From assembly GCA_023443725.1 (NCBI GenBank), contig JAEZTF010000007.1, forward strand, positions 2,391-66,390: a stretch of 64,000 nucleotides of DNA, in the 5' to 3' direction. The translations under genes and the position numbers were made by a program. Below are positions 1-64,000 of this stretch, one piece after another. How positions within the stretch are numbered: the first letter of the stretch is position 1; every line of letters begins with the position of its first letter. Below the pieces are notes generated by a model. That model ran no database searches, was not told where the DNA came from, and worked only from the letters and a program-made list of their open reading frames with translations. This DNA comes from Candidatus Parcubacteria bacterium. GTDB lineage: Bacteria > Patescibacteriota > Microgenomatia > UBA12405.

Positions 1-18
1 CTAGCTATTAACTAATTG

Positions 19-432
19 CTAATTAACTTCTTTTGAAAAAAACTTATTAACTTTTATATTTTTTCCATCGGCCCAATTAACCGTTATTATTGCTGTAACA
101 CATTCATTAATATCACAACCATTACCGTTATATTCACTATAACCGACATCGTAAGAATAACCAGAAAAATTAGGTAAAGTTTCTCCAGTTTTAATATTTT
201 TTTCCCAAAAATAAGTACTATTATTTTTCTTTTGGTCAATTAAATCTTCCATCACTATTTCAGCCATTTCCATAGCTTTTTTTCGATCAAAAGTACGACT
301 TTTAACTCCAATAGAATTAGCTATTAAAACTACTGCCCCTGTAATCACCAACGCTACAACTGTAATAGCAAATACCATTTCCACCATACTTTGTCCTTTT
401 TGATTTTTTTTAATTACAATTATTTTTTTCAT
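19..432 (-). CDS. Pilin-like protein with atypical prepilin leader (KG|QSMVE followed by a hydrophobic helix)
   Basis: The N-terminus MKKIIVIKKNQKGQSMVEMVFAITVVALVITGAV has Gly at -1 and Glu at +5 relative to a putative PilD cleavage site, then a hydrophobic segment. It is the last member of the pilin gene array, but lacks the canonical GFTLxE motif. Confidence 0.45.
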   Translation of the reverse strand: MKKIIVIKKNQKGQSMVEMVFAITVVALVITGAVVLIANSIGVKSRTFDRKKAMEMAEIVMEDLIDQKKNNSTYFWEKNIKTGETLPNFSGYSYDVGYSEYNGNGCDINECVTAIITVNWADGKNIKVNKFFSKEVN

Positions 433-910
433 AGATCAAACCAGTAGTTTCTATATAAATATATTTTTTATCGTCAGTATCATTATCTAAAGACAAAGAA
501 AGACACAATGGGGTACTAGTCAAAATGCCATTTCCATCAGTTAAACGGCCATTTTCTATCGAAAATCCAAACGAATTATTAGTTGTTATCGCTTTGTTAT
601 TTTTAACAAAATAAGGTTGTGCGCCACTATCAATAGTTACTGCATCCGTTCTCAAACTGGTTCCAACTGTCATTGTAACTAAAACAAATTTCAATGAATC
701 ATTAATACCATTTGGTAACTGATTAGTTAACGCCATGCTTCTAGACAAATTTAAACTATTAATCATTTCGTTTTTTAAACTATCCAGTTCTTGACTATTA
801 TTTAATTTATTTAAAGCAGCGGCTCCTATACCAGTTAAAATTATCATTACCGCCACTACCACCATTAATTCCACTAGAGTAAAGCCAAAAATATTTTTTA
901 TTTTTTTCAT
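410..910 (-). CDS. Type IV prepilin-type pseudopilin (GspG/ComGC-like)
   Basis: N-terminal GFTLVELMVVVAVMIIL matches the class III signal G|FTLxE plus a hydrophobic helix. It sits in a tandem array with the other pilins. Confidence 0.75.
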   Translation of the reverse strand: MKKIKNIFGFTLVELMVVVAVMIILTGIGAAALNKLNNSQELDSLKNEMINSLNLSRSMALTNQLPNGINDSLKFVLVTMTVGTSLRTDAVTIDSGAQPYFVKNNKAITTNNSFGFSIENGRLTDGNGILTSTPLCLSLSLDNDTDDKKYIYIETTGLIYEKNNCN

Positions 911-1314
911 TAAGGGTTAACCACTTTATAATTACAACTTCCACCTCCACAACTAAATGAGCTATTGTTAGTTGATCCTAAATCTTCCATGCTCGCTCCA
1001 ATTTGATAGGTATAATTTGTACCCGTATAAGGATAAGTCGATCCAGTTTTTGGATCCTTTGGAATTTGTGGTAATAAACTACTACCAATTAGAGAATTGC
1101 TAAAATTACTAGTTGACGGATAAGTTGATCCAATCTGTTTTAAAGACTCCAAAGCAATTCTCATTTTTTCTAAATCAGCCATTCTTCTAGAATCTCTAGC
1201 TTTTTTAGTCATTCCTCCAAAACTAACCACCGCCACTGCTGTCAATACGGCAATAATTGAAATTGTTACTAATAATTCAAAAAGAGTAAATCCATCTGTC
1301 CTTTTTTCTTTCAT
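910..1314 (-). CDS. Type IV prepilin-type pseudopilin (GspG-like)
   Basis: DGFTLFELLVTISIIAVL leader, followed by the RDSRRMADLEKMRIALE GspG-like helix motif. Confidence 0.75.
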   Translation of the reverse strand: MKEKRTDGFTLFELLVTISIIAVLTAVAVVSFGGMTKKARDSRRMADLEKMRIALESLKQIGSTYPSTSNFSNSLIGSSLLPQIPKDPKTGSTYPYTGTNYTYQIGASMEDLGSTNNSSFSCGGGSCNYKVVNP

Positions 1315-1389
1315 AATTAATTCTATCCTTTTTTTAAATAAATTTCCCCTTTTTCACTAAAAGGAGATACCTGAAGGAAAGGGAATTTC

Positions 1390-1827
1390 TTATTGTTGAT
1401 TTTTAACACAAAAATAATTAGTTATATTCACAAAATCACTACAATCTATAGCCGAATTAGCATTTTTTGAATCTTCCATTAAAGCACAAATACAATAATT
1501 CGAACTACTAAGGGTATTTGCCGTATAAACATAACTACCAGTATTTTTAGGATCAACTGGAAACTTAGCTAAAATCATTTGATTGTCCGGACCAGTCCAT
1601 CCAACATTAATCAAAGTTGGGTATTCATTGTTCAACAAATGATATTGTTCTGCTGCCGATTGAACCGATTTTAAGTCATTAATTCTACGTTGATCTCGAC
1701 CATTTTTTTGAGCTTTAGAAAAACTTAATGAAGCCAAAACAGTTAATATCGCAATTATAGAAATTGAAACTAATAATTCAATCAAAGTAAAACCTGTCTG
1801 CCAGCAGGCACAGCCATTTTTTTTCAT
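1390..1827 (-). CDS. Type IV prepilin-type pseudopilin
   Basis: TGFTLIELLVSISIIAIL leader, followed by RDQRRINDLKSV. The leader is longer than usual (MKKNGCACWQ). Confidence 0.7.
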   Translation of the reverse strand: MKKNGCACWQTGFTLIELLVSISIIAILTVLASLSFSKAQKNGRDQRRINDLKSVQSAAEQYHLLNNEYPTLINVGWTGPDNQMILAKFPVDPKNTGSYVYTANTLSSSNYCICALMEDSKNANSAIDCSDFVNITNYFCVKNQQ

Positions 1828-2378
1828 AACAAGTCGTCTCCTATTTTAATATTTGAACTACTAACTCCATAAACACACCCATTACTAACAGAATAATCAT
1901 CAACATCAGTTAGACAACTGCTGTCGTTCGTATTTTCTAAATTAGCAAACAATTTAAAAGATTTTCCTGTTGTACCACTAATATAACTATAACCTTGAAC
2001 ACTATTTGTAGTTTCTGTTGGTATTTCCACCATATAAGTTACAACTTTGCCACCAACACTTGCCGAAAAACCCACTCCCGCCATTGTTAAATCTAAATTA
2101 GTAGATCCATATGGAAAACTTCCAACATCATTGTAATACATGTTTAAAGCTTTAGAAATTGAATTTAAATCATTTTTTCTTCTGACATCTCTTGATTTTG
2201 TTTGTGCCGTCCTAAAAGAAGAAATTGCTACTACCGTCAACACACTCATGATTGAAATTACCACCAACAGTTCTACTAAAGTAAACCCTTTTTGTTTTAA
2301 GATTGCTCCCTTTTTTAAGGGGAGCTGTTTCGATTTTAATCGAAACTGAGGGGTTTGTTCATTAAATTTATTTTTCAT
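1824..2378 (-). CDS. Type IV prepilin-type pseudopilin with a long (~30 aa) leader
   Basis: KGFTLVELLVVISIMSVL is preceded by a 30-residue basic leader. It is followed by SRDVRRKNDLNSISKALNMYYND, a GspG-like motif. The true start may be internal or non-ATG. Confidence 0.7.
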   Translation of the reverse strand: MKNKFNEQTPQFRLKSKQLPLKKGAILKQKGFTLVELLVVISIMSVLTVVAISSFRTAQTKSRDVRRKNDLNSISKALNMYYNDVGSFPYGSTNLDLTMAGVGFSASVGGKVVTYMVEIPTETTNSVQGYSYISGTTGKSFKLFANLENTNDSSCLTDVDDYSVSNGCVYGVSSSNIKIGDDLL

Positions 2379-2380
2379 TT

Positions 2381-2797
2381 TTAATTAGTACACACAGCAT
2401 AGACACCTGGTGTGGGAGTTAAATTACAATTAATTTGAGACTCGTTTGAATTATTAGAACCACTTTCCAAAGGTACTGTTAATATAAATCCATCACCACT
2501 ATCTAATTGACTATAAGTATAGCCAATACTAGATATATTTGGTAAATAACTAGAACCTATAGCAGTATTTAAACAATCGAAGCAATTAGTTCCTGTTGGA
2601 TAAGATTGATTGTCGTTATAATACATTCTCAAGGCATTTTTAATCGAATTAAGATCTTGAACTTTTTTGGAATCATTGGCTTTTTCTCTAGTTCCTACAA
2701 AATTTACCATCAACAAAGTTGTTAATATTCCTATAATCGAAATCACCACTAACAATTCCACCAATGTAAATCCTTTATTTAATTTACTTTTTTTCAT
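2381..2797 (-). CDS. Type IV prepilin-type pseudopilin (GspG-like)
   Basis: KGFTLVELLVVISIIGIL leader, followed by NDSKKVQDLNSIKNALRMYYND. Confidence 0.75.
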   Translation of the reverse strand: MKKSKLNKGFTLVELLVVISIIGILTTLLMVNFVGTREKANDSKKVQDLNSIKNALRMYYNDNQSYPTGTNCFDCLNTAIGSSYLPNISSIGYTYSQLDSGDGFILTVPLESGSNNSNESQINCNLTPTPGVYAVCTN

Positions 2798-2808
2798 TTT
2801 TTATTTTA

Positions 2809-3231
2809 CTAATTACTAACAACTGCTGATATTTTGTTTTCATAGCAATATTTTTTACCATCACAATCAAAAGATTTATCAAAGCAATCAACATCCTTTT
2901 TATTTTCTAAATTAGTCAATAAAGCAAAAGTTTGTTTATCATATTGTTTATAACAATATTGATTATCAATATAATTTTCCTTAGGAACTTGTTTCATATA
3001 AATATAATCTCCATCTTTCCATTCTTTTCCCCATAAACCATTGATCAACTTTTCTTCAGGCAACTTTCCATAATCAGCATAGTATAATCTTATAACTTTT
3101 GATAATTCATGCAAACTTGATTTTCTTTCTACATCTCTTGATTTTTTTTCCGCCAAATCAAATTGGCTCCAAGTAATCCAACTCAAAACGAAAACTACTA
3201 ATACTACAATAAAAAATTCTACTTTCTTCAT
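2809..3231 (-). CDS. Pilin-domain paralog lacking the prepilin cleavage motif (hydrophobic N-terminus only)
   Basis: It has the shared post-helix motif SRDVERKSSLHELSKVIRLYYADYG that matches neighbouring pilins. The N-terminus MKKVEFFIVVLVVFVLSWITW has no G-F-T-L-x-E. Confidence 0.45.
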   Translation of the reverse strand: MKKVEFFIVVLVVFVLSWITWSQFDLAEKKSRDVERKSSLHELSKVIRLYYADYGKLPEEKLINGLWGKEWKDGDYIYMKQVPKENYIDNQYCYKQYDKQTFALLTNLENKKDVDCFDKSFDCDGKKYCYENKISAVVSN

Positions 3232-3309
3232 TAGTTAATGATAATACTTTTTTAACCTAATTACAGCCAGCACCACAATAATCTATCCTAAATTATTACA
3301 AACTTAATT

Positions 3310-3789
3310 TTATATATCTGTATTCCAAGAAATATTAGAGCTAGAAACTCCATAATTAACTTCATTAATATTATAACCATCAATTTCATAAGAAACATCG
3401 TGGTTATACCAACCAGAAGGAATAGATCCATCTTTTTTGTTTTCCAAATTAGTCAAAACTTTAAAATATTTCCCATTATCACTCACCCAAATATAGTAAG
3501 GATTACCATTAGGATCACATGGCCAGGGATTTAAGTATGAATTAAAAATAGAACTTTTACAATTTGTTTTTATATTCCAATTTCCAATATCAATTGGATA
3601 AACTCCTTTGTCATTAAAATATTCTTCAAAAGATTTTCTAATTGCATCCAAATCTCTTTTTCTTCGAGAGTCATTTGTTTTTCCAAGTAAACCAGCTGGA
3701 TTAATGATTCCTACTAAAATAACAATTAAAATCATCAAGATAGCCATCACTATCAACAATTCCATCAAAGTAAAACCTTTATTTTTCAT
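3310..3789 (-). CDS. Type IV prepilin-type pseudopilin
   Basis: NKGFTLMELLIVMAILMIL leader, followed by NDSRRKRDLDAIRKSFEEYFND. The start is placed at the internal ATG (MKNKGFTL) rather than the ORF-track start at 3828. Confidence 0.7.
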   Translation of the reverse strand: MKNKGFTLMELLIVMAILMILIVILVGIINPAGLLGKTNDSRRKRDLDAIRKSFEEYFNDKGVYPIDIGNWNIKTNCKSSIFNSYLNPWPCDPNGNPYYIWVSDNGKYFKVLTNLENKKDGSIPSGWYNHDVSYEIDGYNINEVNYGVSSSNISWNTDI

Positions 3790-3832
3790 AATTAATTTTA
3801 CCTTTTTTCTAAGATCTAACATCAACAATCTA

Positions 3833-4609
3833 TCATCTTATCAAATTAATAATTTGATCACCCCAAATCCAAGCTATTATTGTCCCAAAAATTAAAAATG
3901 GACCAAAAGCAATTTTACTTTTCTTGTTAATTTTTTTTAAAATCATACCAACTACTCCCACAAGTGCTCCGATTATAAAAGCTATATATATAGCCACCAA
4001 TATCTTAGGCCAACCAAGAAACAATCCCATAAAAACAGCTAACTTTACATCACCAAAACCCATTCCTTTTTTTTTAGTAATCAAATATAAAAACAAAAAA
4101 AAGCCACCAGAAATTATTGCTGAAATCAAATAGGGAATTATATTTGGTTCATCAAAAACAACTCCCAAAAAAGAAATAATTATAAGAGTTGCTACCGCAA
4201 AATCCGGCAAAATCATATATTTGAAATCAAATACAGCTAAAAAAACCAACAAAACAATTATTAAAAATCCTGATACTAATTGTAAGGGCGACTCTTGTGG
4301 TCGCCCAAAAAAATAATAAATCAAAAATAAAATTCCTGTCATTATTTCCACAATAGGGTAGAGTGTTGATAATTTTTTAAGACAACATCTTGATTTTCCT
4401 CCTTGTAATAACCAAGAAATTATCGGAACATTTTCATACCAAGATAATTGTTTTCCACAGAAATCACAGTGACTTCTATTGTTATTTTTTACTTTGAATT
4501 TATCTTTTTCCAATTTATATTTCCTAGCTACTCTATAAACTAACATGTTTACAAAACTTCCAAGACACAAACCCAATATAAAAATCATTGTTAATATAAA
4601 CAATTCCAT
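3833..4609 (-). CDS. pilD: Prepilin peptidase (A24 family, PilD/ComC)
   Basis: N-terminal zinc-binding cysteine motif CDFCGKQL...SRCC. It is a multi-TM protein with GFGDVKL, an aspartyl-protease-like motif. It lies between the pilin genes. Confidence 0.85.
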   Translation of the reverse strand: MELFILTMIFILGLCLGSFVNMLVYRVARKYKLEKDKFKVKNNNRSHCDFCGKQLSWYENVPIISWLLQGGKSRCCLKKLSTLYPIVEIMTGILFLIYYFFGRPQESPLQLVSGFLIIVLLVFLAVFDFKYMILPDFAVATLIIISFLGVVFDEPNIIPYLISAIISGGFFLFLYLITKKKGMGFGDVKLAVFMGLFLGWPKILVAIYIAFIIGALVGVVGMILKKINKKSKIAFGPFLIFGTIIAWIWGDQIINLIR

Positions 4610-4620
4610 AAACTAATTCT

Positions 4621-4647
4621 AACAAAAACCCCTCTTTAAAAGAGGGG
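4621..4647 (-). terminator. Rho-independent terminator downstream of the major pilin gene
   Basis: On the minus strand the stem is CCCCTCT..AGAGGGG with a 5-nt loop, followed by TTTTTGTT. It lies between pilA and pilD. Confidence 0.5.
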
Positions 4648-4670
4648 TTCAAAATCAAATCAAAAATATT

Positions 4671-5327
4671 TTATTGTGGTACACATCTAAATAAACTAAC
4701 ATTGTCTGTAACAGTAGCATACGTCGCATCTATAATTTGTTGATCCGTCGCGTCTACAATTGTCGTTGGTAAACCATTAGTTATAGTCAAAGCCTTAAGT
4801 TTAAAACCAGCTGTATTAGTTCTATTAACTTTAGCTTTTGGTACAAAACAAACATAGATATTATTACCAGCAGTAGAGGATTGCTTAATCAAGAAAAGAG
4901 TATTCTCTGGTTTGTAGTTAGCACCTATAATGGTATATTCCTTATTTAAGAAAGATGATTTCAATTCATCTGAGGTAACCAAAGCACCAGGCGTAGTTGA
5001 TGTTGTACATAAATCATTTTTAGTTGTAGCACTAGCATTGGTACATAAACCAAATCCTGCTTCATTAGCCTTACTAAAAAAAGCAGCATCCACTGTATCA
5101 GTCTCATCGTCCATCAAATCTAGCCAAGGATATGAATTTTTACTAGCATAATATCTCTCATAAGCTGATAGAACTTCAGCAGCATCATTTTGGACTTTTG
5201 CATCTCTTGCTTTATTAGTCTGTTCTATAGGATTAATAGTTGCCAATACTGCCACCGACAAAATAGCTATCAAAGCAATAACGATCAACAACTCTACTAA
5301 AGTAAAACCATTTTTATTCATTTTCAT
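4671..5327 (-). CDS. pilA: Major type IV pilin candidate (PilA-like)
   Basis: NGFTLVELLIVIALIAIL leader. Its position between pilC and the terminator is typical of a major pilin. At 218 aa it is the largest pilin in the locus. Confidence 0.7.
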   Translation of the reverse strand: MKMNKNGFTLVELLIVIALIAILSVAVLATINPIEQTNKARDAKVQNDAAEVLSAYERYYASKNSYPWLDLMDDETDTVDAAFFSKANEAGFGLCTNASATTKNDLCTTSTTPGALVTSDELKSSFLNKEYTIIGANYKPENTLFLIKQSSTAGNNIYVCFVPKAKVNRTNTAGFKLKALTITNGLPTTIVDATDQQIIDATYATVTDNVSLFRCVPQ

Positions 5328-5369
5328 TTTTTCAATAAAATTTTAATATCTAACATTCATTATTTACTA

Positions 5370-6581
5370 CTAAAATTGGGATGTCAAGTTGTAGATAGGC
5401 ATTACTACCGCCACCATCAAAAAAGCTACCCCTAAACCCAATACAATCATTATTAAAGGTTCAATTGCAGAAGTTAAAGATTTTACTGATTGTTCAGCCT
5501 CTGTAGCAAAATAATCTGCCACCCTTAACAAAACTTCATCTAATTTTCCTGTGGCTTCTCCGGTTGCCACCATTTGATTAACCACTACAGGGAAAATACC
5601 AGTTTCTTCAAATGAATTAGCAATTGAAAAACCTTTTTGAACTCTTTCAGCAATTTGTAAATAAGCCCGATTAAAAACTTCATTTCCTGATACATTAGCC
5701 ACAATTCTTAAAGTATCTACTAAAGGAATTCCAGCAGACAACAACATCGACATAGTTCTAATCGTGCTAGCTAATATGTTTCTTTGGTTTAATATTCCTA
5801 TTATAGGCAATTTTATCTTAAAATCATCTATTTTAAACCTAAATTTGTCATTTTTATATCCAATTTTAAATAACAAAAATCCTCCTCCAACTAATACTGG
5901 AATAAAAATCCAAAATTTAGTCATAAAATTAGACATCGACATCATTATCTTTGTTGCTGCTGGCATATCAGCTCCAAAATCTCCATATAAACCAAGCAAT
6001 TTCGGAATTACAAATACCATCATTATTACCACCACGACTAACATACCAATAACCACTATAATCGGATAAATCATTGCCCCTTTTACTTTACTTGAAAATT
6101 CATTTTGTTTTTCTAAAGTATCAGCTAATTTTGATAATATTTCTTCTAATACACCACCTTCTTCTCCGGCATCAATAGAAGCAATATATGCTTCACCAAA
6201 AATCTTCTTATATTTATTCAAACCATCAGCCAACGATTGTCCTCCTTGTACAGCAGTTAAAACATGATCAAGTATTTCAAACATTAAACTATTTTTAGTC
6301 GCTTGATTTTTTAATAAATTTAAAGCGTCAGTTAGGGCCAATCCTGAATTCATCATAGTCGATAATTGTCGTGTCAAATTTGACACTTGTTTTACTCCGA
6401 CTTTAGAAAATAAATTTCGAGATATTCCTCCAAGCAATGTCTGACTTTCTTCATTTACAGATAGAGGAATTAGACCACCCTCTCTAATAGATTCAATAAC
6501 TGCTGATTTTTCAGGTAAATCTACTACTCCTTTGATCAATTTTCCATTCCAGTCTTTAGCTCTATAAACAAATCTCGTCAT
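5370..6581 (-). CDS. pilC: Type IV pilus assembly platform protein PilC (GspF family)
   Basis: About 400 aa with two GspF repeats and three TM segments, and pattern matches to PilC/GspF (e.g. the LLxAGIPLVD-like segment). Confidence 0.9.
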   Translation of the reverse strand: MTRFVYRAKDWNGKLIKGVVDLPEKSAVIESIREGGLIPLSVNEESQTLLGGISRNLFSKVGVKQVSNLTRQLSTMMNSGLALTDALNLLKNQATKNSLMFEILDHVLTAVQGGQSLADGLNKYKKIFGEAYIASIDAGEEGGVLEEILSKLADTLEKQNEFSSKVKGAMIYPIIVVIGMLVVVVIMMVFVIPKLLGLYGDFGADMPAATKIMMSMSNFMTKFWIFIPVLVGGGFLLFKIGYKNDKFRFKIDDFKIKLPIIGILNQRNILASTIRTMSMLLSAGIPLVDTLRIVANVSGNEVFNRAYLQIAERVQKGFSIANSFEETGIFPVVVNQMVATGEATGKLDEVLLRVADYFATEAEQSVKSLTSAIEPLIMIVLGLGVAFLMVAVVMPIYNLTSQF

Positions 6582-7648
6582 AATATTTTTTTATTTCTTA
6601 ACCTATTATTAAAATCCAACGGATTTGAAGAAAAATTAACTGCTACCTCTTGAGAAATTTTTCCTTCTAAAACTAATTTTGCTAAATAACTATCCAAACT
6701 AACCATTCCAGCCTCTGCACTAGTTTGAATAATATTATCTATCATAAAAGTTTTACCCTCACGAATAATATTCTTAACGGCCGAATTACTCATTAATATC
6801 TCAAGTGCCGGAATCATTCCACCACCAAGTGCTGGCACTAATCTTTGTGATACTACTGCTGTTATTACCGAAGATAATTGAATTTTAATCTGTTCTTTGG
6901 CTCCCGACGGGAATACATCGATGATTCTATCAATTGTTTGAGCCGCAGAGTTGGTATGTAACACTGAAAAAACTAAATGACCAGTTTCAGCAATTGTCAA
7001 AGCCGACTGAATTGACTCTAAATCTCTCATTTCACCAATAAAAACCACATTTGGATCTTGTCTTAAACAAGATCTCAAAGCTCGACTAAAATCACCAGTA
7101 TCATTACCCAATTCTCTTTGAGAAATAATTGATTTATTAGATTTAATTATATATTCCACCGGATCTTCAATTGTCACAATATGACTATTTCTTGTCTTAT
7201 TTATTTCATCCAAAATTGCTGCCACGGTAGTTGATTTACCATGACCAGTCGGACCAGTAACCAAAACAAATCCTTGCTTTAAATTTGCAAAGTTTCTCAA
7301 TAGATTTGGCAACTGTAATTCTTCAAAAGAGGGAATTCTAGATGCAATTAACCTCAATGAGCAGGCTAAACTATCTTGTTGGTAATAAATATTAGCCCTA
7401 AAACGAGACTCATCAGTTTCAAAAGAAAAATCTATTTCTTTTAAAGAAGTCAATTCAGCTTTTTTCTTTTCATCAAGCAAAGATTCAATCATTTCTTTTA
7501 TTAAAGAATCTTCCATTTGAGTCATATTTGGAGCATTAACCAATTCTCCGTTTAATCTAAATTTAGGTACTACTCCTTTCATTAAGTGAACATCCGAAGT
7601 TTTATTAGCTACTGCCAGTTTTAAAATTTCTTGTAATTTTGTATGCAT
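6578..7648 (-). CDS. pilT: Twitching motility ATPase PilT
   Basis: 356 aa with Walker A GPTGHGKSTT, plus the Asp box and His box, and the PilT signature AIRNLIREGK-like motif (NIIREGK). Confidence 0.85.
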   Translation of the reverse strand: MHTKLQEILKLAVANKTSDVHLMKGVVPKFRLNGELVNAPNMTQMEDSLIKEMIESLLDEKKKAELTSLKEIDFSFETDESRFRANIYYQQDSLACSLRLIASRIPSFEELQLPNLLRNFANLKQGFVLVTGPTGHGKSTTVAAILDEINKTRNSHIVTIEDPVEYIIKSNKSIISQRELGNDTGDFSRALRSCLRQDPNVVFIGEMRDLESIQSALTIAETGHLVFSVLHTNSAAQTIDRIIDVFPSGAKEQIKIQLSSVITAVVSQRLVPALGGGMIPALEILMSNSAVKNIIREGKTFMIDNIIQTSAEAGMVSLDSYLAKLVLEGKISQEVAVNFSSNPLDFNNRLRNKKIL

Positions 7649-7689
7649 TTTATTTTTTGTTTTACTATTTACTACTAACTAATTACTAA

Positions 7690-9429
7690 TTAATATTGGG
7701 CCACTCTAATAACTTCATCAATAGTGGTCACTCCTTCTAATACCTTAACGTAACCATCTTGCTTCATTGTTAACATTCCTTCTTCCATAGCTTGTTTTTG
7801 TATATCCAAAGCAGCTGCTTTTTCAATAATTAATTTACTAATTTTTTCTGATATTGGCATTACCTCATATATAGCTATTCTTCCTAAATAACCAGTATTA
7901 TTACATTTTTCACAGCCTACAATTTTAGGAATAGTCATAGCCTTACCATCTTTTTTAAATTTATCTTCTAACAAATTATAAACAGGCCCTAAAGTTTTTT
8001 TCATATCATCCATTATTTGTGGCGTCATTTCCATTTCTCCAGCACAGTTTTTGCAAACTCTTCTCAAAACTCTCTGTCCAACCACACAATTTAATGAAGA
8101 CACTAATAAAAATGGTTCTGCTCCCATATCTAATAATCTTGGAGGGACTCCAGAAGCATCATTAGTATGTAAAGTTGAAAAAACTAAATGACCAGTCAAA
8201 GCCGCATTAATAGCCAAATCGGCCGTCTCAGTATCACGAATTTCTCCAACCATTATTACATTTGGATCTTGTCGTAAAAATGATCTTAATGCCGAAGCAA
8301 AAGTTAACCCTGCTTGAGTGTTAACTTGCACCTGGTTTACCCCTTTCATTTGATATTCTACTGGATCTTCAATTGTTACTACATTAACCTTTGTTGTTGC
8401 CACAATATCCAAAATAGAATATAAAGTAGTTGTCTTACCAGAACCAGTTGGTCCACAAACAATAATAATTCCATGTGGTCTTTGAATTGAATTCATTAGG
8501 TTCTTCAATGCTAATCCTCGTAAACCCAAGTCTGGCAATGTTGGTACTTTTTGTGATTTTTGAAGCAAACGCATTACCACTTTCTCTCCATAAGTAGTTG
8601 GTAAAGTAGAAACACGTAAATCCACATCACTCCCATCAACAGAAAAAAAGAAACGACCATCTTGAGGCACGCGCTTCTCATCAATTTTTAAGTTTGACAA
8701 AATTTTTATTCTAGAAACCACGGCATCATGGACATTTCTTGGAAGTAAATATTTTTCCTGTAAAATTCCATCAATTCTATATCTTACTCGAACATTTTCT
8801 TCTTGTGGTTCAACATGTACATCAGAAGCTCTAGACTTAACTGCATACTCCAAAATAGTTGATACAATTTTAGCCACTGGTGCTTCAATAGCAACTTCTT
8901 CTTGAACTCTCTTCATCTCCCGTTCTTCATCTTTTCTTTCATTCAATGCTTTGTTTACCTCAGAAGTAATTTTTTTCTCTCTAATATATTTTTCCCTAAC
9001 AAAGGCAGAAATTTGTTTTTCTGTCGACATCGATACATTTATCTTTAAATTAGTTCTTTTTTCTAAAAATTCTATTGTCTCTAAATCAAGTGGGTTAGCC
9101 ATGGTCACAAACAAAATTTTTTCTTTAGGATCAAAACGATAGGGGACTATATTATACTTTTGAGCCACACTTTCGGGTACTAAATTTAAAGCTTCTGGAG
9201 AAAAACCAATATTATCTAAATCCACAAAAGGAACTCTCAAAAAACTTGCTTTTGCTTTTATTAATTCATCTTCTGATACTAACTTTAATTCTTTTATTGC
9301 TTCTTCTTCTGTTTCACCAGTCTTAAGTTGTCGTAAGTTTATTTCTTTAGATTGATCAGAATTGATTAGTTTTAAACCTAACAAAGCTTCAGTTAAGTTC
9401 TTATATATTTTTGGGGCGGCATTATCCAT
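7690..9429 (-). CDS. pilB: Type IV pilus assembly ATPase PilB (GspE family)
   Basis: 579 aa with Walker A GPTGSGKTTT, a tetracysteine zinc motif (CKNC...CEKC) and an N-terminal GspII-like domain. Confidence 0.9.
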   Translation of the reverse strand: MDNAAPKIYKNLTEALLGLKLINSDQSKEINLRQLKTGETEEEAIKELKLVSEDELIKAKASFLRVPFVDLDNIGFSPEALNLVPESVAQKYNIVPYRFDPKEKILFVTMANPLDLETIEFLEKRTNLKINVSMSTEKQISAFVREKYIREKKITSEVNKALNERKDEEREMKRVQEEVAIEAPVAKIVSTILEYAVKSRASDVHVEPQEENVRVRYRIDGILQEKYLLPRNVHDAVVSRIKILSNLKIDEKRVPQDGRFFFSVDGSDVDLRVSTLPTTYGEKVVMRLLQKSQKVPTLPDLGLRGLALKNLMNSIQRPHGIIIVCGPTGSGKTTTLYSILDIVATTKVNVVTIEDPVEYQMKGVNQVQVNTQAGLTFASALRSFLRQDPNVIMVGEIRDTETADLAINAALTGHLVFSTLHTNDASGVPPRLLDMGAEPFLLVSSLNCVVGQRVLRRVCKNCAGEMEMTPQIMDDMKKTLGPVYNLLEDKFKKDGKAMTIPKIVGCEKCNNTGYLGRIAIYEVMPISEKISKLIIEKAAALDIQKQAMEEGMLTMKQDGYVKVLEGVTTIDEVIRVAQY

Positions 9430-9456
9430 AATTGTATATATAATAATAGTACCAAA

Positions 9457-10098
9457 ATGAAATTATTTCCGTCTACTATAATTGTTTCTCGATCAATTGA
9501 TCAATCTATTAATTACACTATTGAAACGTGCCAGTCATTAGGCCATAAATCCATAATAAATAATCCTGATCTTTTTTTGATTAACCAAGAAACAGGTTGG
9601 ACTATTGATCTTGTTCGATCATTAAAAAAATTTATTTCCCAAAAACCATTTTGCCACCAAAACAAAGTCGTTATAATATCTCAAGCCGACAATCTTAATA
9701 TAGAATCACAAAATGCTCTTTTAAAAACCCTTGAAGAACCAGGAGAGAATAACTATATTTTTTTAATTACTGCTAGACCATCAAAATTATTAAATACTAT
9801 AACATCACGATGTCATTTAATAAAAATTACTAATTTGGACAACAAAAAATCTTCAAAAGAGATTATTAAAATAACTGGAAATTTTCTTAAAGACACCTCA
9901 GGGTTAGAAGAACTTTATAAAAATAAGGACCAAATTCTACCTTTTTTAAAAGAACAATTAGCCTTATTACAACAAGACTTAATTAACAAACCAAGTACAA
10001 GAACTAGTCAAATTATTCAAAGAATTATTAAATCAATTAGTATGATTGAATCAAACGTCGACCCACGTTCAGCCTTAGATTTTGTTTTTTTGGCCTAA
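9457..10098 (+). CDS. holB: DNA polymerase III delta-prime subunit (short form)
   Basis: KTLEEPGENNYIFLITARPSKLLNTITSRCHL matches the delta-prime KTLEEP / SRC motifs. Confidence 0.7.
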   Translation: MKLFPSTIIVSRSIDQSINYTIETCQSLGHKSIINNPDLFLINQETGWTIDLVRSLKKFISQKPFCHQNKVVIISQADNLNIESQNALLKTLEEPGENNYIFLITARPSKLLNTITSRCHLIKITNLDNKKSSKEIIKITGNFLKDTSGLEELYKNKDQILPFLKEQLALLQQDLINKPSTRTSQIIQRIIKSISMIESNVDPRSALDFVFLA

Positions 10099-10156
10099 TT
10101 TATTTTCCGCATTTTCCCCTTAAAAAAAGACTAAAAAGTGTTATAATGACACTAGA

Positions 10157-11284
10157 ATGTTTTCTCCGTTATTTTCAATCAATAATAAAGTTTTAAAAAA
10201 TATTGCCATCATCGAAGGTGCTAAAGCAATTATCGATGAAGCTCCTTTAATACCTGCTTACGAAAAACAATTTCAACAAGATGCAGTTGTCAGAACGGTC
10301 CATTACGGTACTAGAATTGAAGGTAACGATTTAACTTTTCAAGAAGTTGCCAAACTTGTTGAAGGTCAAAAAATAACTGCTGGAGAAAGGGACATCCAAG
10401 AGGTTATCAACTATCGAAATGTTATGAGTTATTTAGAAGAACTTTGGTCTGTTTATGATGCTGGTCTTCCACTTCCAGAAGAAAAATCAATTGATAGTAG
10501 CGATAAAAGTCGACCTTTCTTTTATAGTGAAACCATAATTAAAAAAATTCATTCTTTCACCACCAATAAAATTATTCCAGATAGTGAAGTTGGCAAATAT
10601 CGTCATCAACAAGTAGTTTTAAAAAACACTAAAACCGGCGAGATTGCCCATCGACCTCCAGCCGCAATTGAAGTTCCATATCTTATCGCTGATTTTATTG
10701 ATTGGATTAATTATCCTGAATCTCGCGAAATTCACCCAGCCATTCGTGCTGCTATCTCACAATATATTTTAGTTGCCATTCATCCTTTTATTGAAGGTAA
10801 TGGTCGTGTTAGTCGAGCTTTTGCCATGTTACCTCTTTATTCAGAAGGTTATGATATTCGTCGTTTATTTTCTCTAGAAGAATATTTTGATCGAAATGCC
10901 GAAGATTACTACAATACCCTTCAATTAACTCACCAAAAATCATCTGATATTTTCAAACGAGATATGACCGAATGGATCGAATATTTTACTCAAGCATTAG
11001 CTATTGAACTTTCTCGTGTTAAAGAAAAAGTTCAAAGTCTTTCTCGAGATATTAAACTCAAACAGAAACTTGGTGGTAAACAAGTTCATTTAAGCGAACG
11101 ACAAATTAAACTAGTCGAATATATGCAACAATTTGGTGGATTAAGAATGCCTGATGCTCAACAACTTTTACCCATGGTTAGTGATGACACTATCTGGCGA
11201 GATCTCAAAAAATTAGTTGACGATAAAGTTATCGAAAAACGTGGTTCCACCAAAGGTGCCTACTATTGTCTTGTAAATATCTAA
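10157..11284 (+). CDS. Fic family protein (Fido domain, putative AMPylator) with a C-terminal winged-helix
   Basis: Canonical Fic motif HPFIEGNGRVSRAF. N-terminal TRIEGN resembles the inhibitory (S/T)xxxE(G/N) helix. The C-terminal ~70 aa are wHTH-like. Confidence 0.85.
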   Translation: MFSPLFSINNKVLKNIAIIEGAKAIIDEAPLIPAYEKQFQQDAVVRTVHYGTRIEGNDLTFQEVAKLVEGQKITAGERDIQEVINYRNVMSYLEELWSVYDAGLPLPEEKSIDSSDKSRPFFYSETIIKKIHSFTTNKIIPDSEVGKYRHQQVVLKNTKTGEIAHRPPAAIEVPYLIADFIDWINYPESREIHPAIRAAISQYILVAIHPFIEGNGRVSRAFAMLPLYSEGYDIRRLFSLEEYFDRNAEDYYNTLQLTHQKSSDIFKRDMTEWIEYFTQALAIELSRVKEKVQSLSRDIKLKQKLGGKQVHLSERQIKLVEYMQQFGGLRMPDAQQLLPMVSDDTIWRDLKKLVDDKVIEKRGSTKGAYYCLVNI

Positions 11285-11299
11285 ACAAAAAAATACAAT

Positions 11300-11731
11300 T
11301 TGTTAATGCGTCGGTCAAATCTAAAAAATACCTTTATATTTGTTGTTTTTATTATTATTTCTTATTTAATTACATTCTATTGTTTAGCTCATCCAGATAT
11401 TATTTTTAGTTCTATCAGCCTTACTCTTTTTAACTCTCTTTCCAGTCTTATTTTTATTTATCTTTTTAATCACCAAAATTATTTTCCTGCAATTAAAAAT
11501 ATTGAACTATCTAATCAGAAAAAACAAAAAAAATATCTTAAAAAATTCCTTAAATTCGGTAAATTTATTGCCACAATTTTAACGGGTTTAATCGGCGGAC
11601 CAATTTTACTTTCTCTAAGCGTTAAACTTTTATTTCGACAACATCAATATCGATACACTATTATCGCTAGTATCTTAACTAATATAGTTTTTATCATTAT
11701 ATCCAAGGGTCTTCTCCAAATAATTTTCTAG
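11300..11731 (+). CDS. Hypothetical small membrane protein
   Basis: Three or four predicted TM helices and no recognisable motif. Confidence 0.35.
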   Translation: MLMRRSNLKNTFIFVVFIIISYLITFYCLAHPDIIFSSISLTLFNSLSSLIFIYLFNHQNYFPAIKNIELSNQKKQKKYLKKFLKFGKFIATILTGLIGGPILLSLSVKLLFRQHQYRYTIIASILTNIVFIIISKGLLQIIF

Positions 11732-11754
11732 CCTAAGTAAGCTATAATCAACTT

Positions 11755-13704
11755 ATGATCACCCTTGATTCTCCTGAATTAAAAAATATTTCTCCTGAAA
11801 AACTTGGTGAGCTATTAATTGAAGCCAAAAAAGCTTATTTCACTACCGATAAACCAATCATGGATGATCACACTTTTGATGTTTTAGAAGATATTCTTCG
11901 TCAAAAACTGCCATATCATCGAATCTTTACTAAAGCCGGCACAACAAAATTTGTCACCGGATTTGATAAAAAAAAGCATCAAATTTCTATGGGATCTCAA
12001 AATAAAGTCAACACTTTTGACGATTTAGTTCATTATTTTGAATTAAAAAGTGCTGCCGCAGGCAACGTTGATATGCGAAGCATATCTTACGTTGTCCAAC
12101 CAAAATGTGATGGTATTTCTTTAGAGATAGAGTATCAAGATGGAAAACTTGTCGATGCCGTCACTAGAGGAGACGGTAAAACAGGTGATGTAATTACTCA
12201 AAATGTCGTCAAAATGAAAAATTTTGTAATGAATATGCCAAAGGATTTTTCTGGGTCAATTCGTTGCGAGATTGTTATGTTAAATAAAGATTTTGAAAAG
12301 TTAAATCAAATTTCTACCGAGAAATATTCCAATTCTCGCAATGCCACTTCCGGTATTTCTCAAAGATTAGACGGTCAATATTCAGAATATTGTAGTCTTT
12401 ACGCTACAGATCTACTTTTTTCAAATCAATTAATCGAAAAAGAGTCTGAAAAAATAGATTTTCTAAATAAAAATGGTTTTGTCGGTGTTGAAAGTTTTCA
12501 TTGTTCTACTTTTGATGAAATAGAAAATATTTACCAAAAATTTTTATTTAAAAATAGACAAGATTATCCATTTGAAATAGACGGTTTAGTTGTAAAAATA
12601 GAAGACTTAAAAATTCAAACTCAATTAGGAATCAAAAATAATCGCCCTAAAGGTCAAGTTGCTTACAAATTTCCAGCACGTTCAAGTCAAACCAGAATCA
12701 ACAAAATTGATTGGCAAGTCGGACCAATGGGAACAATTACTCCTGTAGCCCAAGTTGACCCCATCGAAGTTTCTGGAGCTGTTATTACATATGCCTCTTT
12801 AGCTAATTACGATTTAATCAAAGAAAAAGACATTAATATTGATGACATAGTCGAGATTCAAAGAAGGGGAGATGTCATTCCTCATATTGAAAAGGTTATT
12901 ACCAAAATAAATTCTGGCCATGTTTTGGCCCCAACTCATTGTCCTTCATGTAAAACACCATTAGTTATCGATAATAAATTCATTCGTTGTCCTAATATCT
13001 CCAAATGCCCTGATCAAATTTTAGGGTCACTAAGACTTTTTTGTGACACTTTAGAAATAAAAGGTATTTCCGATAAAACCATTGCCAAGCTTTATCAATT
13101 AAATTTAATTAAACTACCTGGTGATTTTTATAATCTCAAAGTAACTGATTTTGAAAATATTGCTGGTTTAGGAAACAAATCTGGCAACAATATTGTTAAT
13201 GAAATTCAAGCTAAAAAAAATCTAACTCTTAAACAAGTCTTAGATGCTGCTATTATTCCTAACTTTAGTTCTCAAAGAATTATTCAAATCATCAATGCCG
13301 GTTTTGATACCCCAAAAAAACTTCTAAATATTACTATAGAACAACTTGAAAGTTTACCCGGTGTTCAAATTACTTTAGCCAAAAAAATCTATCAAGGTAT
13401 TCAAGACAGAAAAGATTTTATTGAATCAATATTAAAAAATATTACCTTAAAGTTAACGATTGGTAATCAGAAATCTATCATATCAGGGTTATCATTTGCT
13501 ATTACTGGAGATCTTTCTGTCCCTCGAAAAGTTTTGGAAGAAAAAATAATTTCTCTTGGGGGAAAACTATCTTCATCAGTAACTTCAAATACTGATTATT
13601 TGATTACCAACGAATTAGAGTCTAGTTCAAGCAAATTCAAAAATGCCAAAAAATTCGGCACAAAAATAATTACAGAAGATGAGTTTAATCATTTAGCAGA
13701 ATAA
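11755..13704 (+). CDS. ligA: NAD-dependent DNA ligase
   Basis: KxDG adenylation motif (KCDGIS), an OB fold, a Zn finger (CPSC...C..C), HhH repeats and a C-terminal BRCT-like segment. 649 aa. Confidence 0.9.
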   Translation: MITLDSPELKNISPEKLGELLIEAKKAYFTTDKPIMDDHTFDVLEDILRQKLPYHRIFTKAGTTKFVTGFDKKKHQISMGSQNKVNTFDDLVHYFELKSAAAGNVDMRSISYVVQPKCDGISLEIEYQDGKLVDAVTRGDGKTGDVITQNVVKMKNFVMNMPKDFSGSIRCEIVMLNKDFEKLNQISTEKYSNSRNATSGISQRLDGQYSEYCSLYATDLLFSNQLIEKESEKIDFLNKNGFVGVESFHCSTFDEIENIYQKFLFKNRQDYPFEIDGLVVKIEDLKIQTQLGIKNNRPKGQVAYKFPARSSQTRINKIDWQVGPMGTITPVAQVDPIEVSGAVITYASLANYDLIKEKDINIDDIVEIQRRGDVIPHIEKVITKINSGHVLAPTHCPSCKTPLVIDNKFIRCPNISKCPDQILGSLRLFCDTLEIKGISDKTIAKLYQLNLIKLPGDFYNLKVTDFENIAGLGNKSGNNIVNEIQAKKNLTLKQVLDAAIIPNFSSQRIIQIINAGFDTPKKLLNITIEQLESLPGVQITLAKKIYQGIQDRKDFIESILKNITLKLTIGNQKSIISGLSFAITGDLSVPRKVLEEKIISLGGKLSSSVTSNTDYLITNELESSSSKFKNAKKFGTKIITEDEFNHLAE

Positions 13705-13760
13705 CAAATCGACTGCTAACTGAACTATCAAAAATTATTTTCCCTATCTTTAGGTATATT

Positions 13761-13786
13761 TATATATCAATATATATTGATATATA
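13761..13786. promoter_or_regulatory. 26-bp perfect palindrome TATATATCAATAT|ATATTGATATATA upstream of pth
   Basis: Read directly from the sequence. It sits in the 120-bp ligA-pth intergenic region and is a candidate operator or promoter element. Confidence 0.3.
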
Positions 13787-13823
13787 TCAAATACTATCTA
13801 TGTCTCAATGATAAAATACTTTT

Positions 13824-14378
13824 ATGAAACTCATTTTTGGTTTAGGTAATCCAGATTCAAAATATAAAAACACTCGTCATAACCTTGGGCAGAAAATTAT
13901 TAAAGAATTCGTACTTAAGACATATAATCAAAAATTAAGCGTCAAAAAAAATCTTGATTCTGAAACTTTTGAAACAGGTGCAGACCTGCCTGCCGGCAGA
14001 CAGGGGAGTCAAAAAATAATTTTTGCTATTTCAACAGGTTTCATGAATAATTCAGGTATTCCAGTTAAAAAAATATCTCAATTTTATAAAATTAATCCAT
14101 CTGATATCTATATTCTCCACGACGATCTTGATTTAGGAGTAGGGGATTACCGTATTCAATTTGATCGAGGTCCAGCTGGTCATAATGGGATTAAATCAAT
14201 TATTGAAAATTTTGGTACTCAACAATTTAATCGTATTCGTATCGGTATTGGTAAGCCTCAAAATAATATTCCAGTAGAAGACTATGTTTTAGAACCTTTT
14301 TCAAAAGAAGAATCGAATATAATAAACTCTCTTACTTCAAAAATTTTTGAAGAAATTAAAAATATTATCAATTCATAA
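13824..14378 (+). CDS. pth: Peptidyl-tRNA hydrolase
   Basis: N-terminal LIFGLGNPDSKYKNTRHNLG and the catalytic His and Asp context (HDDLDL) match Pth. Confidence 0.85.
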   Translation: MKLIFGLGNPDSKYKNTRHNLGQKIIKEFVLKTYNQKLSVKKNLDSETFETGADLPAGRQGSQKIIFAISTGFMNNSGIPVKKISQFYKINPSDIYILHDDLDLGVGDYRIQFDRGPAGHNGIKSIIENFGTQQFNRIRIGIGKPQNNIPVEDYVLEPFSKEESNIINSLTSKIFEEIKNIINS

Positions 14379-14379
14379 A

Positions 14380-14450
14380 GGGCTCATAGTTAAACGGTAT
14401 AACGCGTCATTCGCATTGACGTATTCTGGGTCCAATTCCCAGTGGGTCCA
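14380..14450 (+). tRNA. tRNA-Ala (anticodon CGC) candidate
   Basis: Manual fold: acceptor GGGCTCA/TGGGTCC with the G3:U70 wobble that is the tRNA-Ala identity element; D-stem GTTA/TAAC; anticodon stem CGTCA/TGACG; loop TTCGCAT (U33, anticodon CGC, A37). The T-loop TCCAATT is atypical. No encoded CCA. Confidence 0.5.
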
Positions 14451-14455
14451 CTATC

Positions 14456-15997
14456 ATGATTAAAATAATTAAATCAGTTACAAAATCAATTGCTCACAGT
14501 GTTAAACACGACCCAGAAATCACTCGAATAAAAAACAAATATCCAAAAACCTTTAAGTTTATATCTCGTAGATTTACTAAACATCATAAATATGGACTTT
14601 ATCTAACAATTGGTGTTGCTCTAACCATTTTTTTTGCTAGTATTTTTATAAAAATTCTCAAAAATTACTTTAGTCATGCCAAATTAATTCAATTCGATCT
14701 CCGTGTTATCAATCTCTTTAGTACTTTTAGATATGAAAAATTAAATCATCAAGCTCTATTTGTTACTTATCTAGCCAAAGGTGAAATTATTGCAGTTGGA
14801 GTTATTGTTATTAGTTTGATTTTGATTTTAATTAAACAATGGCGTTTTTTAAAAGTCTTATTAATTTCTGTTTTAGGTGGAGAATTATTTGTTTGGATTA
14901 TTAAAAATTTAATTGATCGTCCCCGTCCACCTTTAGTCAGTGCTTTAGTTAATGAAACTACTTATAGTTTTCCTAGTGGGCATACTTTTGTGGCTATCGC
15001 TTTTTATGGACTCTTGGGATATTTGATTATCCAATCAGAAAGAAATAAATTTCTCAAAATCATTAGTCTAGTTTTCATATCCTTCTTAATTGTTTCTATT
15101 GGCTTATCTCGAATTTATTTAGGAGCTCATTGGCCATCAGACGTTCTAGCTAGTTTTGTTTCTGGAGCCGCTTGGTTAAGTATTTTAATTACTTGGTTAA
15201 AAATAAAAAATAAATTTATTCCCTTACCAAAACCAGAAAATCAATTTAAAAAAATAACTATTATTATTTCCAGTTTTTTATTGTTCTTAATCTGGATAAT
15301 TTTTATTATTGGTTTTTATTTTACTCATCCGCTTCAATCCAAATCAGAGATTATAGAAACTAAAACAATTATTGAAACCAAAAATATTCCTCAGCAGCTA
15401 TTTCAAAACCTTCCCAAAGTTAGTGAATCGATTAGTGGTATTGCTGCCGAACCAATAAATATGGTTTTTGTTGGAACAAAAGAAACTATTAATGACGCTT
15501 TCATTAAATCTGGTTGGTATCTCTTAGATGGACCCAGTTTAAAATCTTATTCCAAAATAATAACTTCATTATTGTTTGACCAGGCCTATCCAACTACACC
15601 AGGTTTACCAGTTTTTTGGGATACTCAACCCAGTCAATTTGCTTATGGTAAACCAACTACCCCAAAATCAATTAGTTCTCGAGAACATATTCATTTTTGG
15701 GAAACCGATTTTGTTACCCAAGATTATCAAAACATTTGGGTAGGTACTGCTCATTTTGACCAACAAATTAATAAAAAATTAGGTATGGTTATGCCTTTTC
15801 ACACTACTGAAACAAAAGTTGATATTCAAAGAGAAAACATCAAAAATGAATTAGAAAAAAATGGATTTATTCAAAAGACAGAAAAAATTGATTTAACTGG
15901 ATTATCTTATGGTATTAAAAAAGGGAGTGGTAATAGTTTTCTTACCGATGGTCAAGCCTACATTATATTCATTAAAAATAATAATGAGAAAAGATAG
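14456..15997 (+). CDS. PAP2-family lipid phosphatase fused to a C-terminal LssY_C-like domain
   Basis: Membrane N-terminal half with the PAP2 motifs KX6RP-like, PSGH (FPSGHT) and SRIYLGAHWPSD. The ~250 aa soluble C-terminal domain is of the type commonly fused to PAP2. Confidence 0.7.
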   Translation: MIKIIKSVTKSIAHSVKHDPEITRIKNKYPKTFKFISRRFTKHHKYGLYLTIGVALTIFFASIFIKILKNYFSHAKLIQFDLRVINLFSTFRYEKLNHQALFVTYLAKGEIIAVGVIVISLILILIKQWRFLKVLLISVLGGELFVWIIKNLIDRPRPPLVSALVNETTYSFPSGHTFVAIAFYGLLGYLIIQSERNKFLKIISLVFISFLIVSIGLSRIYLGAHWPSDVLASFVSGAAWLSILITWLKIKNKFIPLPKPENQFKKITIIISSFLLFLIWIIFIIGFYFTHPLQSKSEIIETKTIIETKNIPQQLFQNLPKVSESISGIAAEPINMVFVGTKETINDAFIKSGWYLLDGPSLKSYSKIITSLLFDQAYPTTPGLPVFWDTQPSQFAYGKPTTPKSISSREHIHFWETDFVTQDYQNIWVGTAHFDQQINKKLGMVMPFHTTETKVDIQRENIKNELEKNGFIQKTEKIDLTGLSYGIKKGSGNSFLTDGQAYIIFIKNNNEKR

Positions 15998-16277
15998 ACC
16001 TACGCTTTTAGGTGATCAGCTTGAAAAATTTAAAGAAACTTTAGCCAAAAGACAAAAATACATTAAAAATGATTTTCAAGCCTATGGCTTGGAATTAGCC
16101 CAAGAGTTAGGCGATTGGAAAAATCGTTCTCTCTATATTAGACTTGCCAAAAATACAGACAGAAAAGTTCTAGACAAAGCCCGATATTTTGTAAAAGACC
16201 AAAATCCAGGTGCAATAAAAACTCCATATAAACTTTTTATGTGGAAGTTAAAACAGCTCAAACTCGAACAAAAATAG
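15984..16277 (+). CDS. Hypothetical small basic protein
   Basis: ORF beginning MRKDRPTLLGDQ. It overlaps the PAP2 gene end by 14 nt and has no recognised motif. Confidence 0.35.
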   Translation: MRKDRPTLLGDQLEKFKETLAKRQKYIKNDFQAYGLELAQELGDWKNRSLYIRLAKNTDRKVLDKARYFVKDQNPGAIKTPYKLFMWKLKQLKLEQK

Positions 16278-16292
16278 TATAATAAAGAGTTT

Positions 16293-17354
16293 ATGACCTT
16301 TATCAAAAAACATCTAAAAAAAATAATTATAATTGTTATTGTTCTGTTTATTTCTGGTTTTAGTATTTATAAAGCCAACGCTAGTACCAAAACTTCAGAA
16401 ATTCCTAAATTTAACGAAAAAAAAGAAACTGTTGTTTCACCTAAAAGAGAAACCATAAAAGAAGAAATTACTTTAACAGGTTCGGTTGATGCCTCAACCA
16501 AAGCTAACCTTCAATTTCAAACTAGTGGTCAACTTGCTTGGGTCGGAGTTAAAGTAGGGGATAAGGTCAAAAAATATCAAGCTATTGCCAGTCTTAATAA
16601 AGAAGTCTTAAAAAAACAACTCCAGGCCGATTTTAATACTTATCGATCTGCTTTAGCTACTTTTGATGATACTCAAGACGACTATAAAACTGAAAAAGAC
16701 AATCTTACTTTAACCGATGACATGAAACGAATTTTAGTTCGTTCTCAAAACACTTTAGATAATTCCGTTATTAACTACGAACTTCAAGATTTGGCTATCA
16801 AGTATGCTACTTTAACCAGTCCTATTAATGGCATTGTTACCGATGTAGAACAGCCAAATAGTGGTGTCAATATTACTCCTGCTTCGGCTACTTTTTCTAT
16901 TATTGATCCAACCAGTATTTATTTCAAAGCTCAAATTGATCAGGAAGATGTTACTAGAGTAAAAGTTGGTGATAAAACTACAATTACACTTGATAGTTTT
17001 CCAGATAAAACTTTTGAATCTGAAGTCACTTATATTTCATTTACTCCAGTTTCTGGTCAAACTTCAACCGTTTACGAAATTAAATTTAAATTAGTTGGCA
17101 ACGATAATCAAGATATTTCTTATCGTTTAGGTATGGATGGTGATGCTGTTATTTCTCTTCGTCAAGTTGAAAATGCTCTTACCCTTCCCGCAGATGCTGT
17201 TCGTCAAGATAAAGACGAAACATATGTTCTTATTAAAACCGCCGACAACCAAATTTTAACTAAAAAGACAGTAAAAACTGGGATTGAAACTGATGATACT
17301 ATAGAAATTTTAGAAGGACTTTCCGAAAATGACCAAGTCGTCATCTCAAAATAA
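16293..17354 (+). CDS. Periplasmic adaptor subunit of a tripartite ABC exporter (HlyD/MacA family)
   Basis: N-terminal TM anchor, with coiled-coil and beta-barrel/lipoyl-like segments. It is immediately upstream of an ABC ATPase and an FtsX permease. Confidence 0.75.
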   Translation: MTFIKKHLKKIIIIVIVLFISGFSIYKANASTKTSEIPKFNEKKETVVSPKRETIKEEITLTGSVDASTKANLQFQTSGQLAWVGVKVGDKVKKYQAIASLNKEVLKKQLQADFNTYRSALATFDDTQDDYKTEKDNLTLTDDMKRILVRSQNTLDNSVINYELQDLAIKYATLTSPINGIVTDVEQPNSGVNITPASATFSIIDPTSIYFKAQIDQEDVTRVKVGDKTTITLDSFPDKTFESEVTYISFTPVSGQTSTVYEIKFKLVGNDNQDISYRLGMDGDAVISLRQVENALTLPADAVRQDKDETYVLIKTADNQILTKKTVKTGIETDDTIEILEGLSENDQVVISK

Positions 17355-18042
17355 TTCTAAAGTAATTTTAGAATTAAAAAATATCACCAAAACTTACATT
17401 ACGGGTACTAATCAATTTAATGCTCTAGACAACGTTAGTTTAAAAATATATCAAGGTGAATTTGTTTCTATTACTGGACCATCAGGGTCCGGCAAATCAA
17501 CTTTAATGCATATTGTAGGCCTACTCGATAATCCTACCTCTGGTGAAGTTTTATTAGAAGGTCGTGATATTTCTCAACTTAAAGAACATCAGTTAGCTCA
17601 AATTAGAAATATAACGTTGGGTTTTGTATTTCAACAATTCAACCTTTTGCCAAAAACATCATCTTTAGAAAATGTCTTATTACCATTACTTTATTCTGAT
17701 GTTCCCAAAAAAGATCGTCAAAAAATTGGCACGGATCTTCTAATCAAAGTTGGTTTAGGAGACAAATTTAGCAACACTCCTGCACAACTTTCTGGAGGAC
17801 AACAACAGCGAGTTGCTATTGCCAGAGCTTTAGTTAATAATCCAAAAATTATTTTAGCCGATGAACCTACTGGTAATTTAGACAGTAAATCAGGAGAAGA
17901 AATAATGAAATTTTTTCATCAATTAAATAAAGAAGAGGGTAGAACTATTGTTTTTGTCACTCATGATATGGATTTGGCCAAACAAGCCAATCGAACTATT
18001 ATTATAAAAGACGGCAAAATATCGGAGGAAAAACATGCTTAA
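17329..18042 (+). CDS. ABC transporter ATP-binding protein (MacB/LolD-type)
   Basis: Walker [10 protein letters not shown], signature [15 protein letters not shown] and Walker [12 protein letters not shown]. Confidence 0.9.
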
Positions 18043-19261
18043 ACCCAGCTTTAATGATTTACTAAAATCTAGCTTTCGATCAATATTGAAAAATAAGAGT
18101 CGAACTATTTTAACTTCTTTAGGAATTATTATTGGAGTAACTTCTGTTATTCTTTTAACTTCGATTGGTAATGGTCTTAAAAAATATATCACCGATCAAT
18201 TTGATTCTCTTGGTGCCAATTCAATTTATGTCTCTCCTGGAAAAGTTTTTAACGACAATGGCGGCTTTGCCCAAGGTGGTATGGCATCTATGATGACTAC
18301 TAGTTTCACCCAAAAGGATTTTTCCTATCTAGAAAGAAAAATAAAAGATGTTGAAATTATCCCTGCTAGTGCCGTTTTCGCCAATATAAGTTCTTCTTTT
18401 AGTACTCAAAAAAATATTGAGATTGACGGGTCAACTGAAAATTTTGGAATTATCAACAATGTTGAGCCGTCTGCTGGTAATGGTCGTTGGTTTACTACAG
18501 AAGAAAATGATAAAAAAACACCAGTAATAGTTTTAGGTTATCAACTAGCTCAAGACTTATTTCCAAAGTCAAGCGCAGTTGGTAAAAAAGTTATTGTTAA
18601 AGGAAAAACTTTAAAAGTTATTGGTGTTAGTGATAAAAAAGGATCTTCTTTTGGTGGCCCAAGTTTTGACAAGCAAGCATATATTCCAATTGAAGTTGCT
18701 TATGATTTATCAGGCAAAACTGATATTCAAAGCATAATTGTAAAAGTTAAAAATAAAGACTCAATTGAATCTACAAAAAAAGAAATTACAAATGTAATGC
18801 TTGAGCGTTATGACGATAAAGATGCTTTTTCTGTTTTCGACAGCTCACAACTTCTTAGTTCAATTAATTCCATTATCAGCATGCTCACTATTGGTCTTAC
18901 CGGAATTGCGGCTATATCTTTAGTTGTCGGTGGAATTGGAATTATGAATATTATGTTAGTGTCAGTCACTGAAAGAACTAGGGAAATTGGTCTTCGAAAA
19001 GCCATTGGCGCTTACCCTCGAGCTATTTTAATTCAATTTTTAATTGAGGCTGTTATTTTATCTTGTATTGGTGGGGCAACTGGGGTCATTTTAGGATACC
19101 TAGGCACCTTAACCATAAAGCCATTCTTTCCAGCTCAAGTTACTATTTCTTCTGTTATTTTAGCTTTTGGAGTTTCTTCAATGGTTGGAATAATTTTTGG
19201 AGTTGCTCCAGCTCGTAAAGCCTCTAAATTATCTCCAATTGAAGCTTTAAGGTACGAATAG
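18035..19261 (+). CDS. ABC transporter permease, FtsX/MacB family
   Basis: N-terminal TM, a large periplasmic domain, then three C-terminal TMs, the typical FtsX-like topology. Confidence 0.85.
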   Translation: MLKPSFNDLLKSSFRSILKNKSRTILTSLGIIIGVTSVILLTSIGNGLKKYITDQFDSLGANSIYVSPGKVFNDNGGFAQGGMASMMTTSFTQKDFSYLERKIKDVEIIPASAVFANISSSFSTQKNIEIDGSTENFGIINNVEPSAGNGRWFTTEENDKKTPVIVLGYQLAQDLFPKSSAVGKKVIVKGKTLKVIGVSDKKGSSFGGPSFDKQAYIPIEVAYDLSGKTDIQSIIVKVKNKDSIESTKKEITNVMLERYDDKDAFSVFDSSQLLSSINSIISMLTIGLTGIAAISLVVGGIGIMNIMLVSVTERTREIGLRKAIGAYPRAILIQFLIEAVILSCIGGATGVILGYLGTLTIKPFFPAQVTISSVILAFGVSSMVGIIFGVAPARKASKLSPIEALRYE

Positions 19262-19278
19262 TCTGATATTATTAATTA

Positions 19279-19842
19279 GTGAAATATAAATTTCTTAATT
19301 ATCTGGTTCCAGCGGTCATTGTATCAATAATAATTTCATTGTTTTGGGTCATTTCTAATGTTAATAATTTACAAATCATATATTTATTTCTCGGACTAAT
19401 TATTGGCATATTCGTTCTTGATGTTGATTACTTAATCTTTTGGTTTTTTATCAAACCAAACAACGAAGAAAGTCGTTTAATTAAATTAGCTTTTGAAAAT
19501 AAACAATTTAAATCTATTATTAAAATAATCCAAAACTCACACCAAAATCACTATAATCTTATTTTTCATCATTATTTTTTTCAGGTTATTTTAACCTTAT
19601 TTTCTTTATTTATTTTTACATCTACCACTAATACTTTTGCTTCAGCACTAACATTTGGTCTTAATCTACATCTTATTATCGACGAAATAATCGGATATAA
19701 AACTGATCCAAAAATAGTTCAAAAATGGCTTTTTGCTCGTGAACCAAAACAACTTCCTGTTGTTTTTTTGAAAAAATATATCACTGTTTTTGTAGTTTTT
19801 AATATTCTATTTACTTATATTTTAATTCAGTCCAAAATATAA
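19279..19842 (+). CDS. Hypothetical polytopic membrane protein
   Basis: Four predicted TM helices. It lies downstream of the ABC permease and upstream of the HEPN-like ORF. Confidence 0.4.
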   Translation: MKYKFLNYLVPAVIVSIIISLFWVISNVNNLQIIYLFLGLIIGIFVLDVDYLIFWFFIKPNNEESRLIKLAFENKQFKSIIKIIQNSHQNHYNLIFHHYFFQVILTLFSLFIFTSTTNTFASALTFGLNLHLIIDEIIGYKTDPKIVQKWLFAREPKQLPVVFLKKYITVFVVFNILFTYILIQSKI

Positions 19843-19845
19843 AAT

Positions 19846-20340
19846 ATGGTTTTTTCTTTTCCAGAAATTTTTAAACAAGCTGATCAATATTTATCTTCTC
19901 ATCAACAAGAGCTCTTAAAAGATACTCAAACTATATTTAATAGATTAGAATTGCGCGATGGCATAAGTGATTATTCTTTTTTAGTTTCTCCAGTAGCTAA
20001 GTTATATGAAGGTTTTTTAAAAGATTTCTTTCTAAAAATAGGTATTATTTCAGAAGTAGAATACGAAAGTGATCGTTTCCGAGTTGGTAAAACATTAAAC
20101 CCTTCACTTCGATATAAACGATTTTCTGTATTTCAAAAATTATCTGATTCTCACGAAAAAGGAGAAGAGCTTGCTGAAACTCTTTGGGACGCTTGGAAAT
20201 TTGGACGAAATGAAATCTTTCATTATTTTCCTGGTAATTACAAAAATTTGACCAAACAAGAAGCCGAAGATAGGATTGCTCTTTTATTAAAAGCTATTAT
20301 TCAAGCTGGCGAGTTTCTCAGTGAAAATAAAACTATTTAA
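19846..20340 (+). CDS. HEPN-like domain protein (putative RNase toxin-like)
   Basis: C-terminal motif GRNEIFHYF fits the HEPN R-x4-H (RN-x3-H) signature, and the protein is helical. This is a single-motif inference. Confidence 0.35.
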   Translation: MVFSFPEIFKQADQYLSSHQQELLKDTQTIFNRLELRDGISDYSFLVSPVAKLYEGFLKDFFLKIGIISEVEYESDRFRVGKTLNPSLRYKRFSVFQKLSDSHEKGEELAETLWDAWKFGRNEIFHYFPGNYKNLTKQEAEDRIALLLKAIIQAGEFLSENKTI

Positions 20341-21259
20341 ATTCTTTTATTACATCGGTACAAGAATTTAATTTCAACTCTTTTTTATATCCACACAAAA
20401 AATCCTTATCACTGCACCCACCACAAATATTTTTTTGATCACAATTAGAACAACCATTTAAAGAATCAACAAAACTTTTAATTAATTTTTCTGGTTTGTC
20501 AGATATTTTTCCAATCGAGTTTGATGATTCACAACAACCATAAATTAATCCATTAGATTGTAAAGAAATTTGGCTACAACCAAAGTTTTTAGGAGGTATA
20601 GTACGATAATTTCGTTTAATATTCAAAATCTGTTCTTTTGTTAAAGATTCCATATTATTTTCTATTGCCAATAAATGATTTTCTGTAAACGGTTTTGATT
20701 TTTGAGTTATAAAATTTATTACTATTTTTTGTCCTGTTAATTTAAATAAATAGTTATTAAAATTTTTCACAAAATCATAAGAATCTGGTGTAACCAAAAA
20801 CATTATTTCCAGATGAAAACCCAATTTTATTCCATGTTTTAAAAACTTTATTGTTCTATTAAAATTTCCCTTACCTCGATTTTTATCATGAATTTTTTCT
20901 GGACCATCTAAAGAAACTAACAATTGACAATTATTTGGGTTCTTAATTTTATCCAAATTATCAATAGTTCCATTGGTAATTATTGAAACAAAAATATTCT
21001 GATCAGATAAACAGTTTATTAAACCTATAAAATCTGGCATTATAAACACTTCACCACCACAAAAAGTAATCGATTTTAAACTTTTATCCAAAGAATTAAG
21101 GTAGGTATTGTATCTTTTTATAAAATCAAGTATTTGTTCATTTGTTAAGATACTTTCAATCTTTTTGGTGTAACAATACTTACAGTTTAAATTACAAATT
21201 TCTAGTGGTGAAATATAAATATTTTCTATAGAAGTAACCATTTTAATCTTATTGATCAA
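20333..21259 (-). CDS. Radical SAM enzyme with a C-terminal SPASM/twitch auxiliary Fe-S domain
   Basis: CNLNCKYC (CxxxCxxC) at residues 22-29. The C-terminus carries about 9 Cys, including CSNCDQKNICGGC and FLCG...C, which is SPASM-like. Confidence 0.8.
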   Translation of the reverse strand: MINKIKMVTSIENIYISPLEICNLNCKYCYTKKIESILTNEQILDFIKRYNTYLNSLDKSLKSITFCGGEVFIMPDFIGLINCLSDQNIFVSIITNGTIDNLDKIKNPNNCQLLVSLDGPEKIHDKNRGKGNFNRTIKFLKHGIKLGFHLEIMFLVTPDSYDFVKNFNNYLFKLTGQKIVINFITQKSKPFTENHLLAIENNMESLTKEQILNIKRNYRTIPPKNFGCSQISLQSNGLIYGCCESSNSIGKISDKPEKLIKSFVDSLNGCSNCDQKNICGGCSDKDFLCGYKKELKLNSCTDVIKEFK

Positions 21260-21289
21260 TAAAGCTACAGATTATACAATATATACAAT

Positions 21290-22309
21290 ATGTTTTCCCA
21301 ATTTAAAGGCCAATTTATAAAAGAATTTGTTGTTCAATATATTCGTGAGTTCTTTATTAGTAAAAATTTTCATGAAATTGAAACTCCAACTCTTCTGCCA
21401 AAAATACCAATAGAACCAAATTTATATCCATTAAAAACTGTCTGGCAAGAAAGAAAAATTGATTTTTATTTACCAACTTCACCAGAAAGTTCACTTAAGA
21501 AAGTTATTACTAAAGGAGTAGGGAATTGTTTTACTATTTCCAAAGTTTTCAGAGATCTGGAAAATATTGGGCCCACCCACAATTTAGAATTCTCTATGCT
21601 TGAATGGTATGAAATGAATAAGACCCATCACGATATTGCCAAGACTACTCAAGAACTAATTTTAAATTGTTATCATTCTGTTCTCAAAAAACAAAACAAA
21701 AAACTGACATCTATTCTTAATTATCAAAATCAAAATATTGATTTATCATCTCCTTGGTATGAGTTCACCTTATCTCAACTTTTTCGGGAATACGCTAATA
21801 TCGATTTATCAAAAAATCTAGACACTAATAGTATTCTTAAAACAGCAAAGAATAAAGGCTATAATATTGACGGTATTAATACATGGGAACCACTTTATAC
21901 TCAAATTTTTATTAATGAAGTTGAATCAAAACTACCATTAGATAAGCCAGTAATAATTTTCGACTACCCAACACAACTTTCACCTCTCTGTAAGAAATGT
22001 CCAGATTCTCCTGGATTTAGTCAAAGATTTGAGTTTTATATTGGAGGTATGGAAATAGGTAACGCTTATACTGAACTTACTGACAGTCAAGAGTTAGAAA
22101 GAAATTTTATTGAAGAAACAAAAAATCGAAAAGAAAATAATCTTCCAGTTCATCCATATGACAAAGAATTTGTTGATGCAGTTGGGAAAATGCCTGAGTG
22201 TGCCGGCATTGGACTTGGTGTCGATCGACTGGCCATGCTTTTCAATAATTCTCAAAATATTGAAGATGTTCTTTATTTTTCAACATCTCAACTCATAAAG
22301 TCCGAATAA
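21290..22309 (+). CDS. epmA: EF-P--(R)-beta-lysine ligase EpmA (PoxA/GenX; class II LysRS catalytic-core paralog)
   Basis: Strong pattern matches to E. coli EpmA: TSPE, FRDLE, HNLEFSMLEWY, RFEFYIGGMEIGNAYTELTD and GIGLGVDRLAML. At 339 aa it lacks an anticodon-binding domain. Confidence 0.8.
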   Translation: MFSQFKGQFIKEFVVQYIREFFISKNFHEIETPTLLPKIPIEPNLYPLKTVWQERKIDFYLPTSPESSLKKVITKGVGNCFTISKVFRDLENIGPTHNLEFSMLEWYEMNKTHHDIAKTTQELILNCYHSVLKKQNKKLTSILNYQNQNIDLSSPWYEFTLSQLFREYANIDLSKNLDTNSILKTAKNKGYNIDGINTWEPLYTQIFINEVESKLPLDKPVIIFDYPTQLSPLCKKCPDSPGFSQRFEFYIGGMEIGNAYTELTDSQELERNFIEETKNRKENNLPVHPYDKEFVDAVGKMPECAGIGLGVDRLAMLFNNSQNIEDVLYFSTSQLIKSE

Positions 22310-22348
22310 ACCATTTGACATGAATTTCAAATCGGGTAATATATAGTC

Positions 22349-22546
22349 ATGTCTAAAAAAGTAATTCTCGATCAAAACAAATGTATTGGATGTAATACAT
22401 GTCCACTTTTAAACCCTGATGTTTTTGAAATGGACACCACTATTTATAAAGCTAAAGTTAAAGCTCAACCAGCTGAAATTGATCAAGCCACTCAAACAGC
22501 TATTGATTCATGTCCAGTTGGAGCTATATCAATACTAGAAGAATAA
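22349..22546 (+). CDS. Small ferredoxin (single [4Fe-4S]/[3Fe-4S] type)
   Basis: CIGCNTCP ... CPVG in 65 aa. Confidence 0.75.
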   Translation: MSKKVILDQNKCIGCNTCPLLNPDVFEMDTTIYKAKVKAQPAEIDQATQTAIDSCPVGAISILEE

Positions 22547-22565
22547 TTATTAATTAATCAAACAA

Positions 22566-23603
22566 ATGAAAAAAATTGTTAAAAAGAAAATTAAACTTCC
22601 AGAAGTTAAATTACCTCAAATTGATACTTCAAAAAGTGTCCAGATTCCATTAGTTGGAGTTATCGTTTTTTGTTTACTATTAGCTGCTTCTTCATTTTTT
22701 GCAGGTATTTCTTGGATAAAAATAAAGGGCAGTACCACTAGCGCTACTAATGCAAAGAACGTATTTGCAGCAGTTAAAAATAGTAAACCAGAATTTAATT
22801 TCTTTGTTATGAGTTTTTGTCCATATGGTAATCAAATTGAAACAGTCATAAAACCAATTGCTGATTTATTAAAAAATAATGCTGATATCCATCCTCGCTA
22901 TATTTTTGAAAAAATAGCAGATTTAGAAGGTTATTGTAAACAGACCAGTGGTGATGTTAATCAATGTGCCGCTTATGTCAAATCTGGCTATTTTGCTACC
23001 GAATCAGAATGTCAAAAAACCGTTAATGAATACAGTAAATCGTGTCTTGATGAAAAGAATTATCTAAAAATAGGTAATGTTTTTTATTCATCACTTCACG
23101 GCAGGATAGAAGCTAATCAAAATGTTAGAGAAATTTGTGCTTTTAACATGAATGAAGATAAAACCAATTGGTGGAATTTTGTCTCCAATGTTAATACTAA
23201 TTGTACTTCCGAAAATGCCGATACCTGTTGGGAAGAGCAAGCCAAAAAAGCTGGTTTCGACACTAATAAAATTACCGAATGTTTTAATACCCAAGCTAGT
23301 GATTTAATTGAAAAAGAAATTGCCTTGACCACTCAATACAAAGTAACCGGCTCTCCAACACTTATTATCAATGGTGTCAATTTTCCACCTGAAACCGCCT
23401 ATACTGAATCTGGCGATGGTACTTTAAAAGTTGGTGATAAAGTTATTAAACAAGCCGATTTCAGGACTTCTAACGCTGTAAAAGAAGCTGTTTGTGCTTC
23501 ATTCAAAAAAGCACCTAAAGAATGTAAAACTGAGCTAAAGGAAACTACAGCTAATGCTAGTGCAAACACTGCCACTGCTAATGCAGGTGGTAGTTGCAAC
23601 TAA
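22566..23603 (+). CDS. Membrane-anchored, Cys-rich secreted protein with a thioredoxin-like (DsbA-like) segment and a degenerate CPYG site
   Basis: Signal anchor, then FFVMSFCPYGNQ in a DsbA-like context where the second Cys is replaced by Gly. About 14 Cys in total and an Ala/Thr/Asn-rich C-terminus. Confidence 0.45.
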   Translation: MKKIVKKKIKLPEVKLPQIDTSKSVQIPLVGVIVFCLLLAASSFFAGISWIKIKGSTTSATNAKNVFAAVKNSKPEFNFFVMSFCPYGNQIETVIKPIADLLKNNADIHPRYIFEKIADLEGYCKQTSGDVNQCAAYVKSGYFATESECQKTVNEYSKSCLDEKNYLKIGNVFYSSLHGRIEANQNVREICAFNMNEDKTNWWNFVSNVNTNCTSENADTCWEEQAKKAGFDTNKITECFNTQASDLIEKEIALTTQYKVTGSPTLIINGVNFPPETAYTESGDGTLKVGDKVIKQADFRTSNAVKEAVCASFKKAPKECKTELKETTANASANTATANAGGSCN

Positions 23604-23624
23604 AAAAATATTCAATCAAAATTT

Positions 23625-23660
23625 CCCCTCTCCGATAGTCGTCGGAGAGGGTTTTTGTTG
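23625..23660 (+). terminator. Rho-independent terminator
   Basis: CCCCTCTCCGA-TAGTCG-TCGGAGAGGGG followed by TTTTTGTTG. Confidence 0.6.
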
Positions 23661-23727
23661 ATAAAATATCATCAATGAAACTTAACTCACATCAAAGAAA
23701 AAATTTATTTTTATTTTATTATTAACC

Positions 23728-24264
23728 ATGAAACTTAATTCTCATCAAATCAGACAGAGTAGGGAAGTGGATGCCAAAAAAATGCAAACAAATATTAAAC
23801 GTAACCCTATTGTTTTAGTCCTTGATAATGTTTTAGACACTTACAATATTGGTTCTTTTTTTAGACTTGCTGATGCTATTGCTGCTGAAAAAATCTGTCT
23901 TTGTGGACCAGTTGTTACTCCTCCCAATATTAAAATTCATCGAGCTTCAATCGGTACTTGGAAATGGATCCCCTGGGAACATTTTGAAAATACCATTGAT
24001 TGTATAAATCAACTCAAAAAGGATGGCTATCAAATAGTTGCCTGTGAACAGGATAAAACTAGTGTTGATTACAAATCAGCTAAATATAAATTTCCTGTCG
24101 CCATTATTGCTGGTAGTGAAAGTTATGGTGTTTCACCAGAAATTTTAGCCAAAACCGATAAAATAATTGAAATTCCTATGTATGGTATTAATGTTTCTCT
24201 TAATGTTTTAGTCGCTACCTCAATTATTAGCTACGACGTCATCTCAAAAATACCCTTAAAATAG
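23728..24264 (+). CDS. SpoU/TrmH-family RNA 2'-O-methyltransferase
   Basis: SPOUT motifs: NIGSFFRLADAIAA, IIAGSESYGVS and NVSLNVLVATSI. Confidence 0.8.
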   Translation: MKLNSHQIRQSREVDAKKMQTNIKRNPIVLVLDNVLDTYNIGSFFRLADAIAAEKICLCGPVVTPPNIKIHRASIGTWKWIPWEHFENTIDCINQLKKDGYQIVACEQDKTSVDYKSAKYKFPVAIIAGSESYGVSPEILAKTDKIIEIPMYGINVSLNVLVATSIISYDVISKIPLK

Positions 24265-24346
24265 GCCAAAAAAAAGTCAAAAATTTTGTCATTTTTATCA
24301 CTTTTTCTTATATTTATTTAACGTATCTTTCCAATAAATTTGCTTA

Positions 24347-24375
24347 TTGTAAAGCTATTTTACCTCTGTTAGAAT
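24347..24375 (+). promoter_or_regulatory. Candidate sigma70-type promoter for gyrBA (TTGTAA-17 nt-TAGAAT)
   Basis: Hexamers read from the sequence with 17-nt spacing, about 70 nt upstream of the gyrB ATG. Confidence 0.3.
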
Positions 24376-24435
24376 GAAAATGTTCCTAAAACAGGTACAA
24401 AATTTATTTTTTAGTAATATTTAAAAAAGATTTAG

Positions 24436-26388
<1,953 letters not shown>

Positions 26389-26392
26389 TAAT

Positions 26393-29065
26393 ATGACTGA
26401 AGAAAAAAATACCATTGTTAATGATGTTATAAGAACCAATAATAATATTGGCAAGATTCTAGAAGTTGATATTGTTCCAGAAATGGAAACATCATATTTA
26501 GACTATGCCATGTCAGTCATTGTTTCCAGAGCCTTACCTGATGTCAGAGATGGTTTAAAACCAGTTCATCGCCGTATCATTTATGCCATGAATCAACTTG
26601 GCCTTTCAGTTACTGGAAAGAATGTAAAATCTGCCGCTGTTGTCGGTGATGTTATGAAATCTTATCATCCACATGGTGACAGTTCTATCTACGGTGCTTT
26701 AGTTCGTATGGCTCAGGATTTTTCCATGCGTTATCTTTTAGTCCAAGGACAGGGAAATTTTGGTTCTATTGACGGAGACCCTCCAGCTGCTATGCGTTAT
26801 ACCGAAGTTCGTATGGCCAAAATGACTCCTGAAATGGTAGCTGATATTAACAAAGACACAATAGAAATGGTGGACAACTACGATGCTTCTACTAAGGAAC
26901 CATCAGTTTTACCTGTTAGAATTCCTAATCTCTTACTAAATGGTGCTGATGGTATTGCTGTCGGTATGGCCACTCGTATTCCACCACACAATTTAAAAGA
27001 ATTATGTGCTGCAATTGATATCATTCTCGATAAAGGTAATTTAGAAAAAGTTGAAGCAGAAATTGAGTTAAATAATATTCTCACCCCACCAAAAAACACT
27101 CAAGAAATGGTTCTTAGACCAGTTTTTGAATTAGAAAAACAGAAATATAACTTTGAAACTAATGCTACCATTGAAGATTTAGTCAAAGTTGTTCAAGGAC
27201 CAGACTTCCCAACATTTGGAGAAATTTACGGCAAAACTGGTATTTTAGAAATGTATAATACTGGTCGAGGAAAATTTTCTGTTCGAGGTAAAACTAATAT
27301 TGAAGAAACGAAGTCAGGAAAAATTAGAATTATTATTACTGAAATACCTTATCAAGTTAATAAAGCTGAATTTGTCAAAAAAATTGCTGACCTTGTTCGA
27401 GATAAAAAAATTATTGGTATTTCGGATCTTCGCGACGAATCTGATCGTCATGGTATTCGAGTTGTAGTTGAAATTAAAAAGAACGGTAAACCAAAATCTA
27501 TTCTTAATAAACTTTTCAAATATACTGCTCTCCAATCATCATATTCAGCCAATATGTTGGCCTTAGTTGATGGTGTTCCTCAAACTCTAAATTTACGCCA
27601 AATGCTACTTCTTTTCATCCGTCACCGCGAATCTATAATTCGTCGTCGTAGTCTCTTTGATCTAAAAGGCGCCATGATGAGAGCTCATATTTTAGAAGGA
27701 CTTAAAAAAGCATTAGATGTCATTGATGAAGTTATCAAAACCATTAGAACTACCAAACCAGACGAAGATGCTAAAACTCGTCTTATGGAAAAATTTGAAT
27801 TTACCGATCTTCAAGCTCAGGCTATTCTAGAAATGCAACTTAAAAAACTTTCTGGTCTTGAACGTCAAAAACTTGATGAAGAATATTCTCAAGTAGAACA
27901 AACCATCAATTATTTAACTTCCATTATTACTAAATCAGATGTCATGATTAATGTCTTAAAATCTGAAAATAAAGAAATTACCGAAAAATATGGAGATAAT
28001 CGTCGAACTAAAATTTATACTAGGGGATTAGAAGATTTTAGTGAAGAAGATCTCATACCTAATGAAAACGTTCTTATAACTATAACCAAAACTGGTTATA
28101 TTAAACGAGTTCCCAAAGAAACTTATCATTCTCAAAAACGAGGAGGAATTGGCGTCGTTGGTATGACTACCAAATTAGAAGATGAAATTGAATGTATGCT
28201 TTCAGCTGATACTCATGATGATCTTCTTTTCTTTACCAATCGAGGTCGTGTTTTTAAAACCAAAGTTTGGGATATTCAAGAAGGAACTCGTCAGGCCAAA
28301 GGTCAAGCTGTGGTTAATTTAATCAATATTCTTCAAGGAGAAACTGTTCACACTGTCTTAACTGTTAGTAAAGATAGTCAATCAAAATATATTCTTTTAG
28401 CCACCAAAAAAGGTGTTATTAAAAAAACTTCAATTGATAAATTTAAAAATATTCGTCAAACCGGATTAGCCGCCATTAAATTAGATAACAACGATCAATT
28501 AGCCTGGGCTAAATTAACTGATGGTTCTAATCAAATCTTTTTAGTTACTAAAAACGGTAAATGTATTCGATTTAACGAATCAGATACTCGACCAATGGGT
28601 CGACACACTCGAGGTGTTAGAGGAATTCTTTTAAAAGAAAATGACTATTTAGTTAGTCTTGGTATTGTCCCTCAGACTATTGAACAAAAAAGTAAACAAG
28701 ATAAATCATTCCGTCATTTATTGGTAGTTACCGAAAATGGAGTAGGTAAGAGAACTGATGTTTATCAGTACCCTCTTCAAAAACGTGGTGGTATTGGTGT
28801 TAAGGTTGCTAATTTAACCCCAAAAACCGGCAACATTGCTTCTGCTCAAGTTGTTTCTGAAGAAGATGATCAAGTAGTTTTAATCTCTAAAAAAGCCGTT
28901 ACTATAAAGTTGCCTCTTAAAAATATTCCTACTTTAAATCGAAACACAAAAGGAGTTATTCTCATGAGATTCAAGAATGATGAAGATAAACTTAACGCCA
29001 TGACAATTCTCAAAAAAAACGATGAAGATAATTCTTTAGAAGAATCTGTAAAAGAGAAAAAATAA
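26393..29065 (+). CDS. gyrA: DNA gyrase subunit A
   Basis: Active-site region [10 protein letters not shown], the GyrA-box-like beta-pinwheel C-terminal domain and the QRGGIGV motif. 890 aa. Confidence 0.95.
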
Positions 29066-29289
29066 ATTTAAGATATTTTTATAGTGATTAAGCGTAAACT
29101 TGCGACATTATAGGAGATACATCAACGATAAGTATAAATTAGCAGTCAGAAAACAAGCTTGCTAAGGAACTATAAAATATTAGTTTATCCCTAAATTAGG
29201 GTAAAAAAGACTTGTCAAGTTGGGTAGAGAATAGGGTATTATTACTTTCTAGAAAAACTGAGAAAATTTGGCCTACTATAGGTCATAAA

Positions 29290-30222
29290 CTATTGTTTGT
29301 TTCCACTATGAAATTTTTCATGAATTTCTCTTAATCTAGCATCAGTTACATGCGTATATATTTGAGTTGTGGCAATATTTTTGTGACCTAAAATTTCTTG
29401 GACTGATCGAAGATCAGCTCCACTTCGGAGTAGGTCAGTAGCCATTGAATGTCTTAATGTATGAGGAGTTGCCATCACTGGTAAATTAGCTTGTCTTACA
29501 TATTTTTTTACCAATCTTTGAACAGATCTCGAAGTCAACCTAACTTTTTCATCTTCTAAAGCAATTTCTTTTGGTCTTAAATCTCTAATAAATAAAGGTT
29601 TATATTGATCCACCCTAGATTTTATATATTTATCTATCCATTCGGCAGCTTGTTTAGAAATAAATACGACTCTTGATCTACCTCCTTTTCCTATAACCCC
29701 AAATTCACGAGTTCTTAAATTTATCTGTTCCCTATTAAGGGAGACTAGTTCAGACACCCGCAAACCAGTCGAAAATAATAATTCCAAAATCGACCTATCT
29801 CTCAATCCATTTTTTTCAGAATTAAGTGGTTGATTTAACAATCTATGCATTTGCATTTCATCTAAAAACTTAAGAGAATGATCTTTCACTTTTGGCACAT
29901 CTAATTTTTCCGGCTGCATCACTTCCATATCATTTTTTATTAACCATTTTAAAAACGATCTTAAAGCAATTACATAATATCCTTGAGTTACCAATTTCAT
30001 TTCTCCATTAACTCCCAAACACCTTGAAAGATACAATCTAAATTTTCTTACTGTTTCAGAATTAATATCATCAATTGTTGGTTTTTTGTTTCCTTCAGAT
30101 AAAAAGTTTATTAAAACATTTAAATAATGTTCATAATTTCTAACCGTTAATCTAGAACAATTTTTTTCAATTTCCAAATGTTCTAGGAATCTTCTTGTCA
30201 AAACGACTAAATCTTTTTCCAT
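29290..30222 (-). CDS. Tyrosine recombinase, XerC/XerD family
   Basis: C-terminal catalytic motifs HTLRHSMATDLL...GHKNIATTQIYTHV (R-H-R-Y) and the N-terminal core-binding domain. 310 aa. Confidence 0.85.
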   Translation of the reverse strand: MEKDLVVLTRRFLEHLEIEKNCSRLTVRNYEHYLNVLINFLSEGNKKPTIDDINSETVRKFRLYLSRCLGVNGEMKLVTQGYYVIALRSFLKWLIKNDMEVMQPEKLDVPKVKDHSLKFLDEMQMHRLLNQPLNSEKNGLRDRSILELLFSTGLRVSELVSLNREQINLRTREFGVIGKGGRSRVVFISKQAAEWIDKYIKSRVDQYKPLFIRDLRPKEIALEDEKVRLTSRSVQRLVKKYVRQANLPVMATPHTLRHSMATDLLRSGADLRSVQEILGHKNIATTQIYTHVTDARLREIHEKFHSGNKQ

Positions 30223-31034
30223 ACTTAAATCTTAGCAGATTAAAGCTAAAAGTAATCGACTAAAACAAAAACATTCGTTTTAGAGGCTCTGGTGAAGTCT
30301 TAGGTTCAAATTGCCTATCTTTAGGTTAAAACATCTACAGGAGGGGACTTGGATCAATTAAGGGGAGTCAATTTATTAAAAATAAAGCTGGCTAATAAAT
30401 TTAAAGGAGAAAACAAAACCAGGTGATAAAAGTCATTTTTTTAAATATAAAAATAATTAAAAACTAATAAGGGTAATTAAAAACCAAAAATTAGAAAAAA
30501 TTATTTTTCTTAAAACTCCCATCCCCTCGCTTCAAAACTTTAACAGAGTCGTAAAAGATACATTGTGCGACATAGTATATAAGCTCACCCACCATCAGGC
30601 GATAGCAGTCATTGTTTGTTTAACAATTACTCTAATTAATCCTTTAATACTTTATTAATCCTTTTAATTATTAACCATCAACTCTACTTCCACCCCTTCT
30701 CTAGGCGTACAGTTTGATATACTTACCAGGCATAAACTTATCCACAGAGACTATATCATACTATATCAACTCTCTACCCGTGAAAATTATAGGATATATT
30801 GTGAAAATAATTATAGGATATATATTATAGGACTCTCCCCTTCTTCATCCATCTACTATTATTTTTTATTAGCCAATAATCCTTTTATTCTTAAATCATC
30901 AACTACACTTCATAAGTTATTACATCTAATTTGTGACTATCAACAATAGTAATCAAATATTCAATCAATTCCCTAGTCTCCCCTTTCTAAAATAGAAGAA
31001 AATTATACCTAAAGATTGGCAAAATTCACCTATT
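30223..31034. other. ~810 bp ORF-free, repeat-rich non-coding region (function unknown)
   Basis: No ORF of 60 aa or more in any frame. It contains a perfect DnaA-box 9-mer TTATCCACA (30738-30746), a tandem ~24-bp repeat tgaaaat(a)attataggatatat x2.5 (30781-30833), a degenerate ~36-bp direct repeat at 30657 and 30878, and recurrent CTCCCCTT-type motifs. Confidence 0.5.
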
Positions 31035-32792
31035 TCATATAAATCCACCTACTTGAATACCCCAAAGTTTCTTATATATACCACTTTTAATCTTTATTAA
31101 AGTTGTATGTTTACCATCTTCTACTATTTTCTTATCATGAATAACCACTATTCTGTCTACTTTTCTAATAGTTGATAATCTATGAGCTATTACTATCACT
31201 GTTTTGTCTCTCATTAACTTATCTAAAGATGCTTGAATATATTTTTCTGATTCTGAATCAAGACTAGATGTTGCCTCATCCAACACTAAAATTGGCGCAT
31301 TGCGTAATATTGCCCTAGCAATTGCTACTCTTTGTCTTTCTCCTCCAGACAGTTTAATACCCCTTTCACCAACAAAAGTTTGATAACCTAATTCCAACTT
31401 ACTAATAAATTCATCGCAATGAGCTAATTTTGAAGCTTCAATTACTTCATCATCAGTTGCTTCTGGCCTACCATATCGAATGTTTTCCATTAAACTTCTA
31501 TGAAACAAGACTGGATCTTGTGGAACCATACTAATTGCTTCTCTTAAGCTTTGCTGAGTAACTTTAGAGATATCTTGTCCATCAATCAATATCTTTCCAT
31601 CTTTTAAGTCATACAATCTCAATAATAATTTGATTAGAGTTGTTTTACCTGATCCAGATGTACCTACCAAGGCTACAGTTTCTTTAGCTTTGATTTTTAG
31701 ACTAAAATTATCAATCACATTTTCGCCATTTTCATAACCAAAACATACTTTATCAAAATCTATCTCTCCATTCCTGATTATCAAATCATTAGCATCAAAA
31801 GCATCAGCAATTTCATGTGGTGTGTCAAAAATAATTGTCATTTCTTCTGCTTCTGCCAATCTTTCGTAAATTTTACTGATGATTCTACCAAAATCCCAGA
31901 CCATCATCATTACTGTCAAAATATATGATTGTATCAATACAAAATCTCCAATAGTTAAAATACCTTTATTCCAAAGTTTAATCGCAAAATAAAAAATTCC
32001 TACTTCTAAGATCATCAATAAAAAAGATTGAATACCGTAGAAAAGAGCACTTAAATTCCAAGTAAATCGTCTTAGCTTATGCAAATTTTCAACTAAATTG
32101 AAATAGTTTTTAACTTCATTCTTTAGACCGTTAAACAATTTAATGTTTGTATTATTAGTCACGGTATCTGCTAAACAACTACTAGTAGCTGTTTCCGCTT
32201 CACTTCGTTGTATATCGTATTTCAACTTATATCTAGTGAAACCCCAATTAATCATTAAAAATATTCCGATCCAGACCAACATACCTAAACCCAAATAAAT
32301 ATTAACTCTTCCCAAGATTATGGTAATTACTAAAATCGTTACCAAAGCCGGGATTAATTCATAAAACAGTTGGTCCGCTAAAACTTCAAAAGCTGAGACA
32401 AAACTTTTGACTTTTTTAACTAAAGAACCGGTAAAATTATTAGAAAAATAAGCAAAAGAATGATCATGTATATAAGTAAAACATTTAACATTTAAATCAG
32501 CCATTAGTCTTGATTCGTAAAAATTCAAAATATAAAAAGCCAATCTCCAAAAGATCCACCTGATTAGTTTTAAAATGGCAATTGTTAATAGTATTCCCAA
32601 TAATGCTTGAACTATTACATCTTTTGGTTTGTTTTCAGCTAAAATATTAAAAAAATTCTTAAAATATACCGGAACAATAGATTCAATTATTGTTGCACTA
32701 ATTATAGAAAAAACCATTATCGATCCTATCAGATGATATTTCTTCATGCTTTGCCAGTAGTACCATAGTGTTCTTTTAGTTTTATTTTTCAT
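31035..32792 (-). CDS. ABC exporter, fused permease and ATPase (MsbA/type I exporter family)
   Basis: Six-TM N-terminal half. The C-terminus has Walker A GTSGSGKTT, signature [14 protein letters not shown] and Walker B LVLDEATSSLD. Confidence 0.85.
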   Translation of the reverse strand: MKNKTKRTLWYYWQSMKKYHLIGSIMVFSIISATIIESIVPVYFKNFFNILAENKPKDVIVQALLGILLTIAILKLIRWIFWRLAFYILNFYESRLMADLNVKCFTYIHDHSFAYFSNNFTGSLVKKVKSFVSAFEVLADQLFYELIPALVTILVITIILGRVNIYLGLGMLVWIGIFLMINWGFTRYKLKYDIQRSEAETATSSCLADTVTNNTNIKLFNGLKNEVKNYFNLVENLHKLRRFTWNLSALFYGIQSFLLMILEVGIFYFAIKLWNKGILTIGDFVLIQSYILTVMMMVWDFGRIISKIYERLAEAEEMTIIFDTPHEIADAFDANDLIIRNGEIDFDKVCFGYENGENVIDNFSLKIKAKETVALVGTSGSGKTTLIKLLLRLYDLKDGKILIDGQDISKVTQQSLREAISMVPQDPVLFHRSLMENIRYGRPEATDDEVIEASKLAHCDEFISKLELGYQTFVGERGIKLSGGERQRVAIARAILRNAPILVLDEATSSLDSESEKYIQASLDKLMRDKTVIVIAHRLSTIRKVDRIVVIHDKKIVEDGKHTTLIKIKSGIYKKLWGIQVGGFI

Positions 32793-32832
32793 TTAAGTAA
32801 TTCTAATTATACCCTATTCTATCCACTTATCT

Positions 32833-33789
32833 TTGTATATAATCAAAATAGTGAACTCAATAATAGATAAAATTTATCAACAAGCTAAAACTAGTATTAA
32901 AAAAATAGTTTTAGTTGAACCAGAGGACGAACGAATAATTAAAGCTATTCAAATTGCCAAAAAAGAAAAGTTGGCCGACATCACTCTATTAGACATCTTG
33001 CCTAAAAAACACCCCATGTTTAATCAATTTGTTGAACAATTTTATGAATTACGAAAAGATAAAGGTATTACCATTGATCAAGCCAAAGAAATAATCTCTC
33101 ATCCATTATATTTTGGAACTATGATGGTTAAAAATAAGATTGTCGATGGTATGGTCGCTGGAGCTAATAATACTAGTTTAGAAACATTTCGTCCTGCCCT
33201 ACAAATCATTAAAACAAAACCAGGAGAATCAATTGCTTCTAGTTTTTTTATTATTCATGTCCCAAATACTGATTTTGGTCACCAAGGAACTTTTATTTTT
33301 GCTGACTGTGGTCTTAATATTAACCCAAACGCCGAAGAATTAGCTCAAATTGCTATTCAATCGAGTCATTCATTTCAACAACTAATAGGTGGTCAACCAA
33401 AAATTGCCATGCTTTCCTACTCTACAAATAGCAGTGGTGCGGGAGAATCTGTAGATAAAGTCAAAAAAGCGACTCAAATAGTCAAAAATAATTATCCCAA
33501 CTTAATTATCGAAGGAGAAATTCAATCTGACGCCGCTATTATTCCCGAAATAGCTATTCGCAAAAATTCTCATAGCCAACTTCAGGGTCAAGCCAATATC
33601 TTAATATTTCCTAATTTAGACTCTGGCAATATCGCCTATAAATTAGTTGAAAGACTTAGTCATGCACAAGCTTTTGGTCCTCTACTCCAAGGTATTAACC
33701 AACCAATAAACGACCTTTCTCGTGGTTGTAATGTTGACGATATAGTTACCACTATAGCCATTACCAGTATTCAGGCTACTTCCAACTAG
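32833..33789 (+). CDS. pta: Phosphate acetyl/butyryl-transferase
   Basis: 318 aa with PTA_PTB-like motifs (DGMVAGA, SRGCNVDDIV). Confidence 0.75.
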   Translation: MYIIKIVNSIIDKIYQQAKTSIKKIVLVEPEDERIIKAIQIAKKEKLADITLLDILPKKHPMFNQFVEQFYELRKDKGITIDQAKEIISHPLYFGTMMVKNKIVDGMVAGANNTSLETFRPALQIIKTKPGESIASSFFIIHVPNTDFGHQGTFIFADCGLNINPNAEELAQIAIQSSHSFQQLIGGQPKIAMLSYSTNSSGAGESVDKVKKATQIVKNNYPNLIIEGEIQSDAAIIPEIAIRKNSHSQLQGQANILIFPNLDSGNIAYKLVERLSHAQAFGPLLQGINQPINDLSRGCNVDDIVTTIAITSIQATSN

Positions 33790-34561
33790 TTGTCAAAATA
33801 ATTCCCAATATTATTGCCACTAGTACCCAAACAAACACTAACCAAGATTTTTTAAATAATCTATCTCTTAAATCCAACTGAATTAGACTACTTAAAACAT
33901 AGATAATCGCCACCAAATAAACTGATCCTTTGAAAATTCCAACCGGCCAAAAACTAAAAACTAATGCTAATTGAGATAATATAAAAGCCGGAACTAATGA
34001 ATAATACCAAATGTTTTTGTTTTCTCCATCATCAGGTAACTCAATCGTTACACTATAAAATAGATATAAAAATACTAAAAACGATATCCCAAATACTCCT
34101 AATGCATTTATCCAATAATTAAACTTAAACGAAAATAAACTGTCAAATAAAGAAAATGACATTAAAAGCCACAAAATAAAACCAACGGTATAAGCTGCTC
34201 TATATAATGGTGGAGTCCTATTACCTATAGAAACTAAAAAAACATTTTCTACTAGAAAAATTACATAAGCTATTAATCCAAACAAAGCACTAGCCAAAAA
34301 AACTGTTAAAAAATTTTGTGGCAGCAAGGCCGAAAAAAGTCCAAAACCAACAAAAAAACCCACCGGTAAAATAATAGACATTAATCTAATATAAATACTT
34401 TTTTCAAAAATAATCCCCAATCCAAACCAAAAACAAAAAGATACTAAAACTATTCCTACTGATAAACCATAATAATGAGAGTCATAAGGTAAACTAATAA
34501 AAAAATAAAAACCTATTGCCGATAATATAGATGAAATCAAATATCTGATTTTTTTAGACAT
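33776..34561 (-). CDS. Hypothetical polytopic membrane protein
   Basis: About 8 predicted TM helices and no motif recognised. Confidence 0.35.
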   Translation of the reverse strand: MSKKIRYLISSILSAIGFYFFISLPYDSHYYGLSVGIVLVSFCFWFGLGIIFEKSIYIRLMSIILPVGFFVGFGLFSALLPQNFLTVFLASALFGLIAYVIFLVENVFLVSIGNRTPPLYRAAYTVGFILWLLMSFSLFDSLFSFKFNYWINALGVFGISFLVFLYLFYSVTIELPDDGENKNIWYYSLVPAFILSQLALVFSFWPVGIFKGSVYLVAIIYVLSSLIQLDLRDRLFKKSWLVFVWVLVAIILGIILTTSWK

Positions 34562-34571
34562 AAACTATAGT

Positions 34572-35291
34572 CTAATTATAATCAAAACCAGCATAAACAC
34601 CAATCACATCATCATTATCTTCTAGTTCTCCTATAAAATCCATTATTTTATTTAATTGATCTTCATTTTCCAATTTAATTGGATTAATAGCTCTATAAAC
34701 TATTTCCGATCCTACTACGACTATTCCACTGTTCTTAGCCTTATTAACTAAATCATTCATTTTTTCAACTTTAACCAAAACTAAATTATTATCAAAATCT
34801 TCAGCTCCCATGTCGATTAATCCCAATTGTTTATTTTCATCAATTTGATTTTTATCTTCAACTTCAATCTCCACTTCTCCTATTTTTTGAAACTGAAACA
34901 TCACTGAATTAGATTCACCTAAAACTCCTTCGTAATTTCTAAAGATAAGTTTAATTTCACTTAATATTCTGTTTTTATTATCCGTCTCTGCTTCTATTAT
35001 TAGCGGTACTCCAAAAGGACCATAGCCTTCTAATAGAATCGACACTAAATTCGTTTTTCTTTCTTCAAATCTAGTGATTAATCTTTCTATATTTTCTTTG
35101 GGCATATTAACTGCTTTAGCTTTATCTATAGCAATCTTTAAACTCAAATTTGAATCTGGATTAGTATTTCCACCATTAGACCTAATGGACGTTAAAATAT
35201 CTTTTGACAATTTAGTAAAAGCTTCGCTTCTTTTTTTATCTTGAGCTCCTTTTCTATTTTTGATATTAGCCCATTTGGAATGACCTGACAT
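34572..35291 (-). CDS. yebC: YebC/PmpR family transcriptional regulator
   Basis: N-terminal MSGHSKWANIKNRKGAQDKKR is diagnostic of this family. Confidence 0.9.
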   Translation of the reverse strand: MSGHSKWANIKNRKGAQDKKRSEAFTKLSKDILTSIRSNGGNTNPDSNLSLKIAIDKAKAVNMPKENIERLITRFEERKTNLVSILLEGYGPFGVPLIIEAETDNKNRILSEIKLIFRNYEGVLGESNSVMFQFQKIGEVEIEVEDKNQIDENKQLGLIDMGAEDFDNNLVLVKVEKMNDLVNKAKNSGIVVVGSEIVYRAINPIKLENEDQLNKIMDFIGELEDNDDVIGVYAGFDYN

Positions 35292-35294
35292 AGT

Positions 35295-36119
35295 TTATAT
35301 ATTATTGTAACTAGGGTATTTTATCATTGAAGAAAAGTTATTCCCAAAATAAAATTCAATTTCCTTTTCATTTAAGTTTTCATCATATTCTTTTTGACAA
35401 TTATTAGTTAATTTGTTAAGCATCTTCCAACCCAAACTCTTATTTATATCCAACCTATATTTCACTAAACAATTTTCCACATTATAATCATCCACCAAAG
35501 TTTCAGTAGAAATAACCGAAAAACCCATCCACTCCAATCTTCTAGCCATAAAATTAGCTAAACCACTAATATTAGTCAAATTAAAAACAGATAACTTTAA
35601 GTCTTCTTTAATGACCGCTGTTTCCGCAAAATCTCTAACCATTAATTCATCCAATAAATCTTCTTCTTCTTTAATACTTTTATCCAAAACTTCCTCTTTA
35701 AACAACATTTTATTGGACCACCAATAATATTTTACCCAACACTTATTTTTCCAACCATCAATTTTATCTAAGATTAACACCCTGTCAGCTTTAAAACCAA
35801 AATTATAAAAAAACAATTCATCAACCTTGTCAAGTTGTCTTTCTTGTTTAAGTAAATTTTTAATTGCTTCATTGCGATACCATCCTAAACCACCGGGAAT
35901 CCATAATTTTGACTCTTTATCCAACCTCAAAACATTTATCATTTTTCTTTCAGGAGAGAAAGATATTAACGCTAATCCGTCATCAGCTAAAACACCAATT
36001 CTATAATCTTCTCCCTTAAGATTATTTTTTTTCCAAATAAATAGTAACAAAAGCAATATTAATATTAAAACTGGACCAATAAAAAACCAAATGCCAAATT
36101 TTCTTTTAAACTTCTTCAT
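35295..36119 (-). CDS. Hypothetical N-terminally membrane-anchored protein
   Basis: A single N-terminal TM and no confident family assignment. LCP-like architecture was considered but the motifs are absent. Confidence 0.35.
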   Translation of the reverse strand: MKKFKRKFGIWFFIGPVLILILLLLLFIWKKNNLKGEDYRIGVLADDGLALISFSPERKMINVLRLDKESKLWIPGGLGWYRNEAIKNLLKQERQLDKVDELFFYNFGFKADRVLILDKIDGWKNKCWVKYYWWSNKMLFKEEVLDKSIKEEEDLLDELMVRDFAETAVIKEDLKLSVFNLTNISGLANFMARRLEWMGFSVISTETLVDDYNVENCLVKYRLDINKSLGWKMLNKLTNNCQKEYDENLNEKEIEFYFGNNFSSMIKYPSYNNI

Positions 36120-36777
36120 ATAAGTTCAAAATTGATAATAAATCCTGGGACAGTTCAGACTTAAAACTGATAGTTTCTCCAGAATTAGGATGTCTAAATT
36201 GAACAAAAGTAGCATGTAAAAATGGTCTTTTCAAAAAAGTACTATCCCCTCCGTAAAGTTTATCACCAACTAATGGCCAACCTAAATAATTCATATGGAC
36301 TCGAATTTGATGAGTTCTACCAGTTTTTAAAGTAATTTCTAATAAGCTAAAATATCTTTCATCTTTTTTATATTTTTTAATCAATCTAAAAATAGTCCAA
36401 GCCTCTTTTCCTTCTAAACTTATACCAAATTTACCAAAACCAAATTTCGATCTTCCAATCGGCATTTGTATTTCTCCATCAATAGAAGCATTGCCAGAAA
36501 CTAAACAAATATATTTTTTAACTACTTGTCTATTTTTAAATTGAGCTTTTAAATTAATCAAACTAGATTCATTTTTTGCTATCAATACTAAACCAGAAGT
36601 TCCTTTGTCCAATCGATGCACTATCCCATTTCTAGATAAACCATTTGGTCGAATAGTTTTTAATTCATCTTCAAAGGTCCAACTTTCACCATTTCTTTCT
36701 CGAGTAGTAGTTAACCCAGTTGGTTTTTCTACAACCATTAAATAGTCATCTTCAAAAATTATTTTTATTTTTTCCAT
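36106..36777 (-). CDS. Pseudouridine synthase, RluA family
   Basis: HRLDKGTSGLVLIAKN catalytic Asp motif. The start is trimmed to the internal ATG (MEKIKIIFEDDYLMVVEKP). Confidence 0.8.
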   Translation of the reverse strand: MEKIKIIFEDDYLMVVEKPTGLTTTRERNGESWTFEDELKTIRPNGLSRNGIVHRLDKGTSGLVLIAKNESSLINLKAQFKNRQVVKKYICLVSGNASIDGEIQMPIGRSKFGFGKFGISLEGKEAWTIFRLIKKYKKDERYFSLLEITLKTGRTHQIRVHMNYLGWPLVGDKLYGGDSTFLKRPFLHATFVQFRHPNSGETISFKSELSQDLLSILNLYEEV

Positions 36778-37145
36778 AAAACATCTAATAAAAATAATGA
36801 TACCCCTAAACCTATTAACCAATCATTTAAATTATTAATTAATATTCCACCAAGAGTCCAATAATCCCTAACATAACCAAATATCAACCTATCAATCATA
36901 TTTACTATTCCTCCTATTAAAATTAGACCAAAAAAATAAGATTCATTTTTTAAATAAAACCAACCAATAAAAATCACAAATAAAATGTTCAAAACCAAAG
37001 GATTAAACCAATTCATAGAGAAACTTACTCCATAGTTTTTAGTAATAAAATCAGTTTTACTACTGACCCAAAAATGAACCACTATTTCTAGTAGTACTCC
37101 CAAAAATAAAAATATTATATTTTTAAGCTTCACTTTCCTTTTCAC
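36765..37145 (-). CDS. lspA: Lipoprotein signal peptidase (signal peptidase II)
   Basis: Four TMs, with the GGIVNMIDRLIFGYVRDY Asn/Asp box typical of LspA. Adjacent to rluA as in the conserved lspA-rluD arrangement. Confidence 0.7.
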   Translation of the reverse strand: MKRKVKLKNIIFLFLGVLLEIVVHFWVSSKTDFITKNYGVSFSMNWFNPLVLNILFVIFIGWFYLKNESYFFGLILIGGIVNMIDRLIFGYVRDYWTLGGILINNLNDWLIGLGVSLFLLDVLWKK

Positions 37146-37542
37146 ACTTTACACAAGTTGTTGCTTCTGGGTTAGCTGTCAATCTCGCAGTATCAATCAT
37201 CTTTCCACATTTTTCACAAATCCCATATTTTCCCAATTTAACCATAGTTAAAGCTTTTCTTAATTGAATTGTCCTTTTTGTCAAAAAATTCATTTTTACT
37301 TCTGTATCAAAATGACCAATTTGTTCATCCACATCTTCTTCTAAAGAATTTTCAGATGTTCGATTTACATCTGAAAAAGGATCAGATTTTTTCAATTCTT
37401 TCTTATTTCTTTTAATTTTAACTAACTCTGACTCTAAAAAACTTTTAATTTTATCTAAAAATCTCATTGGTAAATTCGTTTTTAACTTATCCATTTTCAT
37501 TTTTTCTCCTTTTATTAATTGATAAAGACTGAAAAACTTCAC
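37123..37542 (-). CDS. DksA/TraR-family C4 zinc-finger protein
   Basis: C-terminal CEKCGKMIDTARLTANPEATTCVKCE matches CxxC-x17-CxxC, with a coiled-coil N-terminus. Confidence 0.75.
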   Translation of the reverse strand: MKFFSLYQLIKGEKMKMDKLKTNLPMRFLDKIKSFLESELVKIKRNKKELKKSDPFSDVNRTSENSLEEDVDEQIGHFDTEVKMNFLTKRTIQLRKALTMVKLGKYGICEKCGKMIDTARLTANPEATTCVKCEKESEA

Positions 37543-38164
37543 CTAATATAAACAATCCAACTAATGAAATCAAACTAATCAGACCAGATAAAATTAACAA
37601 AAACAACCTGTTTTTAAACCATAATAAAACTCCTAGATTTAACAAAAATATTAAAGCAGTTGTTGCTAAAAATACAAAACCTTTTTTACCACTCTTATAC
37701 CAGACAAAAGATCTGTACCTTTTAGATAACCAAACACTGAATAAATAAGCAATTATTATTACTAATATATAAGATAAAATCTCAATACTTAATTTATTTC
37801 TAATTAATTCATCAATCATTAAAAATGATACAAGTATTAAAAAATTCTTTAAATTATCTTCCATAAATGAAAAGAATTTCCATTGGTTAATCTTACTTAA
37901 CCAAAAAGCAGCTAGAACAAAACCAATTGTAGCTATCAAATAATCCATTCCTGGTTTTTGCCAAACAGATATCCAATCAAACCAATTTTTCCAAACACCC
38001 CAATTTAACAAACCAAAACCAATCCTGCCAAAAATCAAAAAAAAGATAATAGATATCCAACCAAAAGAAATAAGCTTTTCTTCAGGATAATCCCCTCTTA
38101 AATTTCGCCAAGTCAGATACAAAAATAAAACAATACCGATAACTCTAATAATTGCTAAACTCAT
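37487..38164 (-). CDS. Hypothetical polytopic membrane protein (possible Lgt-like)
   Basis: About 7 TMs. The GRIGFGLLN segment loosely resembles the Lgt signature. Low confidence. Confidence 0.3.
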   Translation of the reverse strand: MSLAIIRVIGIVLFLYLTWRNLRGDYPEEKLISFGWISIIFFLIFGRIGFGLLNWGVWKNWFDWISVWQKPGMDYLIATIGFVLAAFWLSKINQWKFFSFMEDNLKNFLILVSFLMIDELIRNKLSIEILSYILVIIIAYLFSVWLSKRYRSFVWYKSGKKGFVFLATTALIFLLNLGVLLWFKNRLFLLILSGLISLISLVGLFILGEVFQSLSINKRRKNENG

Positions 38165-38222
38165 ACTTCTAATTTTAACATCTTAAAACTTACTTAATTA
38201 GGTTATAATATAATCTACTTAA

Positions 38223-38307
38223 GCCGAAATGGCGGAACTGGCAGACGCGCACGACTCAAAATCGTGTGGTAGCAATACCATGGGGGTTCGATTCCCTCTT
38301 TCGGCAC
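38223..38307 (+). tRNA. tRNA-Leu (anticodon CAA)
   Basis: Acceptor GCCGAAA/TTTCGGC, anticodon loop CTCAAAA, long variable arm, T-loop GGTTCGATTCC, discriminator A. 85 nt. Confidence 0.85.
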
Positions 38308-38315
38308 AAAAGATA

Positions 38316-39623
38316 TTATGCTTTCTTTTCCACATCAAAGAAACTGACTTGTTTTCCATTAAAATACAAATTAAAACTTCCAGTTGGACCATTACGGTGC
38401 TTTTCGATACTACAAGTAACCATTTCTCTTATTTCTTCATCATCTCGATACAAAAACATAACTACGTCTGCATCTTGTTCAATACTTCCTGATTCTCTTA
38501 AATCAGACAATCGTGGCTTCCCTCCTCTAGCTTCCATTGCTCGAGACAATTGAGCTAATGCCAACACTGGTACTTTTAATTCTCTAGCTAAATTTTTTAA
38601 ACCTTGAGAAATTTCTGATACTTCTTGTACTCTATTATCTCGAGTGTTTCCATGCATTAGTTGTAAATAATCAACAACTATGAGTTTAATCCCTTTTTCC
38701 ACCTGCAATCTCCTAGCTTTAGTTCTCAACTCTGTCACAGTTAAACCAGGAGTGTCATCTATATATAAAGGTGCTTCAGCTAAAACTCCCATAGCTTCCG
38801 ATAAAGAGTCAAAATCACCAGATGATAATTGGCCTGTCTTTAGTTTCCAAGCATCAATCAAACCTTGTCTAACTAATAAACGATCAACTAATTCTTCTTT
38901 ACTCATTTCTAATGAAAAAACACACACTGGCATTTTATTCTCTACTGCCACCGCCCGAGCCACGTTTAAAGCAAAAGCTGTTTTACCAACCCCTGGTCTA
39001 GCAGCCAAAATTATCAAATTGCTATTTTGCATTCCAGCCAACACGTGATCTAATCCTTTAAAACCAGTTGGTACTCCTCTTAAGCCAGTTCCTAATTTTT
39101 GCAACTCATCTAATCTATCAAAACTAGCAGTCAAAACTTCTTTTAAAGAAGATGGAACCGATTTTAAATGCTTTTGTGATAAAGAAAAGATTTCTTGTTC
39201 TGCCATATCCAAAAGCTGATCAGCAGGCAAACCAGAATCAAAAGATTTTTCAGTTATTTTTGCTGCTGCTGTTATTAATTCTCTTTTAGCTGATAAGGCT
39301 TTTATAATTCTTCCATAACTCTCTACATTAGCTGCTGTAGGTACTTCACTAGCCAATTTTGATAAAAAAGCTTTTCCGCCAATTTTTTTTAAAAGTTTAC
39401 TTTCTGTCAATTTTTCAGAAACTGTCACAATATCTATAGGCATTCTATCCTCATACAAATCCATCATTGCCTTATAAACTTTACCGTAATTTTGATTATA
39501 AAAATGTTCTGCTCTTAAAAAATCGGAAACATTCAACACCGCATCATTATCAATCAAAATCGATCCTAAAACACAAACCTCCGCCTCTGGAGAATTTGGC
39601 GGTAATCTTAACACCTCTTCCAT
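38316..39623 (-). CDS. dnaB: Replicative DNA helicase DnaB
   Basis: Walker A ARPGVGKTAF and the DnaB N-terminal domain. 435 aa with no intein. Confidence 0.9.
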   Translation of the reverse strand: MEEVLRLPPNSPEAEVCVLGSILIDNDAVLNVSDFLRAEHFYNQNYGKVYKAMMDLYEDRMPIDIVTVSEKLTESKLLKKIGGKAFLSKLASEVPTAANVESYGRIIKALSAKRELITAAAKITEKSFDSGLPADQLLDMAEQEIFSLSQKHLKSVPSSLKEVLTASFDRLDELQKLGTGLRGVPTGFKGLDHVLAGMQNSNLIILAARPGVGKTAFALNVARAVAVENKMPVCVFSLEMSKEELVDRLLVRQGLIDAWKLKTGQLSSGDFDSLSEAMGVLAEAPLYIDDTPGLTVTELRTKARRLQVEKGIKLIVVDYLQLMHGNTRDNRVQEVSEISQGLKNLARELKVPVLALAQLSRAMEARGGKPRLSDLRESGSIEQDADVVMFLYRDDEEIREMVTCSIEKHRNGPTGSFNLYFNGKQVSFFDVEKKA

Positions 39624-39630
39624 ATATTTA

Positions 39631-40218
39631 TTATACTATTTTCAATAATTTCAATTCTAACCCATCAGGTAAGTTTTCTTTATCTACTTTTAGAGATTCT
39701 ATTGCTTCGATTCCCTCTTCATCCGCTTCATCCAAAAATCCCTTTAAATTTTCTTTATCGCCAACAGGAATCAAATAATTAACTCCCCATTTTTTTGACC
39801 AATCTTTTATTAATTTAAAATTAACCTTACCACCAATAGCTGTCGGAGCTAAAAGTACATCTATTCCTTGAAACCTTTCTATTTTTTTATCGCTTAAAGA
39901 TTCATTTAATTCACCAAGTATCAACACTGAAATTCCATCAACTTTAATATCATAAATTGTTTTATTTGATTCAACATCCGAACCCCAAATTTCAACACCT
40001 CCAATTTCATATTCTCCAGCCCCAGCTACCACTATTTTATCTCCCAAAAAATTACTTATATTTAAATTATTATCAGTAAATATTACTATCCTAGAAACTT
40101 TGTCTTTTTCTAATAAATCACTACTAGGATTAATCAATATATTTTCTTTTTTACCCTTAATAAGGGCACTATATTTATCTAACAACTTAATCTCCATATG
40201 TAACAATAATATCACCAT
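39631..40218 (-). CDS. Hypothetical protein, possibly MBL-fold (Lactamase_B_3-like)
   Basis: Weak resemblance only, with no His motif confirmed. Confidence 0.3.
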   Translation of the reverse strand: MVILLLHMEIKLLDKYSALIKGKKENILINPSSDLLEKDKVSRIVIFTDNNLNISNFLGDKIVVAGAGEYEIGGVEIWGSDVESNKTIYDIKVDGISVLILGELNESLSDKKIERFQGIDVLLAPTAIGGKVNFKLIKDWSKKWGVNYLIPVGDKENLKGFLDEADEEGIEAIESLKVDKENLPDGLELKLLKIV

Positions 40219-40252
40219 TTTTCTCTTTTTGTGATATCATCTAGGTTAGTTT

Positions 40253-40708
40253 ATGTTAAAAGAATTATTTTTGGCCATAGTTTTAGGAGCTTTATTGGGA
40301 TTTGGTATCACTGGTGGTTATCTAGCTATCAATAAAAAAAATAGTCAAAATAATAACTCAGTCGTTATAGTTACTCCAACAATTAAACCAGATCAAGAAA
40401 TTTCTACATTAGAAAATACTACAACAACTAAAAAAGAAGATGGTCTTACTATCAATTCTATTGATGATATGGATATCGTTTCTAAAGAAATTTTAGAAAT
40501 TAATGGGATTACCAATACTCCTAATAATACTATTATTGCTATTTCTGGAGATCAAATAATCAATTCCACTAGCGATCAAGAAGGTAAATTCTCTTTCCAA
40601 ATCAAACTTATTAGTGGTCTAAATAATATTAAAATTACTGCTATAGATAGCAATAATAATCAATTTGAAAAAGAATTAAATATTACTTATTCCACTGCCA
40701 CTATTTAA
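40253..40708 (+). CDS. Hypothetical membrane-anchored extracytoplasmic protein
   Basis: N-terminal TM followed by an Ig-like beta-rich C-terminus. Confidence 0.4.
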   Translation: MLKELFLAIVLGALLGFGITGGYLAINKKNSQNNNSVVIVTPTIKPDQEISTLENTTTTKKEDGLTINSIDDMDIVSKEILEINGITNTPNNTIIAISGDQIINSTSDQEGKFSFQIKLISGLNNIKITAIDSNNNQFEKELNITYSTATI

Positions 40709-40712
40709 AAAT

Positions 40713-41372
40713 ATGACTTTTATTTTACTTATTTTTTTATTTTTATCTTCATTTAAACCTGCTGTAGCTATAGAAGCCTCCTCCTCTGCTAATGATGTTC
40801 AAAGTATTCGAGAAGTTGTTCAACAAAAAGTAAAAGAAAAGCTTAATATAATTACTACTCCTTCTAGTAAAGCAAAAAGTTTTTTTGGATCCATTAAAGA
40901 GATTAAAAATCAACAAATAATTATCAGTCAAAACAATGAGAATAAAACTATTATTATCACTGATGAAACTATTTTTATTAATCTAAAAAAAACTAAAATT
41001 AGTTTTAAAGATATGAAAGTTGGTGATGAAATTTTAGCTATGGGATACATTGATGCCCAAGGTCAGCTTGAAACCAAAAGGATTGTTTTAATTGAATTAA
41101 AAAAAATTAAAAATACTACCCAAGTAATTAATGGACAAATAGTTGACATTTCTCAAAATTCTCCAGTTTTTATTGTTGTTCCATTTAATAATAAGAATAA
41201 TCAATATCAAGTTAAAACTGATTCAAATAATATAAAAAAAATCAGTACTGGTCAAAAAATAATTGCCATTATTAAACCGGATGAAAAAATAGCCAACACT
41301 TTCAATCTTGTAAAGATAATTTCCTCGACATCAACTTCTACAAGTTCGGCAACATCTACCTCAAAACAATAA
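40713..41372 (+). CDS. Hypothetical secreted protein with Ser/Thr-rich tail
   Basis: Signal peptide, with a C-terminal STSTSSATSTS. Confidence 0.4.
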   Translation: MTFILLIFLFLSSFKPAVAIEASSSANDVQSIREVVQQKVKEKLNIITTPSSKAKSFFGSIKEIKNQQIIISQNNENKTIIITDETIFINLKKTKISFKDMKVGDEILAMGYIDAQGQLETKRIVLIELKKIKNTTQVINGQIVDISQNSPVFIVVPFNNKNNQYQVKTDSNNIKKISTGQKIIAIIKPDEKIANTFNLVKIISSTSTSTSSATSTSKQ

Positions 41373-41380
41373 GATATAAT

Positions 41381-42085
41381 CTATTTTAACGGTTCTATCG
41401 TTTGAGTACACTCTAAAAATCCTAATCCAGAAAGATTATTATTTTCTTTATCTAAAAAACCTTGTATTTCCAATGATGGTTCAACGCAAAAATATTTTCG
41501 ATCATATATTTTCCGACCTTCCATCTCTTTAAAAGAAGTCCAAAATTGTCCATACTTAAAACCACTCAAACTCCATTTGTATTTCAACTTACTTGAAATT
41601 TCCAAGATATTTACATTAGATATTATTTTAGACGAATCAGATTTTATTAGCTTATCTATTTTTTTGCCATTTAATTTTACCCCCTGCCAATTATTATTTG
41701 CATTCCAATAATTATGTATTGCTATATTAATTATTCTAGATTTATTACTAAGATTTTTAATCTTAACTATTTGTTTAAAATCATCACCAATTTCAAAAAC
41801 TTGTTTAATATTAAGATCTAAACTTTCTACTTCTATTTCCAATTTTGTTTTATTTTTAAAAACTAACTTCCATTCCATACTTCTAAAAGGACCATGAAAG
41901 GGTAAACCAAACTTTTCCATTCCTTCACTTCCAAAATTCGGACAACAAACATGAGTATTACCTGCTTTTCCATCAATTCTTTCATAAGTCCCCAACACTA
42001 TTTCATTTTTATATTTTAATTCTCTTATTCTTCCCCCATTCAAATCAATTGTTAATTTCCAATCATTATTTTGTATTATTTCCAT
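41381..42085 (-). CDS. Aldose 1-epimerase-like (hexose-6-phosphate mutarotase-like) protein
   Basis: The HGPFRSMEW segment and beta-sandwich character. Low-confidence family call. Confidence 0.4.
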   Translation of the reverse strand: MEIIQNNDWKLTIDLNGGRIRELKYKNEIVLGTYERIDGKAGNTHVCCPNFGSEGMEKFGLPFHGPFRSMEWKLVFKNKTKLEIEVESLDLNIKQVFEIGDDFKQIVKIKNLSNKSRIINIAIHNYWNANNNWQGVKLNGKKIDKLIKSDSSKIISNVNILEISSKLKYKWSLSGFKYGQFWTSFKEMEGRKIYDRKYFCVEPSLEIQGFLDKENNNLSGLGFLECTQTIEPLK

Positions 42086-42187
42086 AAATCCATTTTATCT
42101 GATATAATCCCATTAATGTTGAATATAGTTTGTAAATCAAACCATCACCACACCAATTAAGTTGGTGGATTTCAACAGATAATCAAT

Positions 42188-42212
42188 CCGCCAACTTGGC
42201 GGGTTTTTGTTT
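42188..42212 (+). terminator. Terminator-like hairpin (CCGCC-aactt-GGCGG plus GTTTTTGTTTG) upstream of tRNA-His
   Basis: Read from the sequence. It is preceded by a second hairpin CACCAA-ttaag-TTGGTG at 42148-42168, with no plus-strand CDS upstream. Confidence 0.35.
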
Positions 42213-42235
42213 GATATAATCAAACGAAGTTACAT

Positions 42236-42313
42236 GGTGGTATTAGCTCAATTGGTTAGAGCGCAGCTCTGTGAAAGCTGAGGTTACCGGTTCAAGTCCG
42301 GCATACCACCCCA
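42236..42313 (+). tRNA. tRNA-His (anticodon GUG) with encoded G-1 and 3' CCA
   Basis: G-1 plus acceptor GTGGTAT/ATACCAC, discriminator C73, anticodon loop CTGTGAA, T-arm CCGGTTCAAGTCCGG, then CCA. Confidence 0.85.
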
Positions 42314-42417
42314 AAAAATATGAAAAATAAAATTAATTTTATTAAAAACCATCGACATACCGTGGGCACCAACACCGCGGGGTTCTTGGCCGCCTAAAAA
42401 CTTTTTTATTATTAATC

Positions 42418-42452
42418 AAATCCCCGCTTCCCCGCGGGGATTTTTAATTTTT
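42418..42452 (+). terminator. Rho-independent terminator after tRNA-His
   Basis: 10-bp stem AAATCCCCGC/GCGGGGATTT with loop TTCCCC, followed by TTAATTTTT. Confidence 0.55.
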
Positions 42453-42465
42453 AATAAAAAACAAA

Positions 42466-43860
42466 ATGAAAGAAATGTTAAACAATCAAGAAATCAATAG
42501 TAACGATTTCGATAATTATCAATTTAATATCATTAAACCAGGTGGAAACGACACTTGTATTATCACAAGTGCAGTTAATGATCAGGTAGAAAGAAAAAGA
42601 CTAAATGATCTAATCATGAGTAATTATTCTAATGTAGAACAAGTCGGTTTTTTATCTGACGATCAACTCAATATGGCTGGCGGAGAATTTTGTGGTAATG
42701 CCACCAGAAGTTCTGCTTTTTTAATTCTTAATGGTAAACCAGGAGAAATAAAATTAAACGTGTCTGGAGTCAAAGACGCTTTAGTTTGTGGTGTCAATCA
42801 AAATCTCGAAGCTTATGCTCAAATGCCAATTTATTCAGACCCTGAAAAAATAACACCAATTAGACAACCAAATGGTTTGCCTGATTACTTAGTAGAAATA
42901 GAAGGGATTTCTCACCTAATTACTTTTAATACTGAATCAATAGACGGCTTATCTGAAGAAAAAATTAAACAACTTGCTAAAAATAGAATAGATGAACTAA
43001 GTCTAGATAAACTACCTGCAGCAGGAGTAATTTTTACTCAAAAACAAGAAAGCTCATATCAAATTACTCCAGTAGTTTATGTTAGAGATATTGATACTCT
43101 ATTTTACGAGACAGCCTGCGGTAGTGGTACTACTGCTCTCGGTCTAGTTTTATCAAAAATAAATAATCAGTCTATTGATGACATTCCAGTTATTCAACCA
43201 TCTGGAATGGATATAAAAGTATCAGTCGATTTTGATGGTCAAAAATTTAGAACGGCCTTCATAAAAGGAAAAATTGAATCGTTGTCAAAAGGCGAAATAT
43301 ATCGCAATACAATCATTGAAAAAATTTCCGACGAAAGCCAATTAAATGATGCTTTTGATAAAGGATTAATTGATCTATATATAGACGTTTTCAGCCAACC
43401 TCCATATGAAGAAAAATTTTCAACAGACGAGGTAAAAGATTTCTTTAAAGATTACCTTAGTCTAGGAAATATTTTTATTTGTCGAGACAAAAATACTATT
43501 ATTGGTTTTTGTGCCTCACTACCACTTTCAAATGAACCAGAATTATGTAAATTATTAAGCTCAAAAGGAATAGATATTAAAAATACTATATATTTTGCCG
43601 AACTTGGAGTATCTTCAAACTTTAGACAAAAAGGTATTGGCAAAAAATTAACTCAATCACTTTTGAATTCTACTGGTAATCAGTCAGCCATATTAAGAAC
43701 ATCGGAAAATAATATTAAAGCGATATCTTTATATCAAAAAATTGGTTTTCAAAAACTTCCTGTAGTTCAAGAAGTAACCCAAATGAGAACTAGTGGAGAA
43801 ATGACAACCGATCGTCGTGTATTTTATATATTTAAAAAAAATTATGCTAGTCAAATATAA
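42466..43860 (+). CDS. Fusion protein: DapF-fold (diaminopimelate-epimerase-like) domain plus C-terminal GNAT acetyltransferase
   Basis: N-terminal domain has GND (IKPGGNDTCII), FCGNATRSS (Ser in place of DapF Cys73, relative to CGNGARC) and ACGSGTTAL (matching DapF ACGSGACA). C-terminal GNAT motif A FAELGVSSNFRQKGIGKKL. Confidence 0.55.
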   Translation: MKEMLNNQEINSNDFDNYQFNIIKPGGNDTCIITSAVNDQVERKRLNDLIMSNYSNVEQVGFLSDDQLNMAGGEFCGNATRSSAFLILNGKPGEIKLNVSGVKDALVCGVNQNLEAYAQMPIYSDPEKITPIRQPNGLPDYLVEIEGISHLITFNTESIDGLSEEKIKQLAKNRIDELSLDKLPAAGVIFTQKQESSYQITPVVYVRDIDTLFYETACGSGTTALGLVLSKINNQSIDDIPVIQPSGMDIKVSVDFDGQKFRTAFIKGKIESLSKGEIYRNTIIEKISDESQLNDAFDKGLIDLYIDVFSQPPYEEKFSTDEVKDFFKDYLSLGNIFICRDKNTIIGFCASLPLSNEPELCKLLSSKGIDIKNTIYFAELGVSSNFRQKGIGKKLTQSLLNSTGNQSAILRTSENNIKAISLYQKIGFQKLPVVQEVTQMRTSGEMTTDRRVFYIFKKNYASQI

Positions 43861-44446
43861 AGATTTAATTAAGATTGATGTTATTGATAATGGTGAAAAA
43901 TTAGTTAGTTTTCAAGACAATTTTTTACTTAGAGAAAATGTAGTTATAAAACTTAAACAAATTGAAATACAACTGCAATCAATAAACCCAAATTATGTTA
44001 TTCAAGTTTTATCTGGACTTAGAGATATGCCAAAACAAATTAAAATGTTCAAAAAACAACTAAGTCTTATTAGTCAAAAACGTTTTTATCAAAACTCTGT
44101 TGATCTTTATGAAAAAGTTCACCAATATATTGCTGTTCCCTCAGTAGCTGGACACCCTACCGGAGGAGCAGTTGACTTATTAATAATTGATAAAAACACT
44201 AATAAACCAATTGAGTTTGGTAGTGATTATTTAGATTTTAACAATCCAAATATTAAATACTTTTCAAAATCAATTAGTTTTGAATCAAGAAAAAATAGAA
44301 AATTGCTTCGCCAATTAATGTTAAAAAATGGATTTGCTCCATACGATGGTGAATGGTGGCACTTTTCTTATGGAGATAAAGAATGGGCTTTTTATTATAA
44401 AAAATCAAATGCCATCTACAACCAATTATTAAATGTTAAAATCTAA
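43844..44446 (+). CDS. M15-family zinc D-Ala-D-Ala dipeptidase (VanX-like)
   Basis: HPTGGAVDL (HxxGxAxD) and EWWHFSY (ExxH), about 200 aa as in VanX. Start trimmed to MLVKYKDL. Confidence 0.65.
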   Translation: MLVKYKDLIKIDVIDNGEKLVSFQDNFLLRENVVIKLKQIEIQLQSINPNYVIQVLSGLRDMPKQIKMFKKQLSLISQKRFYQNSVDLYEKVHQYIAVPSVAGHPTGGAVDLLIIDKNTNKPIEFGSDYLDFNNPNIKYFSKSISFESRKNRKLLRQLMLKNGFAPYDGEWWHFSYGDKEWAFYYKKSNAIYNQLLNVKI

Positions 44447-44448
44447 CT

Positions 44449-45693
44449 ATGAATCAACCAAAAATTAAACCTCAAACCCTAAAAGGTTTTCGAGATTTTT
44501 TACCTGTCGATATGACAGTCAGAAATTATGTCAAAAATACTTTAACTAGTCTTTTTGAAACTTGCGGTTTTCAACCTCTAGAAACTCCAGCCCTTGAATA
44601 TGGCTCGGTTTTAAAAGGCAAATATGGGAGTGAAACCGATGACAAACTTGGCTATTTCTTTAAAGACAATGGTGATCGTGAAGTTGGTCTTCGATACGAT
44701 TTGACCGTTCCTACAGCCAAAATATTAGCTATTTATAACAACCAATTATCATTACCATTTCGTCGTTACCAAATTCAACCAGTTTGGCGCGCTGAAAACA
44801 CTCAAAAAGGTCGTTATCGTGAATTTATTCAGTGTGATATAGATATTTTTGGTACCGACTCCCCCATTGCAGATGCCGAAATAATTTCTATCATTTACCA
44901 AGGTACTCAAAAATTCGGTTTTAAAGATGCTGTTATTAAAATTAATAGCCGCCAGATTTTAGCTTCTATATTAAGTCAAAGTGGTATCGAAACTAATCAA
45001 AATTCAGTACTTCAATCACTCGATAAATTAGACAAAATTGGTGAAGATGGAGTAAAAAATGAAATCATTTCCAAAGGCCTTAATACCACTCAAATTGATA
45101 AGTTGTTGAACAATATCAAAATAGCTCAACCTGATGATAAACTTTCTCAAATTCTAAATTCTTTAAATGATTTTAATATCCCTAAGTCAGCTTTTGTTTT
45201 TGATCCATCATTAGTTCGTGGTTGTGATTATTACACCAGTACTATCTTTGAAATCCAAGTACCACAGGCCAATGGTTCTATTGGAGGTGGTGGTCGTTAT
45301 GACAATCTTATCGAAACTCTTGGTGGTCCAAGTATTCCAGCTGTTGGTTTTTCATTTGGTTTTGAAAGATTAGTTGATGTTATTCAAGATCTTCAACTTG
45401 TTCCAAAAGAAAATCAAAACAATATTAAAATATTAATTGCCAATTTAGGAACAGAAACTCAAAAAGAAATTATAAATTTAACCAATCAACTTCGTCAAAA
45501 CAATATTTCTTCAATCATTTATCCCGATAATGAGAAACTTGGTAAACAAATTAAATACGCTTTATCTTTAGGTATTTCCTATTTGGCCATTATTGGAACC
45601 AACGAGGCCAAAAATAATACTATTACTCTCAAAAATTTAAACACTACCGAGCAACAAACAGTTAGCCTAAAAGAATTAGTTGATATGCTATAA
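44449..45693 (+). CDS. hisS: Histidyl-tRNA synthetase
   Basis: N-terminal LKGFRDFLP, class II motifs and a C-terminal anticodon-binding domain. 414 aa. Confidence 0.85.
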   Translation: MNQPKIKPQTLKGFRDFLPVDMTVRNYVKNTLTSLFETCGFQPLETPALEYGSVLKGKYGSETDDKLGYFFKDNGDREVGLRYDLTVPTAKILAIYNNQLSLPFRRYQIQPVWRAENTQKGRYREFIQCDIDIFGTDSPIADAEIISIIYQGTQKFGFKDAVIKINSRQILASILSQSGIETNQNSVLQSLDKLDKIGEDGVKNEIISKGLNTTQIDKLLNNIKIAQPDDKLSQILNSLNDFNIPKSAFVFDPSLVRGCDYYTSTIFEIQVPQANGSIGGGGRYDNLIETLGGPSIPAVGFSFGFERLVDVIQDLQLVPKENQNNIKILIANLGTETQKEIINLTNQLRQNNISSIIYPDNEKLGKQIKYALSLGISYLAIIGTNEAKNNTITLKNLNTTEQQTVSLKELVDML

Positions 45694-45701
45694 TAAGCCT
45701 T

Positions 45702-45956
45702 ATGAAACAACAAACTCATCCACAATATTACGATAATTGCCAAGTCACTTGTGCTTGCGGCAATAAATTTACCACTGGTTCAACTGTTGAAAAAATCGAA
45801 GTTGACGTTTGTTCAAAATGTCATCCTTTCTTTACTGGTCAACAAAAATTCGTCGACATCAAAGGTAGAATCGATAAATTTAAAGAAAAAGTTGCTAAAG
45901 GTCAAGCTACTGCTGCTACTAAAGCTGCCAAAAAATCTACTAAAAAATCAAATTAG
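45702..45956 (+). CDS. rpmE: 50S ribosomal protein L31 (Zn-ribbon type) with Lys/Ala-rich C-terminal tail
   Basis: CxC...CxxC, HPFFTGQQKFVDIKGRIDKF. Confidence 0.85.
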   Translation: MKQQTHPQYYDNCQVTCACGNKFTTGSTVEKIEVDVCSKCHPFFTGQQKFVDIKGRIDKFKEKVAKGQATAATKAAKKSTKKSN

Positions 45957-46038
45957 CTACTTCAAAACCGCTTCATTTTTATCCAAAAATTGGCGGTTTT
46001 TTGTTTATAATTAAAATTATTATCAACTCATTTAAAAA

Positions 46039-46761
46039 ATGCCAAACATTAATCCAAATATCGCCATAATGGAATTCTACCCCGGTCCAGGTGGCCAAGA
46101 AGCTACTATTTGGGCCAATGATCTAATGAATATGTATGTTCGTTATGCCAACAAAGTTGGTTGGAAAGTTTCTCAAATCGATGATCATATTATTCAAATT
46201 TCTGGATACGATGCTTATAGTCAATTAAAACATGAAGCTGGAACCCATCGGGTTCAACGCATTCCTATTACCGAAAAAAGAGGCCGTCTGCAAACGTCCA
46301 CTGCCTCTATTGCTGTCATGCCTCAAATCGAGTCTAAAGAGATTAATTTTAGTATGGATGATGTTGTTATTACCGCCTCTAGGGCTGGTGGTAATGGTGG
46401 TCAGAATGTTAATAAAGTTTCTACTGCTGTTCACTTAGTTCACAAACCTACCGGACTTATGTTTGATGTTCGCACCGAAAGATATCAACAACAAAATCGA
46501 GAAATCGCTCTTAAGCTGCTTCAAAATAAACTTTGGCAAATTGAAGAAGAAAAAAAAGCCTCTCAAATTGCTGGTGGCCGATCAAATGTCAGCCAATCAA
46601 CTCGAGCCGACAAAATTCGTACCTACAATTATCCTCGAAATCAAGTCAAAGATCATCGTGTTGAAAAATCTTTCAATAATCTTGACAAAATCATGGCCGG
46701 AGATTTAGATGATCTCTTTCTTGAGCTCACCATCCTCGACGAACCTATTGAAAAGAAATAA
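46039..46761 (+). CDS. Class I peptide chain release factor lacking N-terminal domain 1 (RF1-like, PIT/GGQ)
   Basis: GGQ motif [21 protein letters not shown]1-type tripeptide region [13 protein letters not shown] (PxT) and a C-terminal RTYNYP. It is only 240 aa, with just 82 nt between the rpmE stop and this start. Confidence 0.7.
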
Positions 46762-46762
46762 T

Positions 46763-47566
46763 TTATTTTTCCTTATTAATCAATCGCCACAACAGCTCAA
46801 ATCTCATTCTCTCAAAACTAGCGATTTCTTGGTCTTCAATCACCACCCCTGCAAACTTCCCTTTCATAAAAGAAATAAATGCCACTTTATTATTCCAAAG
46901 CATATAATCTGTTTCTGTACTATTTTTTTGAGGAATAGATATTATGGTGTTTATCTTTGTTGAATATTTTCTTCGATATTCTGTATCCCATTCAGAATCC
47001 GTCACTATTTCTTTTGTTTCTATTCCTTTGGCAATTAATTTCTTTTCATAATAATCAATAAAATTCTCAAAGTCTTTATTTTCAATTTTTGTCAAACAAA
47101 AAACTAAAATTTTATCTGCTTCTAAAGTTTCTAAATAAATCTGTTTTATTGACTCCAAACCTTCATAAAATCTAACCTTAGTATTAACGTCGATACTAGA
47201 ATAAATCCCGATTTCTGGCAAAACAGTTTTTGCTAACTCAAACGCCTTTAAGGAATTCTCTTTTTTCTTCTCTATTAGAGAGATTAATTTTTCTGGTGGC
47301 TCTGCCAACAAACTTCTCTTTTTACCAAATGGAGTTTCTAATACCAAACCCAAAGCTTTTAATTTTTCCAAAATCAAATAACAAGTACTTCTAGCCACTC
47401 CGATATTTTTAGATATTTGATTTATGGTTGTTTTTCCATTGACCAAACAATTTAAATAAAATTCAGCCGACTTTTGATCCAAATCTAAACTTTTAAAAAT
47501 TTCTGACAGTTGGTCTTTTAGTTTATCTTTTTCTATCATGACAAATATTAACACAAATGTCGACAC
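46763..47566 (-). CDS. TrmB-family transcriptional regulator
   Basis: N-terminal wHTH (TINQISKNIGVARSTCYLILEKLKALGLV) with a C-terminal TrmB-like domain. Confidence 0.65.
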   Translation of the reverse strand: MSTFVLIFVMIEKDKLKDQLSEIFKSLDLDQKSAEFYLNCLVNGKTTINQISKNIGVARSTCYLILEKLKALGLVLETPFGKKRSLLAEPPEKLISLIEKKKENSLKAFELAKTVLPEIGIYSSIDVNTKVRFYEGLESIKQIYLETLEADKILVFCLTKIENKDFENFIDYYEKKLIAKGIETKEIVTDSEWDTEYRRKYSTKINTIISIPQKNSTETDYMLWNNKVAFISFMKGKFAGVVIEDQEIASFERMRFELLWRLINKEK

Positions 47567-47637
47567 ATGTGACGATTTTTGTATTAATTAAAAGACAGAG
47601 GTATATTCAACAGAATTAATATTTAAAAATTAATTAT

Positions 47638-48411
47638 ATGACCGAAAATCAAACAACATTTACTCAAGAAATTAATTGGGCAGGAGCATTTAGAGAATCT
47701 CTAGATAGTACTGTTTCTCATCAAGCAGTTGGTATGCCTTCCTCTGTTGAAGTTACCCCAATTGATTTAAAAGAGTTATCAAAAACAATTGAAATAACTT
47801 CCAAAGAAGATATTGCAAAAGCCTTGGACTATGCAGTTGAATTAACACCTGTTTACTCAGGAATAACTGCTGATGAATTCTACGAAGCCAATGGAATGGA
47901 TAAGAATATTCCAAAAAGAAGTGCTCAAGAATTAACTGATATTTTATCGATGATTATTGATGGCAGTGCTCAAGAAAATTTAAATTTACCAAAAGGTGTT
48001 GCTAAATTAATTACCAAACTTAAGGCACCCCTTACACCTCATGACGTAAAAAGAGGAACCATAAGAGGTATTCTTACTGCCAAACAATGTGCCGCTTGTG
48101 AACAAGTTGATCCTGTTGTTGGAGCTCAAATTCATATTGCTTCTGGGATAATTAATAGAATTTATCAAAATCCAAACATTAACGACTTTTGGAATGAAAC
48201 CTATTTGGAAGGAAGTATTGGTGATATCAACAATCCTCAAACAATTGGTATCGTTGACCTTTTAATACTTGTTGTTGAAAATAATAAAGAAAAATTCCCA
48301 GAATTAGACAGATTCTTCGGTTCCAATCTTGTTTTGGGAGAAGGTGAAGGTAAATTTGAAGGAACTTATTATGACATGGTCGACTTACCTGAATATAAAG
48401 ATTCAGAATAA
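47638..48411 (+). CDS. Hypothetical protein
   Basis: No motif recognised. Divergent from the TrmB-family gene. Confidence 0.35.
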   Translation: MTENQTTFTQEINWAGAFRESLDSTVSHQAVGMPSSVEVTPIDLKELSKTIEITSKEDIAKALDYAVELTPVYSGITADEFYEANGMDKNIPKRSAQELTDILSMIIDGSAQENLNLPKGVAKLITKLKAPLTPHDVKRGTIRGILTAKQCAACEQVDPVVGAQIHIASGIINRIYQNPNINDFWNETYLEGSIGDINNPQTIGIVDLLILVVENNKEKFPELDRFFGSNLVLGEGEGKFEGTYYDMVDLPEYKDSE

Positions 48412-48413
48412 TT

Positions 48414-49124
48414 ATGATAATTGATCAAAACAAATTAGAAGAAAAAAAGATAATTGAGCTAATCAATCCAAAAAACAAGACCGTTTTGGAGATTGGTTGT
48501 GGTAATGGTAATGTAGCTAAATTTTTAGCTCCTCTTTGCTCTCAATATATTGGTATTGATGTCGACAGAAAGGCAATTAATCAAGCCAAAAAAAATACAA
48601 AAAGTTTACCTAATATATCTTTCTTGGTTAGATCAGGTGACAATACTAAATTTAAAGATAGATCATTTGATACTGTCTTAATGCATCTCTGCTTACATGA
48701 AATCCCTCCTCAAATACAAGGTTTAGTTTTGAGAGAAATTCATCGAGTACTTAAAGACAAAGGTCAATTATTGATTATTGACCCAACCGAACCGCCAGGA
48801 CAAGTCCAATCATTGTACAATGTCGGTTATAAATTTTTATTTTTTGATCATTCAACAGTTGTCAAACATTCTATTGATGTTATCCAACAATCTATATCTG
48901 CTAATTTATATGAAGTGATCAAGAAATCAAGTTTAAAAATAGATTTTTCTTTTAAAGATTTAGAAGAATTACAAAATCTTATTCAAAATGATTTCTATGA
49001 AATCAATTGGGATTTAAAAAATAAAAAAATATTGACCAATGAGTTATTAAAAATAACAAAGAATAAGACCAAAAATATCATTCTTATTGATGATTTAACT
49101 ATTACTAATTTAGTTAAAATATAA
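48414..49124 (+). CDS. Class I SAM-dependent methyltransferase
   Basis: Motif I VLEIGCGNGNVAKFL and motif post-I IGIDVD. Confidence 0.75.
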   Translation: MIIDQNKLEEKKIIELINPKNKTVLEIGCGNGNVAKFLAPLCSQYIGIDVDRKAINQAKKNTKSLPNISFLVRSGDNTKFKDRSFDTVLMHLCLHEIPPQIQGLVLREIHRVLKDKGQLLIIDPTEPPGQVQSLYNVGYKFLFFDHSTVVKHSIDVIQQSISANLYEVIKKSSLKIDFSFKDLEELQNLIQNDFYEINWDLKNKKILTNELLKITKNKTKNIILIDDLTITNLVKI

Positions 49125-49128
49125 ATTC

Positions 49129-49725
49129 ATGCCTCCAATAATTAATTTCAAAATTTGTGATAACGCCCCAGAGTGTGGCGGTATTGAAGTTTGTCCTACT
49201 AAAGCCATCAGCTGGAACGAATCTAAAAAAACATTAGAAATTGATGATTCAAAATGTATTAATTGTGGTTTGTGTGTCAAAAACTGTCCTGTTGGAGCTA
49301 TCAAAGTAGCCACTGGCAAAAAGCTTGAATTAATTAAACAAGAATACGAAAAAGATCAAAGACGAACCTCTGATTTATTTATAGAACGTTACGGCGCCTC
49401 TTCGATGGATCCAACCGCTCTTGTATCCCCTATTTTTTTAAAAAACCAAATTGATAAAAAATTAACTTTGGTTGGTGAAATTTATGATAATGATTTGGCT
49501 ATGTGTTTACTTAAATCAATTCCTATAAAAGACCTCTTCAAAAACAAAATTTTATATTACAAAATCAATATCAAATTTGCTCCAAATTTAATTAAAGAAT
49601 ATAAAATAAAAAAACTGCCTTGTCTTTTATTCTTCAAAAATGGCCAATTAACAGGCAAAATAGAAGGCTATTACGGATTAGAAAATAAGACCGAATTATT
49701 AACTAAGATTTCTCAACTATCTTAG
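49129..49725 (+). CDS. Ferredoxin-domain (2 x Fe-S Cys motifs) protein fused to a thioredoxin-fold-like C-terminal domain lacking CxxC
   Basis: CDNAPECGGIEVCP and CINCGLCVKNCP. The C-terminal KKLPCLLFFKNGQLTGKIEGY resembles a Trx fold with a single Cys. Confidence 0.5.
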   Translation: MPPIINFKICDNAPECGGIEVCPTKAISWNESKKTLEIDDSKCINCGLCVKNCPVGAIKVATGKKLELIKQEYEKDQRRTSDLFIERYGASSMDPTALVSPIFLKNQIDKKLTLVGEIYDNDLAMCLLKSIPIKDLFKNKILYYKINIKFAPNLIKEYKIKKLPCLLFFKNGQLTGKIEGYYGLENKTELLTKISQLS

Positions 49726-50577
49726 TTTATCTATCAAAAACTCTAGCATTTGATTTACACCTTTTAGCTCTGGTTCACTAGATATCAACCCAGGTTTTTC
49801 TCCAGAAGAGACCAATTTTTTAATAACTTCATGACTATTAGCCGGTACCAAGTTAATTTTAACTTTTCTATTTCTCATTGATGTTTCATCATTTTTACCA
49901 TCACCCAAATAAATGACATCAAAACCTCCAACTAGAGCTTCCATTGCTGTCATTTTGTCTACTCCTATAGGAGTAATATCTACCGCAGTTGACGAATTAG
50001 TAATTACTAACCCATTAAGTAAGTCCTTGTCTATTTTATTTTTTAATAATTCTTTAAAAGTATCGGTATCTCTTTTTCCATCTAAACCAACCGGTGGATT
50101 AAAAGATATACCTAAAACTTTTCCTTCTTCAACTGCTCCACCACAACTAATCCCTAAATCAATTATTTTATCTCTATTATTTCTAAGTAAATTTGCACTT
50201 TCTTTATCAACACAACTTGGTACTTCTTCTATTCCACTCAATCCATCATAAATTATTAATCCACCTTCAACAATATTTTTATCTAAAATTATTCCATTTT
50301 TTTTAGGAAGAAGAACTTCTATTAATCTTTTTGAAAACTCCACTCCTCTCCCAGTTGATAATCCCAAACTTAACCCCATTTTTTTTAATGACACAATATT
50401 TTGCCGAAATAATTGAATTTCTTCTTTATTTTCCCAACTCCATTCTTCCAATGTTTTTTGATTACCTACTGTTTCTAATCCCCCTTCTATCAAACAACCA
50501 TCTACATCCATCAATAAATAACCACCATTATTTTTTAGATTTTCTATTTCCAATTCTAGTTTCCCAAATAGTTTCAT
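49717..50577 (-). CDS. HAD-superfamily hydrolase (Cof/phosphatase-like)
   Basis: DVDGCL (motif I DxDG) and GDGKNDETSM (motif III/IV). Confidence 0.6.
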   Translation of the reverse strand: MKLFGKLELEIENLKNNGGYLLMDVDGCLIEGGLETVGNQKTLEEWSWENKEEIQLFRQNIVSLKKMGLSLGLSTGRGVEFSKRLIEVLLPKKNGIILDKNIVEGGLIIYDGLSGIEEVPSCVDKESANLLRNNRDKIIDLGISCGGAVEEGKVLGISFNPPVGLDGKRDTDTFKELLKNKIDKDLLNGLVITNSSTAVDITPIGVDKMTAMEALVGGFDVIYLGDGKNDETSMRNRKVKINLVPANSHEVIKKLVSSGEKPGLISSEPELKGVNQMLEFLIDKLR

Positions 50578-51641
50578 TATATTTTCTTTTCTAATTTAAC
50601 TACTATTTCTATTTTTTGTTTGTCTCTTACTAATTTCATTTTCACTTCATCCCCTATTTTTCTTTGACTAATAGTTTTAGCAATGGAAACTTTATCATCA
50701 CCCATAATTTTTTGGGCATCAATTTCAATCACAACATCACCAGATTTTATTCCAGCTTTCTCAGCTGGACTATTTTTAGCCACTGACTGTATATAATCAC
50801 CAACTGATATGTTATTTTTTTTGGCTATTTCTTCTGTTACCGTTTGATACATTACTCCCAAATACGGTCGATCAAACTCACCTGTTTTTCTAAAATTATC
50901 CACTGAATTTTTAACTAAATTTATCGGTAAGGCAAAACCAATATTTTGTCCATTCTGAGATACTGCCACATTTACTCCAATCACTTGGCCAATTATGTTA
51001 AACAACGGACCCCCTGAATTACCTGAATTTATGGCTGCATCAGTTTGAATCACACCTTCAAGTTTTTCTGATGCCACTCCTACTCCACCGGCTGTAATTC
51101 CCCTACCTAAACCAGAGATTACCCCTTTTGTTACAGTCGACCTAAACTCTCCCAATGCTGTTCCAATTGCAATTACTGTTTGGCCTACTTTTAATTGATC
51201 AGAGTCACCTAAAATTACTGGTATTAGATTGGTTTGATCAATTTTTAAAATTGCTAAATCATTTATTGGATCACGATAAATATTTTTAACTTCAAAAGTT
51301 TCTTCTCCAATAATTACTTTATACTTGGCTTCGATATCACTTACCACATGTTTATTAGTCACTATTAAACCATCGCTACTAATAATAAAACCCGTCCCCA
51401 CATCCTGTTCAATATTTTTTGTATCTAAACTCAAATTATCGACAATATCTTTATTAATTGAGACAGTCACCACACTTTTAGAAGATTTTTCCACTACTCC
51501 AATCGTTGTCGATTCTTCTTCAATTAATTGACTAATTAATTTAGCATTTTTTTTATTTAATTTCAGTCCAAAAAATATTCCACTTTCAAATATTAATATC
51601 AATAAAATTATTATTAAAATTAAGTTTTTTTTATTTTTCAT
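50577..51641 (-). CDS. htrA: HtrA/DegP-family serine protease with PDZ domain
   Basis: Trypsin-like catalytic triad context (TNKHV, D, GNSGGPL) plus a C-terminal PDZ domain. Confidence 0.85.
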   Translation of the reverse strand: MKNKKNLILIIILLILIFESGIFFGLKLNKKNAKLISQLIEEESTTIGVVEKSSKSVVTVSINKDIVDNLSLDTKNIEQDVGTGFIISSDGLIVTNKHVVSDIEAKYKVIIGEETFEVKNIYRDPINDLAILKIDQTNLIPVILGDSDQLKVGQTVIAIGTALGEFRSTVTKGVISGLGRGITAGGVGVASEKLEGVIQTDAAINSGNSGGPLFNIIGQVIGVNVAVSQNGQNIGFALPINLVKNSVDNFRKTGEFDRPYLGVMYQTVTEEIAKKNNISVGDYIQSVAKNSPAEKAGIKSGDVVIEIDAQKIMGDDKVSIAKTISQRKIGDEVKMKLVRDKQKIEIVVKLEKKI

Positions 51642-52821
51642 TCAAAACTTCCATGGCCTTTTCTAATTGCAAATCTTTACTGGCATCAGTTCCTGCTTCA
51701 ACTTCTATATCAGCAGCTACCCCTTCTCCATGAATATTTTTTCCACTTGGCAACAACCATTTAGCAATAGTTACATGTAATCCACTTCCATCACTAAAAT
51801 CTTCTGGTTGTTGAACTGTCCCCTTACCAAAAGTTTTTTTGCCTACCAATTTGGATCGATTATATTCTTTTAATGCTCCAGCCAAAATTTCTGATGCCGA
51901 AGCACTACCTTCATTAACTAAAACCACTAATTTTTCCTTTAATAAATTTCTTCTAGATTGATCCACTTTATATTCCTGAGTTAAGCCAGTAGTTGAATCC
52001 TGTTTCACAACTACTCCATCAGAAATCAAATCTGAGGCTACAAAAACACTAGCTTCTAAATAACCGCCAGGATTATTTCTCAAGTCCAACACAATTCCTC
52101 CAAAATTATTTCCTTCATTATTTTTGATTTCATTAACTACTATTGGCCATTCTTTAAAAACATTTTCTGAAAATTTATTCAATTTTACCCAAGCTATTTT
52201 TTTACCATTTAACTCTTTCCATTCTAATTCCACACTTTTAACCACAATATTATCTCTTTTTAAAACGACATCAAATTTACCTTTATCTTCTCGATACATT
52301 GTTAAAATAACCTCACTGCCTATTTTCCCCCTAATAAGCTTAACCGCTTCAGCTAAACTGATTCCGGTTGTATCTTTATCAACTTTATTACCTTTATCCA
52401 CAATCTTTAAAATCAAATCATTTGTTTTTAATCCAGCTCTTTCAGCTGGTGTATCTGATAAAGTCGTCATTACTGCCAAAGTTCCATCTTTATAACCCAA
52501 AGATATTCCGACTCCTCCAAACTCACCTTCCAACTCTTCATTAGAACTCTTGTTTTCTTCTGGTGTTAAATAAACTGTATACGGATCACCAATAGACGCT
52601 ACCATACCTTTTATCGCTCCATATTCCATTGATTTCTTGTCTATTTTATTTTTATCCAAATATAACGATGATAGTCGATCTTTTACTTTCCACATCATTG
52701 ATAAGTCCAACTCGTTTTTGTCAATAATTTTATATCCTTGGCCAACCCTAAAACTAACTAAAGAAACAACCGAAAGTATGGCTAAAACCAAAAAAATATT
52801 TCTTATTTTCTTAAACTGCAT
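51631..52821 (-). CDS. C-terminal processing peptidase (S41, CtpA-like) with PDZ
   Basis: PDZ domain, S41 catalytic Ser context (GSASASEIL) and a Lys downstream. Confidence 0.8.
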   Translation of the reverse strand: MQFKKIRNIFLVLAILSVVSLVSFRVGQGYKIIDKNELDLSMMWKVKDRLSSLYLDKNKIDKKSMEYGAIKGMVASIGDPYTVYLTPEENKSSNEELEGEFGGVGISLGYKDGTLAVMTTLSDTPAERAGLKTNDLILKIVDKGNKVDKDTTGISLAEAVKLIRGKIGSEVILTMYREDKGKFDVVLKRDNIVVKSVELEWKELNGKKIAWVKLNKFSENVFKEWPIVVNEIKNNEGNNFGGIVLDLRNNPGGYLEASVFVASDLISDGVVVKQDSTTGLTQEYKVDQSRRNLLKEKLVVLVNEGSASASEILAGALKEYNRSKLVGKKTFGKGTVQQPEDFSDGSGLHVTIAKWLLPSGKNIHGEGVAADIEVEAGTDASKDLQLEKAMEVLNEK

Positions 52822-52824
52822 TAT

Positions 52825-53565
52825 TTATTCTAACACTAATAATAATCTTCCCATATTGGAATTTAATAAAAATCGATTTTCACCTATTTTCATTTTTAAT
52901 AATTCTTCCCAGGTATCATTATTTAAATACAAAGACGGTATTTTTATTTTTAATTCATCCACTTTAGTATTAGTTATTATTCCAACCACTCCAACCACTT
53001 CCGCTTTCAACAAAAAAGTATTTTCCAAATTATTAGTAAATAATATTTTACCGTCCATGTTTGGACCTAACTGTTCCAATCTATTTATAATATTTAAATT
53101 ACCATCACCCCAAGTTTTACCTTCAACCAAAGTTTCACCATTAAACTCTTTAACCCAAAAATCTAGAATTATTTTACCATCTTCAATCTTGGAGATTTTG
53201 GATTTTACTGGTGCTTTTATTTCTTTTTTATTACCCAAATCAATTTCTATTTTTAAACTTCCAAATTCATTTAACTCCAAAAACTTACCTGATATAGGAA
53301 AACAAATTTTTTTCTTTAAAAAACCACCTTTAACGCAAAAAAGATCTCCTTGATTTATTAATTCATTCTTAAATTTAGAATTTAAATCATTTATAACTTC
53401 TAAACCTATATTTTTAAATATTTCTCCATAGTTATAACTTTTTATATCTAAATTTTCAGATTCAGCCAAAATTTGGTCTTTTTCCACCACATCTCCAACA
53501 CTTACCATAATTTTGGACCTTTCTGGTAGTTTTATTATCCACTTTGTTTTAATCTTATCTTTCAT
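52825..53565 (-). CDS. Hypothetical protein
   Basis: No motif recognised. There is a possible N-terminal lipoyl/barrel-sandwich-like segment. Confidence 0.3.
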   Translation of the reverse strand: MKDKIKTKWIIKLPERSKIMVSVGDVVEKDQILAESENLDIKSYNYGEIFKNIGLEVINDLNSKFKNELINQGDLFCVKGGFLKKKICFPISGKFLELNEFGSLKIEIDLGNKKEIKAPVKSKISKIEDGKIILDFWVKEFNGETLVEGKTWGDGNLNIINRLEQLGPNMDGKILFTNNLENTFLLKAEVVGVVGIITNTKVDELKIKIPSLYLNNDTWEELLKMKIGENRFLLNSNMGRLLLVLE

Positions 53566-53640
53566 CTATCTATTATAACCAAAAATCTCCTTGAGAAACA
53601 CCCAAGGAGATTTCAAAATCTATTTTAGTTTTGTTGAAAA

Positions 53641-53895
53641 TTACTGAGTCACAAAAGGTAATAAAGCCAAATGTCTTGCTTGTTTTATGGCTGCAGCTAA
53701 TTTTCTTTGATGTTTAGCACAAGTGCCATTATAAATTCCAGCAATTATTCTTCCTCTAGGAGACAAGAAATCATAAAACTTATCGTAATCTTGCCACTTA
53801 GGATCATTACCAGACTTGCAAAAAGAACAGCCTTTTTCTTTACCTTTTCTTTTAGCTATCAATAAATTGTCTTTTTTACCTTTTTTCTTAATCAT
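53641..53895 (-). CDS. rpsR: 30S ribosomal protein S18
   Basis: YDKFYDFLSPRGRI...KHQRKLAAAIKQARHLALLP. Confidence 0.85.
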   Translation of the reverse strand: MIKKKGKKDNLLIAKRKGKEKGCSFCKSGNDPKWQDYDKFYDFLSPRGRIIAGIYNGTCAKHQRKLAAAIKQARHLALLPFVTQ

Positions 53896-53903
53896 AAAAA
53901 CTA

Positions 53904-54437
53904 TTAGAAGGGCATTTCCTCCCCTTTGTTATCATCATTAGTAACTTGATTTGATGGTACGGTTTGATCTGTATTAATATCATCTGGAATAACTATATCA
54001 TCTATACTTCCAGTTTCTTCCATAGCAGGAGCCTCACTTTGTCCCTCTAGATCTGCGTCCATAGATTGGTGATCACCATTACCCTTATTATCCAAAATAA
54101 TCATATCGTCAATAATAATTTCAGTTATTTGTTTTTTATTATTTTCATTGTCAGTAAATTCTCTATATTGAATTCTACCGTCAACATAAATTCTTCGACC
54201 TTTAGATAAAAGTTGAGAACACAACTCGGCTAATTTATTCCAAGCCACTATTCGATGAAATTGAGCATCTTCCTTTCGTTCACCTTGTTTGGTTACCCAA
54301 ACTCTATTAGTAGCCAATCCGAAAGAAGCTACAGCCATACCACCTGGGGTATATCTTAACTCTGGGTCACGAGTCAAATTACCAATTAACATTACCCTAT
54401 TCAGACATCTGCTAGGCATATTCTTTTTTACTCCCAC
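53904..54437 (-). CDS. ssb: Single-stranded DNA-binding protein
   Basis: OB-fold N-terminus RVMLIGNLTRDPELRYTPGG and an acidic C-terminal tail ending EEMPF. Confidence 0.85.
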   Translation of the reverse strand: MGVKKNMPSRCLNRVMLIGNLTRDPELRYTPGGMAVASFGLATNRVWVTKQGERKEDAQFHRIVAWNKLAELCSQLLSKGRRIYVDGRIQYREFTDNENNKKQITEIIIDDMIILDNKGNGDHQSMDADLEGQSEAPAMEETGSIDDIVIPDDINTDQTVPSNQVTNDDNKGEEMPF

Positions 54438-54461
54438 ACTTGTGGAAATCCTCCATATTCT

Positions 54462-54752
54462 TTAAATTTTTAAAATTAAATAACGAATAATATTATTTTC
54501 TCGATTTAATAAGACATTTAATTCATTTAGTTTTAATGTAGACGAAGAAACCAAATCTAAAATCCAAAAATCACCAGTTTTATTACCTTTAATCTCATAA
54601 ACCAACTCTTTAATTCCCATATGGTCTTTCTTTTCAACTTCAACTTCTCGACCCGAAAGCCAATCAGTTACTTTTTTAAAAGCGTTTTCTTTTTCTTCAG
54701 TCTTTGGGTTTAAAACCAAAACTAATTGATATTTATATTTTTTTTCTTTCAT
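54462..54752 (-). CDS. rpsF: 30S ribosomal protein S6
   Basis: Conserved rpsF-ssb-rpsR arrangement, with YQLVLVLNP at the N-terminus. Confidence 0.8.
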   Translation of the reverse strand: MKEKKYKYQLVLVLNPKTEEKENAFKKVTDWLSGREVEVEKKDHMGIKELVYEIKGNKTGDFWILDLVSSSTLKLNELNVLLNRENNIIRYLILKI

Positions 54753-54794
54753 GAACTCAATAGATTAACATAAATTGTTTTTTTTAACAATATT

Positions 54795-56177
54795 TTATTT
54801 ATTAATTTTCCTTATTTTACACTCATCTTGTAAATCTTCAACCAGATATCCTTTATTTTTTATCTCCTCTCTAAGTCTATCAGACTCTAACCAATTTTTC
54901 TCTTCCCTAACCTTTTTTCTTTTATCTACCAAATCCCAAATTTCTTGGGGTATTTTCTCATCTTCTATTTTCTTGTTTAAATCTAAATCCAAAACTTTAT
55001 CAAAATCTGCAATTGTCGCTTTTTTATCTTCATTTTTAATATTCTCATCTTTAGTTAATTTCCAAATCAATGCCAAGGCCTCTGAAGTTAATAGATCATT
55101 AGACATTAGTTCAATAAATTGATTTTTATAATCTTGATTAATTTGTCCATTGTCTCCCCAATTACTCAATAAATTTCTTAATTTGAATAAGGCTGTCTGA
55201 CTAGATTTTAAAGAATCAATTGAAAATTCCAAGCCTTTTCTATAATGTGAAGTCAATACTAGATATTTATGAGCCAAAGGATCATAACCCATTTCTACTA
55301 ATTGTTGTGCCGTATAACCATTACCTAGGCTTTTACTCATTTTTTCTCCACCTTTTAAAGTTAACCAAGCATTATGAATCCAATAATTTGCTGTTTGATG
55401 ACCAAAAGCACCATAACCTTGAGCAATTTCATTTGTGTGATGAACTCCAATGTGTTCAATTCCACCAGTATGGATATCAAAAGTTTCTCCTAAATATTTA
55501 GTTGACATTGCCGTACATTCTAAATGCCAACCCGGGAAACCTTCTCCCCAGGGTGAGTTCCATTTCATTATATGATTTGGTTGATTCGTCACCCACAACA
55601 AAAAATCCCAAGGGTTTTTTTTCTCGATATCAATTTTTACTCTATTGCCCACATCCATCTCTGTCAGTTTCAAATTAGCAAATTTTGCATAATCTTTGAA
55701 CTTTGAAGTATCAAAAACTAAACCAGTTTCTGTTTTATAACTAAAACCATTGGCTTCAATTTTTTTAGCCAATTCAATTTGTTCATTTATATGTTCTGTA
55801 GCTCGACATAAAATATCAGGTTTTTGAATATTGAATAAATCGAGGCTTTCAATAAATTGTTTTTCATATTTTTTAGCAATTTCCCATGGCGTTAAACCTT
55901 CACGAGCAGCTCCTTTTTCCATTTTATCTTCTCCGGTATCTGCATCCGATGTTAAATGACCAACATCTGTTAAATTCATCACCCATTTAACTTTATATCC
56001 AACATATCTTAAGAAATTAACCAAAGTCCCCCATTGTGTATAAGCATACATATGACCAATATGTTGATTCCAATAAACTGTCGGACCACAAGAATAAATT
56101 CCTACTTCATTTTCTTTAACAGGTACGAGTTCTTCCTTTTGTCTAGAAGCTGTATTATATAAAAAAACTTTTTGCAT
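54795..56177 (-). CDS. cysS: Cysteinyl-tRNA synthetase
   Basis: Class I motifs HIGH (NQHIGHM) and KMSKS, with Zn-binding Cys residues. Start trimmed to MQKVFLYNT. Confidence 0.9.
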
Positions 56178-56195
56178 ACAGACCAATTATACCAA

Positions 56196-56696
56196 CTAAT
56201 TCACTTTTCCCTTAAACTCTTGTGTTTGTGACATTTGCGATTGATCTGGTTGTGATTTTTTCTTATGAGCCAAAGCACTTCCTCTAGATTTTTTTTGTTT
56301 GGCTGGATTAGTTGATTCCATCATTAAATTATTATTATTTTCCGCAATTTGCTGTGCTTCCATTTCTTTTTGTTGTTTTTCTTGTTCAAAATATTTTTCT
56401 TTTTCTTCCTCTTCTTTTTCCTTCTGTTGTCTAATTTGTTCTATTTCATCCTCAACTTTTCTACCTAAACCCATTTCTGATTTTATTTTTCTAATTTCTT
56501 CTTGTCTTTTGATTTCATCTTCTTGTTGTTCATGGGCCAATTGATTATTATCTACTCCTCCTTCTAGTCCTAACAGTTCTTTACCAGTAATAGTTGTCTC
56601 CAATATCCTTTGGCTTTCTTCACCTAATTTCTCTACTGTTTCATCAGCTAATTTTTTAAAACCCTTACCAATTCCTTTTATTATTTGATTATTCAT
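56196..56696 (-). CDS. Hypothetical E/K/Q-rich coiled-coil protein
   Basis: Low-complexity charged repeats. Confidence 0.3.
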   Translation of the reverse strand: MNNQIIKGIGKGFKKLADETVEKLGEESQRILETTITGKELLGLEGGVDNNQLAHEQQEDEIKRQEEIRKIKSEMGLGRKVEDEIEQIRQQKEKEEEEKEKYFEQEKQQKEMEAQQIAENNNNLMMESTNPAKQKKSRGSALAHKKKSQPDQSQMSQTQEFKGKVN

Positions 56697-57124
56697 AATT
56701 GATCTGAAAATATTTTTTTTAAATCTTTTATATTTTGATAATTAAACACTAACACTCCTGGACAACCAGATATCATAGCTGATAATTTTCTACCTTCAAT
56801 TTTTCTGTATATACAAATTACCTTCTTTTTGAATTCCGTTGCTCGAGCAATTTCTATTCCTACTCCAAAACTCGGATGAGTTACCTCAGCTATTAACACA
56901 TCACTCATTTTTACCCAATTAATATCTCGTTTATAAATTTCTTTATCACTAATCTTTTCTCCAAATTGAGTTAATTTATCACTACCAATATGTTCAGTCA
57001 AAACCTTACCATATTCTTTTAATTCATTAATTATTTCCAAATAAATTTCTTTATCATCTCTACCTCCAGTAATCGATCCAGCAAAATATATCTTCATAAA
57101 ACTATTATATATCTCTTCTTCCAT
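56693..57124 (-). CDS. Nucleoside 2-deoxyribosyltransferase-like / DNPH1-like protein
   Basis: KIYFAGSITGGRD N-terminal motif and a Rossmann-like fold typical of the PF05014 family. Confidence 0.45.
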   Translation of the reverse strand: MEEEIYNSFMKIYFAGSITGGRDDKEIYLEIINELKEYGKVLTEHIGSDKLTQFGEKISDKEIYKRDINWVKMSDVLIAEVTHPSFGVGIEIARATEFKKKVICIYRKIEGRKLSAMISGCPGVLVFNYQNIKDLKKIFSDQL

Positions 57125-57716
57125 CTAAAGCCCGACTTAAGGTAGCTTGATCGGCATATTCTAAATCTGCCCCCATTGGTAAACCACTACCAATTCTAGT
57201 TATTTTTAAATTTTTTATTTTTAAATCTTCTAATTTCTTTTTTATATACAAAGCGGTCGCTTCACCTTCCATTGTTGGATTTGTAGCCAAAATAATTTCC
57301 ATTTCTTTATCAAAATTCTTTACTCTTTCAGCTAATTCATTAATTTTTAAGTCATCAGGACCAACGTGATCTAACGGATTTATCACCCCTCCTAGAACAT
57401 GATAAGTCCCTTTAAAACCACCCATATTTTCAATCGCCATCACATCTATAGCTCTTTCAACAACACAAATTAATAAATGATTTCTCTTTTCATCATTACA
57501 AATAGTACAAACATCTTTTTCACTAACCGAAAAACAAGTTCGACAAATTTTAATTTCATCTTTCATTTTGACTAAACAATCAGCTAATTCTTTTACATAT
57601 GTTTTTGGCGTGTTCATCAGATAAAAAGCTAACCTTGCCGCTCCTTTTGGACCAATTCCTGGCAACCTCTCAAAAGAAGTAATTACATCTTTAATTGCCT
57701 TTGGAAAATCCGCCAT
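57105..57716 (-). CDS. recR: Recombination protein RecR
   Basis: HhH N-terminus, C4 zinc finger CRTC...CTIC and a Toprim domain. Confidence 0.9.
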   Translation of the reverse strand: MADFPKAIKDVITSFERLPGIGPKGAARLAFYLMNTPKTYVKELADCLVKMKDEIKICRTCFSVSEKDVCTICNDEKRNHLLICVVERAIDVMAIENMGGFKGTYHVLGGVINPLDHVGPDDLKINELAERVKNFDKEMEIILATNPTMEGEATALYIKKKLEDLKIKNLKITRIGSGLPMGADLEYADQATLSRALDGRRDI

Positions 57717-57718
57717 AT

Positions 57719-57967
57719 TTAAAACAAACCTTCAAGTCCACCCATATCCTTCATTCTTTTTGCTGCCATTTCCTGAGATTTTTTCATCGCTTTGTTTATA
57801 GTATCTACCAATATTTTATTTTCTCCTCCATTAATCGATAGAGATTTTATTTTTTGATCACCGCTAACCACTACTTTTATTCCACTTTCTTCTACTTCTA
57901 TAGTTTCTGCTTCTATTGCCTTTTTTAATTTATAAGCTTGAGCCAACATTTTTGCTTTATCAAACAT
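57719..57967 (-). CDS. ybaB: YbaB/EbfC nucleoid-associated protein (short)
   Basis: Conserved dnaX-ybaB-recR synteny. 82 aa, helical. Confidence 0.75.
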   Translation of the reverse strand: MFDKAKMLAQAYKLKKAIEAETIEVEESGIKVVVSGDQKIKSLSINGGENKILVDTINKAMKKSQEMAAKRMKDMGGLEGLF

Positions 57968-58008
57968 AAATATTTTTAATTATTAATTTTAATTATTAAT
58001 TGTATCAT

Positions 58009-59535
58009 TTAACCAAATATATCCTTTGCCACATCATACAAATCTTTTTTTTCATCTTTAGCGTCATTTACCAATTCTTGACTAATACTTTCTATAGGAG
58101 TGTCATTATTAATAACTAATGGTTTTTTCTTATCTTTGGTTAAAACACACTCAAAAGTCATATCTGTTCCCAAAACGCATTTTAAACCATCTTCAACAAT
58201 TTTTTTATTTTTTATTTCTTCCAATCTATCTTTGTGAAACGGATAAAAAACCTCTACTATCAAACATCTACCTTCAACTGATTTTGGTTGGGTCGCTCTC
58301 AAAAAAGCCTCCACTGAATGATTAAATGGTTTTACTGTCATCAATAAATTTCCCCAAACTTGTTTAACTTTATCTATATCAACCTCCATATCCGATTTTA
58401 TTTCTATTTTCTGACTTTCAACTATTCTTGGTTTTTCTGTCTTAGTTTCCAATTTTTCTTCACTTTTATCTTTTTCTTTGACCTCACTAATCCCTTCTTC
58501 TTTGTCTAAAAAATCAATTACCGCTAATTCTATAGGTAATTGTTCTATTTCAACATCTTTGCTTTGTTTTATAGCTCTAATAAGTAGATCAATTAGTCTT
58601 TCTAATTCTTTTAACTCAAACTTACTTTTATTTCCCTCTCCAATATCAAAGTTAAGCAATAATTTATTCTGAAAATATTCTAATAATCTATCGGTAAAAT
58701 TTTTAATATCCACTCCCTTATTAGTCAAATGTTCGATCTTCTCTAAAATCGGTTTTGTATCACCTATTAATAGATCTAATTCAAATTGATCTTCTGTATA
58801 TTCACCTCCAATACTATTATAAAAACTTTCCACTGACCCCAAACTTATTTCATTTCCAATATTTAAATAAATTTCATTAAAAATTCGATGTAAATTACGA
58901 AAACTTCCATCACTCTTACTAACTATCAAATCTATAACCTCATTTTCTACTTTTAAATTTTCTCCTAAAATAACTCGTTCTAAAGACTTAGTTAGTTCCT
59001 TTTTAGTTCCTTTTTTAAAATCTAATCTCATCAACCTTGATAAGACTGTCTCTGGAATTTTTTCTGGATCAGTAGTACATAAAACAAAAATAGTATGTTT
59101 TGGCGGTTCCTCTATCAATTTTAATAATGCATTAAAAGCATCTTTAGTCAGCATATGAACCTCATCAATAATAAAAACTTTCTTTTTTAAATTACTCGGC
59201 ATCAAATATGCTTTATCTTTTAATTCTCGAATATTTTCTATTCCTCTATTTGAGGCTGCATCAATTTCTATAATATCCATATCTCTACCTTCCAGTATCA
59301 TTCGACAGTTTTCACATTTTCCACAAGGTTCTCCGTTTTTTAAATCAGAACAATTTACCGCTCTAGCTAAAATTCTAGCAGCAGAAGTTTTACCAGAACC
59401 TTTTGGTCCAACAAACAAAAATGACTGAGGCATTTCTTTAGCCATTAAAATTTTCCTCAAACCATCAGCTGCTTGTATTGAATCTAAGTCTGAAATAAAA
59501 ACTGGTCTATATTTTAAATAAAAAACGGACATCAA
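58009..59535 (-). CDS. dnaX: DNA polymerase III subunit gamma/tau
   Basis: Walker A GPKGSGKTS, Zn module CSDLKNGEPCGKCENC and SRC-like box. Confidence 0.9.
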   Translation of the reverse strand: MMSVFYLKYRPVFISDLDSIQAADGLRKILMAKEMPQSFLFVGPKGSGKTSAARILARAVNCSDLKNGEPCGKCENCRMILEGRDMDIIEIDAASNRGIENIRELKDKAYLMPSNLKKKVFIIDEVHMLTKDAFNALLKLIEEPPKHTIFVLCTTDPEKIPETVLSRLMRLDFKKGTKKELTKSLERVILGENLKVENEVIDLIVSKSDGSFRNLHRIFNEIYLNIGNEISLGSVESFYNSIGGEYTEDQFELDLLIGDTKPILEKIEHLTNKGVDIKNFTDRLLEYFQNKLLLNFDIGEGNKSKFELKELERLIDLLIRAIKQSKDVEIEQLPIELAVIDFLDKEEGISEVKEKDKSEEKLETKTEKPRIVESQKIEIKSDMEVDIDKVKQVWGNLLMTVKPFNHSVEAFLRATQPKSVEGRCLIVEVFYPFHKDRLEEIKNKKIVEDGLKCVLGTDMTFECVLTKDKKKPLVINNDTPIESISQELVNDAKDEKKDLYDVAKDIFG

Positions 59536-59613
59536 TTAGGATTAAACCATTGTTATCATTTCTTTACAATAACATTTTCTATATCAACAAATTTTTTTAA
59601 TATATCAAACCAT

Positions 59614-59979
59614 CTATCCTTTTAATAAATTTTCCACCCCATGAACCAACCAGCTATATAGTACTTTTTCTAAAGTTGATTTTTGAAATTTGACTTCATA
59701 TTTTAGTTTTTGAGTACAAATCACGATATCTCCCAACCTAATCATTCCATCAGCATCTTTTTTTATCGACATTGGAAATCCCAAAACCTGAGGAATATAA
59801 CCCATATTTCTATATCTCAAATTTAAATCTTTTGCTTTTTTCCGACCAACAAAAAAAATACTTAATTCCACCCCATCATTAAATCCCTTACTTTTTAAGG
59901 CTTTTAATGACAATTTTTCGACTAAATGTTCACTTAATCCCCAACTTTCTGGATGATTAATCAAGATTATATTAGACAT
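59614..59979 (-). CDS. YbeY-like protein with truncated or degenerate metal-binding motif
   Basis: LGDIVICTQ and VLYSWLVHGVENLL align with the YbeY LGDIVIS...VHGxLHLxGYDH region, but the ORF stops after the first His. The H-x3-H-x5-H triad is incomplete. Confidence 0.45.
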   Translation of the reverse strand: MSNIILINHPESWGLSEHLVEKLSLKALKSKGFNDGVELSIFFVGRKKAKDLNLRYRNMGYIPQVLGFPMSIKKDADGMIRLGDIVICTQKLKYEVKFQKSTLEKVLYSWLVHGVENLLKG

Positions 59980-60409
59980 TAGATAATTTTTCTCTGACTA
60001 TTCTCGATACTAGACTTCCATCAACTGCCCCTCCTAATTGAGCCATTGCTTCTTTCATCACCAAACCAAAATTGTTTCCTTTATCAAGAATAATTTTCTC
60101 TACTACTTCTATAACTTGGTTTTCTTCAATCGCTTGAGGTAAATATGTTTTTAAAACTTCAATTTCATAGTTCAGTTGTTCAACTAAATCATTCCTATTA
60201 CCTTTTAAAAACATTTCTTTTGATTCCTCTTTATTTTTTAATTCCTTTCGCAAAACCACCAATTCATCAGACTCAGTCATCTGACCCACTGGTAATTGCA
60301 TCTCTTTTTTATCAATTAAAGAAATTAAAAACCGCAAAATATCCACTTTGGTATTTTCGTGTTTTTTTAGTGCTTCAACACTATCTATTTTTAATTTATC
60401 TTTGATCAT
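59972..60409 (-). CDS. GatB/YqeY domain protein
   Basis: Family-typical helical repeats, positioned between rpsU and ybeY-like as in Firmicutes-like operons. Confidence 0.7.
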   Translation of the reverse strand: MIKDKLKIDSVEALKKHENTKVDILRFLISLIDKKEMQLPVGQMTESDELVVLRKELKNKEESKEMFLKGNRNDLVEQLNYEIEVLKTYLPQAIEENQVIEVVEKIILDKGNNFGLVMKEAMAQLGGAVDGSLVSRIVREKLSNV

Positions 60410-60614
60410 GTCTTCTGGAATTTTTAGCTCGTCTGCGACATTTATCTCGCCAAACGATTATTTTTTTCTTAGCATATCTTTTTTCAGATGGTTTAACATA
60501 AGCAGTTCTTTTCTTAACCTCTTCTGTTATATCTTCTTCAAGACACAACCTTCTGAATTTACCGATAATATCGTCTTTTGATTCACCTTTTTTCTTTTTA
60601 ACTATAATTGGCAT
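60396..60614 (-). CDS. rpsU: 30S ribosomal protein S21
   Basis: MPIIVKKKKGESKDDIIGKFRRLC...KPSEKR and a basic C-terminus. Confidence 0.75.
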   Translation of the reverse strand: MPIIVKKKKGESKDDIIGKFRRLCLEEDITEEVKKRTAYVKPSEKRYAKKKIIVWRDKCRRRAKNSRRHDQR

Positions 60615-60663
60615 GTAAAAATTGCCACCTCCTTTTAATTTAACAATCGCTTATTTTACCTTA

Positions 60664-61353
60664 TTAGTCAGCACTTTGTAAACAATTGACTCGATCCAAA
60701 CTATTAATCACTCCATCGCTATTATAGTCGGCAACTGTTCCACTACATTTAGAAGCAGCCGAAGACGTAATTTTGGGAGTAGGAATAGTCGTATTTGTTA
60801 TCGGTGCAATTTTTCCACCTTGCTGTCGACAATAAATCATATCTACTGAATTAATTGTTCCATCTTTATTATAATCGTTACCATTTTTACATTCAGTTCC
60901 AGTATTTACTAACGGAGTCGAAGTTACTATTGGAGATGGTGTTGTTGTTGCCACTGTATTTTCACCTTTAGTTTTAAAAGTATAAGGAATGCCTCCATTA
61001 TCAAACACATCTTCACCAATTCGAATTCTATAATAATAAGTTGTACTAGGTCTTAAAGAAGTCAATAAAATTTTATGATTTGTGGTTGAATCACTTTCGA
61101 CCGACATCAGTACTAAATTAGCCGCAGTTGTTCCGTATTCTACTTTTGAAATAGATGCTTTATCAGAGATCCAAGATATAGTTGCTGTTTTTCCATCATC
61201 AGACGAAGTCGCAACTACTCCCGACGGCTCTACATCACTAGTAGCACCACTCATAAACGTTTTGATAGTTTTGATTCCAAATACACCCAAAACAGTCACT
61301 ACTAATAATACAACTAATATAACAACAGTCTTAACGTTTAACTTTCCCTTCAT
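60664..61353 (-). CDS. Membrane-anchored surface protein: FN3-like domain plus two Cys-bracketed dockerin-like Ca-binding repeats
   Basis: N-terminal signal anchor. FN3-like ISWISDKASISKVEYGTT...STTYYYRI. Repeats CKNGNDYNKDGTINSVDMIYC and CSGTVADYNSDGVINSLDRVNC match the DxNxDGxINxxD dockerin/EF-hand-like pattern. Confidence 0.5.
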   Translation of the reverse strand: MKGKLNVKTVVILVVLLVVTVLGVFGIKTIKTFMSGATSDVEPSGVVATSSDDGKTATISWISDKASISKVEYGTTAANLVLMSVESDSTTNHKILLTSLRPSTTYYYRIRIGEDVFDNGGIPYTFKTKGENTVATTTPSPIVTSTPLVNTGTECKNGNDYNKDGTINSVDMIYCRQQGGKIAPITNTTIPTPKITSSAASKCSGTVADYNSDGVINSLDRVNCLQSAD

Positions 61354-62042
61354 AAGAATTTCAAGAAAACTGCCGAAAATAAACTCATTAAGCCAACTGC
61401 AATTAAACCTACGGTCACTCCAGTGCTACCAGTTTGAGGTAGTGAGGTACTAACAGCAGTAGGAACAGCTGTCGATGAAGACGAAGTTGGTGTTGGAGTA
61501 TTAGAACTACCTGAGCCAATGACATATGAACCTGTCTGATTAGAGCTACAAGTAATAATATCCACAATAGAAGAAACTCCAATAATATTGGAATCTTTTG
61601 TTGATGTACTACAAGTATAAGATAGAGTTGCAGTCCCAGTATTAGTTGCTTTAAAAGTTAATTTAACCAAAGAACCATTAACCGTAGAATCACCAACAGT
61701 ATCATTAGCCCAACAACTATAACTTATAGTACCAGTTTCTTTTTTAATACTACACGAACCACCTCCTTCAACATTTGAAAAAACCATATCTTCCGCTTGT
61801 ACAGCTGATGTTAATTCTAATTTTGAAGAGTCATAAACCACTATACCATCAACTCCTCCAGTAGCTTCACTTCCAGAGTTAACACCCAAAGTTACATTAA
61901 AAGTATCATTAACATTGTAATTTCCAGTTGTAGGGTTGACAGTTAAATATGCTGTCGCATTCACTGCTTTCACCCCTACGGCTAAAAAAGCAAAACATAA
62001 AAATAAAATTAAGGCAGCTTTTTTCATTTTATTTAGTAACAT
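61350..62042 (-). CDS. Cohesin-like domain surface protein with LPQTG sortase anchor
   Basis: Signal peptide, a cohesin-like beta-sandwich pattern (GVDGIVVYDSSKLEL), a Ser/Thr-rich linker and a C-terminal LPQTG followed by a hydrophobic segment and basic residues. Confidence 0.55.
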   Translation of the reverse strand: MLLNKMKKAALILFLCFAFLAVGVKAVNATAYLTVNPTTGNYNVNDTFNVTLGVNSGSEATGGVDGIVVYDSSKLELTSAVQAEDMVFSNVEGGGSCSIKKETGTISYSCWANDTVGDSTVNGSLVKLTFKATNTGTATLSYTCSTSTKDSNIIGVSSIVDIITCSSNQTGSYVIGSGSSNTPTPTSSSSTAVPTAVSTSLPQTGSTGVTVGLIAVGLMSLFSAVFLKFL

Positions 62043-62646
62043 TAATATCTAACTTTCCACCAGTCCAACCTAATGATTTAGATGTACCAGTTTCTACTAT
62101 CAGAGTGTCATACTTCTTATCGAGACTATCATTACTCAACTCTAAGTTGTAATTCCCTTCTTCAAGTAGAGTTATATTAAAACTCAACACATTAACCTCT
62201 TTACCGCTCTCTAAGATTAATCCTTCTTTTTCTTCTATTAATAAAACATTGCTTAACATACCAGTCTCGTTATCTATTTTACTTATTTCTGGTTTTACTA
62301 ATTTAGAGTTGGAAACCAAATTAGTAATTTTAAATATTTCTGGATCATATTTAATATATGTCTCTAATCCATCAATAGTTTTGTTTTCAATCGAATTCAA
62401 AACTAAATCAATTTTATAAGTTTTTCCAAGTTTCATTTCAGTAGGAGTTTTAGAGTTCACTTTAAAGCCAAAATTAATCACTGGATCTTCTACAACCACT
62501 TCTTCTGTTGGATTTTTTTCTTCCACTTTACTACTTTGATCAACTTCAGTAGGCTTTTCTAAATTATTAACCAAAACAATACTCTCAAAAACTACTACTA
62601 TGGCAACTAATGGAATCAAAAACTTAATTAATTTATTGTTATTCAT
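62029..62646 (-). CDS. Cohesin-like domain protein, N-terminally membrane-anchored
   Basis: Signal anchor, with the IDGLETYIKYDPEIFKITN cohesin hallmark (x-YD-P-x-x-L). Confidence 0.45.
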   Translation of the reverse strand: MNNNKLIKFLIPLVAIVVVFESIVLVNNLEKPTEVDQSSKVEEKNPTEEVVVEDPVINFGFKVNSKTPTEMKLGKTYKIDLVLNSIENKTIDGLETYIKYDPEIFKITNLVSNSKLVKPEISKIDNETGMLSNVLLIEEKEGLILESGKEVNVLSFNITLLEEGNYNLELSNDSLDKKYDTLIVETGTSKSLGWTGGKLDINVTK

Positions 62647-62675
62647 ATTTTAATTATAAACATAATAATTTAAAT

Positions 62676-63929
62676 TTATTCATCATACTTTGCTTCTAAA
62701 GCAACTTTAAATAATTTAACATCAAATTCATTAACAATTCCATCACCATTTAAATCAGTATTAATACCACAGCCAGTTGTAAATAAAGCGGTTTTAATCA
62801 CCGAGAAATCAGCTGTATTTACTATTCCATTTTGATCAACATCTCCCGCTAGAACTGGATATTCATAGAAATTATTAACTGTTCCATCTAAAGACAGATT
62901 ACAAATCTGGCTAGTGTTCTTAGATGATTGACTCTTAACACAATAATACATTCTGGCATGAACTTGACCTTTTATTTTTACATAAATATTACTCGCTCCA
63001 GAAAAACCAGTTCCTAAAGCCACATTATCAGCTCCAAAAATAGCATAACCTTTACTATTAGTTAAATCTGTTTTTGTTACATCTGCAGACATTTCTTGAA
63101 CTAAAGTCGTTCCTACTTTACCCACTGTCAGAGTTACTTTTTTAAAATTATCTAGACAACTAAGATTTGCAGGAGCCACTCCGTCAAAAGCAAACTTAAA
63201 TGAAAGTTTAGCTCCTACTCCACCACAAACACCATTTTGACAAGCTTGATTAAAAGCACATTGATCACCTTGTATCCAAGCCGTACCATCACTATTACAT
63301 TTCTTTAAGTGAGTAGAGTCATAACATTCTGTTGTAGAAACAGTGTCAGCTGTACAAATTATTGAAGGTCCTGGGCCTGGGCCTGGGCCTGGGCCACCAC
63401 CAGATTTACAATCTCCAGTAGCCATTACACAAACACCAGAACTACAAGTTGTAGGACTTCCCCATTTACTATCATCGCCACAAATTTGTGTTTGTGATGA
63501 TGAGTAACATCTTTTTGTACCTTTAGTGCATTTTGTAGTATCAATAGGAGCAGTACAAGAATTATTAGTACATTTTCCAGATGCACATTGATTATCAGCA
63601 ATACAAGAACAACCTACAGGTTTATTAGCAACCATACTACTACAAATAGAAGAACATAATCCACCAGCATTACATGCACCAGATGCACATTGAGAAGCAC
63701 TACTACAAGAACAACCATCAGCTCTCCCAGTTGTACCAGTACAACTAGATCCTCCAGATTTTGGACACAAACTATCAGTCGCTGTCCCTTGACAAGCTGA
63801 AATACTATCATATCCAGTACCAGAATTGTTAATAGTACAATCGTAAAGACCTGTACTCGTATCACATCCACTTCGATTATATGTTGCAGGAATAATAGGT
63901 GAAATACATTTATCAGTAGATTTTTGCAT
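62676..63929 (-). CDS. Cys-rich extracellular protein with (GP)n linker and a C-terminal dockerin domain; N-terminus or signal peptide not resolved
   Basis: More than 50 Cys in an EGF/knot-like N-terminal region, GPGPGPGPGPG at the linker, and C-terminal duplicated dockerin repeats GDVDQNGIVNTADFSVIKTAL and DLNGDGIVNEFDVKLFKVAL. There is an in-frame stop 11 codons upstream of the ATG and no signal peptide at the annotated start. Confidence 0.5.
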   Translation of the reverse strand: MQKSTDKCISPIIPATYNRSGCDTSTGLYDCTINNSGTGYDSISACQGTATDSLCPKSGGSSCTGTTGRADGCSCSSASQCASGACNAGGLCSSICSSMVANKPVGCSCIADNQCASGKCTNNSCTAPIDTTKCTKGTKRCYSSSQTQICGDDSKWGSPTTCSSGVCVMATGDCKSGGGPGPGPGPGPSIICTADTVSTTECYDSTHLKKCNSDGTAWIQGDQCAFNQACQNGVCGGVGAKLSFKFAFDGVAPANLSCLDNFKKVTLTVGKVGTTLVQEMSADVTKTDLTNSKGYAIFGADNVALGTGFSGASNIYVKIKGQVHARMYYCVKSQSSKNTSQICNLSLDGTVNNFYEYPVLAGDVDQNGIVNTADFSVIKTALFTTGCGINTDLNGDGIVNEFDVKLFKVALEAKYDE

Positions 63930-64000
63930 CGTTCCAGAAACACAAATGTAAAAATATCCATCTATACATGATTTTTGACCAGGATCACTACATCCAATAA

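Follow-up and report, generated by a model that had tools for sequence, protein, structure and literature searches.

Type IV pili with many pilins have already been documented in CPR bacteria, and experiments on Saccharibacteria have demonstrated type IV pilus function in CPR (PMC11623550). The closest described systems are T4P-1 of TM7x (Nanosynbacter lyticus, PMC11623550) and the CPR-wide gene set for type IV pili (PMC6744442). They belong to monoderm cells with PilB, PilT, PilC, and PilD, and they group together several pilins that have lollipop folds and signal peptides for PilD. They have no secretin, several of their minor pilins resemble pseudopilins of type II secretion systems (T2SS), and sequence divergence is far more rapid in their pilins than in the machinery. 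Similarity extends to the monoderm T4aP systems of S. (Streptococcus) sanguinis and of Clostridia (PMC6916266), which have all their genes clustered, retract by means of PilT, contain a T4aP-like alpha1N segment and a bifunctional prepilin peptidase, and lack outer-membrane components.

Here we describe a locus that shares these features, located in a 64-kb stretch of DNA (the window, meaning the whole stretch analyzed) from a low-GC, ultrasmall bacterium of Candidatus Shapirobacteria (Patescibacteria/CPR). It is very probably a chromosomal, T4aP-like type IV filament gene cluster of this single-membrane organism. The minus strand encodes pilB, pilT, pilC, the pilin gene P1, pilD, and eight small pilin-like open reading frames (ORFs), P2 to P9. 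The gene names, places, and strand given in a preliminary description were borne out by ORF translations and profile matches, and every ORF is intact, including all pilin-like ORFs. That description counted a tandem array of nine pilins; the window does hold nine pilin-like ORFs, but a tenth prepilin gene, P10 (166 aa, NG↓FTLMEI, where the arrow marks the PilD cleavage site), lies just outside it, past position 1.

The family assignments of PilB, PilT, PilC, and PilD all scored over curated thresholds. The extension ATPase gene pilB (7690..9429, 579 aa) matched Pfam T2SSE (430.4 bits) and MshEN (51.5 bits), and its translation contains a tetracysteine pair, CKNC...CEKC. PilB is 73 to 82% identical to PilB of Ca. 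Shapirobacteria metagenome-assembled genomes and only 43 to 45% identical to that of loci labelled Saccharibacteria. The retraction ATPase gene pilT (6578..7648, 356 aa) scored 421.8 bits against NCBIfam TIGR01420 pilT_fam (PilT/PilU family; cutoff, 319.1) and encodes a Walker A motif, GPTGHGKST, and an AIRNLIRE-like motif, AVKNIIREGK; this bona fide PilT-family ATPase agrees with the earlier view that the filament is retractile. The platform protein gene pilC (5370..6581, 403 aa) matched T2SSF with two repeats (203.4 bits), and pilD (3833..4609, 258 aa), encoding the prepilin peptidase/N-methyltransferase, matched A24_N_bact (92.8 bits) and Peptidase_A24 (59.8 bits).

A canonical class III signal, G↓FTLxE or G↓QSMVE, was found in eight window ORFs and in P10 and nowhere else in the 64 kb. 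A six-frame scan of the window for G↓(F/Q)(T/S)(L/M)xE returned eight sites, each at the 5' end of a pilin-like ORF. Eight of the nine pilin-like ORFs in the window also reached the Pfam N_methyl gathering score, so that PilD-cleavable leaders are present in all but P3, which has neither motif nor match. All pilins contain two or four cysteines, and a gene for a thioredoxin/DsbA-like protein is located at 22566-23603 of the window, in line with the report of disulfide machinery for CPR pilins (PMC6744442).

P1 (4671..5327, minus strand; 218 aa, 211 aa in mature form) has the leader MKMNKNG↓FTLVELL and scored 33.5 bits against N_methyl. More than 693 homologs were found, the nearest being a 99% variant, with the next at only 61% identity; among relatives, the first ~40 residues of the mature protein are near invariant. 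An AlphaFold model (pLDDT 87.4) shows a long N-terminal helix and a globular domain of ~150 aa, for which a comparison with the PDB gave no significant structural match. P1 is likely the major pilin, and it remains the best candidate of the set, as first proposed. Its size counts against this role: P1 is the largest pilin of the locus, and major pilins of TM7x were described as relatively small (PMC11623550). The content of Gly, Ala, Ser, and Thr, an indicator of major pilins in the same paper, does not single out P1 (0.35, compared to 0.36 for P5 and 0.38 for P7).

An intrinsic terminator or attenuator had been postulated directly after P1. In the gap between P1 and pilD (4619..4645, minus strand), the sequence CCTCTTTTAAAGAGGGG (4645..4629), followed by TTTTTG, forms a G+C-rich hairpin with a predicted folding energy of -15.9 kcal/mol (z = -3.55). 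All close relatives that could be evaluated (L005 to L009, L011, L012, and L020) have a hairpin and T-run directly behind the P1 stop, at the same position and with differing stems, and so do six distant loci. The idea that P1 is separately expressed is strengthened by a promoter-like site just upstream of the gene (5359..5387, minus strand; TTGACA-17-AATAAT), which agrees with the consensus at 11 of 12 positions, better than any other site in the region, and lies 32 nt from the P1 start. TTGACA-N17-(A/G)ATAAT occurs at the equivalent place in L005 to L009, L011, and L012. The -35 hexamer overlaps conserved C-terminal codons of PilC, so part of its conservation reflects coding constraint; in L005 and L009, where the end of pilC has shifted, the site is retained as noncoding DNA. 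In our reading, the locus contains a single major pilin, expressed separately, and nine pilin-like genes of the minor type.

All eight genes after pilD had been called GspG-like, a label that fits P2 to P7 but not P8 and P9, which are other kinds of minor pilins. P2 (3310..3828, with a probable start ATG at 3789) has the leader MKNKG↓FTLMELL and scored 31.6 bits against N_methyl and 36.4 bits, under the cutoff, against NCBIfam GspG; its orthologs at the same position in relatives are 37 to 53% identical. P4 (2381..2797, 138 aa; N_methyl, 32.9 bits) is the only one to pass the T2SSG cutoff (26.1 bits; cutoff, 21). P6 (1390..1827, 145 aa; N_methyl, 28.9 bits) and P7 (910..1314, 134 aa; N_methyl, 28.0 bits) are 40% identical to each other, and P7 orthologs, at 51 to 59% identity, show the top conservation among the minor pilins. 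The motif (S/A)RD-x-RR-x-DL...YY, thought to be common to the paralogs, is exact in P5 and takes a looser form (RD/RR...DL) in P2, P3, P4, P6, and P7; P1 has only ARD and YY, and P8 and P9 lack it.

P5 (1824..2378, 184 aa; N_methyl, 33.9 bits) has a leader of 31 aa, which is long because a palindromic element was inserted in-frame. This double hairpin (about 2296-2350) folds at -19 kcal/mol (z = -6.2) and is present as a single copy in the 64-kb window. A weak hairpin in the gap between P6 and P7 (1345..1367; -9.7 kcal/mol, z = -2.0), which resembles a terminator with a poor T-run, may be a degenerate copy of the element. Palindromic elements of these pilus loci are about 45 to 60 nt long and G+C-rich, and they occur both between genes and in-frame, with all in-frame copies inside the segment that is cleaved off. 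Rickettsia palindromic elements are likewise in-frame palindromic repeats inside ORFs, short, G+C-rich, and also found in intergenic DNA. The likeness drawn here is one of layout, and the elements described here differ in that their in-frame copies lie in cleaved prepilin leaders and that this 64-kb window shows only one copy.

P8 (410..910, 166 aa; N_methyl, 21.8 bits), with a globular part unrelated to P2 to P7, had its top NCBIfam matches to GspH (29.0 bits) and ComGD (25.6 bits), both under the cutoff. P9 (19..432, 137 aa; KG↓QSMVEM; N_methyl, 24.9 bits) has orthologs with a weak match to ComGE in six of eight cases and to PilV in one. Together, P8, P9, and P10 weakly resemble GspH/ComGD, GspI/ComGE (or PilV), and GspJ/ComGF, in the canonical H-I-J order; all of these assignments fall under curated cutoffs, and in profile searches against the PDB, the N-terminal helix alone was matched. 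The order of GspG-like paralogs followed by H-, I-, and J-like genes recalls gspG-H-I-J-K of T2SS.

The locus differs from described pili in several respects. T4P-1 of TM7x contains pilM, pilN, and pilO and five pilins, whereas here there are 10 pilin-like genes, none of pilM/N/O, and no large modular tip pilin (beta-propeller or jelly-roll). S. sanguinis and Clostridia have one or two major and about three minor pilins, a minor set three times smaller than that reported here, and their clusters encode PilM/N/O. These proteins define T4aP and are required in S. sanguinis, the sole monoderm systematically tested (PMC6916266). A scan of 56 window ORFs and of the three genes that follow P10 revealed no PilM/N/O, and the description of the locus as complete is therefore unproven, an interpretation rather than an observation. 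In more distant relatives, a GspK-like gene (without Glu5) and then pilM, pilN, and pilO directly follow the array; this GspK-like gene and pilMNO are missing from the locus in this clade.

An alternative hypothesis is that the locus encodes a Com-like pilus of the Firmicutes comG type, for which an ATPase, a platform protein, a peptidase, and pilins suffice, and which would import DNA for an auxotrophic cell rather than serve adhesion or motility. Like comG (ComGA-GG), the locus is compact and lacks PilMNO; the best or near-best matches of P8, P9, and P10, weak as they are, follow the comG order ComGD, ComGE, ComGF, and competence components are enriched in CPR bacteria (PMC6744442). We nevertheless consider this hypothesis unlikely. 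PilB begins with a long N terminus of the MshEN type, as is typical for ATPases of T4aP and MSHA systems; once mature, the presumed major pilin has 211 aa, versus about 100 aa for ComGC; and there are 10 pilin genes instead of 5. ComGC scores were 16 to 30 bits (cutoff, 75), the ComG equivalog cutoff was never reached, and scanning of 56 window ORFs revealed no ComEA, ComEC, or DprA. The distant relatives with pilMNO carry the same array. The locus also encodes a PilT-family ATPase, and Firmicute Com systems are not known to have PilT. Even so, a T4aP could have DNA uptake among its functions.

P3 (2809..3231, minus strand; 140 aa, MKKVEFFIVV...) is the one window ORF of the set in which Pfam and motif scans detected no N_methyl match and no prepilin motif (T2SSG, 18.9 bits, under the cutoff). 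Its ATG is preceded, two codons upstream, by an in-frame TAA, which rules out a hidden leader. The lost motif, the absence of P3 from three relatives, and the fact that P5 is its closest paralog (33% identity, 2e-18) would be expected if P3 were a copy of a P5-like pilin decaying as a pseudogene, a reading that we regard as improbable. The P3 family comprises 59 sequence clusters (51 to 100% identity) with intact ORFs, none with N_methyl, and has 18 invariant columns, including four Cys and the Glu of the membrane helix. An AlphaFold model (pLDDT 89.8) shows the lollipop outline of pilins, and the top Foldseek matches, which were not significant, were pilins and PulG/EpsG. The nearest P3 homologs are 76 to 86% identical, compared to 61% for P1. 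Together, the intact ORF, invariant columns, confident model, and close homologs indicate purifying selection, and P3 is a member of a conserved family with the pilin fold in which the PilD site has been lost. PilX2 of TM7x also has a noncanonical signal peptide (PMC11623550).

The order pilB-pilT-pilC-P1-pilD-P2 to P10 recurs one-to-one in four relatives (L005, L006, L008, and L009) and, without P3, in L010, L011, and L020, the last of which also has no detectable P7. Antigenic diversification and phage avoidance had been suggested for the array. In one such reading, it would serve antigenic or phase variation or phage avoidance as a repertoire of paralogs that are exchanged or alternately expressed to alter the exposed surface. 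Several observations are compatible with this idea: across syntenic relatives, the pilins, in their globular domains, are 29 to 59% identical while PilB is 77 to 82% identical; the P1 homolog next after the 99% variant is only 61% identical; and a P5 nonsense allele (TAA at window position 2291, in assembly ERZ28596294 scaffold_114) segregates between assemblies. However, in several genomes each pilin has a one-to-one ortholog that occupies the same rank in the array, the paralogs are mutually only 20 to 44% identical, and all are full length with their own start codon and, except for P3, their own leader. No silent 5'-truncated cassettes are apparent, and the element in the P5 leader is not repeated in the window. 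Antigenic diversification is thus very unlikely; the recurrence of pilin order in related genomes argues that the pilins are old, differentiated orthologs, and we interpret the set as ancient and functionally partitioned rather than recent or cassette-like. A T2SS-like pseudopilus that exports proteins and forms no external pilus is hardly credible, despite the GspG-like matches of P2 to P7 and the H-I-J-like order of P8 to P10, since PilT is present, no pilin reached a GspG/H/I/J equivalog cutoff, secretin and GspC/L/M were not found in the window ORFs scanned, and neither an outer membrane nor PilQ is present in CPR cells (PMC6744442).

We propose that, in this T4aP-like filament, PilD cuts the short basic leaders of nine prepilins (P1, P2, and P4 to P10) after Gly(-1) and N-methylates Phe(+1), and that PilC and the PilB ATPase would extract the subunits from the membrane and polymerize them, with PilT depolymerizing the fiber to retract the pilus. 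P1, expressed from its own promoter, would be the bulk subunit; most transcripts would end at the terminator behind it, and read-through and upstream transcription would keep PilD and the minor pilins supplied at a low level. The complex that primes the pilus and forms its tip most likely consists of P8 to P10, and the GspG-like P2 and P4 to P7 may be low-abundance subunits with separate, conserved roles. P3, which PilD could not cut, probably remains anchored in the membrane. Gene identities, leader motifs, synteny, and conservation of the promoter-like site and terminator are observed in the sequences; the choice of P1 as major subunit, the makeup of the tip complex, the fate of P3, and the biological role are inferences.

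By analogy to Saccharibacteria, the role of the pilus would be host attachment or twitching, possibly with DNA uptake. The cluster is ordinary for CPR bacteria, apart from the one pilin copy without a processing signal; it gains modest additional interest from P3 and from the palindromic elements that lie in-frame within leader-coding DNA.

Within positions 1-12000 of the window, the ORF listing contains 13 consecutive minus-strand genes with small gaps or overlaps. These are pilB (7690-9429; T2SSE, 430 bits, plus MshEN, with the tetracysteine motif present), pilT (6578-7648; NCBIfam TIGR01420 PilT/PilU family, scoring 421.8 bits where the cutoff is 319.1), pilC (5370-6581; T2SSF, 203 bits, two repeats), a gene for a 218-aa pilin, P1 (4671-5327), and pilD (3833-4609; A24_N_bact, 92.8 bits, and Peptidase_A24, 59.8 bits), followed by the small pilin-like ORFs P2 (3310-3828), P3 (2809-3231), P4 (2381-2797), P5 (1824-2378), P6 (1390-1827), P7 (910-1314), P8 (410-910), and P9 (19-432). 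The locus encodes these components of a type IVa pilus (T4aP): a PilB-type extension ATPase, a PilT-family retraction ATPase, a PilC/GspF platform protein, and a prepilin peptidase, PilD, with a methyltransferase domain. Class III signal peptides (short basic leader, Gly-1, Phe+1, Glu+5) occur in eight of the nine pilin-like ORFs in the window, the exception being P3, and the Pfam N_methyl gathering score is likewise reached by eight of the nine. A six-frame scan of the entire 64 kb found eight sites with the cleavage motif, each at the 5' end of a pilin ORF. This confinement, together with the N_methyl scores, indicates that the array is real and far from a chance occurrence, as the preliminary description had proposed. 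The ORFs are all free of frameshifts and agree in length with their orthologues; the expectation of PilD-cleavable leaders in the same description holds for every pilin-like gene except P3.

A gene identical in sequence to P9 was found in ENA assembly ERZ28596294, on LEMO22-1 scaffold_114 (76.7 kb; here L001). The reverse complement of the first 10.4 kb of the window aligned to this scaffold along 10,432 bases and differed from it at one position. The scaffold runs 4.2 kb past the left edge of the window and carries there a tenth prepilin gene, P10 (166 aa, NG↓FTLMEI), which also has a class III signal peptide. PilB is 73 to 82% identical to PilB from Candidatus Shapirobacteria MAGs (Microgenomates, Patescibacteria/CPR), and the G+C content of the window is about 30%. 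A type II secretion system is not indicated, no secretin GspD or GspC/L/M families having been found by Pfam in the scanned window ORFs. Assignment to a ComG competence pilus also failed, since every ComGC/GD/GE/GF score was under its equivalog cutoff and PilT is present.

When every ORF of the 80 related loci was mapped to the proteins of the window, L005, L006, L008, and L009 repeated the order pilB-pilT-pilC-P1-pilD-P2-P3-P4-P5-P6-P7-P8-P9-P10. The order in L010, L011, and L020 is identical except that P3 is missing, and in L020 no P7 was detected either. The best match of every pilin lies at the same ordinal position, with pilin identities of 29 to 59% versus 77 to 82% for PilB, which identifies the ten genes as ancient, individually maintained orthologues. 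This correspondence argues against the antigenic diversification suggested in the preliminary description; judged from sequence comparison, the ten-gene set argues for a division of labour rather than a recent expansion or antigenic-variation cassettes. More distant Patescibacteria (PilB about 52% identical) have pilB-pilT-pilC-pilin-pilD and then three to seven genes with the prepilin motif. We rejected an origin of the locus in a mobile element or prophage because relatives have the same housekeeping neighbours. The shared flanks include a DNA polymerase III delta-family gene, a Fic-family gene, and ORFs of 645 to 683 aa and 176 to 186 aa whose N-termini match the 649-aa ORF (11755-13704) and pth of the window. 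The Fic-domain protein of the window (10157-11284, plus strand) has a C-terminal DeoR-type HTH; in the close relatives L005, L009, and L011, the place two genes upstream of pilB is taken by a 377-aa ORF that is nearly identical to it at the N-terminus.

All-against-all comparison and family scans sorted the pilins into four groups: P1, the GspG-like paralogues P2-P7, the trio P8/P9/P10, and P3, which we treated apart. P2-P7 share 20 to 44% identity, and in most pairs the similarity is detectable (E < 1e-3) into the globular part. P4 alone passes the Pfam T2SSG threshold (26.1 versus 21), with P3, P5, and P6 scoring below it and P1, P2, P7, P8, and P9 giving no match, and none of the pilins reaches the TIGR01710 (GspG) cutoff (16 to 58 bits versus 88.85). 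P2-P7 are GspG-like in fold and motif and not GspG equivalogs. The motif (S/A)RD-x-RR-x-DL...YY, described at first as common to the paralogs, is exact in P5 and survives in a looser form (RD/RR...DL) in P2, P3, P4, P6, and P7; P1 retains ARD and YY only, and P8 and P9 are without it. Past the N-terminal helix, P8, P9, and P10 show no relationship to P2-P7. Their best matches, all weak and below threshold, are GspH/ComGD, ComGE/PilV, and ComGF/GspJ, respectively, an order that corresponds to the canonical H-I-J (or D-E-F). Profiles built from their orthologue alignments and compared with PDB sequences matched the N-terminal helix or nothing, yielding no fold-level class.

Each of the ten pilin-like proteins contains two or four cysteines. 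A thioredoxin/DsbA-like gene (22566-23603, plus strand; 345 aa) was also found in the window, and its product may be the disulfide oxidoreductase needed for cysteine-bearing pilins. Both observations fit the disulfide machinery reported for CPR pilins, an enzyme class that is enriched in CPR (PMC6744442). In these CPR pilins, Ala often replaces Gly at position -1 (KA↓FTLVELL), as in P8 of L006, P1 and P2 of L012, P5 of L020, and many database representatives; among the 150 best representatives, about 20 have it.

The globular domain of P1, about 150 aa long, is distinct, and the protein has more than 693 homologues and a mature N-terminus whose first 40 residues are almost invariant among relatives. 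Its AlphaFold model is confident (pLDDT 87.4) and has no significant PDB neighbour by Foldseek, and Gly/Ala/Ser/Thr content did not single out a major pilin. Upstream of P1 lies TTGACA-17-AATAAT (5387-5359), which ranks first among the promoter-like sites of the region and is kept in eight close loci. It survives as noncoding DNA in the two loci with a displaced pilC end, L005 and L009; in the other loci the -35 hexamer overlies conserved PilC codons, which makes the conservation of this portion ambiguous. The terminator noted after the major pilin was confirmed as a hairpin, CCTCTTTTAAAGAGGGG followed by TTTTTG (4645-4619, minus strand), 25 nt past the P1 stop codon. It folds with -15.9 kcal/mol (z = -3.55), and its G+C-rich stem, the T-run directly 3', and its location 3' of the stop predict an intrinsic (Rho-independent) terminator. 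A G+C-rich hairpin with a T-run occupies the same place in every evaluable close relative (L005-L009, L011, L012, and L020) and in the distant loci L025, L027, L028, L031, L032, and L033. Because the stems differ between loci and the position is kept, this appears to be a maintained structure and not inherited sequence. P1 would thus be a separately promoted and terminated unit nested in the operon, and the two signals around it are the best available argument for P1 as the major pilin. They also support attenuated read-through as the probable supply of pilD and the minor pilins. A hairpin in the P6-P7 gap was considered as a second terminator and was not convincing (z = -2.0, poor T-run).

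The unusually long leaders of some prepilins result from a G+C-rich, double-hairpin palindromic element of about 45 to 60 nt, placed in-frame directly before the G↓FT codons and stretching the leaders to 24 to 37 aa. One copy was detected within the 64-kb window, in the P5 leader (31 aa) at approximately 2296-2350 on the minus strand (-19 kcal/mol, z = -6.2). Further copies are in L005 (approximately 14885-14939 and 15806-15855), L006 (7458-7496 and 10460-10518), and L009 (nine copies), with leader-coding DNA of other pilins affected in all three, and related copies are also intergenic, for example, directly past the P1 terminator in L005-L009. Since the leader is cut off by PilD, such insertions would be tolerated, and the elements may act as RNA structures too. 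The element looks REP/MITE-like, and its in-frame placement resembles that of the Rickettsia palindromic elements. The sole difference between the window and scaffold_114 over the 10.4 kb compared, at window position 2291 (L001 position 8142), changes a Lys codon to TAA two codons before the P5 G↓FTLVE site, giving a P5 nonsense allele in ERZ28596294.

P3 begins MKKVEFFIVV..., lacks Gly(-1) and Phe(+1), and has no Pfam N_methyl match. An in-frame TAA two codons 5' of its ATG rules out a missed leader. A database search recovered a P3 family of 59 clusters at 51 to 100% identity, none of which has an N_methyl match (0/59), together with two more distant canonical prepilins. The alignment shows a series of leader erosion, GFTLGE to G(F/L)xxE to KxxxxE to MKK(V/L)E, and contains 18 invariant columns, including four Cys and the membrane-helix Glu. 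The AlphaFold model of P3 is a classic pilin lollipop (pLDDT 89.8), and Foldseek placed pilins and PulG/EpsG pseudopilins on top at nonsignificant values (E = 0.1 to 1). A profile search of 1.84 billion representatives gave 22 relatives at E <= 1e-30. Only 2 of the top 150 lack a small residue at -1, which marks the trait as lineage restricted. The closest paralogue of P3 is P5 (33% identity, 2e-18), and P3 is the most charged and least Gly/Ala/Ser/Thr-rich member of the set; it is missing from some close relatives. Mutagenesis of PilA has established Gly(-1) as the key determinant for prepilin peptidase cleavage, so P3 most likely escapes cleavage and stays anchored in the membrane, as a pilin derivative maintained by purifying selection. 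We know of no non-processed pilin component described for bacterial type IV filaments.

PilM/N/O are T4aP specific and are required in Streptococcus sanguinis, the one monoderm that has been analysed systematically (PMC6916266). Pfam scans of 56 window ORFs and of the three L001 genes that follow P10 found none of them, and tblastn with PilK/M/N/O of relatives as queries returned nothing in the window or the close loci L004-L020. These searches do not support the completeness ascribed to the locus in the preliminary description. In more distant Microgenomates and other Shapirobacteria-labelled contigs, PilM/N/O directly follow the array: L023, L024, and L028 have a 268- to 290-aa GspK-like protein without Glu5 and then PilM, PilN, and PilO, and L022, L029, L033, and L051 carry the GspK-like protein along with PilM in the part examined. 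L085 and L086, contigs recovered with the PilM proteins P0203 (named Ca. Shapirobacteria by NCBI) and P0214, show the same continuation. Their GC content of 41 to 42%, versus about 30% in the window, and a PilD only 38% identical place them in a different clade, and we rejected them as a guide to pilMNO in that of the window.

In the clade of the window, the array ends at P10 and is followed by nonconserved secreted or lipoprotein genes. In L001 (11012-14162), these encode a 332-aa lipoprotein-like protein and two paralogues, 413 and 261 aa long, that share an identical stretch of about 220 aa at the C-terminus, none of the three having a Pfam family. The equivalent spot holds different large secreted, membrane, or lipoprotein-like genes, also of no Pfam family, in L005, L006, L010, L011, and L020, and the GspK-like gene with pilM, pilN, and pilO in more distant relatives. 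One scenario, which we consider improbable, is that, in the low-GC Shapirobacteria clade, the GspK-like pilin and PilM/N/O disappeared from the place after the J-like pilin that they occupied ancestrally and that part of the clade fixed P3, whose eroded PilD site would keep it in the membrane as an uncleaved, signal-anchored subunit with a new structural role. Under that scenario, P3 might be a basal anchor or chain terminator that uses its conserved helix Glu to dock under the fibre, or else a scaffold making up in part for the missing alignment proteins.

Elsewhere in the window, four adjacent minus-strand genes (60664-63929) encode dockerin (60664-61353 and 62676-63929) and cohesin (61350-62042 and 62029-62646) domains, an arrangement suggestive of a small surface assembly of the cohesin-dockerin type in a CPR genome. 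A 240-aa release-factor homologue (46039-46761, plus strand) matches the distal PCRF part and RF-1 only; the gap upstream of it is occupied by ribosomal protein L31 and not by a frameshifted N-terminus, making it a release factor without domain 1. GC skew is -0.2 to -0.44 at 1-10000, 30000-42000, and 50000-64000, where genes are on the minus strand, and about zero, not positive, at 12000-30000 and 42000-50000, where they are on the plus strand. This pattern suggests that replication and transcription strand biases are superimposed. Strand compositional disparity is among the features reported for a Microgenomates genome (PMC7143001).

CPR bacteria have no PilQ and no outer membrane, and their genomes are enriched in co-localised genes for pilins, PilB/T, PilC, PilM/N/O, and PilD (PMC6744442). 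Nanosynbacter lyticus TM7x has two T4P systems and four loci that encode 12 predicted pilins, among them several T2SS pseudopilin-like ones and one whose signal peptide is noncanonical; its T4P have been shown to act in host binding and twitching (PMC11623550). The locus described here is a Shapirobacteria version of the known CPR type IV pilus system, from which it differs in its ten pilin-like genes, in the absence of pilMNO from the locus, and in the presence of the P3 family.

A central role in the attachment of CPR/Patescibacteria to host cells and in feeding on them is commonly attributed to type IV pili, and experiments on CPR pili come from Saccharibacteria only. The locus raises the questions of whether a monoderm T4aP can be functional without locus-encoded PilMNO, what role an apparently uncleavable pilin-fold protein would have, and why palindromic repeats accumulate in leader-coding DNA. 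It leaves the general picture of CPR pili unchanged and provides a clean, conserved blueprint for another lineage, Microgenomates/Shapirobacteria, with a major pilin that putatively has its own promoter and terminator, six conserved GspG-like minor pilins, and an H/I/J-like trio.

Follow-up and report, generated by a model that had tools for sequence, protein, structure and literature searches.

To our knowledge, the HEPN ribonucleases of bacteria have been described almost solely as toxins belonging to mobile toxin–antitoxin (TA), abortive-infection, restriction–modification and CRISPR systems. RnlA and LsoA, the nearest characterised relatives of the protein described here, are anti-phage toxins (PMC8266594, PMC3710099) of the E. 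coli RnlAB and LsoAB systems, which are prophage- or plasmid-borne and carry an RnlB or LsoB antitoxin gene. Both toxins have N-terminal TBP-like or RNase H-like domains besides their HEPN region, the “Dmd-binding domain” (PDB 6y2p, 5hy3), and in RnlA activity requires the residues R255, E258, R318 and H323 (PMC8266594). A different arrangement is found in the type VII TA system HEPN–MNT (HepT–MntA), in which a small stand-alone R-x4-H HEPN protein of the DUF86/HepT branch forms a tight two-gene unit with a nucleotidyltransferase and which has a patchy distribution. Membrane-linked HEPN ribonucleases include Ire1 and RNase L (KEN domains), and in type VI-B CRISPR the membrane protein Csx28 reportedly accompanies Cas13b (bioRxiv 10.1101/2021.11.02.466367).

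Here we describe a pair of genes, encoding the multi-pass membrane protein TM187 and a 164-aa HEPN protein, that lies in a 64-kb stretch of DNA (the window), which itself matches Candidatus Shapirobacteria. The HEPN protein shares with RnlA and LsoA the same helical fold, by prediction, together with a D-Y-x-x-x-x-x-P-x-x-(R/K)-x-x-E-G-x-L-K helix and an R-(N/H)-x-x-F-H motif. Unlike them, it lacks the N-terminal domains, so that HEPN fills nearly its whole length; RnlA R255 is replaced by K, and an invariant loop, F-R-(I/V)-G-K-x-L-N-P, is particular to its family. Its partners are membrane proteins instead of an RnlB- or LsoB-type antitoxin, and its gene is chromosomal, core and vertically inherited in Patescibacteria. 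The likeness to HEPN–MNT lies in a small stand-alone HEPN protein with R-x4-H and in the tight two-gene layout; the branch (RNase LS), the partner and the distribution, which is not patchy, all differ. With Ire1, RNase L and Cas13b–Csx28, membership of the HEPN superfamily is the sole homology, and the pair has neither a kinase domain nor a CRISPR context; the physical or genetic joining of a HEPN ribonuclease to a membrane protein is a conceptual analogy only, one that hints at RNA cleavage governed by membrane state and serves as a lead.

Organisation of the locus

The initial annotation placed the pair directly downstream of a MacAB/HlyD exporter. This holds: Pfam confirms the exporter domains, and macB ends at 19261, 17 nt before TM187. 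The two genes are adjacent as described, but the gap between them, given as 4 nt, is 3 nt (TAA at 19840-19842, ATG at 19846). The features of the locus are as follows.

16293-17354, forward strand: HlyD-type adaptor (Pfam); context, outside the module
17329-18042, forward strand: ABC ATPase (Pfam); context, outside the module
18035-19261, forward strand: MacB-type permease, MacB_PCD/FtsX (Pfam); context, outside the module
19279-19842, forward strand: TM187, multi-pass membrane protein ORF, GTG start, 187 aa
19846-20340, forward strand: HEPN protein ORF, single-domain, RNase LS (RnlA/LsoA) type, ATG start, 164 aa
19969-20022, forward strand: helix motif D42-Y-S-F-L-V-S-P-V-A-K52-L-Y-E55-G-F-L-K59 (hhalign against E. 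coli RnlA)
20206-20223, forward strand: R-x4-H catalytic motif R121-N-E-I-F-H126, aligning with RnlA R318...H323 and the LsoA equivalent
20333-21259, reverse strand: radical-SAM/SPASM-like gene (Pfam, NCBIfam), convergent, overlapping the HEPN 3' end by 8 nt
21290-22309: class-II aaRS-like gene (Pfam, NCBIfam)

An MNT or antitoxin partner had not been evident to the initial annotation either; no MNT ORF occurs between 12000 and 26000, and the locus has no other antitoxin-like gene. The flanks of the HEPN gene are the membrane protein gene upstream and the radical-SAM gene downstream, and no RnlB/LsoB-like gene stands beside it. No RNA family or tRNA was found in the region. Scans of the region, which are uninformative at 31% GC, gave no terminators and 33 promoter-like sites against 26 expected.

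The HEPN protein and its relation to RnlA and LsoA

The sequence GRNEIFHY, on which the initial annotation had based its HEPN call, spans residues 120-127 of the 164-aa ORF, with R121 encoded at nt 20206-20208 and H126 at nt 20221-20223. On its own, an R-x4-H motif counts for little, being no more than is expected by chance: of the 58 window ORFs with 150 aa or more, 9 contain R.{4}H and 16 contain R.{4,6}H. We count the motif in the HEPN ORF as real because it is conserved across the family. R121, N122, F125 and H126 are invariant among family members down to 28% identity (about 30 sequences), as are K52 and E55, while D42 and K59 are invariant in both wider family alignments and the family-specific loop occupies residues 78-86. 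In hhalign comparisons, K52, E55, R121 and H126 align with RnlA R255, E258, R318 and H323 (RnlA numbering checked), and D42...K52..E55...K59 aligns with RnlA D245...R255..E258...K262. K52 is a conservative change at the position of the substrate-binding R255. Judged by alignment, the protein has the full predicted catalytic set of K52, E55, R121 and H126.

Profile searches lead to the same relatives. Searching the PDB with the HEPN family profile returned LsoA (5hy3_A, E 0.0016) as the sole real match, covering the whole domain. All 37 aligned family members match PF18869 (HEPN_RnaseLS; best E 1.9e-5) and 17 of the 37 match PF19034 (RnlA-toxin_DBD), with no member above the Pfam curated cut-off for either family; the window protein itself gives a partial PF18869 match (E 0.018, 15.8 bits against a curated cut-off of 29). 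Single-sequence searches of NCBIfam and PADLOC returned nothing. The AlphaFold model of the 164-aa protein is all-helical (pLDDT 86, pTM 0.85), and its top Foldseek matches in the PDB are LsoA (5hy3_A; TM 0.62, rmsd 3.5, probability 1.0) and RnlA (6y2p; TM 0.63 and 0.57). Foldseek probabilities for these matches are 0.97-1.0, with E-values of 0.18-0.64 that alone are not significant; the “HEPN domain protein” 4nqf was matched as well. The initial annotation had proposed structure prediction as a test of the HEPN fold, with R and H juxtaposed. In fold, the model is closest to HEPN domains, in favour of the call. With a profile match to LsoA, a predicted fold closest to LsoA and RnlA, and aligned catalytic positions, the HEPN call is upheld, and assignment of the 164-aa protein to the RNase LS (RnlA/LsoA) branch is supported.

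Among the weaker profile matches, RNase HIII-type motifs precede HEPN in what reads as an RnlA-like layout. This apparent N-terminal domain, recognised from sequence motifs, is confined to remote relatives such as P0375, P0382 and P0386; P0375 also matches LsoA directly (E 0.0031). A phmmer match of the window protein to DNA polymerase gamma B (5c53_B, E 3e-5) was rejected as an artefact, in which a 39-residue stretch was doubled by a tandem construct; its per-domain E is about 1.3 and it fades when the HEPN family profile is used.

The membrane protein TM187

TM187 has five membrane helices and a cytoplasmic insert of about 35 residues, according to its AlphaFold model (pLDDT 89, pTM 0.84) and hydrophobicity pattern; its earlier description as a membrane protein stands, with five helices in place of the four first counted. 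Its 177 homologues, nearly all of them 187 aa long, come from Shapirobacteria/Patescibacteria. The polar residues that are invariant in the family alignment include D50 in L-D-x-D-H, E64/S65 in P-N-x-E-E-S-R, and H91, and further invariant positions are H97/H98 (F-H-H-Y-F-F-Q), H131 (N-L-H-L-L-x-D-E) and W150-E155 (W-L-F-A-R-E). No relative of TM187 with a solved structure was found. A tentative lead is to inner-membrane proteins of the YdjM type (PF04307), for which 20 of 34 TM187 family members give weak matches, all far under threshold (best E 0.0068). The YdjM motifs L-P-D-I-D-H and S-H-I-L-A-D resemble the TM187 motifs L-D-x-D-H and N-L-H-L-L-x-D-E; hhalign of TM187 against E. coli YdjM aligned 16 columns (E 0.12), at the second motif only.

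A conserved, vertically inherited pair

That the pair should be conserved elsewhere was a second test set at the outset, and TM187 is immediately upstream of HEPN in 78 of 80 related Shapirobacteria-type loci. In 64 of these 78 loci the end of TM187 and the start of HEPN share 4 nt. TM187 is a conserved partner of the HEPN protein and probably translationally coupled to it. The two genes sit in a conserved block with the order sm122, (HlyD-ABC-MacB), TM187, HEPN, Fd, VSR_TRX, SpoU, GyrB. Across the related loci HEPN identity follows GyrB identity (r=0.82), and with a median identity of 66.6% (GyrB 81%, Pth 55%, HlyD 54%) HEPN has a lower rate of change than Pth, HlyD and MacB. In Candidatus Shapirobacteria the TM187–HEPN pair belongs to the core genes and is inherited vertically; in two Shapirobacteria lineages TM187 has been lost from this position and the HEPN gene is intact.

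Within one order-level clade, adjacency of this kind could reflect plain inherited synteny and not functional coupling.

Relatives in other Patescibacteria and CPBP proteases

HEPN relatives occur in at least 565 GTDB species genomes and 3024 protein clusters, and the source names shown are all of Patescibacteria. A small membrane ORF lies upstream of HEPN in 20 of 65 distant metagenome loci. These ORFs are linked to TM187 by weak profile matches (1e-4 to 1e-6) and by position, and they lack its histidine and aspartate motifs. Downstream of HEPN, a CPBP protease gene occurs in 23 of 59 distant loci, and 15 of 48 have both neighbours. CPBP proteins (Rce1-like, PF02517), to which MroQ and the myxosortases belong, are intramembrane glutamic endopeptidases. 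The CPBP partners of HEPN appear catalytically intact by motif, with EExxxR and HxxxN in 23 of 23 and FxxxH in 19 of 23. The link to membrane proteins extends to fusions: P0246 and P0257 are HEPN–CPBP fusion proteins, and in P0361, P0364, P0366 and P0373 an N-terminal hydrophobic multi-helix region, recognised by eye, is fused to HEPN. In the literature we found no paper that connects HEPN to CPBP/CAAX proteases or to Patescibacteria.

The window locus differs from these relatives in that no CPBP gene was found in the 64 kb with a CPBP profile. TM187 has no detectable CPBP similarity; that it might be a cryptic CPBP was ruled out, its profile having found no similarity to the CPBP partners or to the CPBP part of the fusions. 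Some relatives have a P-loop kinase gene between the HEPN and CPBP genes. A nuclease–kinase pairing like that of Las1–Grc3 was considered for them and dropped, since the kinase resembles an archaeal-type (d)CMP kinase and not a polynucleotide kinase.

Proposed function and alternatives

We lean, with modest confidence, towards the 164-aa protein being an endoribonuclease that needs no metal, associates with the membrane and serves in housekeeping or envelope stress. By analogy with RnlA, it would be active as a HEPN dimer. Made together with the five-helix TM187, it would act at the cytoplasmic face of the membrane, presumably in contact with TM187. The pair would be the local form of an older Patescibacteria gene order (small membrane protein, HEPN, CPBP) of which the CPBP gene is not present at the Shapirobacteria locus. 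RNA cleavage for housekeeping, or coupled to envelope stress, is a likelier function than that of a mobile TA or abortive-infection system.

The initial annotation had framed the pair in terms of TA, abortive-infection or defence modules, and a typical mobile TA or phage-defence module is not supported: the genes show vertical core inheritance and slow evolution, and searches of mobile-element collections were negative. A two-gene module could nonetheless be imagined in which TM187 serves as membrane antitoxin, immunity factor or sensor and frees a growth-arresting RNase upon phage attack or membrane damage. Kinship with two anti-phage toxins, the intact HEPN catalytic residues, the tight coupling of the genes and the precedent of a HEPN RNase with a membrane protein in Csx28 and Cas13b all speak for such a module, and some TA modules are fixed in chromosomes, which makes core-like inheritance compatible with a toxin role. 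We nevertheless consider it unlikely. Neither protein has a match in PADLOC-DB at E<=1, and searches of PHROGs and of phage, plasmid and IMG/VR viral-contig collections turned up no relatives; the slowly evolving HEPN gene descends vertically inside a conserved housekeeping block and persists in the two Shapirobacteria lineages in which TM187 is gone from its position. About two-thirds of the sampled distant loci have no small membrane ORF and about 60% no CPBP gene, and an RnlB-like or MNT-like partner is missing. The domain might instead be a non-catalytic adaptor or regulator of TM187 or CPBP that binds RNA, nucleotides or protein, as some HEPN domains are non-catalytic (PMC3710099), as the invariant loop and the CPBP fusions could point to a protein- or lipid-binding surface, and as K52 stands in place of RnlA R255. 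Non-catalytic HEPN domains usually lack the R-x4-6-H motif (PMC3710099), however, and the family-wide invariance of R121, N122, H126 and E55 makes this reading quite improbable.

Two further explanations carry very little weight. According to one, the pair is an accessory of the MacAB/HlyD-type exporter, co-transcribed with it and required for exporter function, regulation or substrate immunity. Co-transcription, which the initial annotation had raised, is indeed possible, given a 17-nt gap on the same strand with no terminator-like site found, and most Shapirobacteria-type loci have the exporter upstream. A functional connection is nevertheless unlikely: in three related genomes (L036, L070 and L073) TM187–HEPN is retained at a locus that has none of the three exporter genes, and distant HEPN relatives adjoin genes for PBP1a, CPBP, P-type ATPase or ribosomal protein L1 and have no ABC exporter nearby; an accessory role would be very surprising. 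The other holds that a chance R-x4-H lies in an unrelated helical protein with no HEPN kinship. The frequency of the bare motif in long window ORFs, the sub-threshold Pfam matches and the spurious polymerase match to the same short stretch could be taken that way, but the family profile reaches LsoA across the full domain, LsoA and RnlA rank first by fold, each of the four RnlA catalytic positions pairs with an invariant residue and every one of the 37 members matches PF18869, which leaves a chance motif scarcely credible.

Returning to the membrane-associated endoribonuclease, an RnlA/LsoA-type HEPN protein with a seemingly intact active site behaves here as a core gene in tiny Patescibacteria genomes, and HEPN is repeatedly joined to membrane proteins, an intramembrane protease among them, by gene overlap or fusion. 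If it is an active RNase, it would represent either a toxin domain domesticated for essential RNA processing or decay, or a new pathway of RNA cleavage coupled to the membrane, in a major but poorly understood bacterial radiation. We regard as doubtful the full picture, in which a HEPN endoribonuclease is core to Microgenomates-type Patescibacteria, associates with the membrane and works with a small membrane protein and, in its ancestral form, with a CPBP protease as well. If true, it might be a bacterial equivalent of Ire1-like signalling, running from membrane state to RNA cleavage, or alternatively a lineage-specific, membrane-tethered enzyme of RNA decay or processing in genomes shorn of many standard RNases; in both cases a domain that bacteria otherwise use almost exclusively in toxins and defence would have a housekeeping task. 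The results also let thousands of “hypothetical proteins” be annotated at the level of function, and they define a three-gene module.

Genes downstream of the pair

The radical-SAM and aaRS-like genes that follow the pair form a variable insertion between the HEPN and ferredoxin genes. The window radical-SAM protein was matched in none of the 80 related loci (L003-L082) at E<=1e-5; an aaRS-like gene occupies the same position in 11 of the 80.

Gene pair and its place in the window

The initial annotation had singled out a membrane protein and a HEPN-like protein encoded directly downstream of a MacAB/HlyD exporter. ORF calls place both genes at the described positions, on the + strand, and Pfam searches identify a HlyD adaptor, an ABC ATPase and a MacB_PCD/FtsX permease upstream, with 17 nt between the permease gene and the start of the membrane protein gene (TM187). 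The two genes are indeed adjacent, but their intergenic gap is 3 nt instead of the claimed 4 nt. The window has a GC content of 31%, and its proteins are up to 100% identical to those of Candidatus Shapirobacteria (Patescibacteria/CPR).

Genes referred to in the text
13824-14378, peptidyl-tRNA hydrolase (Pth) gene
14380-14451, tRNA-Ala(CGC) gene, beginning 2 nt past the peptidyl-tRNA hydrolase stop
15909-16277, small ORF sm122, overlapping the 3' end of a PAP2/LssY_C gene
19279-19842, + strand, TM187, 187 aa, GTG start (ORF call)
19846-20340, + strand, HEPN gene, 164 aa, ATG start (ORF call)
20333-21259, - strand, radical-SAM/SPASM-like gene (Pfam), convergent, overlapping the HEPN 3' end by 8 nt
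21290-22309, class-II aaRS-like gene (tRNA-synt_2 domain); it and the radical-SAM gene separate HEPN from ferredoxin

We suspect that the aaRS-like gene is of the EpmA/PoxA type. The sm122 product matches no Pfam or NCBIfam family. It is conserved in over 60 related loci (47-80% identity), and its gene always directly precedes HlyD, or TM187 in loci that lack the exporter. Translation probably starts at an internal codon, because in a related locus (L001) the gene is called at 97 aa.

HEPN assignment of the 164-aa protein

The HEPN-like call had been based on the motif GRNEIFHY, which we located at residues 120-127. A bare R-x4-H motif is weak evidence for a HEPN domain; among the 58 window ORFs that reach 150 aa or more, 9 contain R.{4}H. 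With the single sequence, a Pfam search returned only a partial, sub-threshold match to PF18869 (HEPN_RnaseLS; E 0.018), the protein stays below the curated family cut-off, and NCBIfam and PADLOC searches gave no match. The family-level evidence is much stronger: PF18869 is matched by all 37 aligned homologues (best E 1.9e-5) and PF19034 (RnlA-toxin_DBD) by 17 of them. A profile of diverse members searched against PDB sequences produced one real match, the E. coli toxin LsoA (5hy3_A, E 0.0016), with profile positions 13-156 on LsoA residues 200-341. The AlphaFold model is all-helical (pLDDT 86, pTM 0.85), and its best Foldseek PDB matches are LsoA (TM 0.62) and RnlA (TM 0.63 and 0.57), with E-values that are not significant alone; these nearest structures favour the HEPN fold expected by the initial annotation.

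An hhalign comparison with E. coli RnlA (RNase LS) places D42-YSFLVSPVA-K52-LY-E55-GFL-K59 on RnlA D245...R255..E258...K262, and R121-NEIF-H126 on R318...H323; we confirmed the RnlA numbering on the translated gene. RnlA activity depends on four residues, R255, E258, R318 and H323 (PMC8266594), and the full catalytic set is conserved: the columns without variation, in alignments that extend to 28% identity, are D42, K52, E55, K59, R79, G81, P86, W114, W117, R121, N122, F125 and H126. Because of the family profiles, the LsoA match, the modelled fold and these RnlA-aligned invariant residues, we accept the 164-aa protein as a predicted HEPN domain of the RNase LS branch.

Predicted features of TM187

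TM187 is a membrane protein as first annotated, although its model (pLDDT 89) has five long hydrophobic helices where four had been proposed; a basic loop contains a further two helices, which are short and amphipathic. From the charge distribution, its N-terminus and both long loops would face the cytoplasm; the loops carry invariant P-N-x-E-E-S-R and W-L-F-A-R-E-x-K-Q-L-P motifs. Conserved polar residues occur inside the hydrophobic helices or at their ends (D50, H97, H98 and H131 invariant; D48, H51, D135 and E136 at least 90% conserved) and, together with H91 in the preceding loop, they suggest a putative metal site. PF04307 (YdjM) gave weak matches in 20 of 34 family members, and hhalign against E. 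coli YdjM aligned one motif only. No solved structure resembling the model was found, and a CPBP (Rce1-like intramembrane protease) identity was rejected in view of no detectable similarity.

Gene order and inheritance in Shapirobacteria-type genomes

We compared the window proteins by tblastn with 80 species-representative loci (L003-L082; HEPN identity 55-86%). The gene order is conserved as sm122, HlyD, ABC, MacB, TM187, HEPN, ferredoxin, VSR_TRX, SpoU and GyrB. TM187 immediately precedes HEPN in 78 of the 80 loci, which makes the pair a conserved one, and a 4-nt overlap of the TM187 stop and HEPN start in 64 of these 78 suggests translational coupling. The aaRS-like gene was found at its window position in 11/80 loci and the radical-SAM protein in none (0/80 at E<=1e-5); these two genes (20333-22309) are therefore a variable insertion in an otherwise fixed order.

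Median identity to the window copy is 81% for GyrB, 76% for the ABC ATPase, 71% for SpoU, 66.6% for HEPN, 66% for MacB, 55% for Pth, 54% for HlyD and 47% for TM187. From locus to locus, the identity of HEPN follows that of GyrB (r=0.82), as for a core gene that is inherited vertically under strong purifying selection. No relatives were found in phage, plasmid or IMG/VR collections, PHROGs or PADLOC.

In L051 and L053, an unrelated opposite-strand ORF replaces TM187, and the HEPN gene is intact with its catalytic motif. The replacement ORFs (L051 5477-5899 and L053 4592-5056, both - strand) encode 140-154 aa with no obvious hydrophobic stretch. The convergent gene downstream in L051 codes for another protein, which bears C-x-x-x-C-x-x-C, a motif of the radical-SAM type.

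Distant relatives and domain architectures

When 1.84 billion cluster representatives were searched exhaustively with a profile, only 159 clusters were recovered at E<=1e-3, the majority stand-alone proteins of 160-220 aa. A second profile, built from distant members, matched 3024 clusters at 90% identity, many bearing precomputed PF18869 or PF19034 marks; the source names shown among them are all Patescibacteria (Shapirobacteria, Woesebacteria, 'Patescibacteria group'). Relatives are encoded in at least 565 GTDB species genomes.

On long contigs of other Patescibacteria, a divergent PBP1a gene is followed by HEPN, CPBP, DUF5667, NrdR and ribonucleotide reductase genes, in some cases with a (d)CMP-kinase-like gene between HEPN and CPBP; in L086 the HEPN stop and CPBP start are 3 nt apart. 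For 80 metagenome loci related to distant members, we scored the neighbouring genes with ad hoc profiles, counting only loci with enough flank. A small ORF of 4-5 helices (about 155 aa) is adjacent upstream of HEPN in 20/65, a CPBP gene adjacent downstream in 23/59, both in 15/48, and a P-type cation ATPase gene lies downstream in 12/59; a few other distant loci have a ribosomal protein L1 gene upstream. The CPBP partners keep the catalytic motifs EExxxR and HxxxN (23/23) and FxxxH (19/23). The small upstream ORFs match the TM187 profile weakly (1e-4 to 1e-6), with the same arrangement of helices and some common motifs (G..G.YFLD, P.P, F..TSS) but without its 45-residue insert and histidine/aspartate motifs.

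Fusions recur as well. Two 383-aa proteins (P0246, P0257) join HEPN to a C-terminal CPBP/Rce1-like protease, and at the fusion loci an ORF of 45 aa with one hydrophobic helix, MARRKQEEGTVLNTTLIAVIVFAVTIFLGTIIFLIFSALGFLPAS (L173 4859-4996; L174 2615-2752), ends 4 nt ahead of the fusion gene; it may represent the upstream membrane partner in minimal form. By eye, the HEPN domain of P0361, P0364, P0366 and P0373 follows an extended hydrophobic N-terminus that seems to form several membrane helices. P0375, P0382 and P0386 carry N-terminal motifs that we read by eye as an RNase HIII-type (TBP-like) domain, which with HEPN is the RnlA-like layout of Anantharaman et al. (PMC3710099); P0375 on its own matches LsoA (E 0.0031). 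No CPBP gene is detectable in the 64-kb window, and our reading is that an old small membrane protein-HEPN-CPBP arrangement is present in some lineages, fused in a few and reduced to TM187-HEPN in Shapirobacteria. The HEPN gene is also found alone at its locus and is therefore not strictly dependent on an adjacent partner.

Possible function

RnlA is a metal-independent endoribonuclease active as a dimer (PMC8266594), and by analogy the 164-aa protein is predicted to be the same. It would be made stoichiometrically with TM187 and may be retained or controlled on the cytoplasmic side of the membrane. Its RNA cleavage would serve housekeeping or be coupled to stress, and would not act in addiction or abortive infection. 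A classical toxin-antitoxin module, in line with the defence framing of the initial annotation, is conceivable because the closest characterised relatives, RnlA and LsoA, are toxins; we nevertheless judge it improbable, given the distribution of the HEPN gene, the loss of TM187 from two lineages that keep HEPN and the many relatives without a partner. A functional tie of the pair to the MacAB-type exporter is likewise unlikely, since L036, L070 and L073 lack all three exporter genes and retain TM187-HEPN. A more novel reading is that these reduced Patescibacteria genomes have, among their core functions, a HEPN RNase that was domesticated and coupled to the membrane; we give this a low probability, and it would be of high interest if shown.

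The 164-aa domain falls in an already known group, the RNase LS branch of HEPN. It is not an RnlAB, LsoAB or HEPN-MNT system: it has neither TBP-like nor RNase H-like N-terminal domains, and there is no RnlB and no MNT at its locus. The single-domain RNase LS-type HEPN, its family's invariant F-R-(I/V)-G-K-x-L-N-P loop, Patescibacteria restriction and core-gene behaviour, and the association with a small membrane protein and CPBP protease, fusions included, appear to be undescribed in the searchable literature.

Additional observations

In the non-Shapirobacteria loci L084-L089, L173 and L174, a class A penicillin-binding protein gene (Transgly + Transpeptidase) lies divergently upstream of the HEPN or HEPN-CPBP gene, often with GH18 and another PBP gene on its far side; this repeated association with cell-envelope genes might be a clue to function. 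Among the distant relatives, one subgroup (L127, L133, L135, L137, L151, L153, L162, L163, L167 and L171) encodes a type II P-type cation ATPase of about 820-880 aa directly after HEPN. Many L003-L082 contigs are titled 'uncultured Gammaproteobacteria bacterium' (third-party-annotation metagenome-assembled genomes); they have the full Shapirobacteria-type gene order and 55-97% protein identity to the window, and the names are evidently placeholders or errors. P0386 (595 aa, ENA metagenome data) combines by eye the RNase HIII-type N-terminal motifs and HEPN with an RNase HII/HIII-like catalytic region (G-I-D-E-A-G-K-G-D-Y-F-G-P-L-V) and, if these domains hold, would fit the 'two-headed' RNases that Anantharaman et al. 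2013 predicted (PMC3710099).

Follow-up and report, generated by a model that had tools for sequence, protein, structure and literature searches.

A conserved intergenic element with a candidate dif-type site upstream of the xer gene in Microgenomates

Background

Sites for Xer recombinases are known to be spread over chromosomes, phages and small replicons. In cer and psi, the Xer core is accompanied by ~180 bp of accessory sequences, which are bound by PepA together with ArgR or ArcA. In phage P1, lox lies close to pac and cyclisation proceeds by Cre-lox recombination. To our knowledge, nothing is known experimentally about the replication or segregation of CPR chromosomes.

In single-recombinase Xer systems, linkage between dif and the recombinase gene is a hallmark (PMC5357621). 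The classical dif maps close to the point where GC skew switches, no more than 3% of genome length away (PMC3025954). In unidirectionally replicating chromids of Pseudoalteromonas, dif2 lies 4-27 kb from ori2 (PMC7858055). Three complete Microgenomates genomes (Ca. Chazhemtobacterium, Collierbacteria and Beckwithbacteria) have a cumulative skew that is monotonic genome-wide, with the same G/C disparity as described below; this was read as a closely spaced origin and terminus, or as theta replication proceeding in one direction, and no origin, terminus or dif was located in these CPR genomes (PMC7143001). Our literature search found no published description of a dif site for CPR/Patescibacteria. 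Here we describe an intergenic locus of Microgenomates (CPR) that probably serves chromosome maintenance, its dif-type core presumably being used by a single, adjacent Xer recombinase.

Results and discussion

The window, that is, the whole 64,000-nt stretch of DNA analysed, belongs to a genome of Candidatus Shapirobacteria (CPR, Microgenomates), and all coordinates refer to it. A gap of 812 nt (30223-31034), in which the longest ORF has at most 38 aa, precedes its Xer-type recombinase gene (xer). An earlier note on this DNA had pointed to a long ORF-free region beside the recombinase, and it is indeed the largest gap in the window, the runner-up being 380 nt long. The gap sequence is kept at 70-86% nucleotide identity in ~35 related genomes. 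Most Shapirobacteria loci preserve the synteny of ABC transporter, gap, xer, gyrA and gyrB: the ABC transporter lies beside the gap in ~19 of them, and the order xer-gyrA-gyrB is found in ~35. For the comparisons below, 26 Shapirobacteria sequences were aligned for the gap and 28 loci for the xer-gyrA spacer.

Judged by these comparisons, the gap is a conserved DNA element, neither an RNA gene nor the scar of a mobile element. The footprint of an integrated or decayed mobile element, one of the options raised earlier, is not supported, as sequence and synteny are kept across ~35 species, and no phage or transposon genes were found around the gap in the Shapirobacteria loci. A protein-coding gene was also rejected: stop-free stretches on the plus strand are not kept as ORFs among relatives, and the conserved blocks of the gap show no third-position variation in the alignment. 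A hydrophobic 24-aa ORF is confined to the L028-L033 clade. A promoter/terminator scan gave results at chance level.

The recombinase gene (29290-30222, minus strand) encodes a tyrosine recombinase of 310 aa with the Pfam domains Phage_integrase and SAM-like N. Among NCBIfam models, XerC (246 bits), XerD (243) and archaeal XerA (219) score highest, none of them reaching its equivalog cut-off; the XerS model scores lower than these three, at 133 bits against a cut-off of 267. With 310 aa, the protein falls outside the XerS/XerH clade, whose recombinases have ~355 aa. The nearest PDB structure is E. coli XerD (1a0p, E=1e-40), with which the catalytic residues R..HxxR..H..Y align. The position of the beta-hairpin Lys of XerD is occupied by Arg, and the FtsK-contact motif RQ..QQ of XerD is not conserved. 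Homologues are 70-99% identical across Shapirobacteria.

The candidate core site

The dif-like candidate core lies at 30546-30573 on the minus strand and reads AT GTCGCACAA-TGTATC-TTTTACGAC TC. It is 28 bp long and has an 11+6+11 geometry, with inverted arms of 9-11 bp around a centre of 6 bp. Read on the xer strand, its invariant 24-nt core (30548-30571) is the best candidate for a dif. The site occurs with 0-2 mismatches in all of the at least 35 Shapirobacteria loci. In distant Microgenomates lineages the arms are retained and the 6-bp centre changes, the lineage centres being TGTATC, TGTTTC, TAATAC, TATAAC, TGATAC and AAAAAC. The consensus of 224 distinct sites is ATGTCGCACAA-TATAnn-TTTTGCGACAT, and the arms and centre expected of a dif are found as ATGTCGCACAA-TGTATC-TTTTACGACTC. 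Such sites typically have ~28-31 bp, with two imperfect inverted arms of ~11 bp and a central region of 6-11 bp. In two lineages (L041 and L087) the outermost arm positions are altered symmetrically, from G..C to T..A. By our own comparison, 15 of 28 positions are shared with E. coli dif (GGTGCGCATAA-TGTATA-TTATGTTAAAT).

The 64-kb window holds a single copy, as does each locus of 8-21 kb. In all site-bearing chromosomal loci the site lies upstream of xer, on the same strand, at a distance of 0.08-6 kb. Most Shapirobacteria have 0.3-0.43 kb between the two, Levybacteria-type and other lineages have 0.43-6.1 kb, and an unrelated contig of 51% GC has 82 nt. In one further locus (L242) a more distant tyrosine recombinase begins ~40-90 nt from the site. 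A relaxed search near the xer genes of Parcubacteria, Saccharibacteria and Gracilibacteria gave no match. No convincing case of an insert flanked by two site copies, as expected from an integration event, was seen in the loci examined.

The earlier note had suggested a single-recombinase dif of the XerS/XerH type. In its general form this is the best-supported reading; the particular element then proposed as dif did not hold. That element, the inverted repeat CTAAAAC-N10-GTTTTAG at 30260-30283, is present and, apart from the window strain, is retained in its closest relative (L007) alone. It was rejected as dif for this lack of conservation and is not considered part of the putative functional core; the site proposed here lies ~280 nt farther upstream. 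Against a dif, there is no GC3 skew switch at the site, either in the window or in ~30 other loci.

Several conserved features stand close to xer. An extended -10-like element, TGCTAAGAT (30229-30237, minus strand), lies 6 nt before the xer ATG and is kept as TGnTAAGAT in most relatives. A conserved block at 30290-30330 (minus strand) holds the palindrome CCTAAAGATAGG (30314-30325) followed by TCACCAGAGCC. Palindromes of this CCTA-N3-5-TAGG type recur at 29190-29200 and 29272-29282, with a degenerate one at 31007-31032. On the other side of the gene, the conserved xer-gyrA spacer (29066-29289, minus strand) contains CCTATAGT, the palindrome CCCTAATTTAGGG and a hairpin TTAGCA-N15-TGCTAA (29139-29165). 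The whole gap might thus be read as an unusually long control region of xer, and perhaps of the downstream genes, with the core palindrome as an operator, as the extended -10 directly before the ATG and the conserved CCTA-N4-TAGG palindromes near xer would suggest. However, the site and its word block are kept where 1-6 kb of unrelated genes intervene before xer (L020/L022, L039, L041, L043 and L337), and the site occurs on hundreds of contigs without xer. We give this explanation only a very faint chance.

Accessory words

The core is accompanied by short words that are nearly invariant in the 26 aligned Shapirobacteria and are concentrated in a block at 30710-30850. All are given for the minus strand: a DnaA box, TGTGGATAA (30738-30746); GATATAGT twice (30750-30757 and 30760-30767); TTTTCAC[GA] twice (30779-30786 and 30800-30807); TCCTATAAT three times (30786-30794, 30810-30818 and 30824-30832); and GGGGAG (30835-30841). 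A fourth TCCTATAAT is located in the xer-gyrA spacer (29107-29115). Closer to the core, a G-rich box, GAGGGGAT (30522-30529, minus strand), lies 18-20 nt downstream of it, and chromosomal loci of Shapirobacteria, of the Levybacteria type and of others keep GGGG[AG] at +19 to +21. Distant lineages have the words 160-640 nt upstream of the core with changed order and orientation, and this shuffling points to protein-binding DNA. The words TCCTATAAT, TTTTCACR, GATATAGT, the DnaA box and GGGGAG are most likely sites for accessory or architectural proteins.

Some of these words had been described as iteron-like tandem repeats. The repeats are real: the unit AATTATAGGATATAT occurs in two exact copies 24 nt apart (30785-30799 and 30809-30823), the third copy being TCCTATAAT at 30824-30832, and it is conserved in all relatives, yet falls below the TRF threshold. 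Plasmid and phage iterons are direct repeats of 17-22 bp bound by a Rep initiator that is encoded nearby. The words here are 8-9 nt long, with spacing and orientation variable between lineages, and no rep gene was found near the gap, which does not fit iterons.

The recurrent pyrimidine motifs noted previously correspond to AGGGGA or its complement, with 5 occurrences in the gap (~0.3 expected) and 24 in the whole window. These are not strongly polarised in the window (10 on the plus and 14 on the minus strand); in the gap they converge around the core-site region. In Xer/dif systems the recombinase acts on its site under activation by FtsK and orientation by KOPS. Two of the AGGGGA motifs (30341-30369, plus strand) read TTGACTCCCCT ... 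GTCCCCTCC on the xer strand, opposite in direction to the three copies farther upstream; all aligned relatives share TTGACTCCCCT unchanged. A degenerate direct repeat of 35 nt (30656-30690 and 30877-30911) is also present as claimed, at 80% identity. It is situated in segments that vary among relatives, and is thus strain-specific or due to chance. Between the core and the G-rich box on one side and the AGGGGA pair on the other lies an AT-rich tract (30373-30515, 17% GC), which varies in sequence between species and includes a weak period-10 repeat (30448-30483, TRF).

Copies on phages and small replicons

More than 120 viral contigs carry the core site, and so do more than 120 metagenome contigs; the palindrome appears in phages whose GC content spans 30-61% and whose flanks are unrelated. 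Only one of 120 viral loci with the site carries an Xer-like gene. One carrier is a circle of 2,398 bp without a recombinase, on which no Rep/HUH gene was seen. No viral contig matched the identical Shapirobacteria core sequence, and cultured phages and plasmids gave no true full-length match to the site. The phage and plasmid copies do not carry the accessory words, which indicates that the words are not required for the role of the site on mobile elements. Phages and small circles of the same hosts presumably borrow the host's recombinase to cyclise, resolve multimers or integrate.

The genes for the small and large terminase subunits directly follow the site in 38 of the 120 viral loci. This, together with its presence on the 2.4-kb circle, might favour a site of phage or plasmid type, namely a pac/cos signal, a rolling-circle origin nicked by Rep or an attB hot spot, in which case the palindrome would not be the substrate of the adjacent Xer. 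Rolling-circle replication would also give a monotonic skew (such genomes are mentioned in PMC7111523). Nevertheless, pac/cos signals and Rep nick sites are lineage-specific, and invariance across hosts of 30-66% GC would be unexpected; a highly conserved host enzyme is the better common denominator. Moreover, the circle shows no Rep/HUH gene, the chromosomal site has no flanking prophage genes, and in several independent gene orders the site is closely linked to xer in a fixed orientation, which favours the recombinase. We regard a site of this type as improbable.

Absence of conserved RNA structure

The earlier note had offered a long structured ncRNA as an alternative. One could imagine a long RNA, or several small RNAs transcribed from TATAAT boxes, with the palindrome forming an RNA hairpin. 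Nucleotide conservation is strong in the absence of an ORF, and there are several perfect TATAAT boxes, like the -10 boxes upstream of the tRNA genes of the window. The variants of palindrome pair 5/20 (U.G, C-G and U-A) can all pair on the plus strand, on the antisense strand the fold of the palindromic core is more stable than in shuffled alignments (z = -3.5), with a long-range helix between G-rich and C-rich segments bringing the 560-900 block to z = -6.

On the other hand, no Rfam match was obtained down to E=10. At gathering thresholds, the whole window gave three tRNAs and nothing else; with E up to 10, the region 29000-31100 gave only chance snoRNA-like matches, and 16 site-bearing phage and metagenome loci gave none. 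ARAGORN found no tmRNA. RNAalifold predicted 21 pairs at -8.8 kcal/mol for the whole alignment of 26 sequences, one pair showing a double change. When blocks of 120-360 nt were folded, the energies were between -2 and -10 kcal/mol. The z-scores of the blocks against column shuffles were mostly insignificant on both strands. Consensus folding energies are thus tiny and compensatory changes essentially none; the conserved blocks of 20-30 nt are invariant, not covarying. An RNA fold would not tolerate words that are re-ordered and inverted between lineages, and the palindrome also occurs in phages of widely different GC content and flanks. A large structured RNA is not supported, as neither the whole alignment nor its blocks hold a meaningful conserved structure, and we consider an ncRNA of any of these kinds highly improbable.

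Replication

Each of the ~70 genes of the window (±30 kb) has a negative GC3 skew, whatever its orientation. In ~30 other loci GC3 skew has the same sign on either side of the site. As there is no switch anywhere in the window, a classical origin or terminus within ±30 kb, one suggestion of the earlier note, is not supported, and the shift point in the replication terminus at which a classical dif would be located is not found at the core. Skew extrema located elsewhere had been named as evidence against a replication role; this test loses its force, since related Microgenomates have a monotonic skew with no extremum (PMC7143001). The position of xer in contigs of 0.87-1.6 Mb is uninformative because contig start points are arbitrary.

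The consensus DnaA box is present as described, reading TTATCCACA on the plus strand (30738-30746); it is one of just 2 exact copies in 64 kb and is conserved across Microgenomates lineages. A bacterial oriC has a cluster of several DnaA boxes and commonly, though not universally, lies beside dnaA/dnaN. A search for additional boxes found neither a cluster nor an enrichment: the gap has this one strict box, and it holds 2 relaxed boxes (TTWTNCACA, at most 1 mismatch) over 0.8 kb, while the window as a whole averages 3.1/kb. No dnaA signature was detected in the window or in ~213 loci scanned, no dnaA or dnaN among 28 scanned window ORFs (which include every ORF of at least 339 aa outside the 32-42 kb stretch), and no dnaA in ~10 kb of syntenic sequence of relatives past the right end of the window. 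The gap has AT-rich tracts (17% GC at 30373-30515, 29% GC at 30600-30700), and our own inspection recognised no conserved 13-mer or DnaA-trio pattern in the gap. On GC and GC3 skew, box counts and the lack of dnaA, a classical oriC or terminus was rejected.

A less conventional role is a tentative possibility, and we think it rather unlikely: the gap could be both the origin and the dif terminus of a unidirectionally replicated chromosome. The fork would leave and return at the gap, so that replication would begin and end at one conserved 0.8-kb locus, with a DnaA-box initiator platform and an AT-rich tract a few hundred bp from the dif-type site and xer. This would extend the dif reading and is not exclusive of it. 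The window strand has 12.4% G and 18.3% C, with A about equal to T and GC3 skew negative throughout. The perfect DnaA box, conserved across lineages, stands beside two TTTTCACR words, each 1-2 positions off the relaxed box consensus; the 17%-GC tract adjoins the core; and gyrB, gyrA, ligA, dnaB and dnaX are all in the window. The monotonic skew of three complete Microgenomates genomes (PMC7143001) and the chromids with dif2 4-27 kb from ori2 (PMC7858055) would fit such a scheme. However, there is a single strict DnaA box, relaxed boxes do not exceed the window background, no DnaA-trio is recognisable by our inspection, and dnaA is missing from the window, the loci and the ~10 kb beyond its right end. 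The evidence of monotonic skew comes from other Microgenomates, not from a genome-wide analysis of Shapirobacteria, and in a Levybacteria chromosome of 1.61 Mb the element lies in a region with almost no G/C disparity.

A possible mechanism

For the dif-type site that we favour, we infer that the adjacent single Xer-type tyrosine recombinase binds the core, two monomers per site. It would exchange strands in the 6-bp centre and thereby resolve chromosome dimers. The accessory words most likely bind accessory or architectural proteins, as the accessory sequences of cer and psi do.

The 28-bp site and its candidate cognate recombinase form a directly testable system, and the core may be used as a marker for CPR phages and plasmids in metagenomes. 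The locus also gives a fixed point from which to approach a published puzzle, the Microgenomates genomes in which GC skew keeps one sign throughout. Were it an origin as well, a primary bacterial chromosome would for the first time be a candidate for unidirectional replication. If origin and terminus were indeed joined there, the phages infecting these bacteria would have copied the dif core as a means of exploiting the recombinase of the host.

Comparison with known systems

The closest parallels are XerS/difSL of streptococci and lactococci and XerH/difH of Helicobacter and Campylobacter, which are likewise modules of one recombinase and an imperfect palindrome (PMC5357621). The recombinase described here differs in having 310 aa and in being XerC/XerD/XerA-like, not XerS. 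The centre is 6 bp, as in the classical dif, whereas that of difSL is 11 bp. In most lineages, 0.3-6 kb of conserved accessory DNA separates site and xer, unlike in the XerS/XerH modules, and the site here has no skew switch.

The classical XerCD/dif systems (E. coli, and CodV/RipX with Bsdif in B. subtilis) share the 28-bp 11+6+11 geometry and the AT-rich centre of TGTAT/TATAT type, and XerD is the nearest solved structure. In contrast to these, there is apparently one recombinase, the arms are near-symmetric, the FtsK-gamma contact motif of XerD is not conserved, and the site is off any GC-skew shift point (the classical dif lies within 3%, PMC3025954).

As in cer and psi, conserved and putatively protein-binding DNA extends for a few hundred bp on one side of the core, and a related core is found on a small circular replicon. 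Here, however, the accessory block is chromosomal and missing from the mobile copies, and one of the words is a DnaA box. The presence of a dif-like site without a recombinase of their own is shared with IMEX and phages that use the host Xer (CTXphi, VGJphi and TLCphi); in contrast to IMEX, no integrated copy between two sites was found, and the carriers are tailed-phage-like contigs with terminases, not filamentous phages of the CTXphi type. The placement beside terminase genes recalls lox near pac in P1.

Finally, the Pseudoalteromonas chromids likewise have a dif-type site where there is no skew switch (PMC7858055); they differ in having ori2, whereas an origin role is conjectured here. The monotonic-skew Microgenomates genomes share with this locus a strong G/C strand disparity without a change of sign (PMC7143001).

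Results

The recombinase gene and the gap beside it occupy a conserved place in the chromosome. gyrB (24448-26388, + strand) and gyrA (26393-29065, + strand) are followed by a 224-nt spacer (29066-29289) and, on the - strand, by the gene of the Xer-type tyrosine recombinase (29290-30222). The 812-nt gap (30223-31034) separates it from an ABC transporter gene, also on the - strand (31035-32792). Proteins homologous to the recombinase and to CysS carry the name Candidatus Shapirobacteria, a group of CPR Microgenomates. The gap is the longest intergenic gap of the window, the runner-up being 380 nt. Other intergenic gaps of 290-380 nt lie at 42086-42465, 45694-46038, 53566-53903, 54438-54794 and 57717-58008; some of them may contain short genes, because the annotation of relatives shows genes for small ribosomal proteins and SSB around 53.9-54.8 kb. 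This CPR genome also encodes cohesin- and dockerin-domain proteins (60664-63929), and cohesin neighbours are known from relatives.

About 19 Shapirobacteria loci have the same arrangement (ABC transporter, gap, xer, gyrA), with gaps of 800-1760 nt. Conservation of the gap among relatives, which the earlier note had proposed to look for, is evident there: its DNA is 70-86% identical over 300-630 nt, compared with only 61-73% identity for the flanking ABC protein. An nhmmer profile detects the element in 36 loci, each time upstream of xer (E <= 1e-37), including loci with a non-ABC neighbour, and the alignment of 26 sequences contains several invariant blocks of 15-30 nt each. The xer-gyrA spacer is conserved too, as seen in 28 loci. 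It carries a hairpin, TTAGCA-N15-TGCTAA (29139-29165), two CCTA-N3-TAGG palindromes (29190-29200 and 29272-29282) and a fourth copy of TCCTATAAT (29107-29115, - strand); of the five exact copies of this word that the window contains, four flank xer, all on the - strand. In one Shapirobacteria clade only (loci L028-L033), the core site is preceded, at a distance of about 700 nt, by a conserved hydrophobic ORF of 24-25 aa (...AILVT(N/R)WG*), which comes after a GGGGAG box. It is missing from the clade of the window.

The observation that drew attention to the gap is largely real. The DnaA box at 30738 and the repeated ATTATAGGATATAT units are present, and AGGGGA or its complement occurs five times in the gap against about 0.3 expected, in agreement with the C-rich motifs described before. 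The 35-nt degenerate direct repeat exists as well, but is not conserved in relatives. The earlier note had also considered a mobile-element footprint and a long structured ncRNA, neither of which gained support. Rfam gave no match to the gap at E values up to 10, and ARAGORN predicted no tmRNA. RNAalifold found hardly any consensus structure in the full alignment (21 pairs, -8.8 kcal/mol, one compensatory change), and block-wise folding of both strands gave -2 to -10 kcal/mol, with only a short palindrome and one G-rich/C-rich pairing of note. The accessory words of the gap are TGATATAGTnTGATATAGT, TGTGGATAA, TTTTCAC[GA] (twice), TCCTATAAT or its complement, and GGGGAG. They recur, in changed order and orientation, in other lineages of the Microgenomates; the gap therefore behaves like a cluster of protein-binding DNA sites, unlike a folded RNA. 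Thus the Rfam result, the folding and the shuffled words rule against an RNA, while the lack of an ORF common to relatives and of codon periodicity in the invariant blocks rules against a protein gene. The supposed iterons are conserved DNA words, putatively bound by proteins.

The general idea of a replication or segregation site with a single-recombinase dif is supported in spirit, but the dif-type core sits at a position in the gap other than the one proposed. The inverted repeat at 30260-30283, earlier proposed as a possible dif or att-type site, is present but not conserved in relatives. All Shapirobacteria loci share an identical core, GTCGCACAA-TGTATC-TTTT(A/G)CGAC (30548-30571, xer strand). 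Lineages whose recombinase has diverged to 53-60% identity keep both arms and differ in the 6-bp centre (TGTTTC, TAATAC, TATAAC, AAAAAC, TGATAC); in two lineages the outermost base of both arms is altered jointly, from G..C to T..A. The consensus of 224 distinct occurrences is ATGTCGCACAA-TATAnn-TTTTGCGACAT (11+6+11 = 28 bp), a layout with the geometry of dif. The window site and the E. coli dif share 15 of their 28 positions, among them CGCA.AATGTAT.TT.T. The core-site string has no match in the searchable literature.

The core is invariably upstream of xer and on its strand; most Shapirobacteria have it at about 0.3-0.43 kb, and in other lineages the distance is 0.43-6.1 kb. The architecture of dif sites, and their close linkage to the recombinase gene as a hallmark of single-recombinase Xer systems, have been described (PMC5357621). 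In two contigs of higher GC content (L304, unrelated, 51% GC, site at 13577; L242, 59% GC, site at 3219; both in site-oriented coordinates) about 40-90 nt lie between the site and the start of a tyrosine recombinase ORF: in L304 an Xer adjoining hflX, 82 nt away and 46% identical to the window protein, and in L242 a more distant integrase (29% identity). Elsewhere insertions have come between xer and the core element, namely a 291-aa ORF in loci L020 and L022 (about 4100-5000) and a trehalose gene set (trehalase, S6PP-like, GT20, glucokinase) in L337, a 1.61-Mb Levybacteria-type chromosome (4327-9920), so element and xer are separable by up to 6 kb. A relaxed version of the core was not found near xer of Parcubacteria, Saccharibacteria and Gracilibacteria. 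We place the element within the Xer/dif theme, as a form restricted to CPR bacteria of the Microgenomates type and the mobile elements associated with them.

The recombinase is nearest to XerD and XerA, and its catalytic residues (R, HxxR, H and Y) align. Compared with E. coli XerD, it has GKGGRSR in place of the beta-hairpin GKGNKER, with Arg at the lysine position, and RE..EK in place of the C-terminal FtsK-gamma contact motif RQ..QQ. Within 30223-30237, an extended -10-like TGCTAAGAT ends only 6 nt before the xer ATG; its conservation in relatives and the lack of a Shine-Dalgarno sequence suggest that the xer mRNA may be leaderless.

A degenerate site pattern matched at least 120 IMG/VR contigs and at least 120 metagenome contigs. 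Among the metagenome matches listed, about 16-20 come from CPR chromosomes, where the site is preceded by the accessory words and followed by xer; the remaining matches listed (30-66% GC) have neither accessory words nor an Xer gene. Only one of the 120 viral loci among the matches listed has an Xer gene, and in 38 of the 120 IMG/VR loci listed (L092-L211), genes for the small and large terminase subunits lie directly downstream of the site. Many of these loci also have ACCCCTGTTA / TAACAGGGGT motifs on both sides of it. One whole metagenome contig (L251, JGI1221J13441_10002443) is a 2,398-bp unit present in three tandem copies, all identical, and hence represents a small circular element; besides the dif-like site, the unit has G-rich boxes and encodes a 176-aa HTH protein, with no recombinase or recognisable Rep. 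Cultured phages and plasmids gave no true match to the site.

Discussion

The strand composition does not switch sign at the gap. On the + strand, GC3 skew is negative in every one of the roughly 70 window genes, in either orientation (-0.40 left of the site, -0.45 right of it), with 12.4% G against 18.3% C and nearly equal amounts of A and T. The xer strand is likewise the one richer in G, both left and right of the site, in about 30 other loci. No dnaA was found in the window, in any locus, or, in relatives, in the roughly 10 kb that follow the right end of the window. The one-sign skew and the lack of dnaA argue that there is no classical origin or terminus within ±30 kb. Complete genomes of Ca. 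Chazhemtobacterium, Collierbacteria and Beckwithbacteria have the same kind of G/C disparity, and their cumulative GC skew drops monotonically over the full circle of the chromosome. That study, which located neither origin nor terminus, put forward that the two are near each other or that replication is unidirectional (PMC7143001). In unidirectionally replicating Pseudoalteromonas chromids, dif2 lies 4-27 kb from ori2 (PMC7858055). If Shapirobacteria share the monotonic behaviour, the missing skew switch would be expected, not contradictory. All three tRNA genes (14380, 38223, 42237) are on the C-rich strand, as are the rRNA genes of Ch65, which leaves the identity of the leading strand uncertain. 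A possible tie of the element to this unexplained monotonic asymmetry is potentially important.

The words may be part of an origin. One perfect DnaA box is kept across lineages, the two TTTTCACR words are near-boxes, and a 17%-GC tract adjoins; however, DnaA boxes are neither enriched nor clustered in the gap and no dnaA is nearby. A joint origin and terminus at this place seems rather unlikely. Alternatively, the words may be accessory sequences for recombination, as in cer and psi. Like those, they keep a fixed side relative to the core, whereas the mobile copies of the core lack them.

Xer sites typically spread over chromosome, phages and small replicons, as dif, cer/psi and the IMEX attP illustrate, and the core site resembles them in occurring on all three. 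Near packaging genes, we infer, such a site would enable terminally redundant DNA to cyclise, in the manner of lox in P1.
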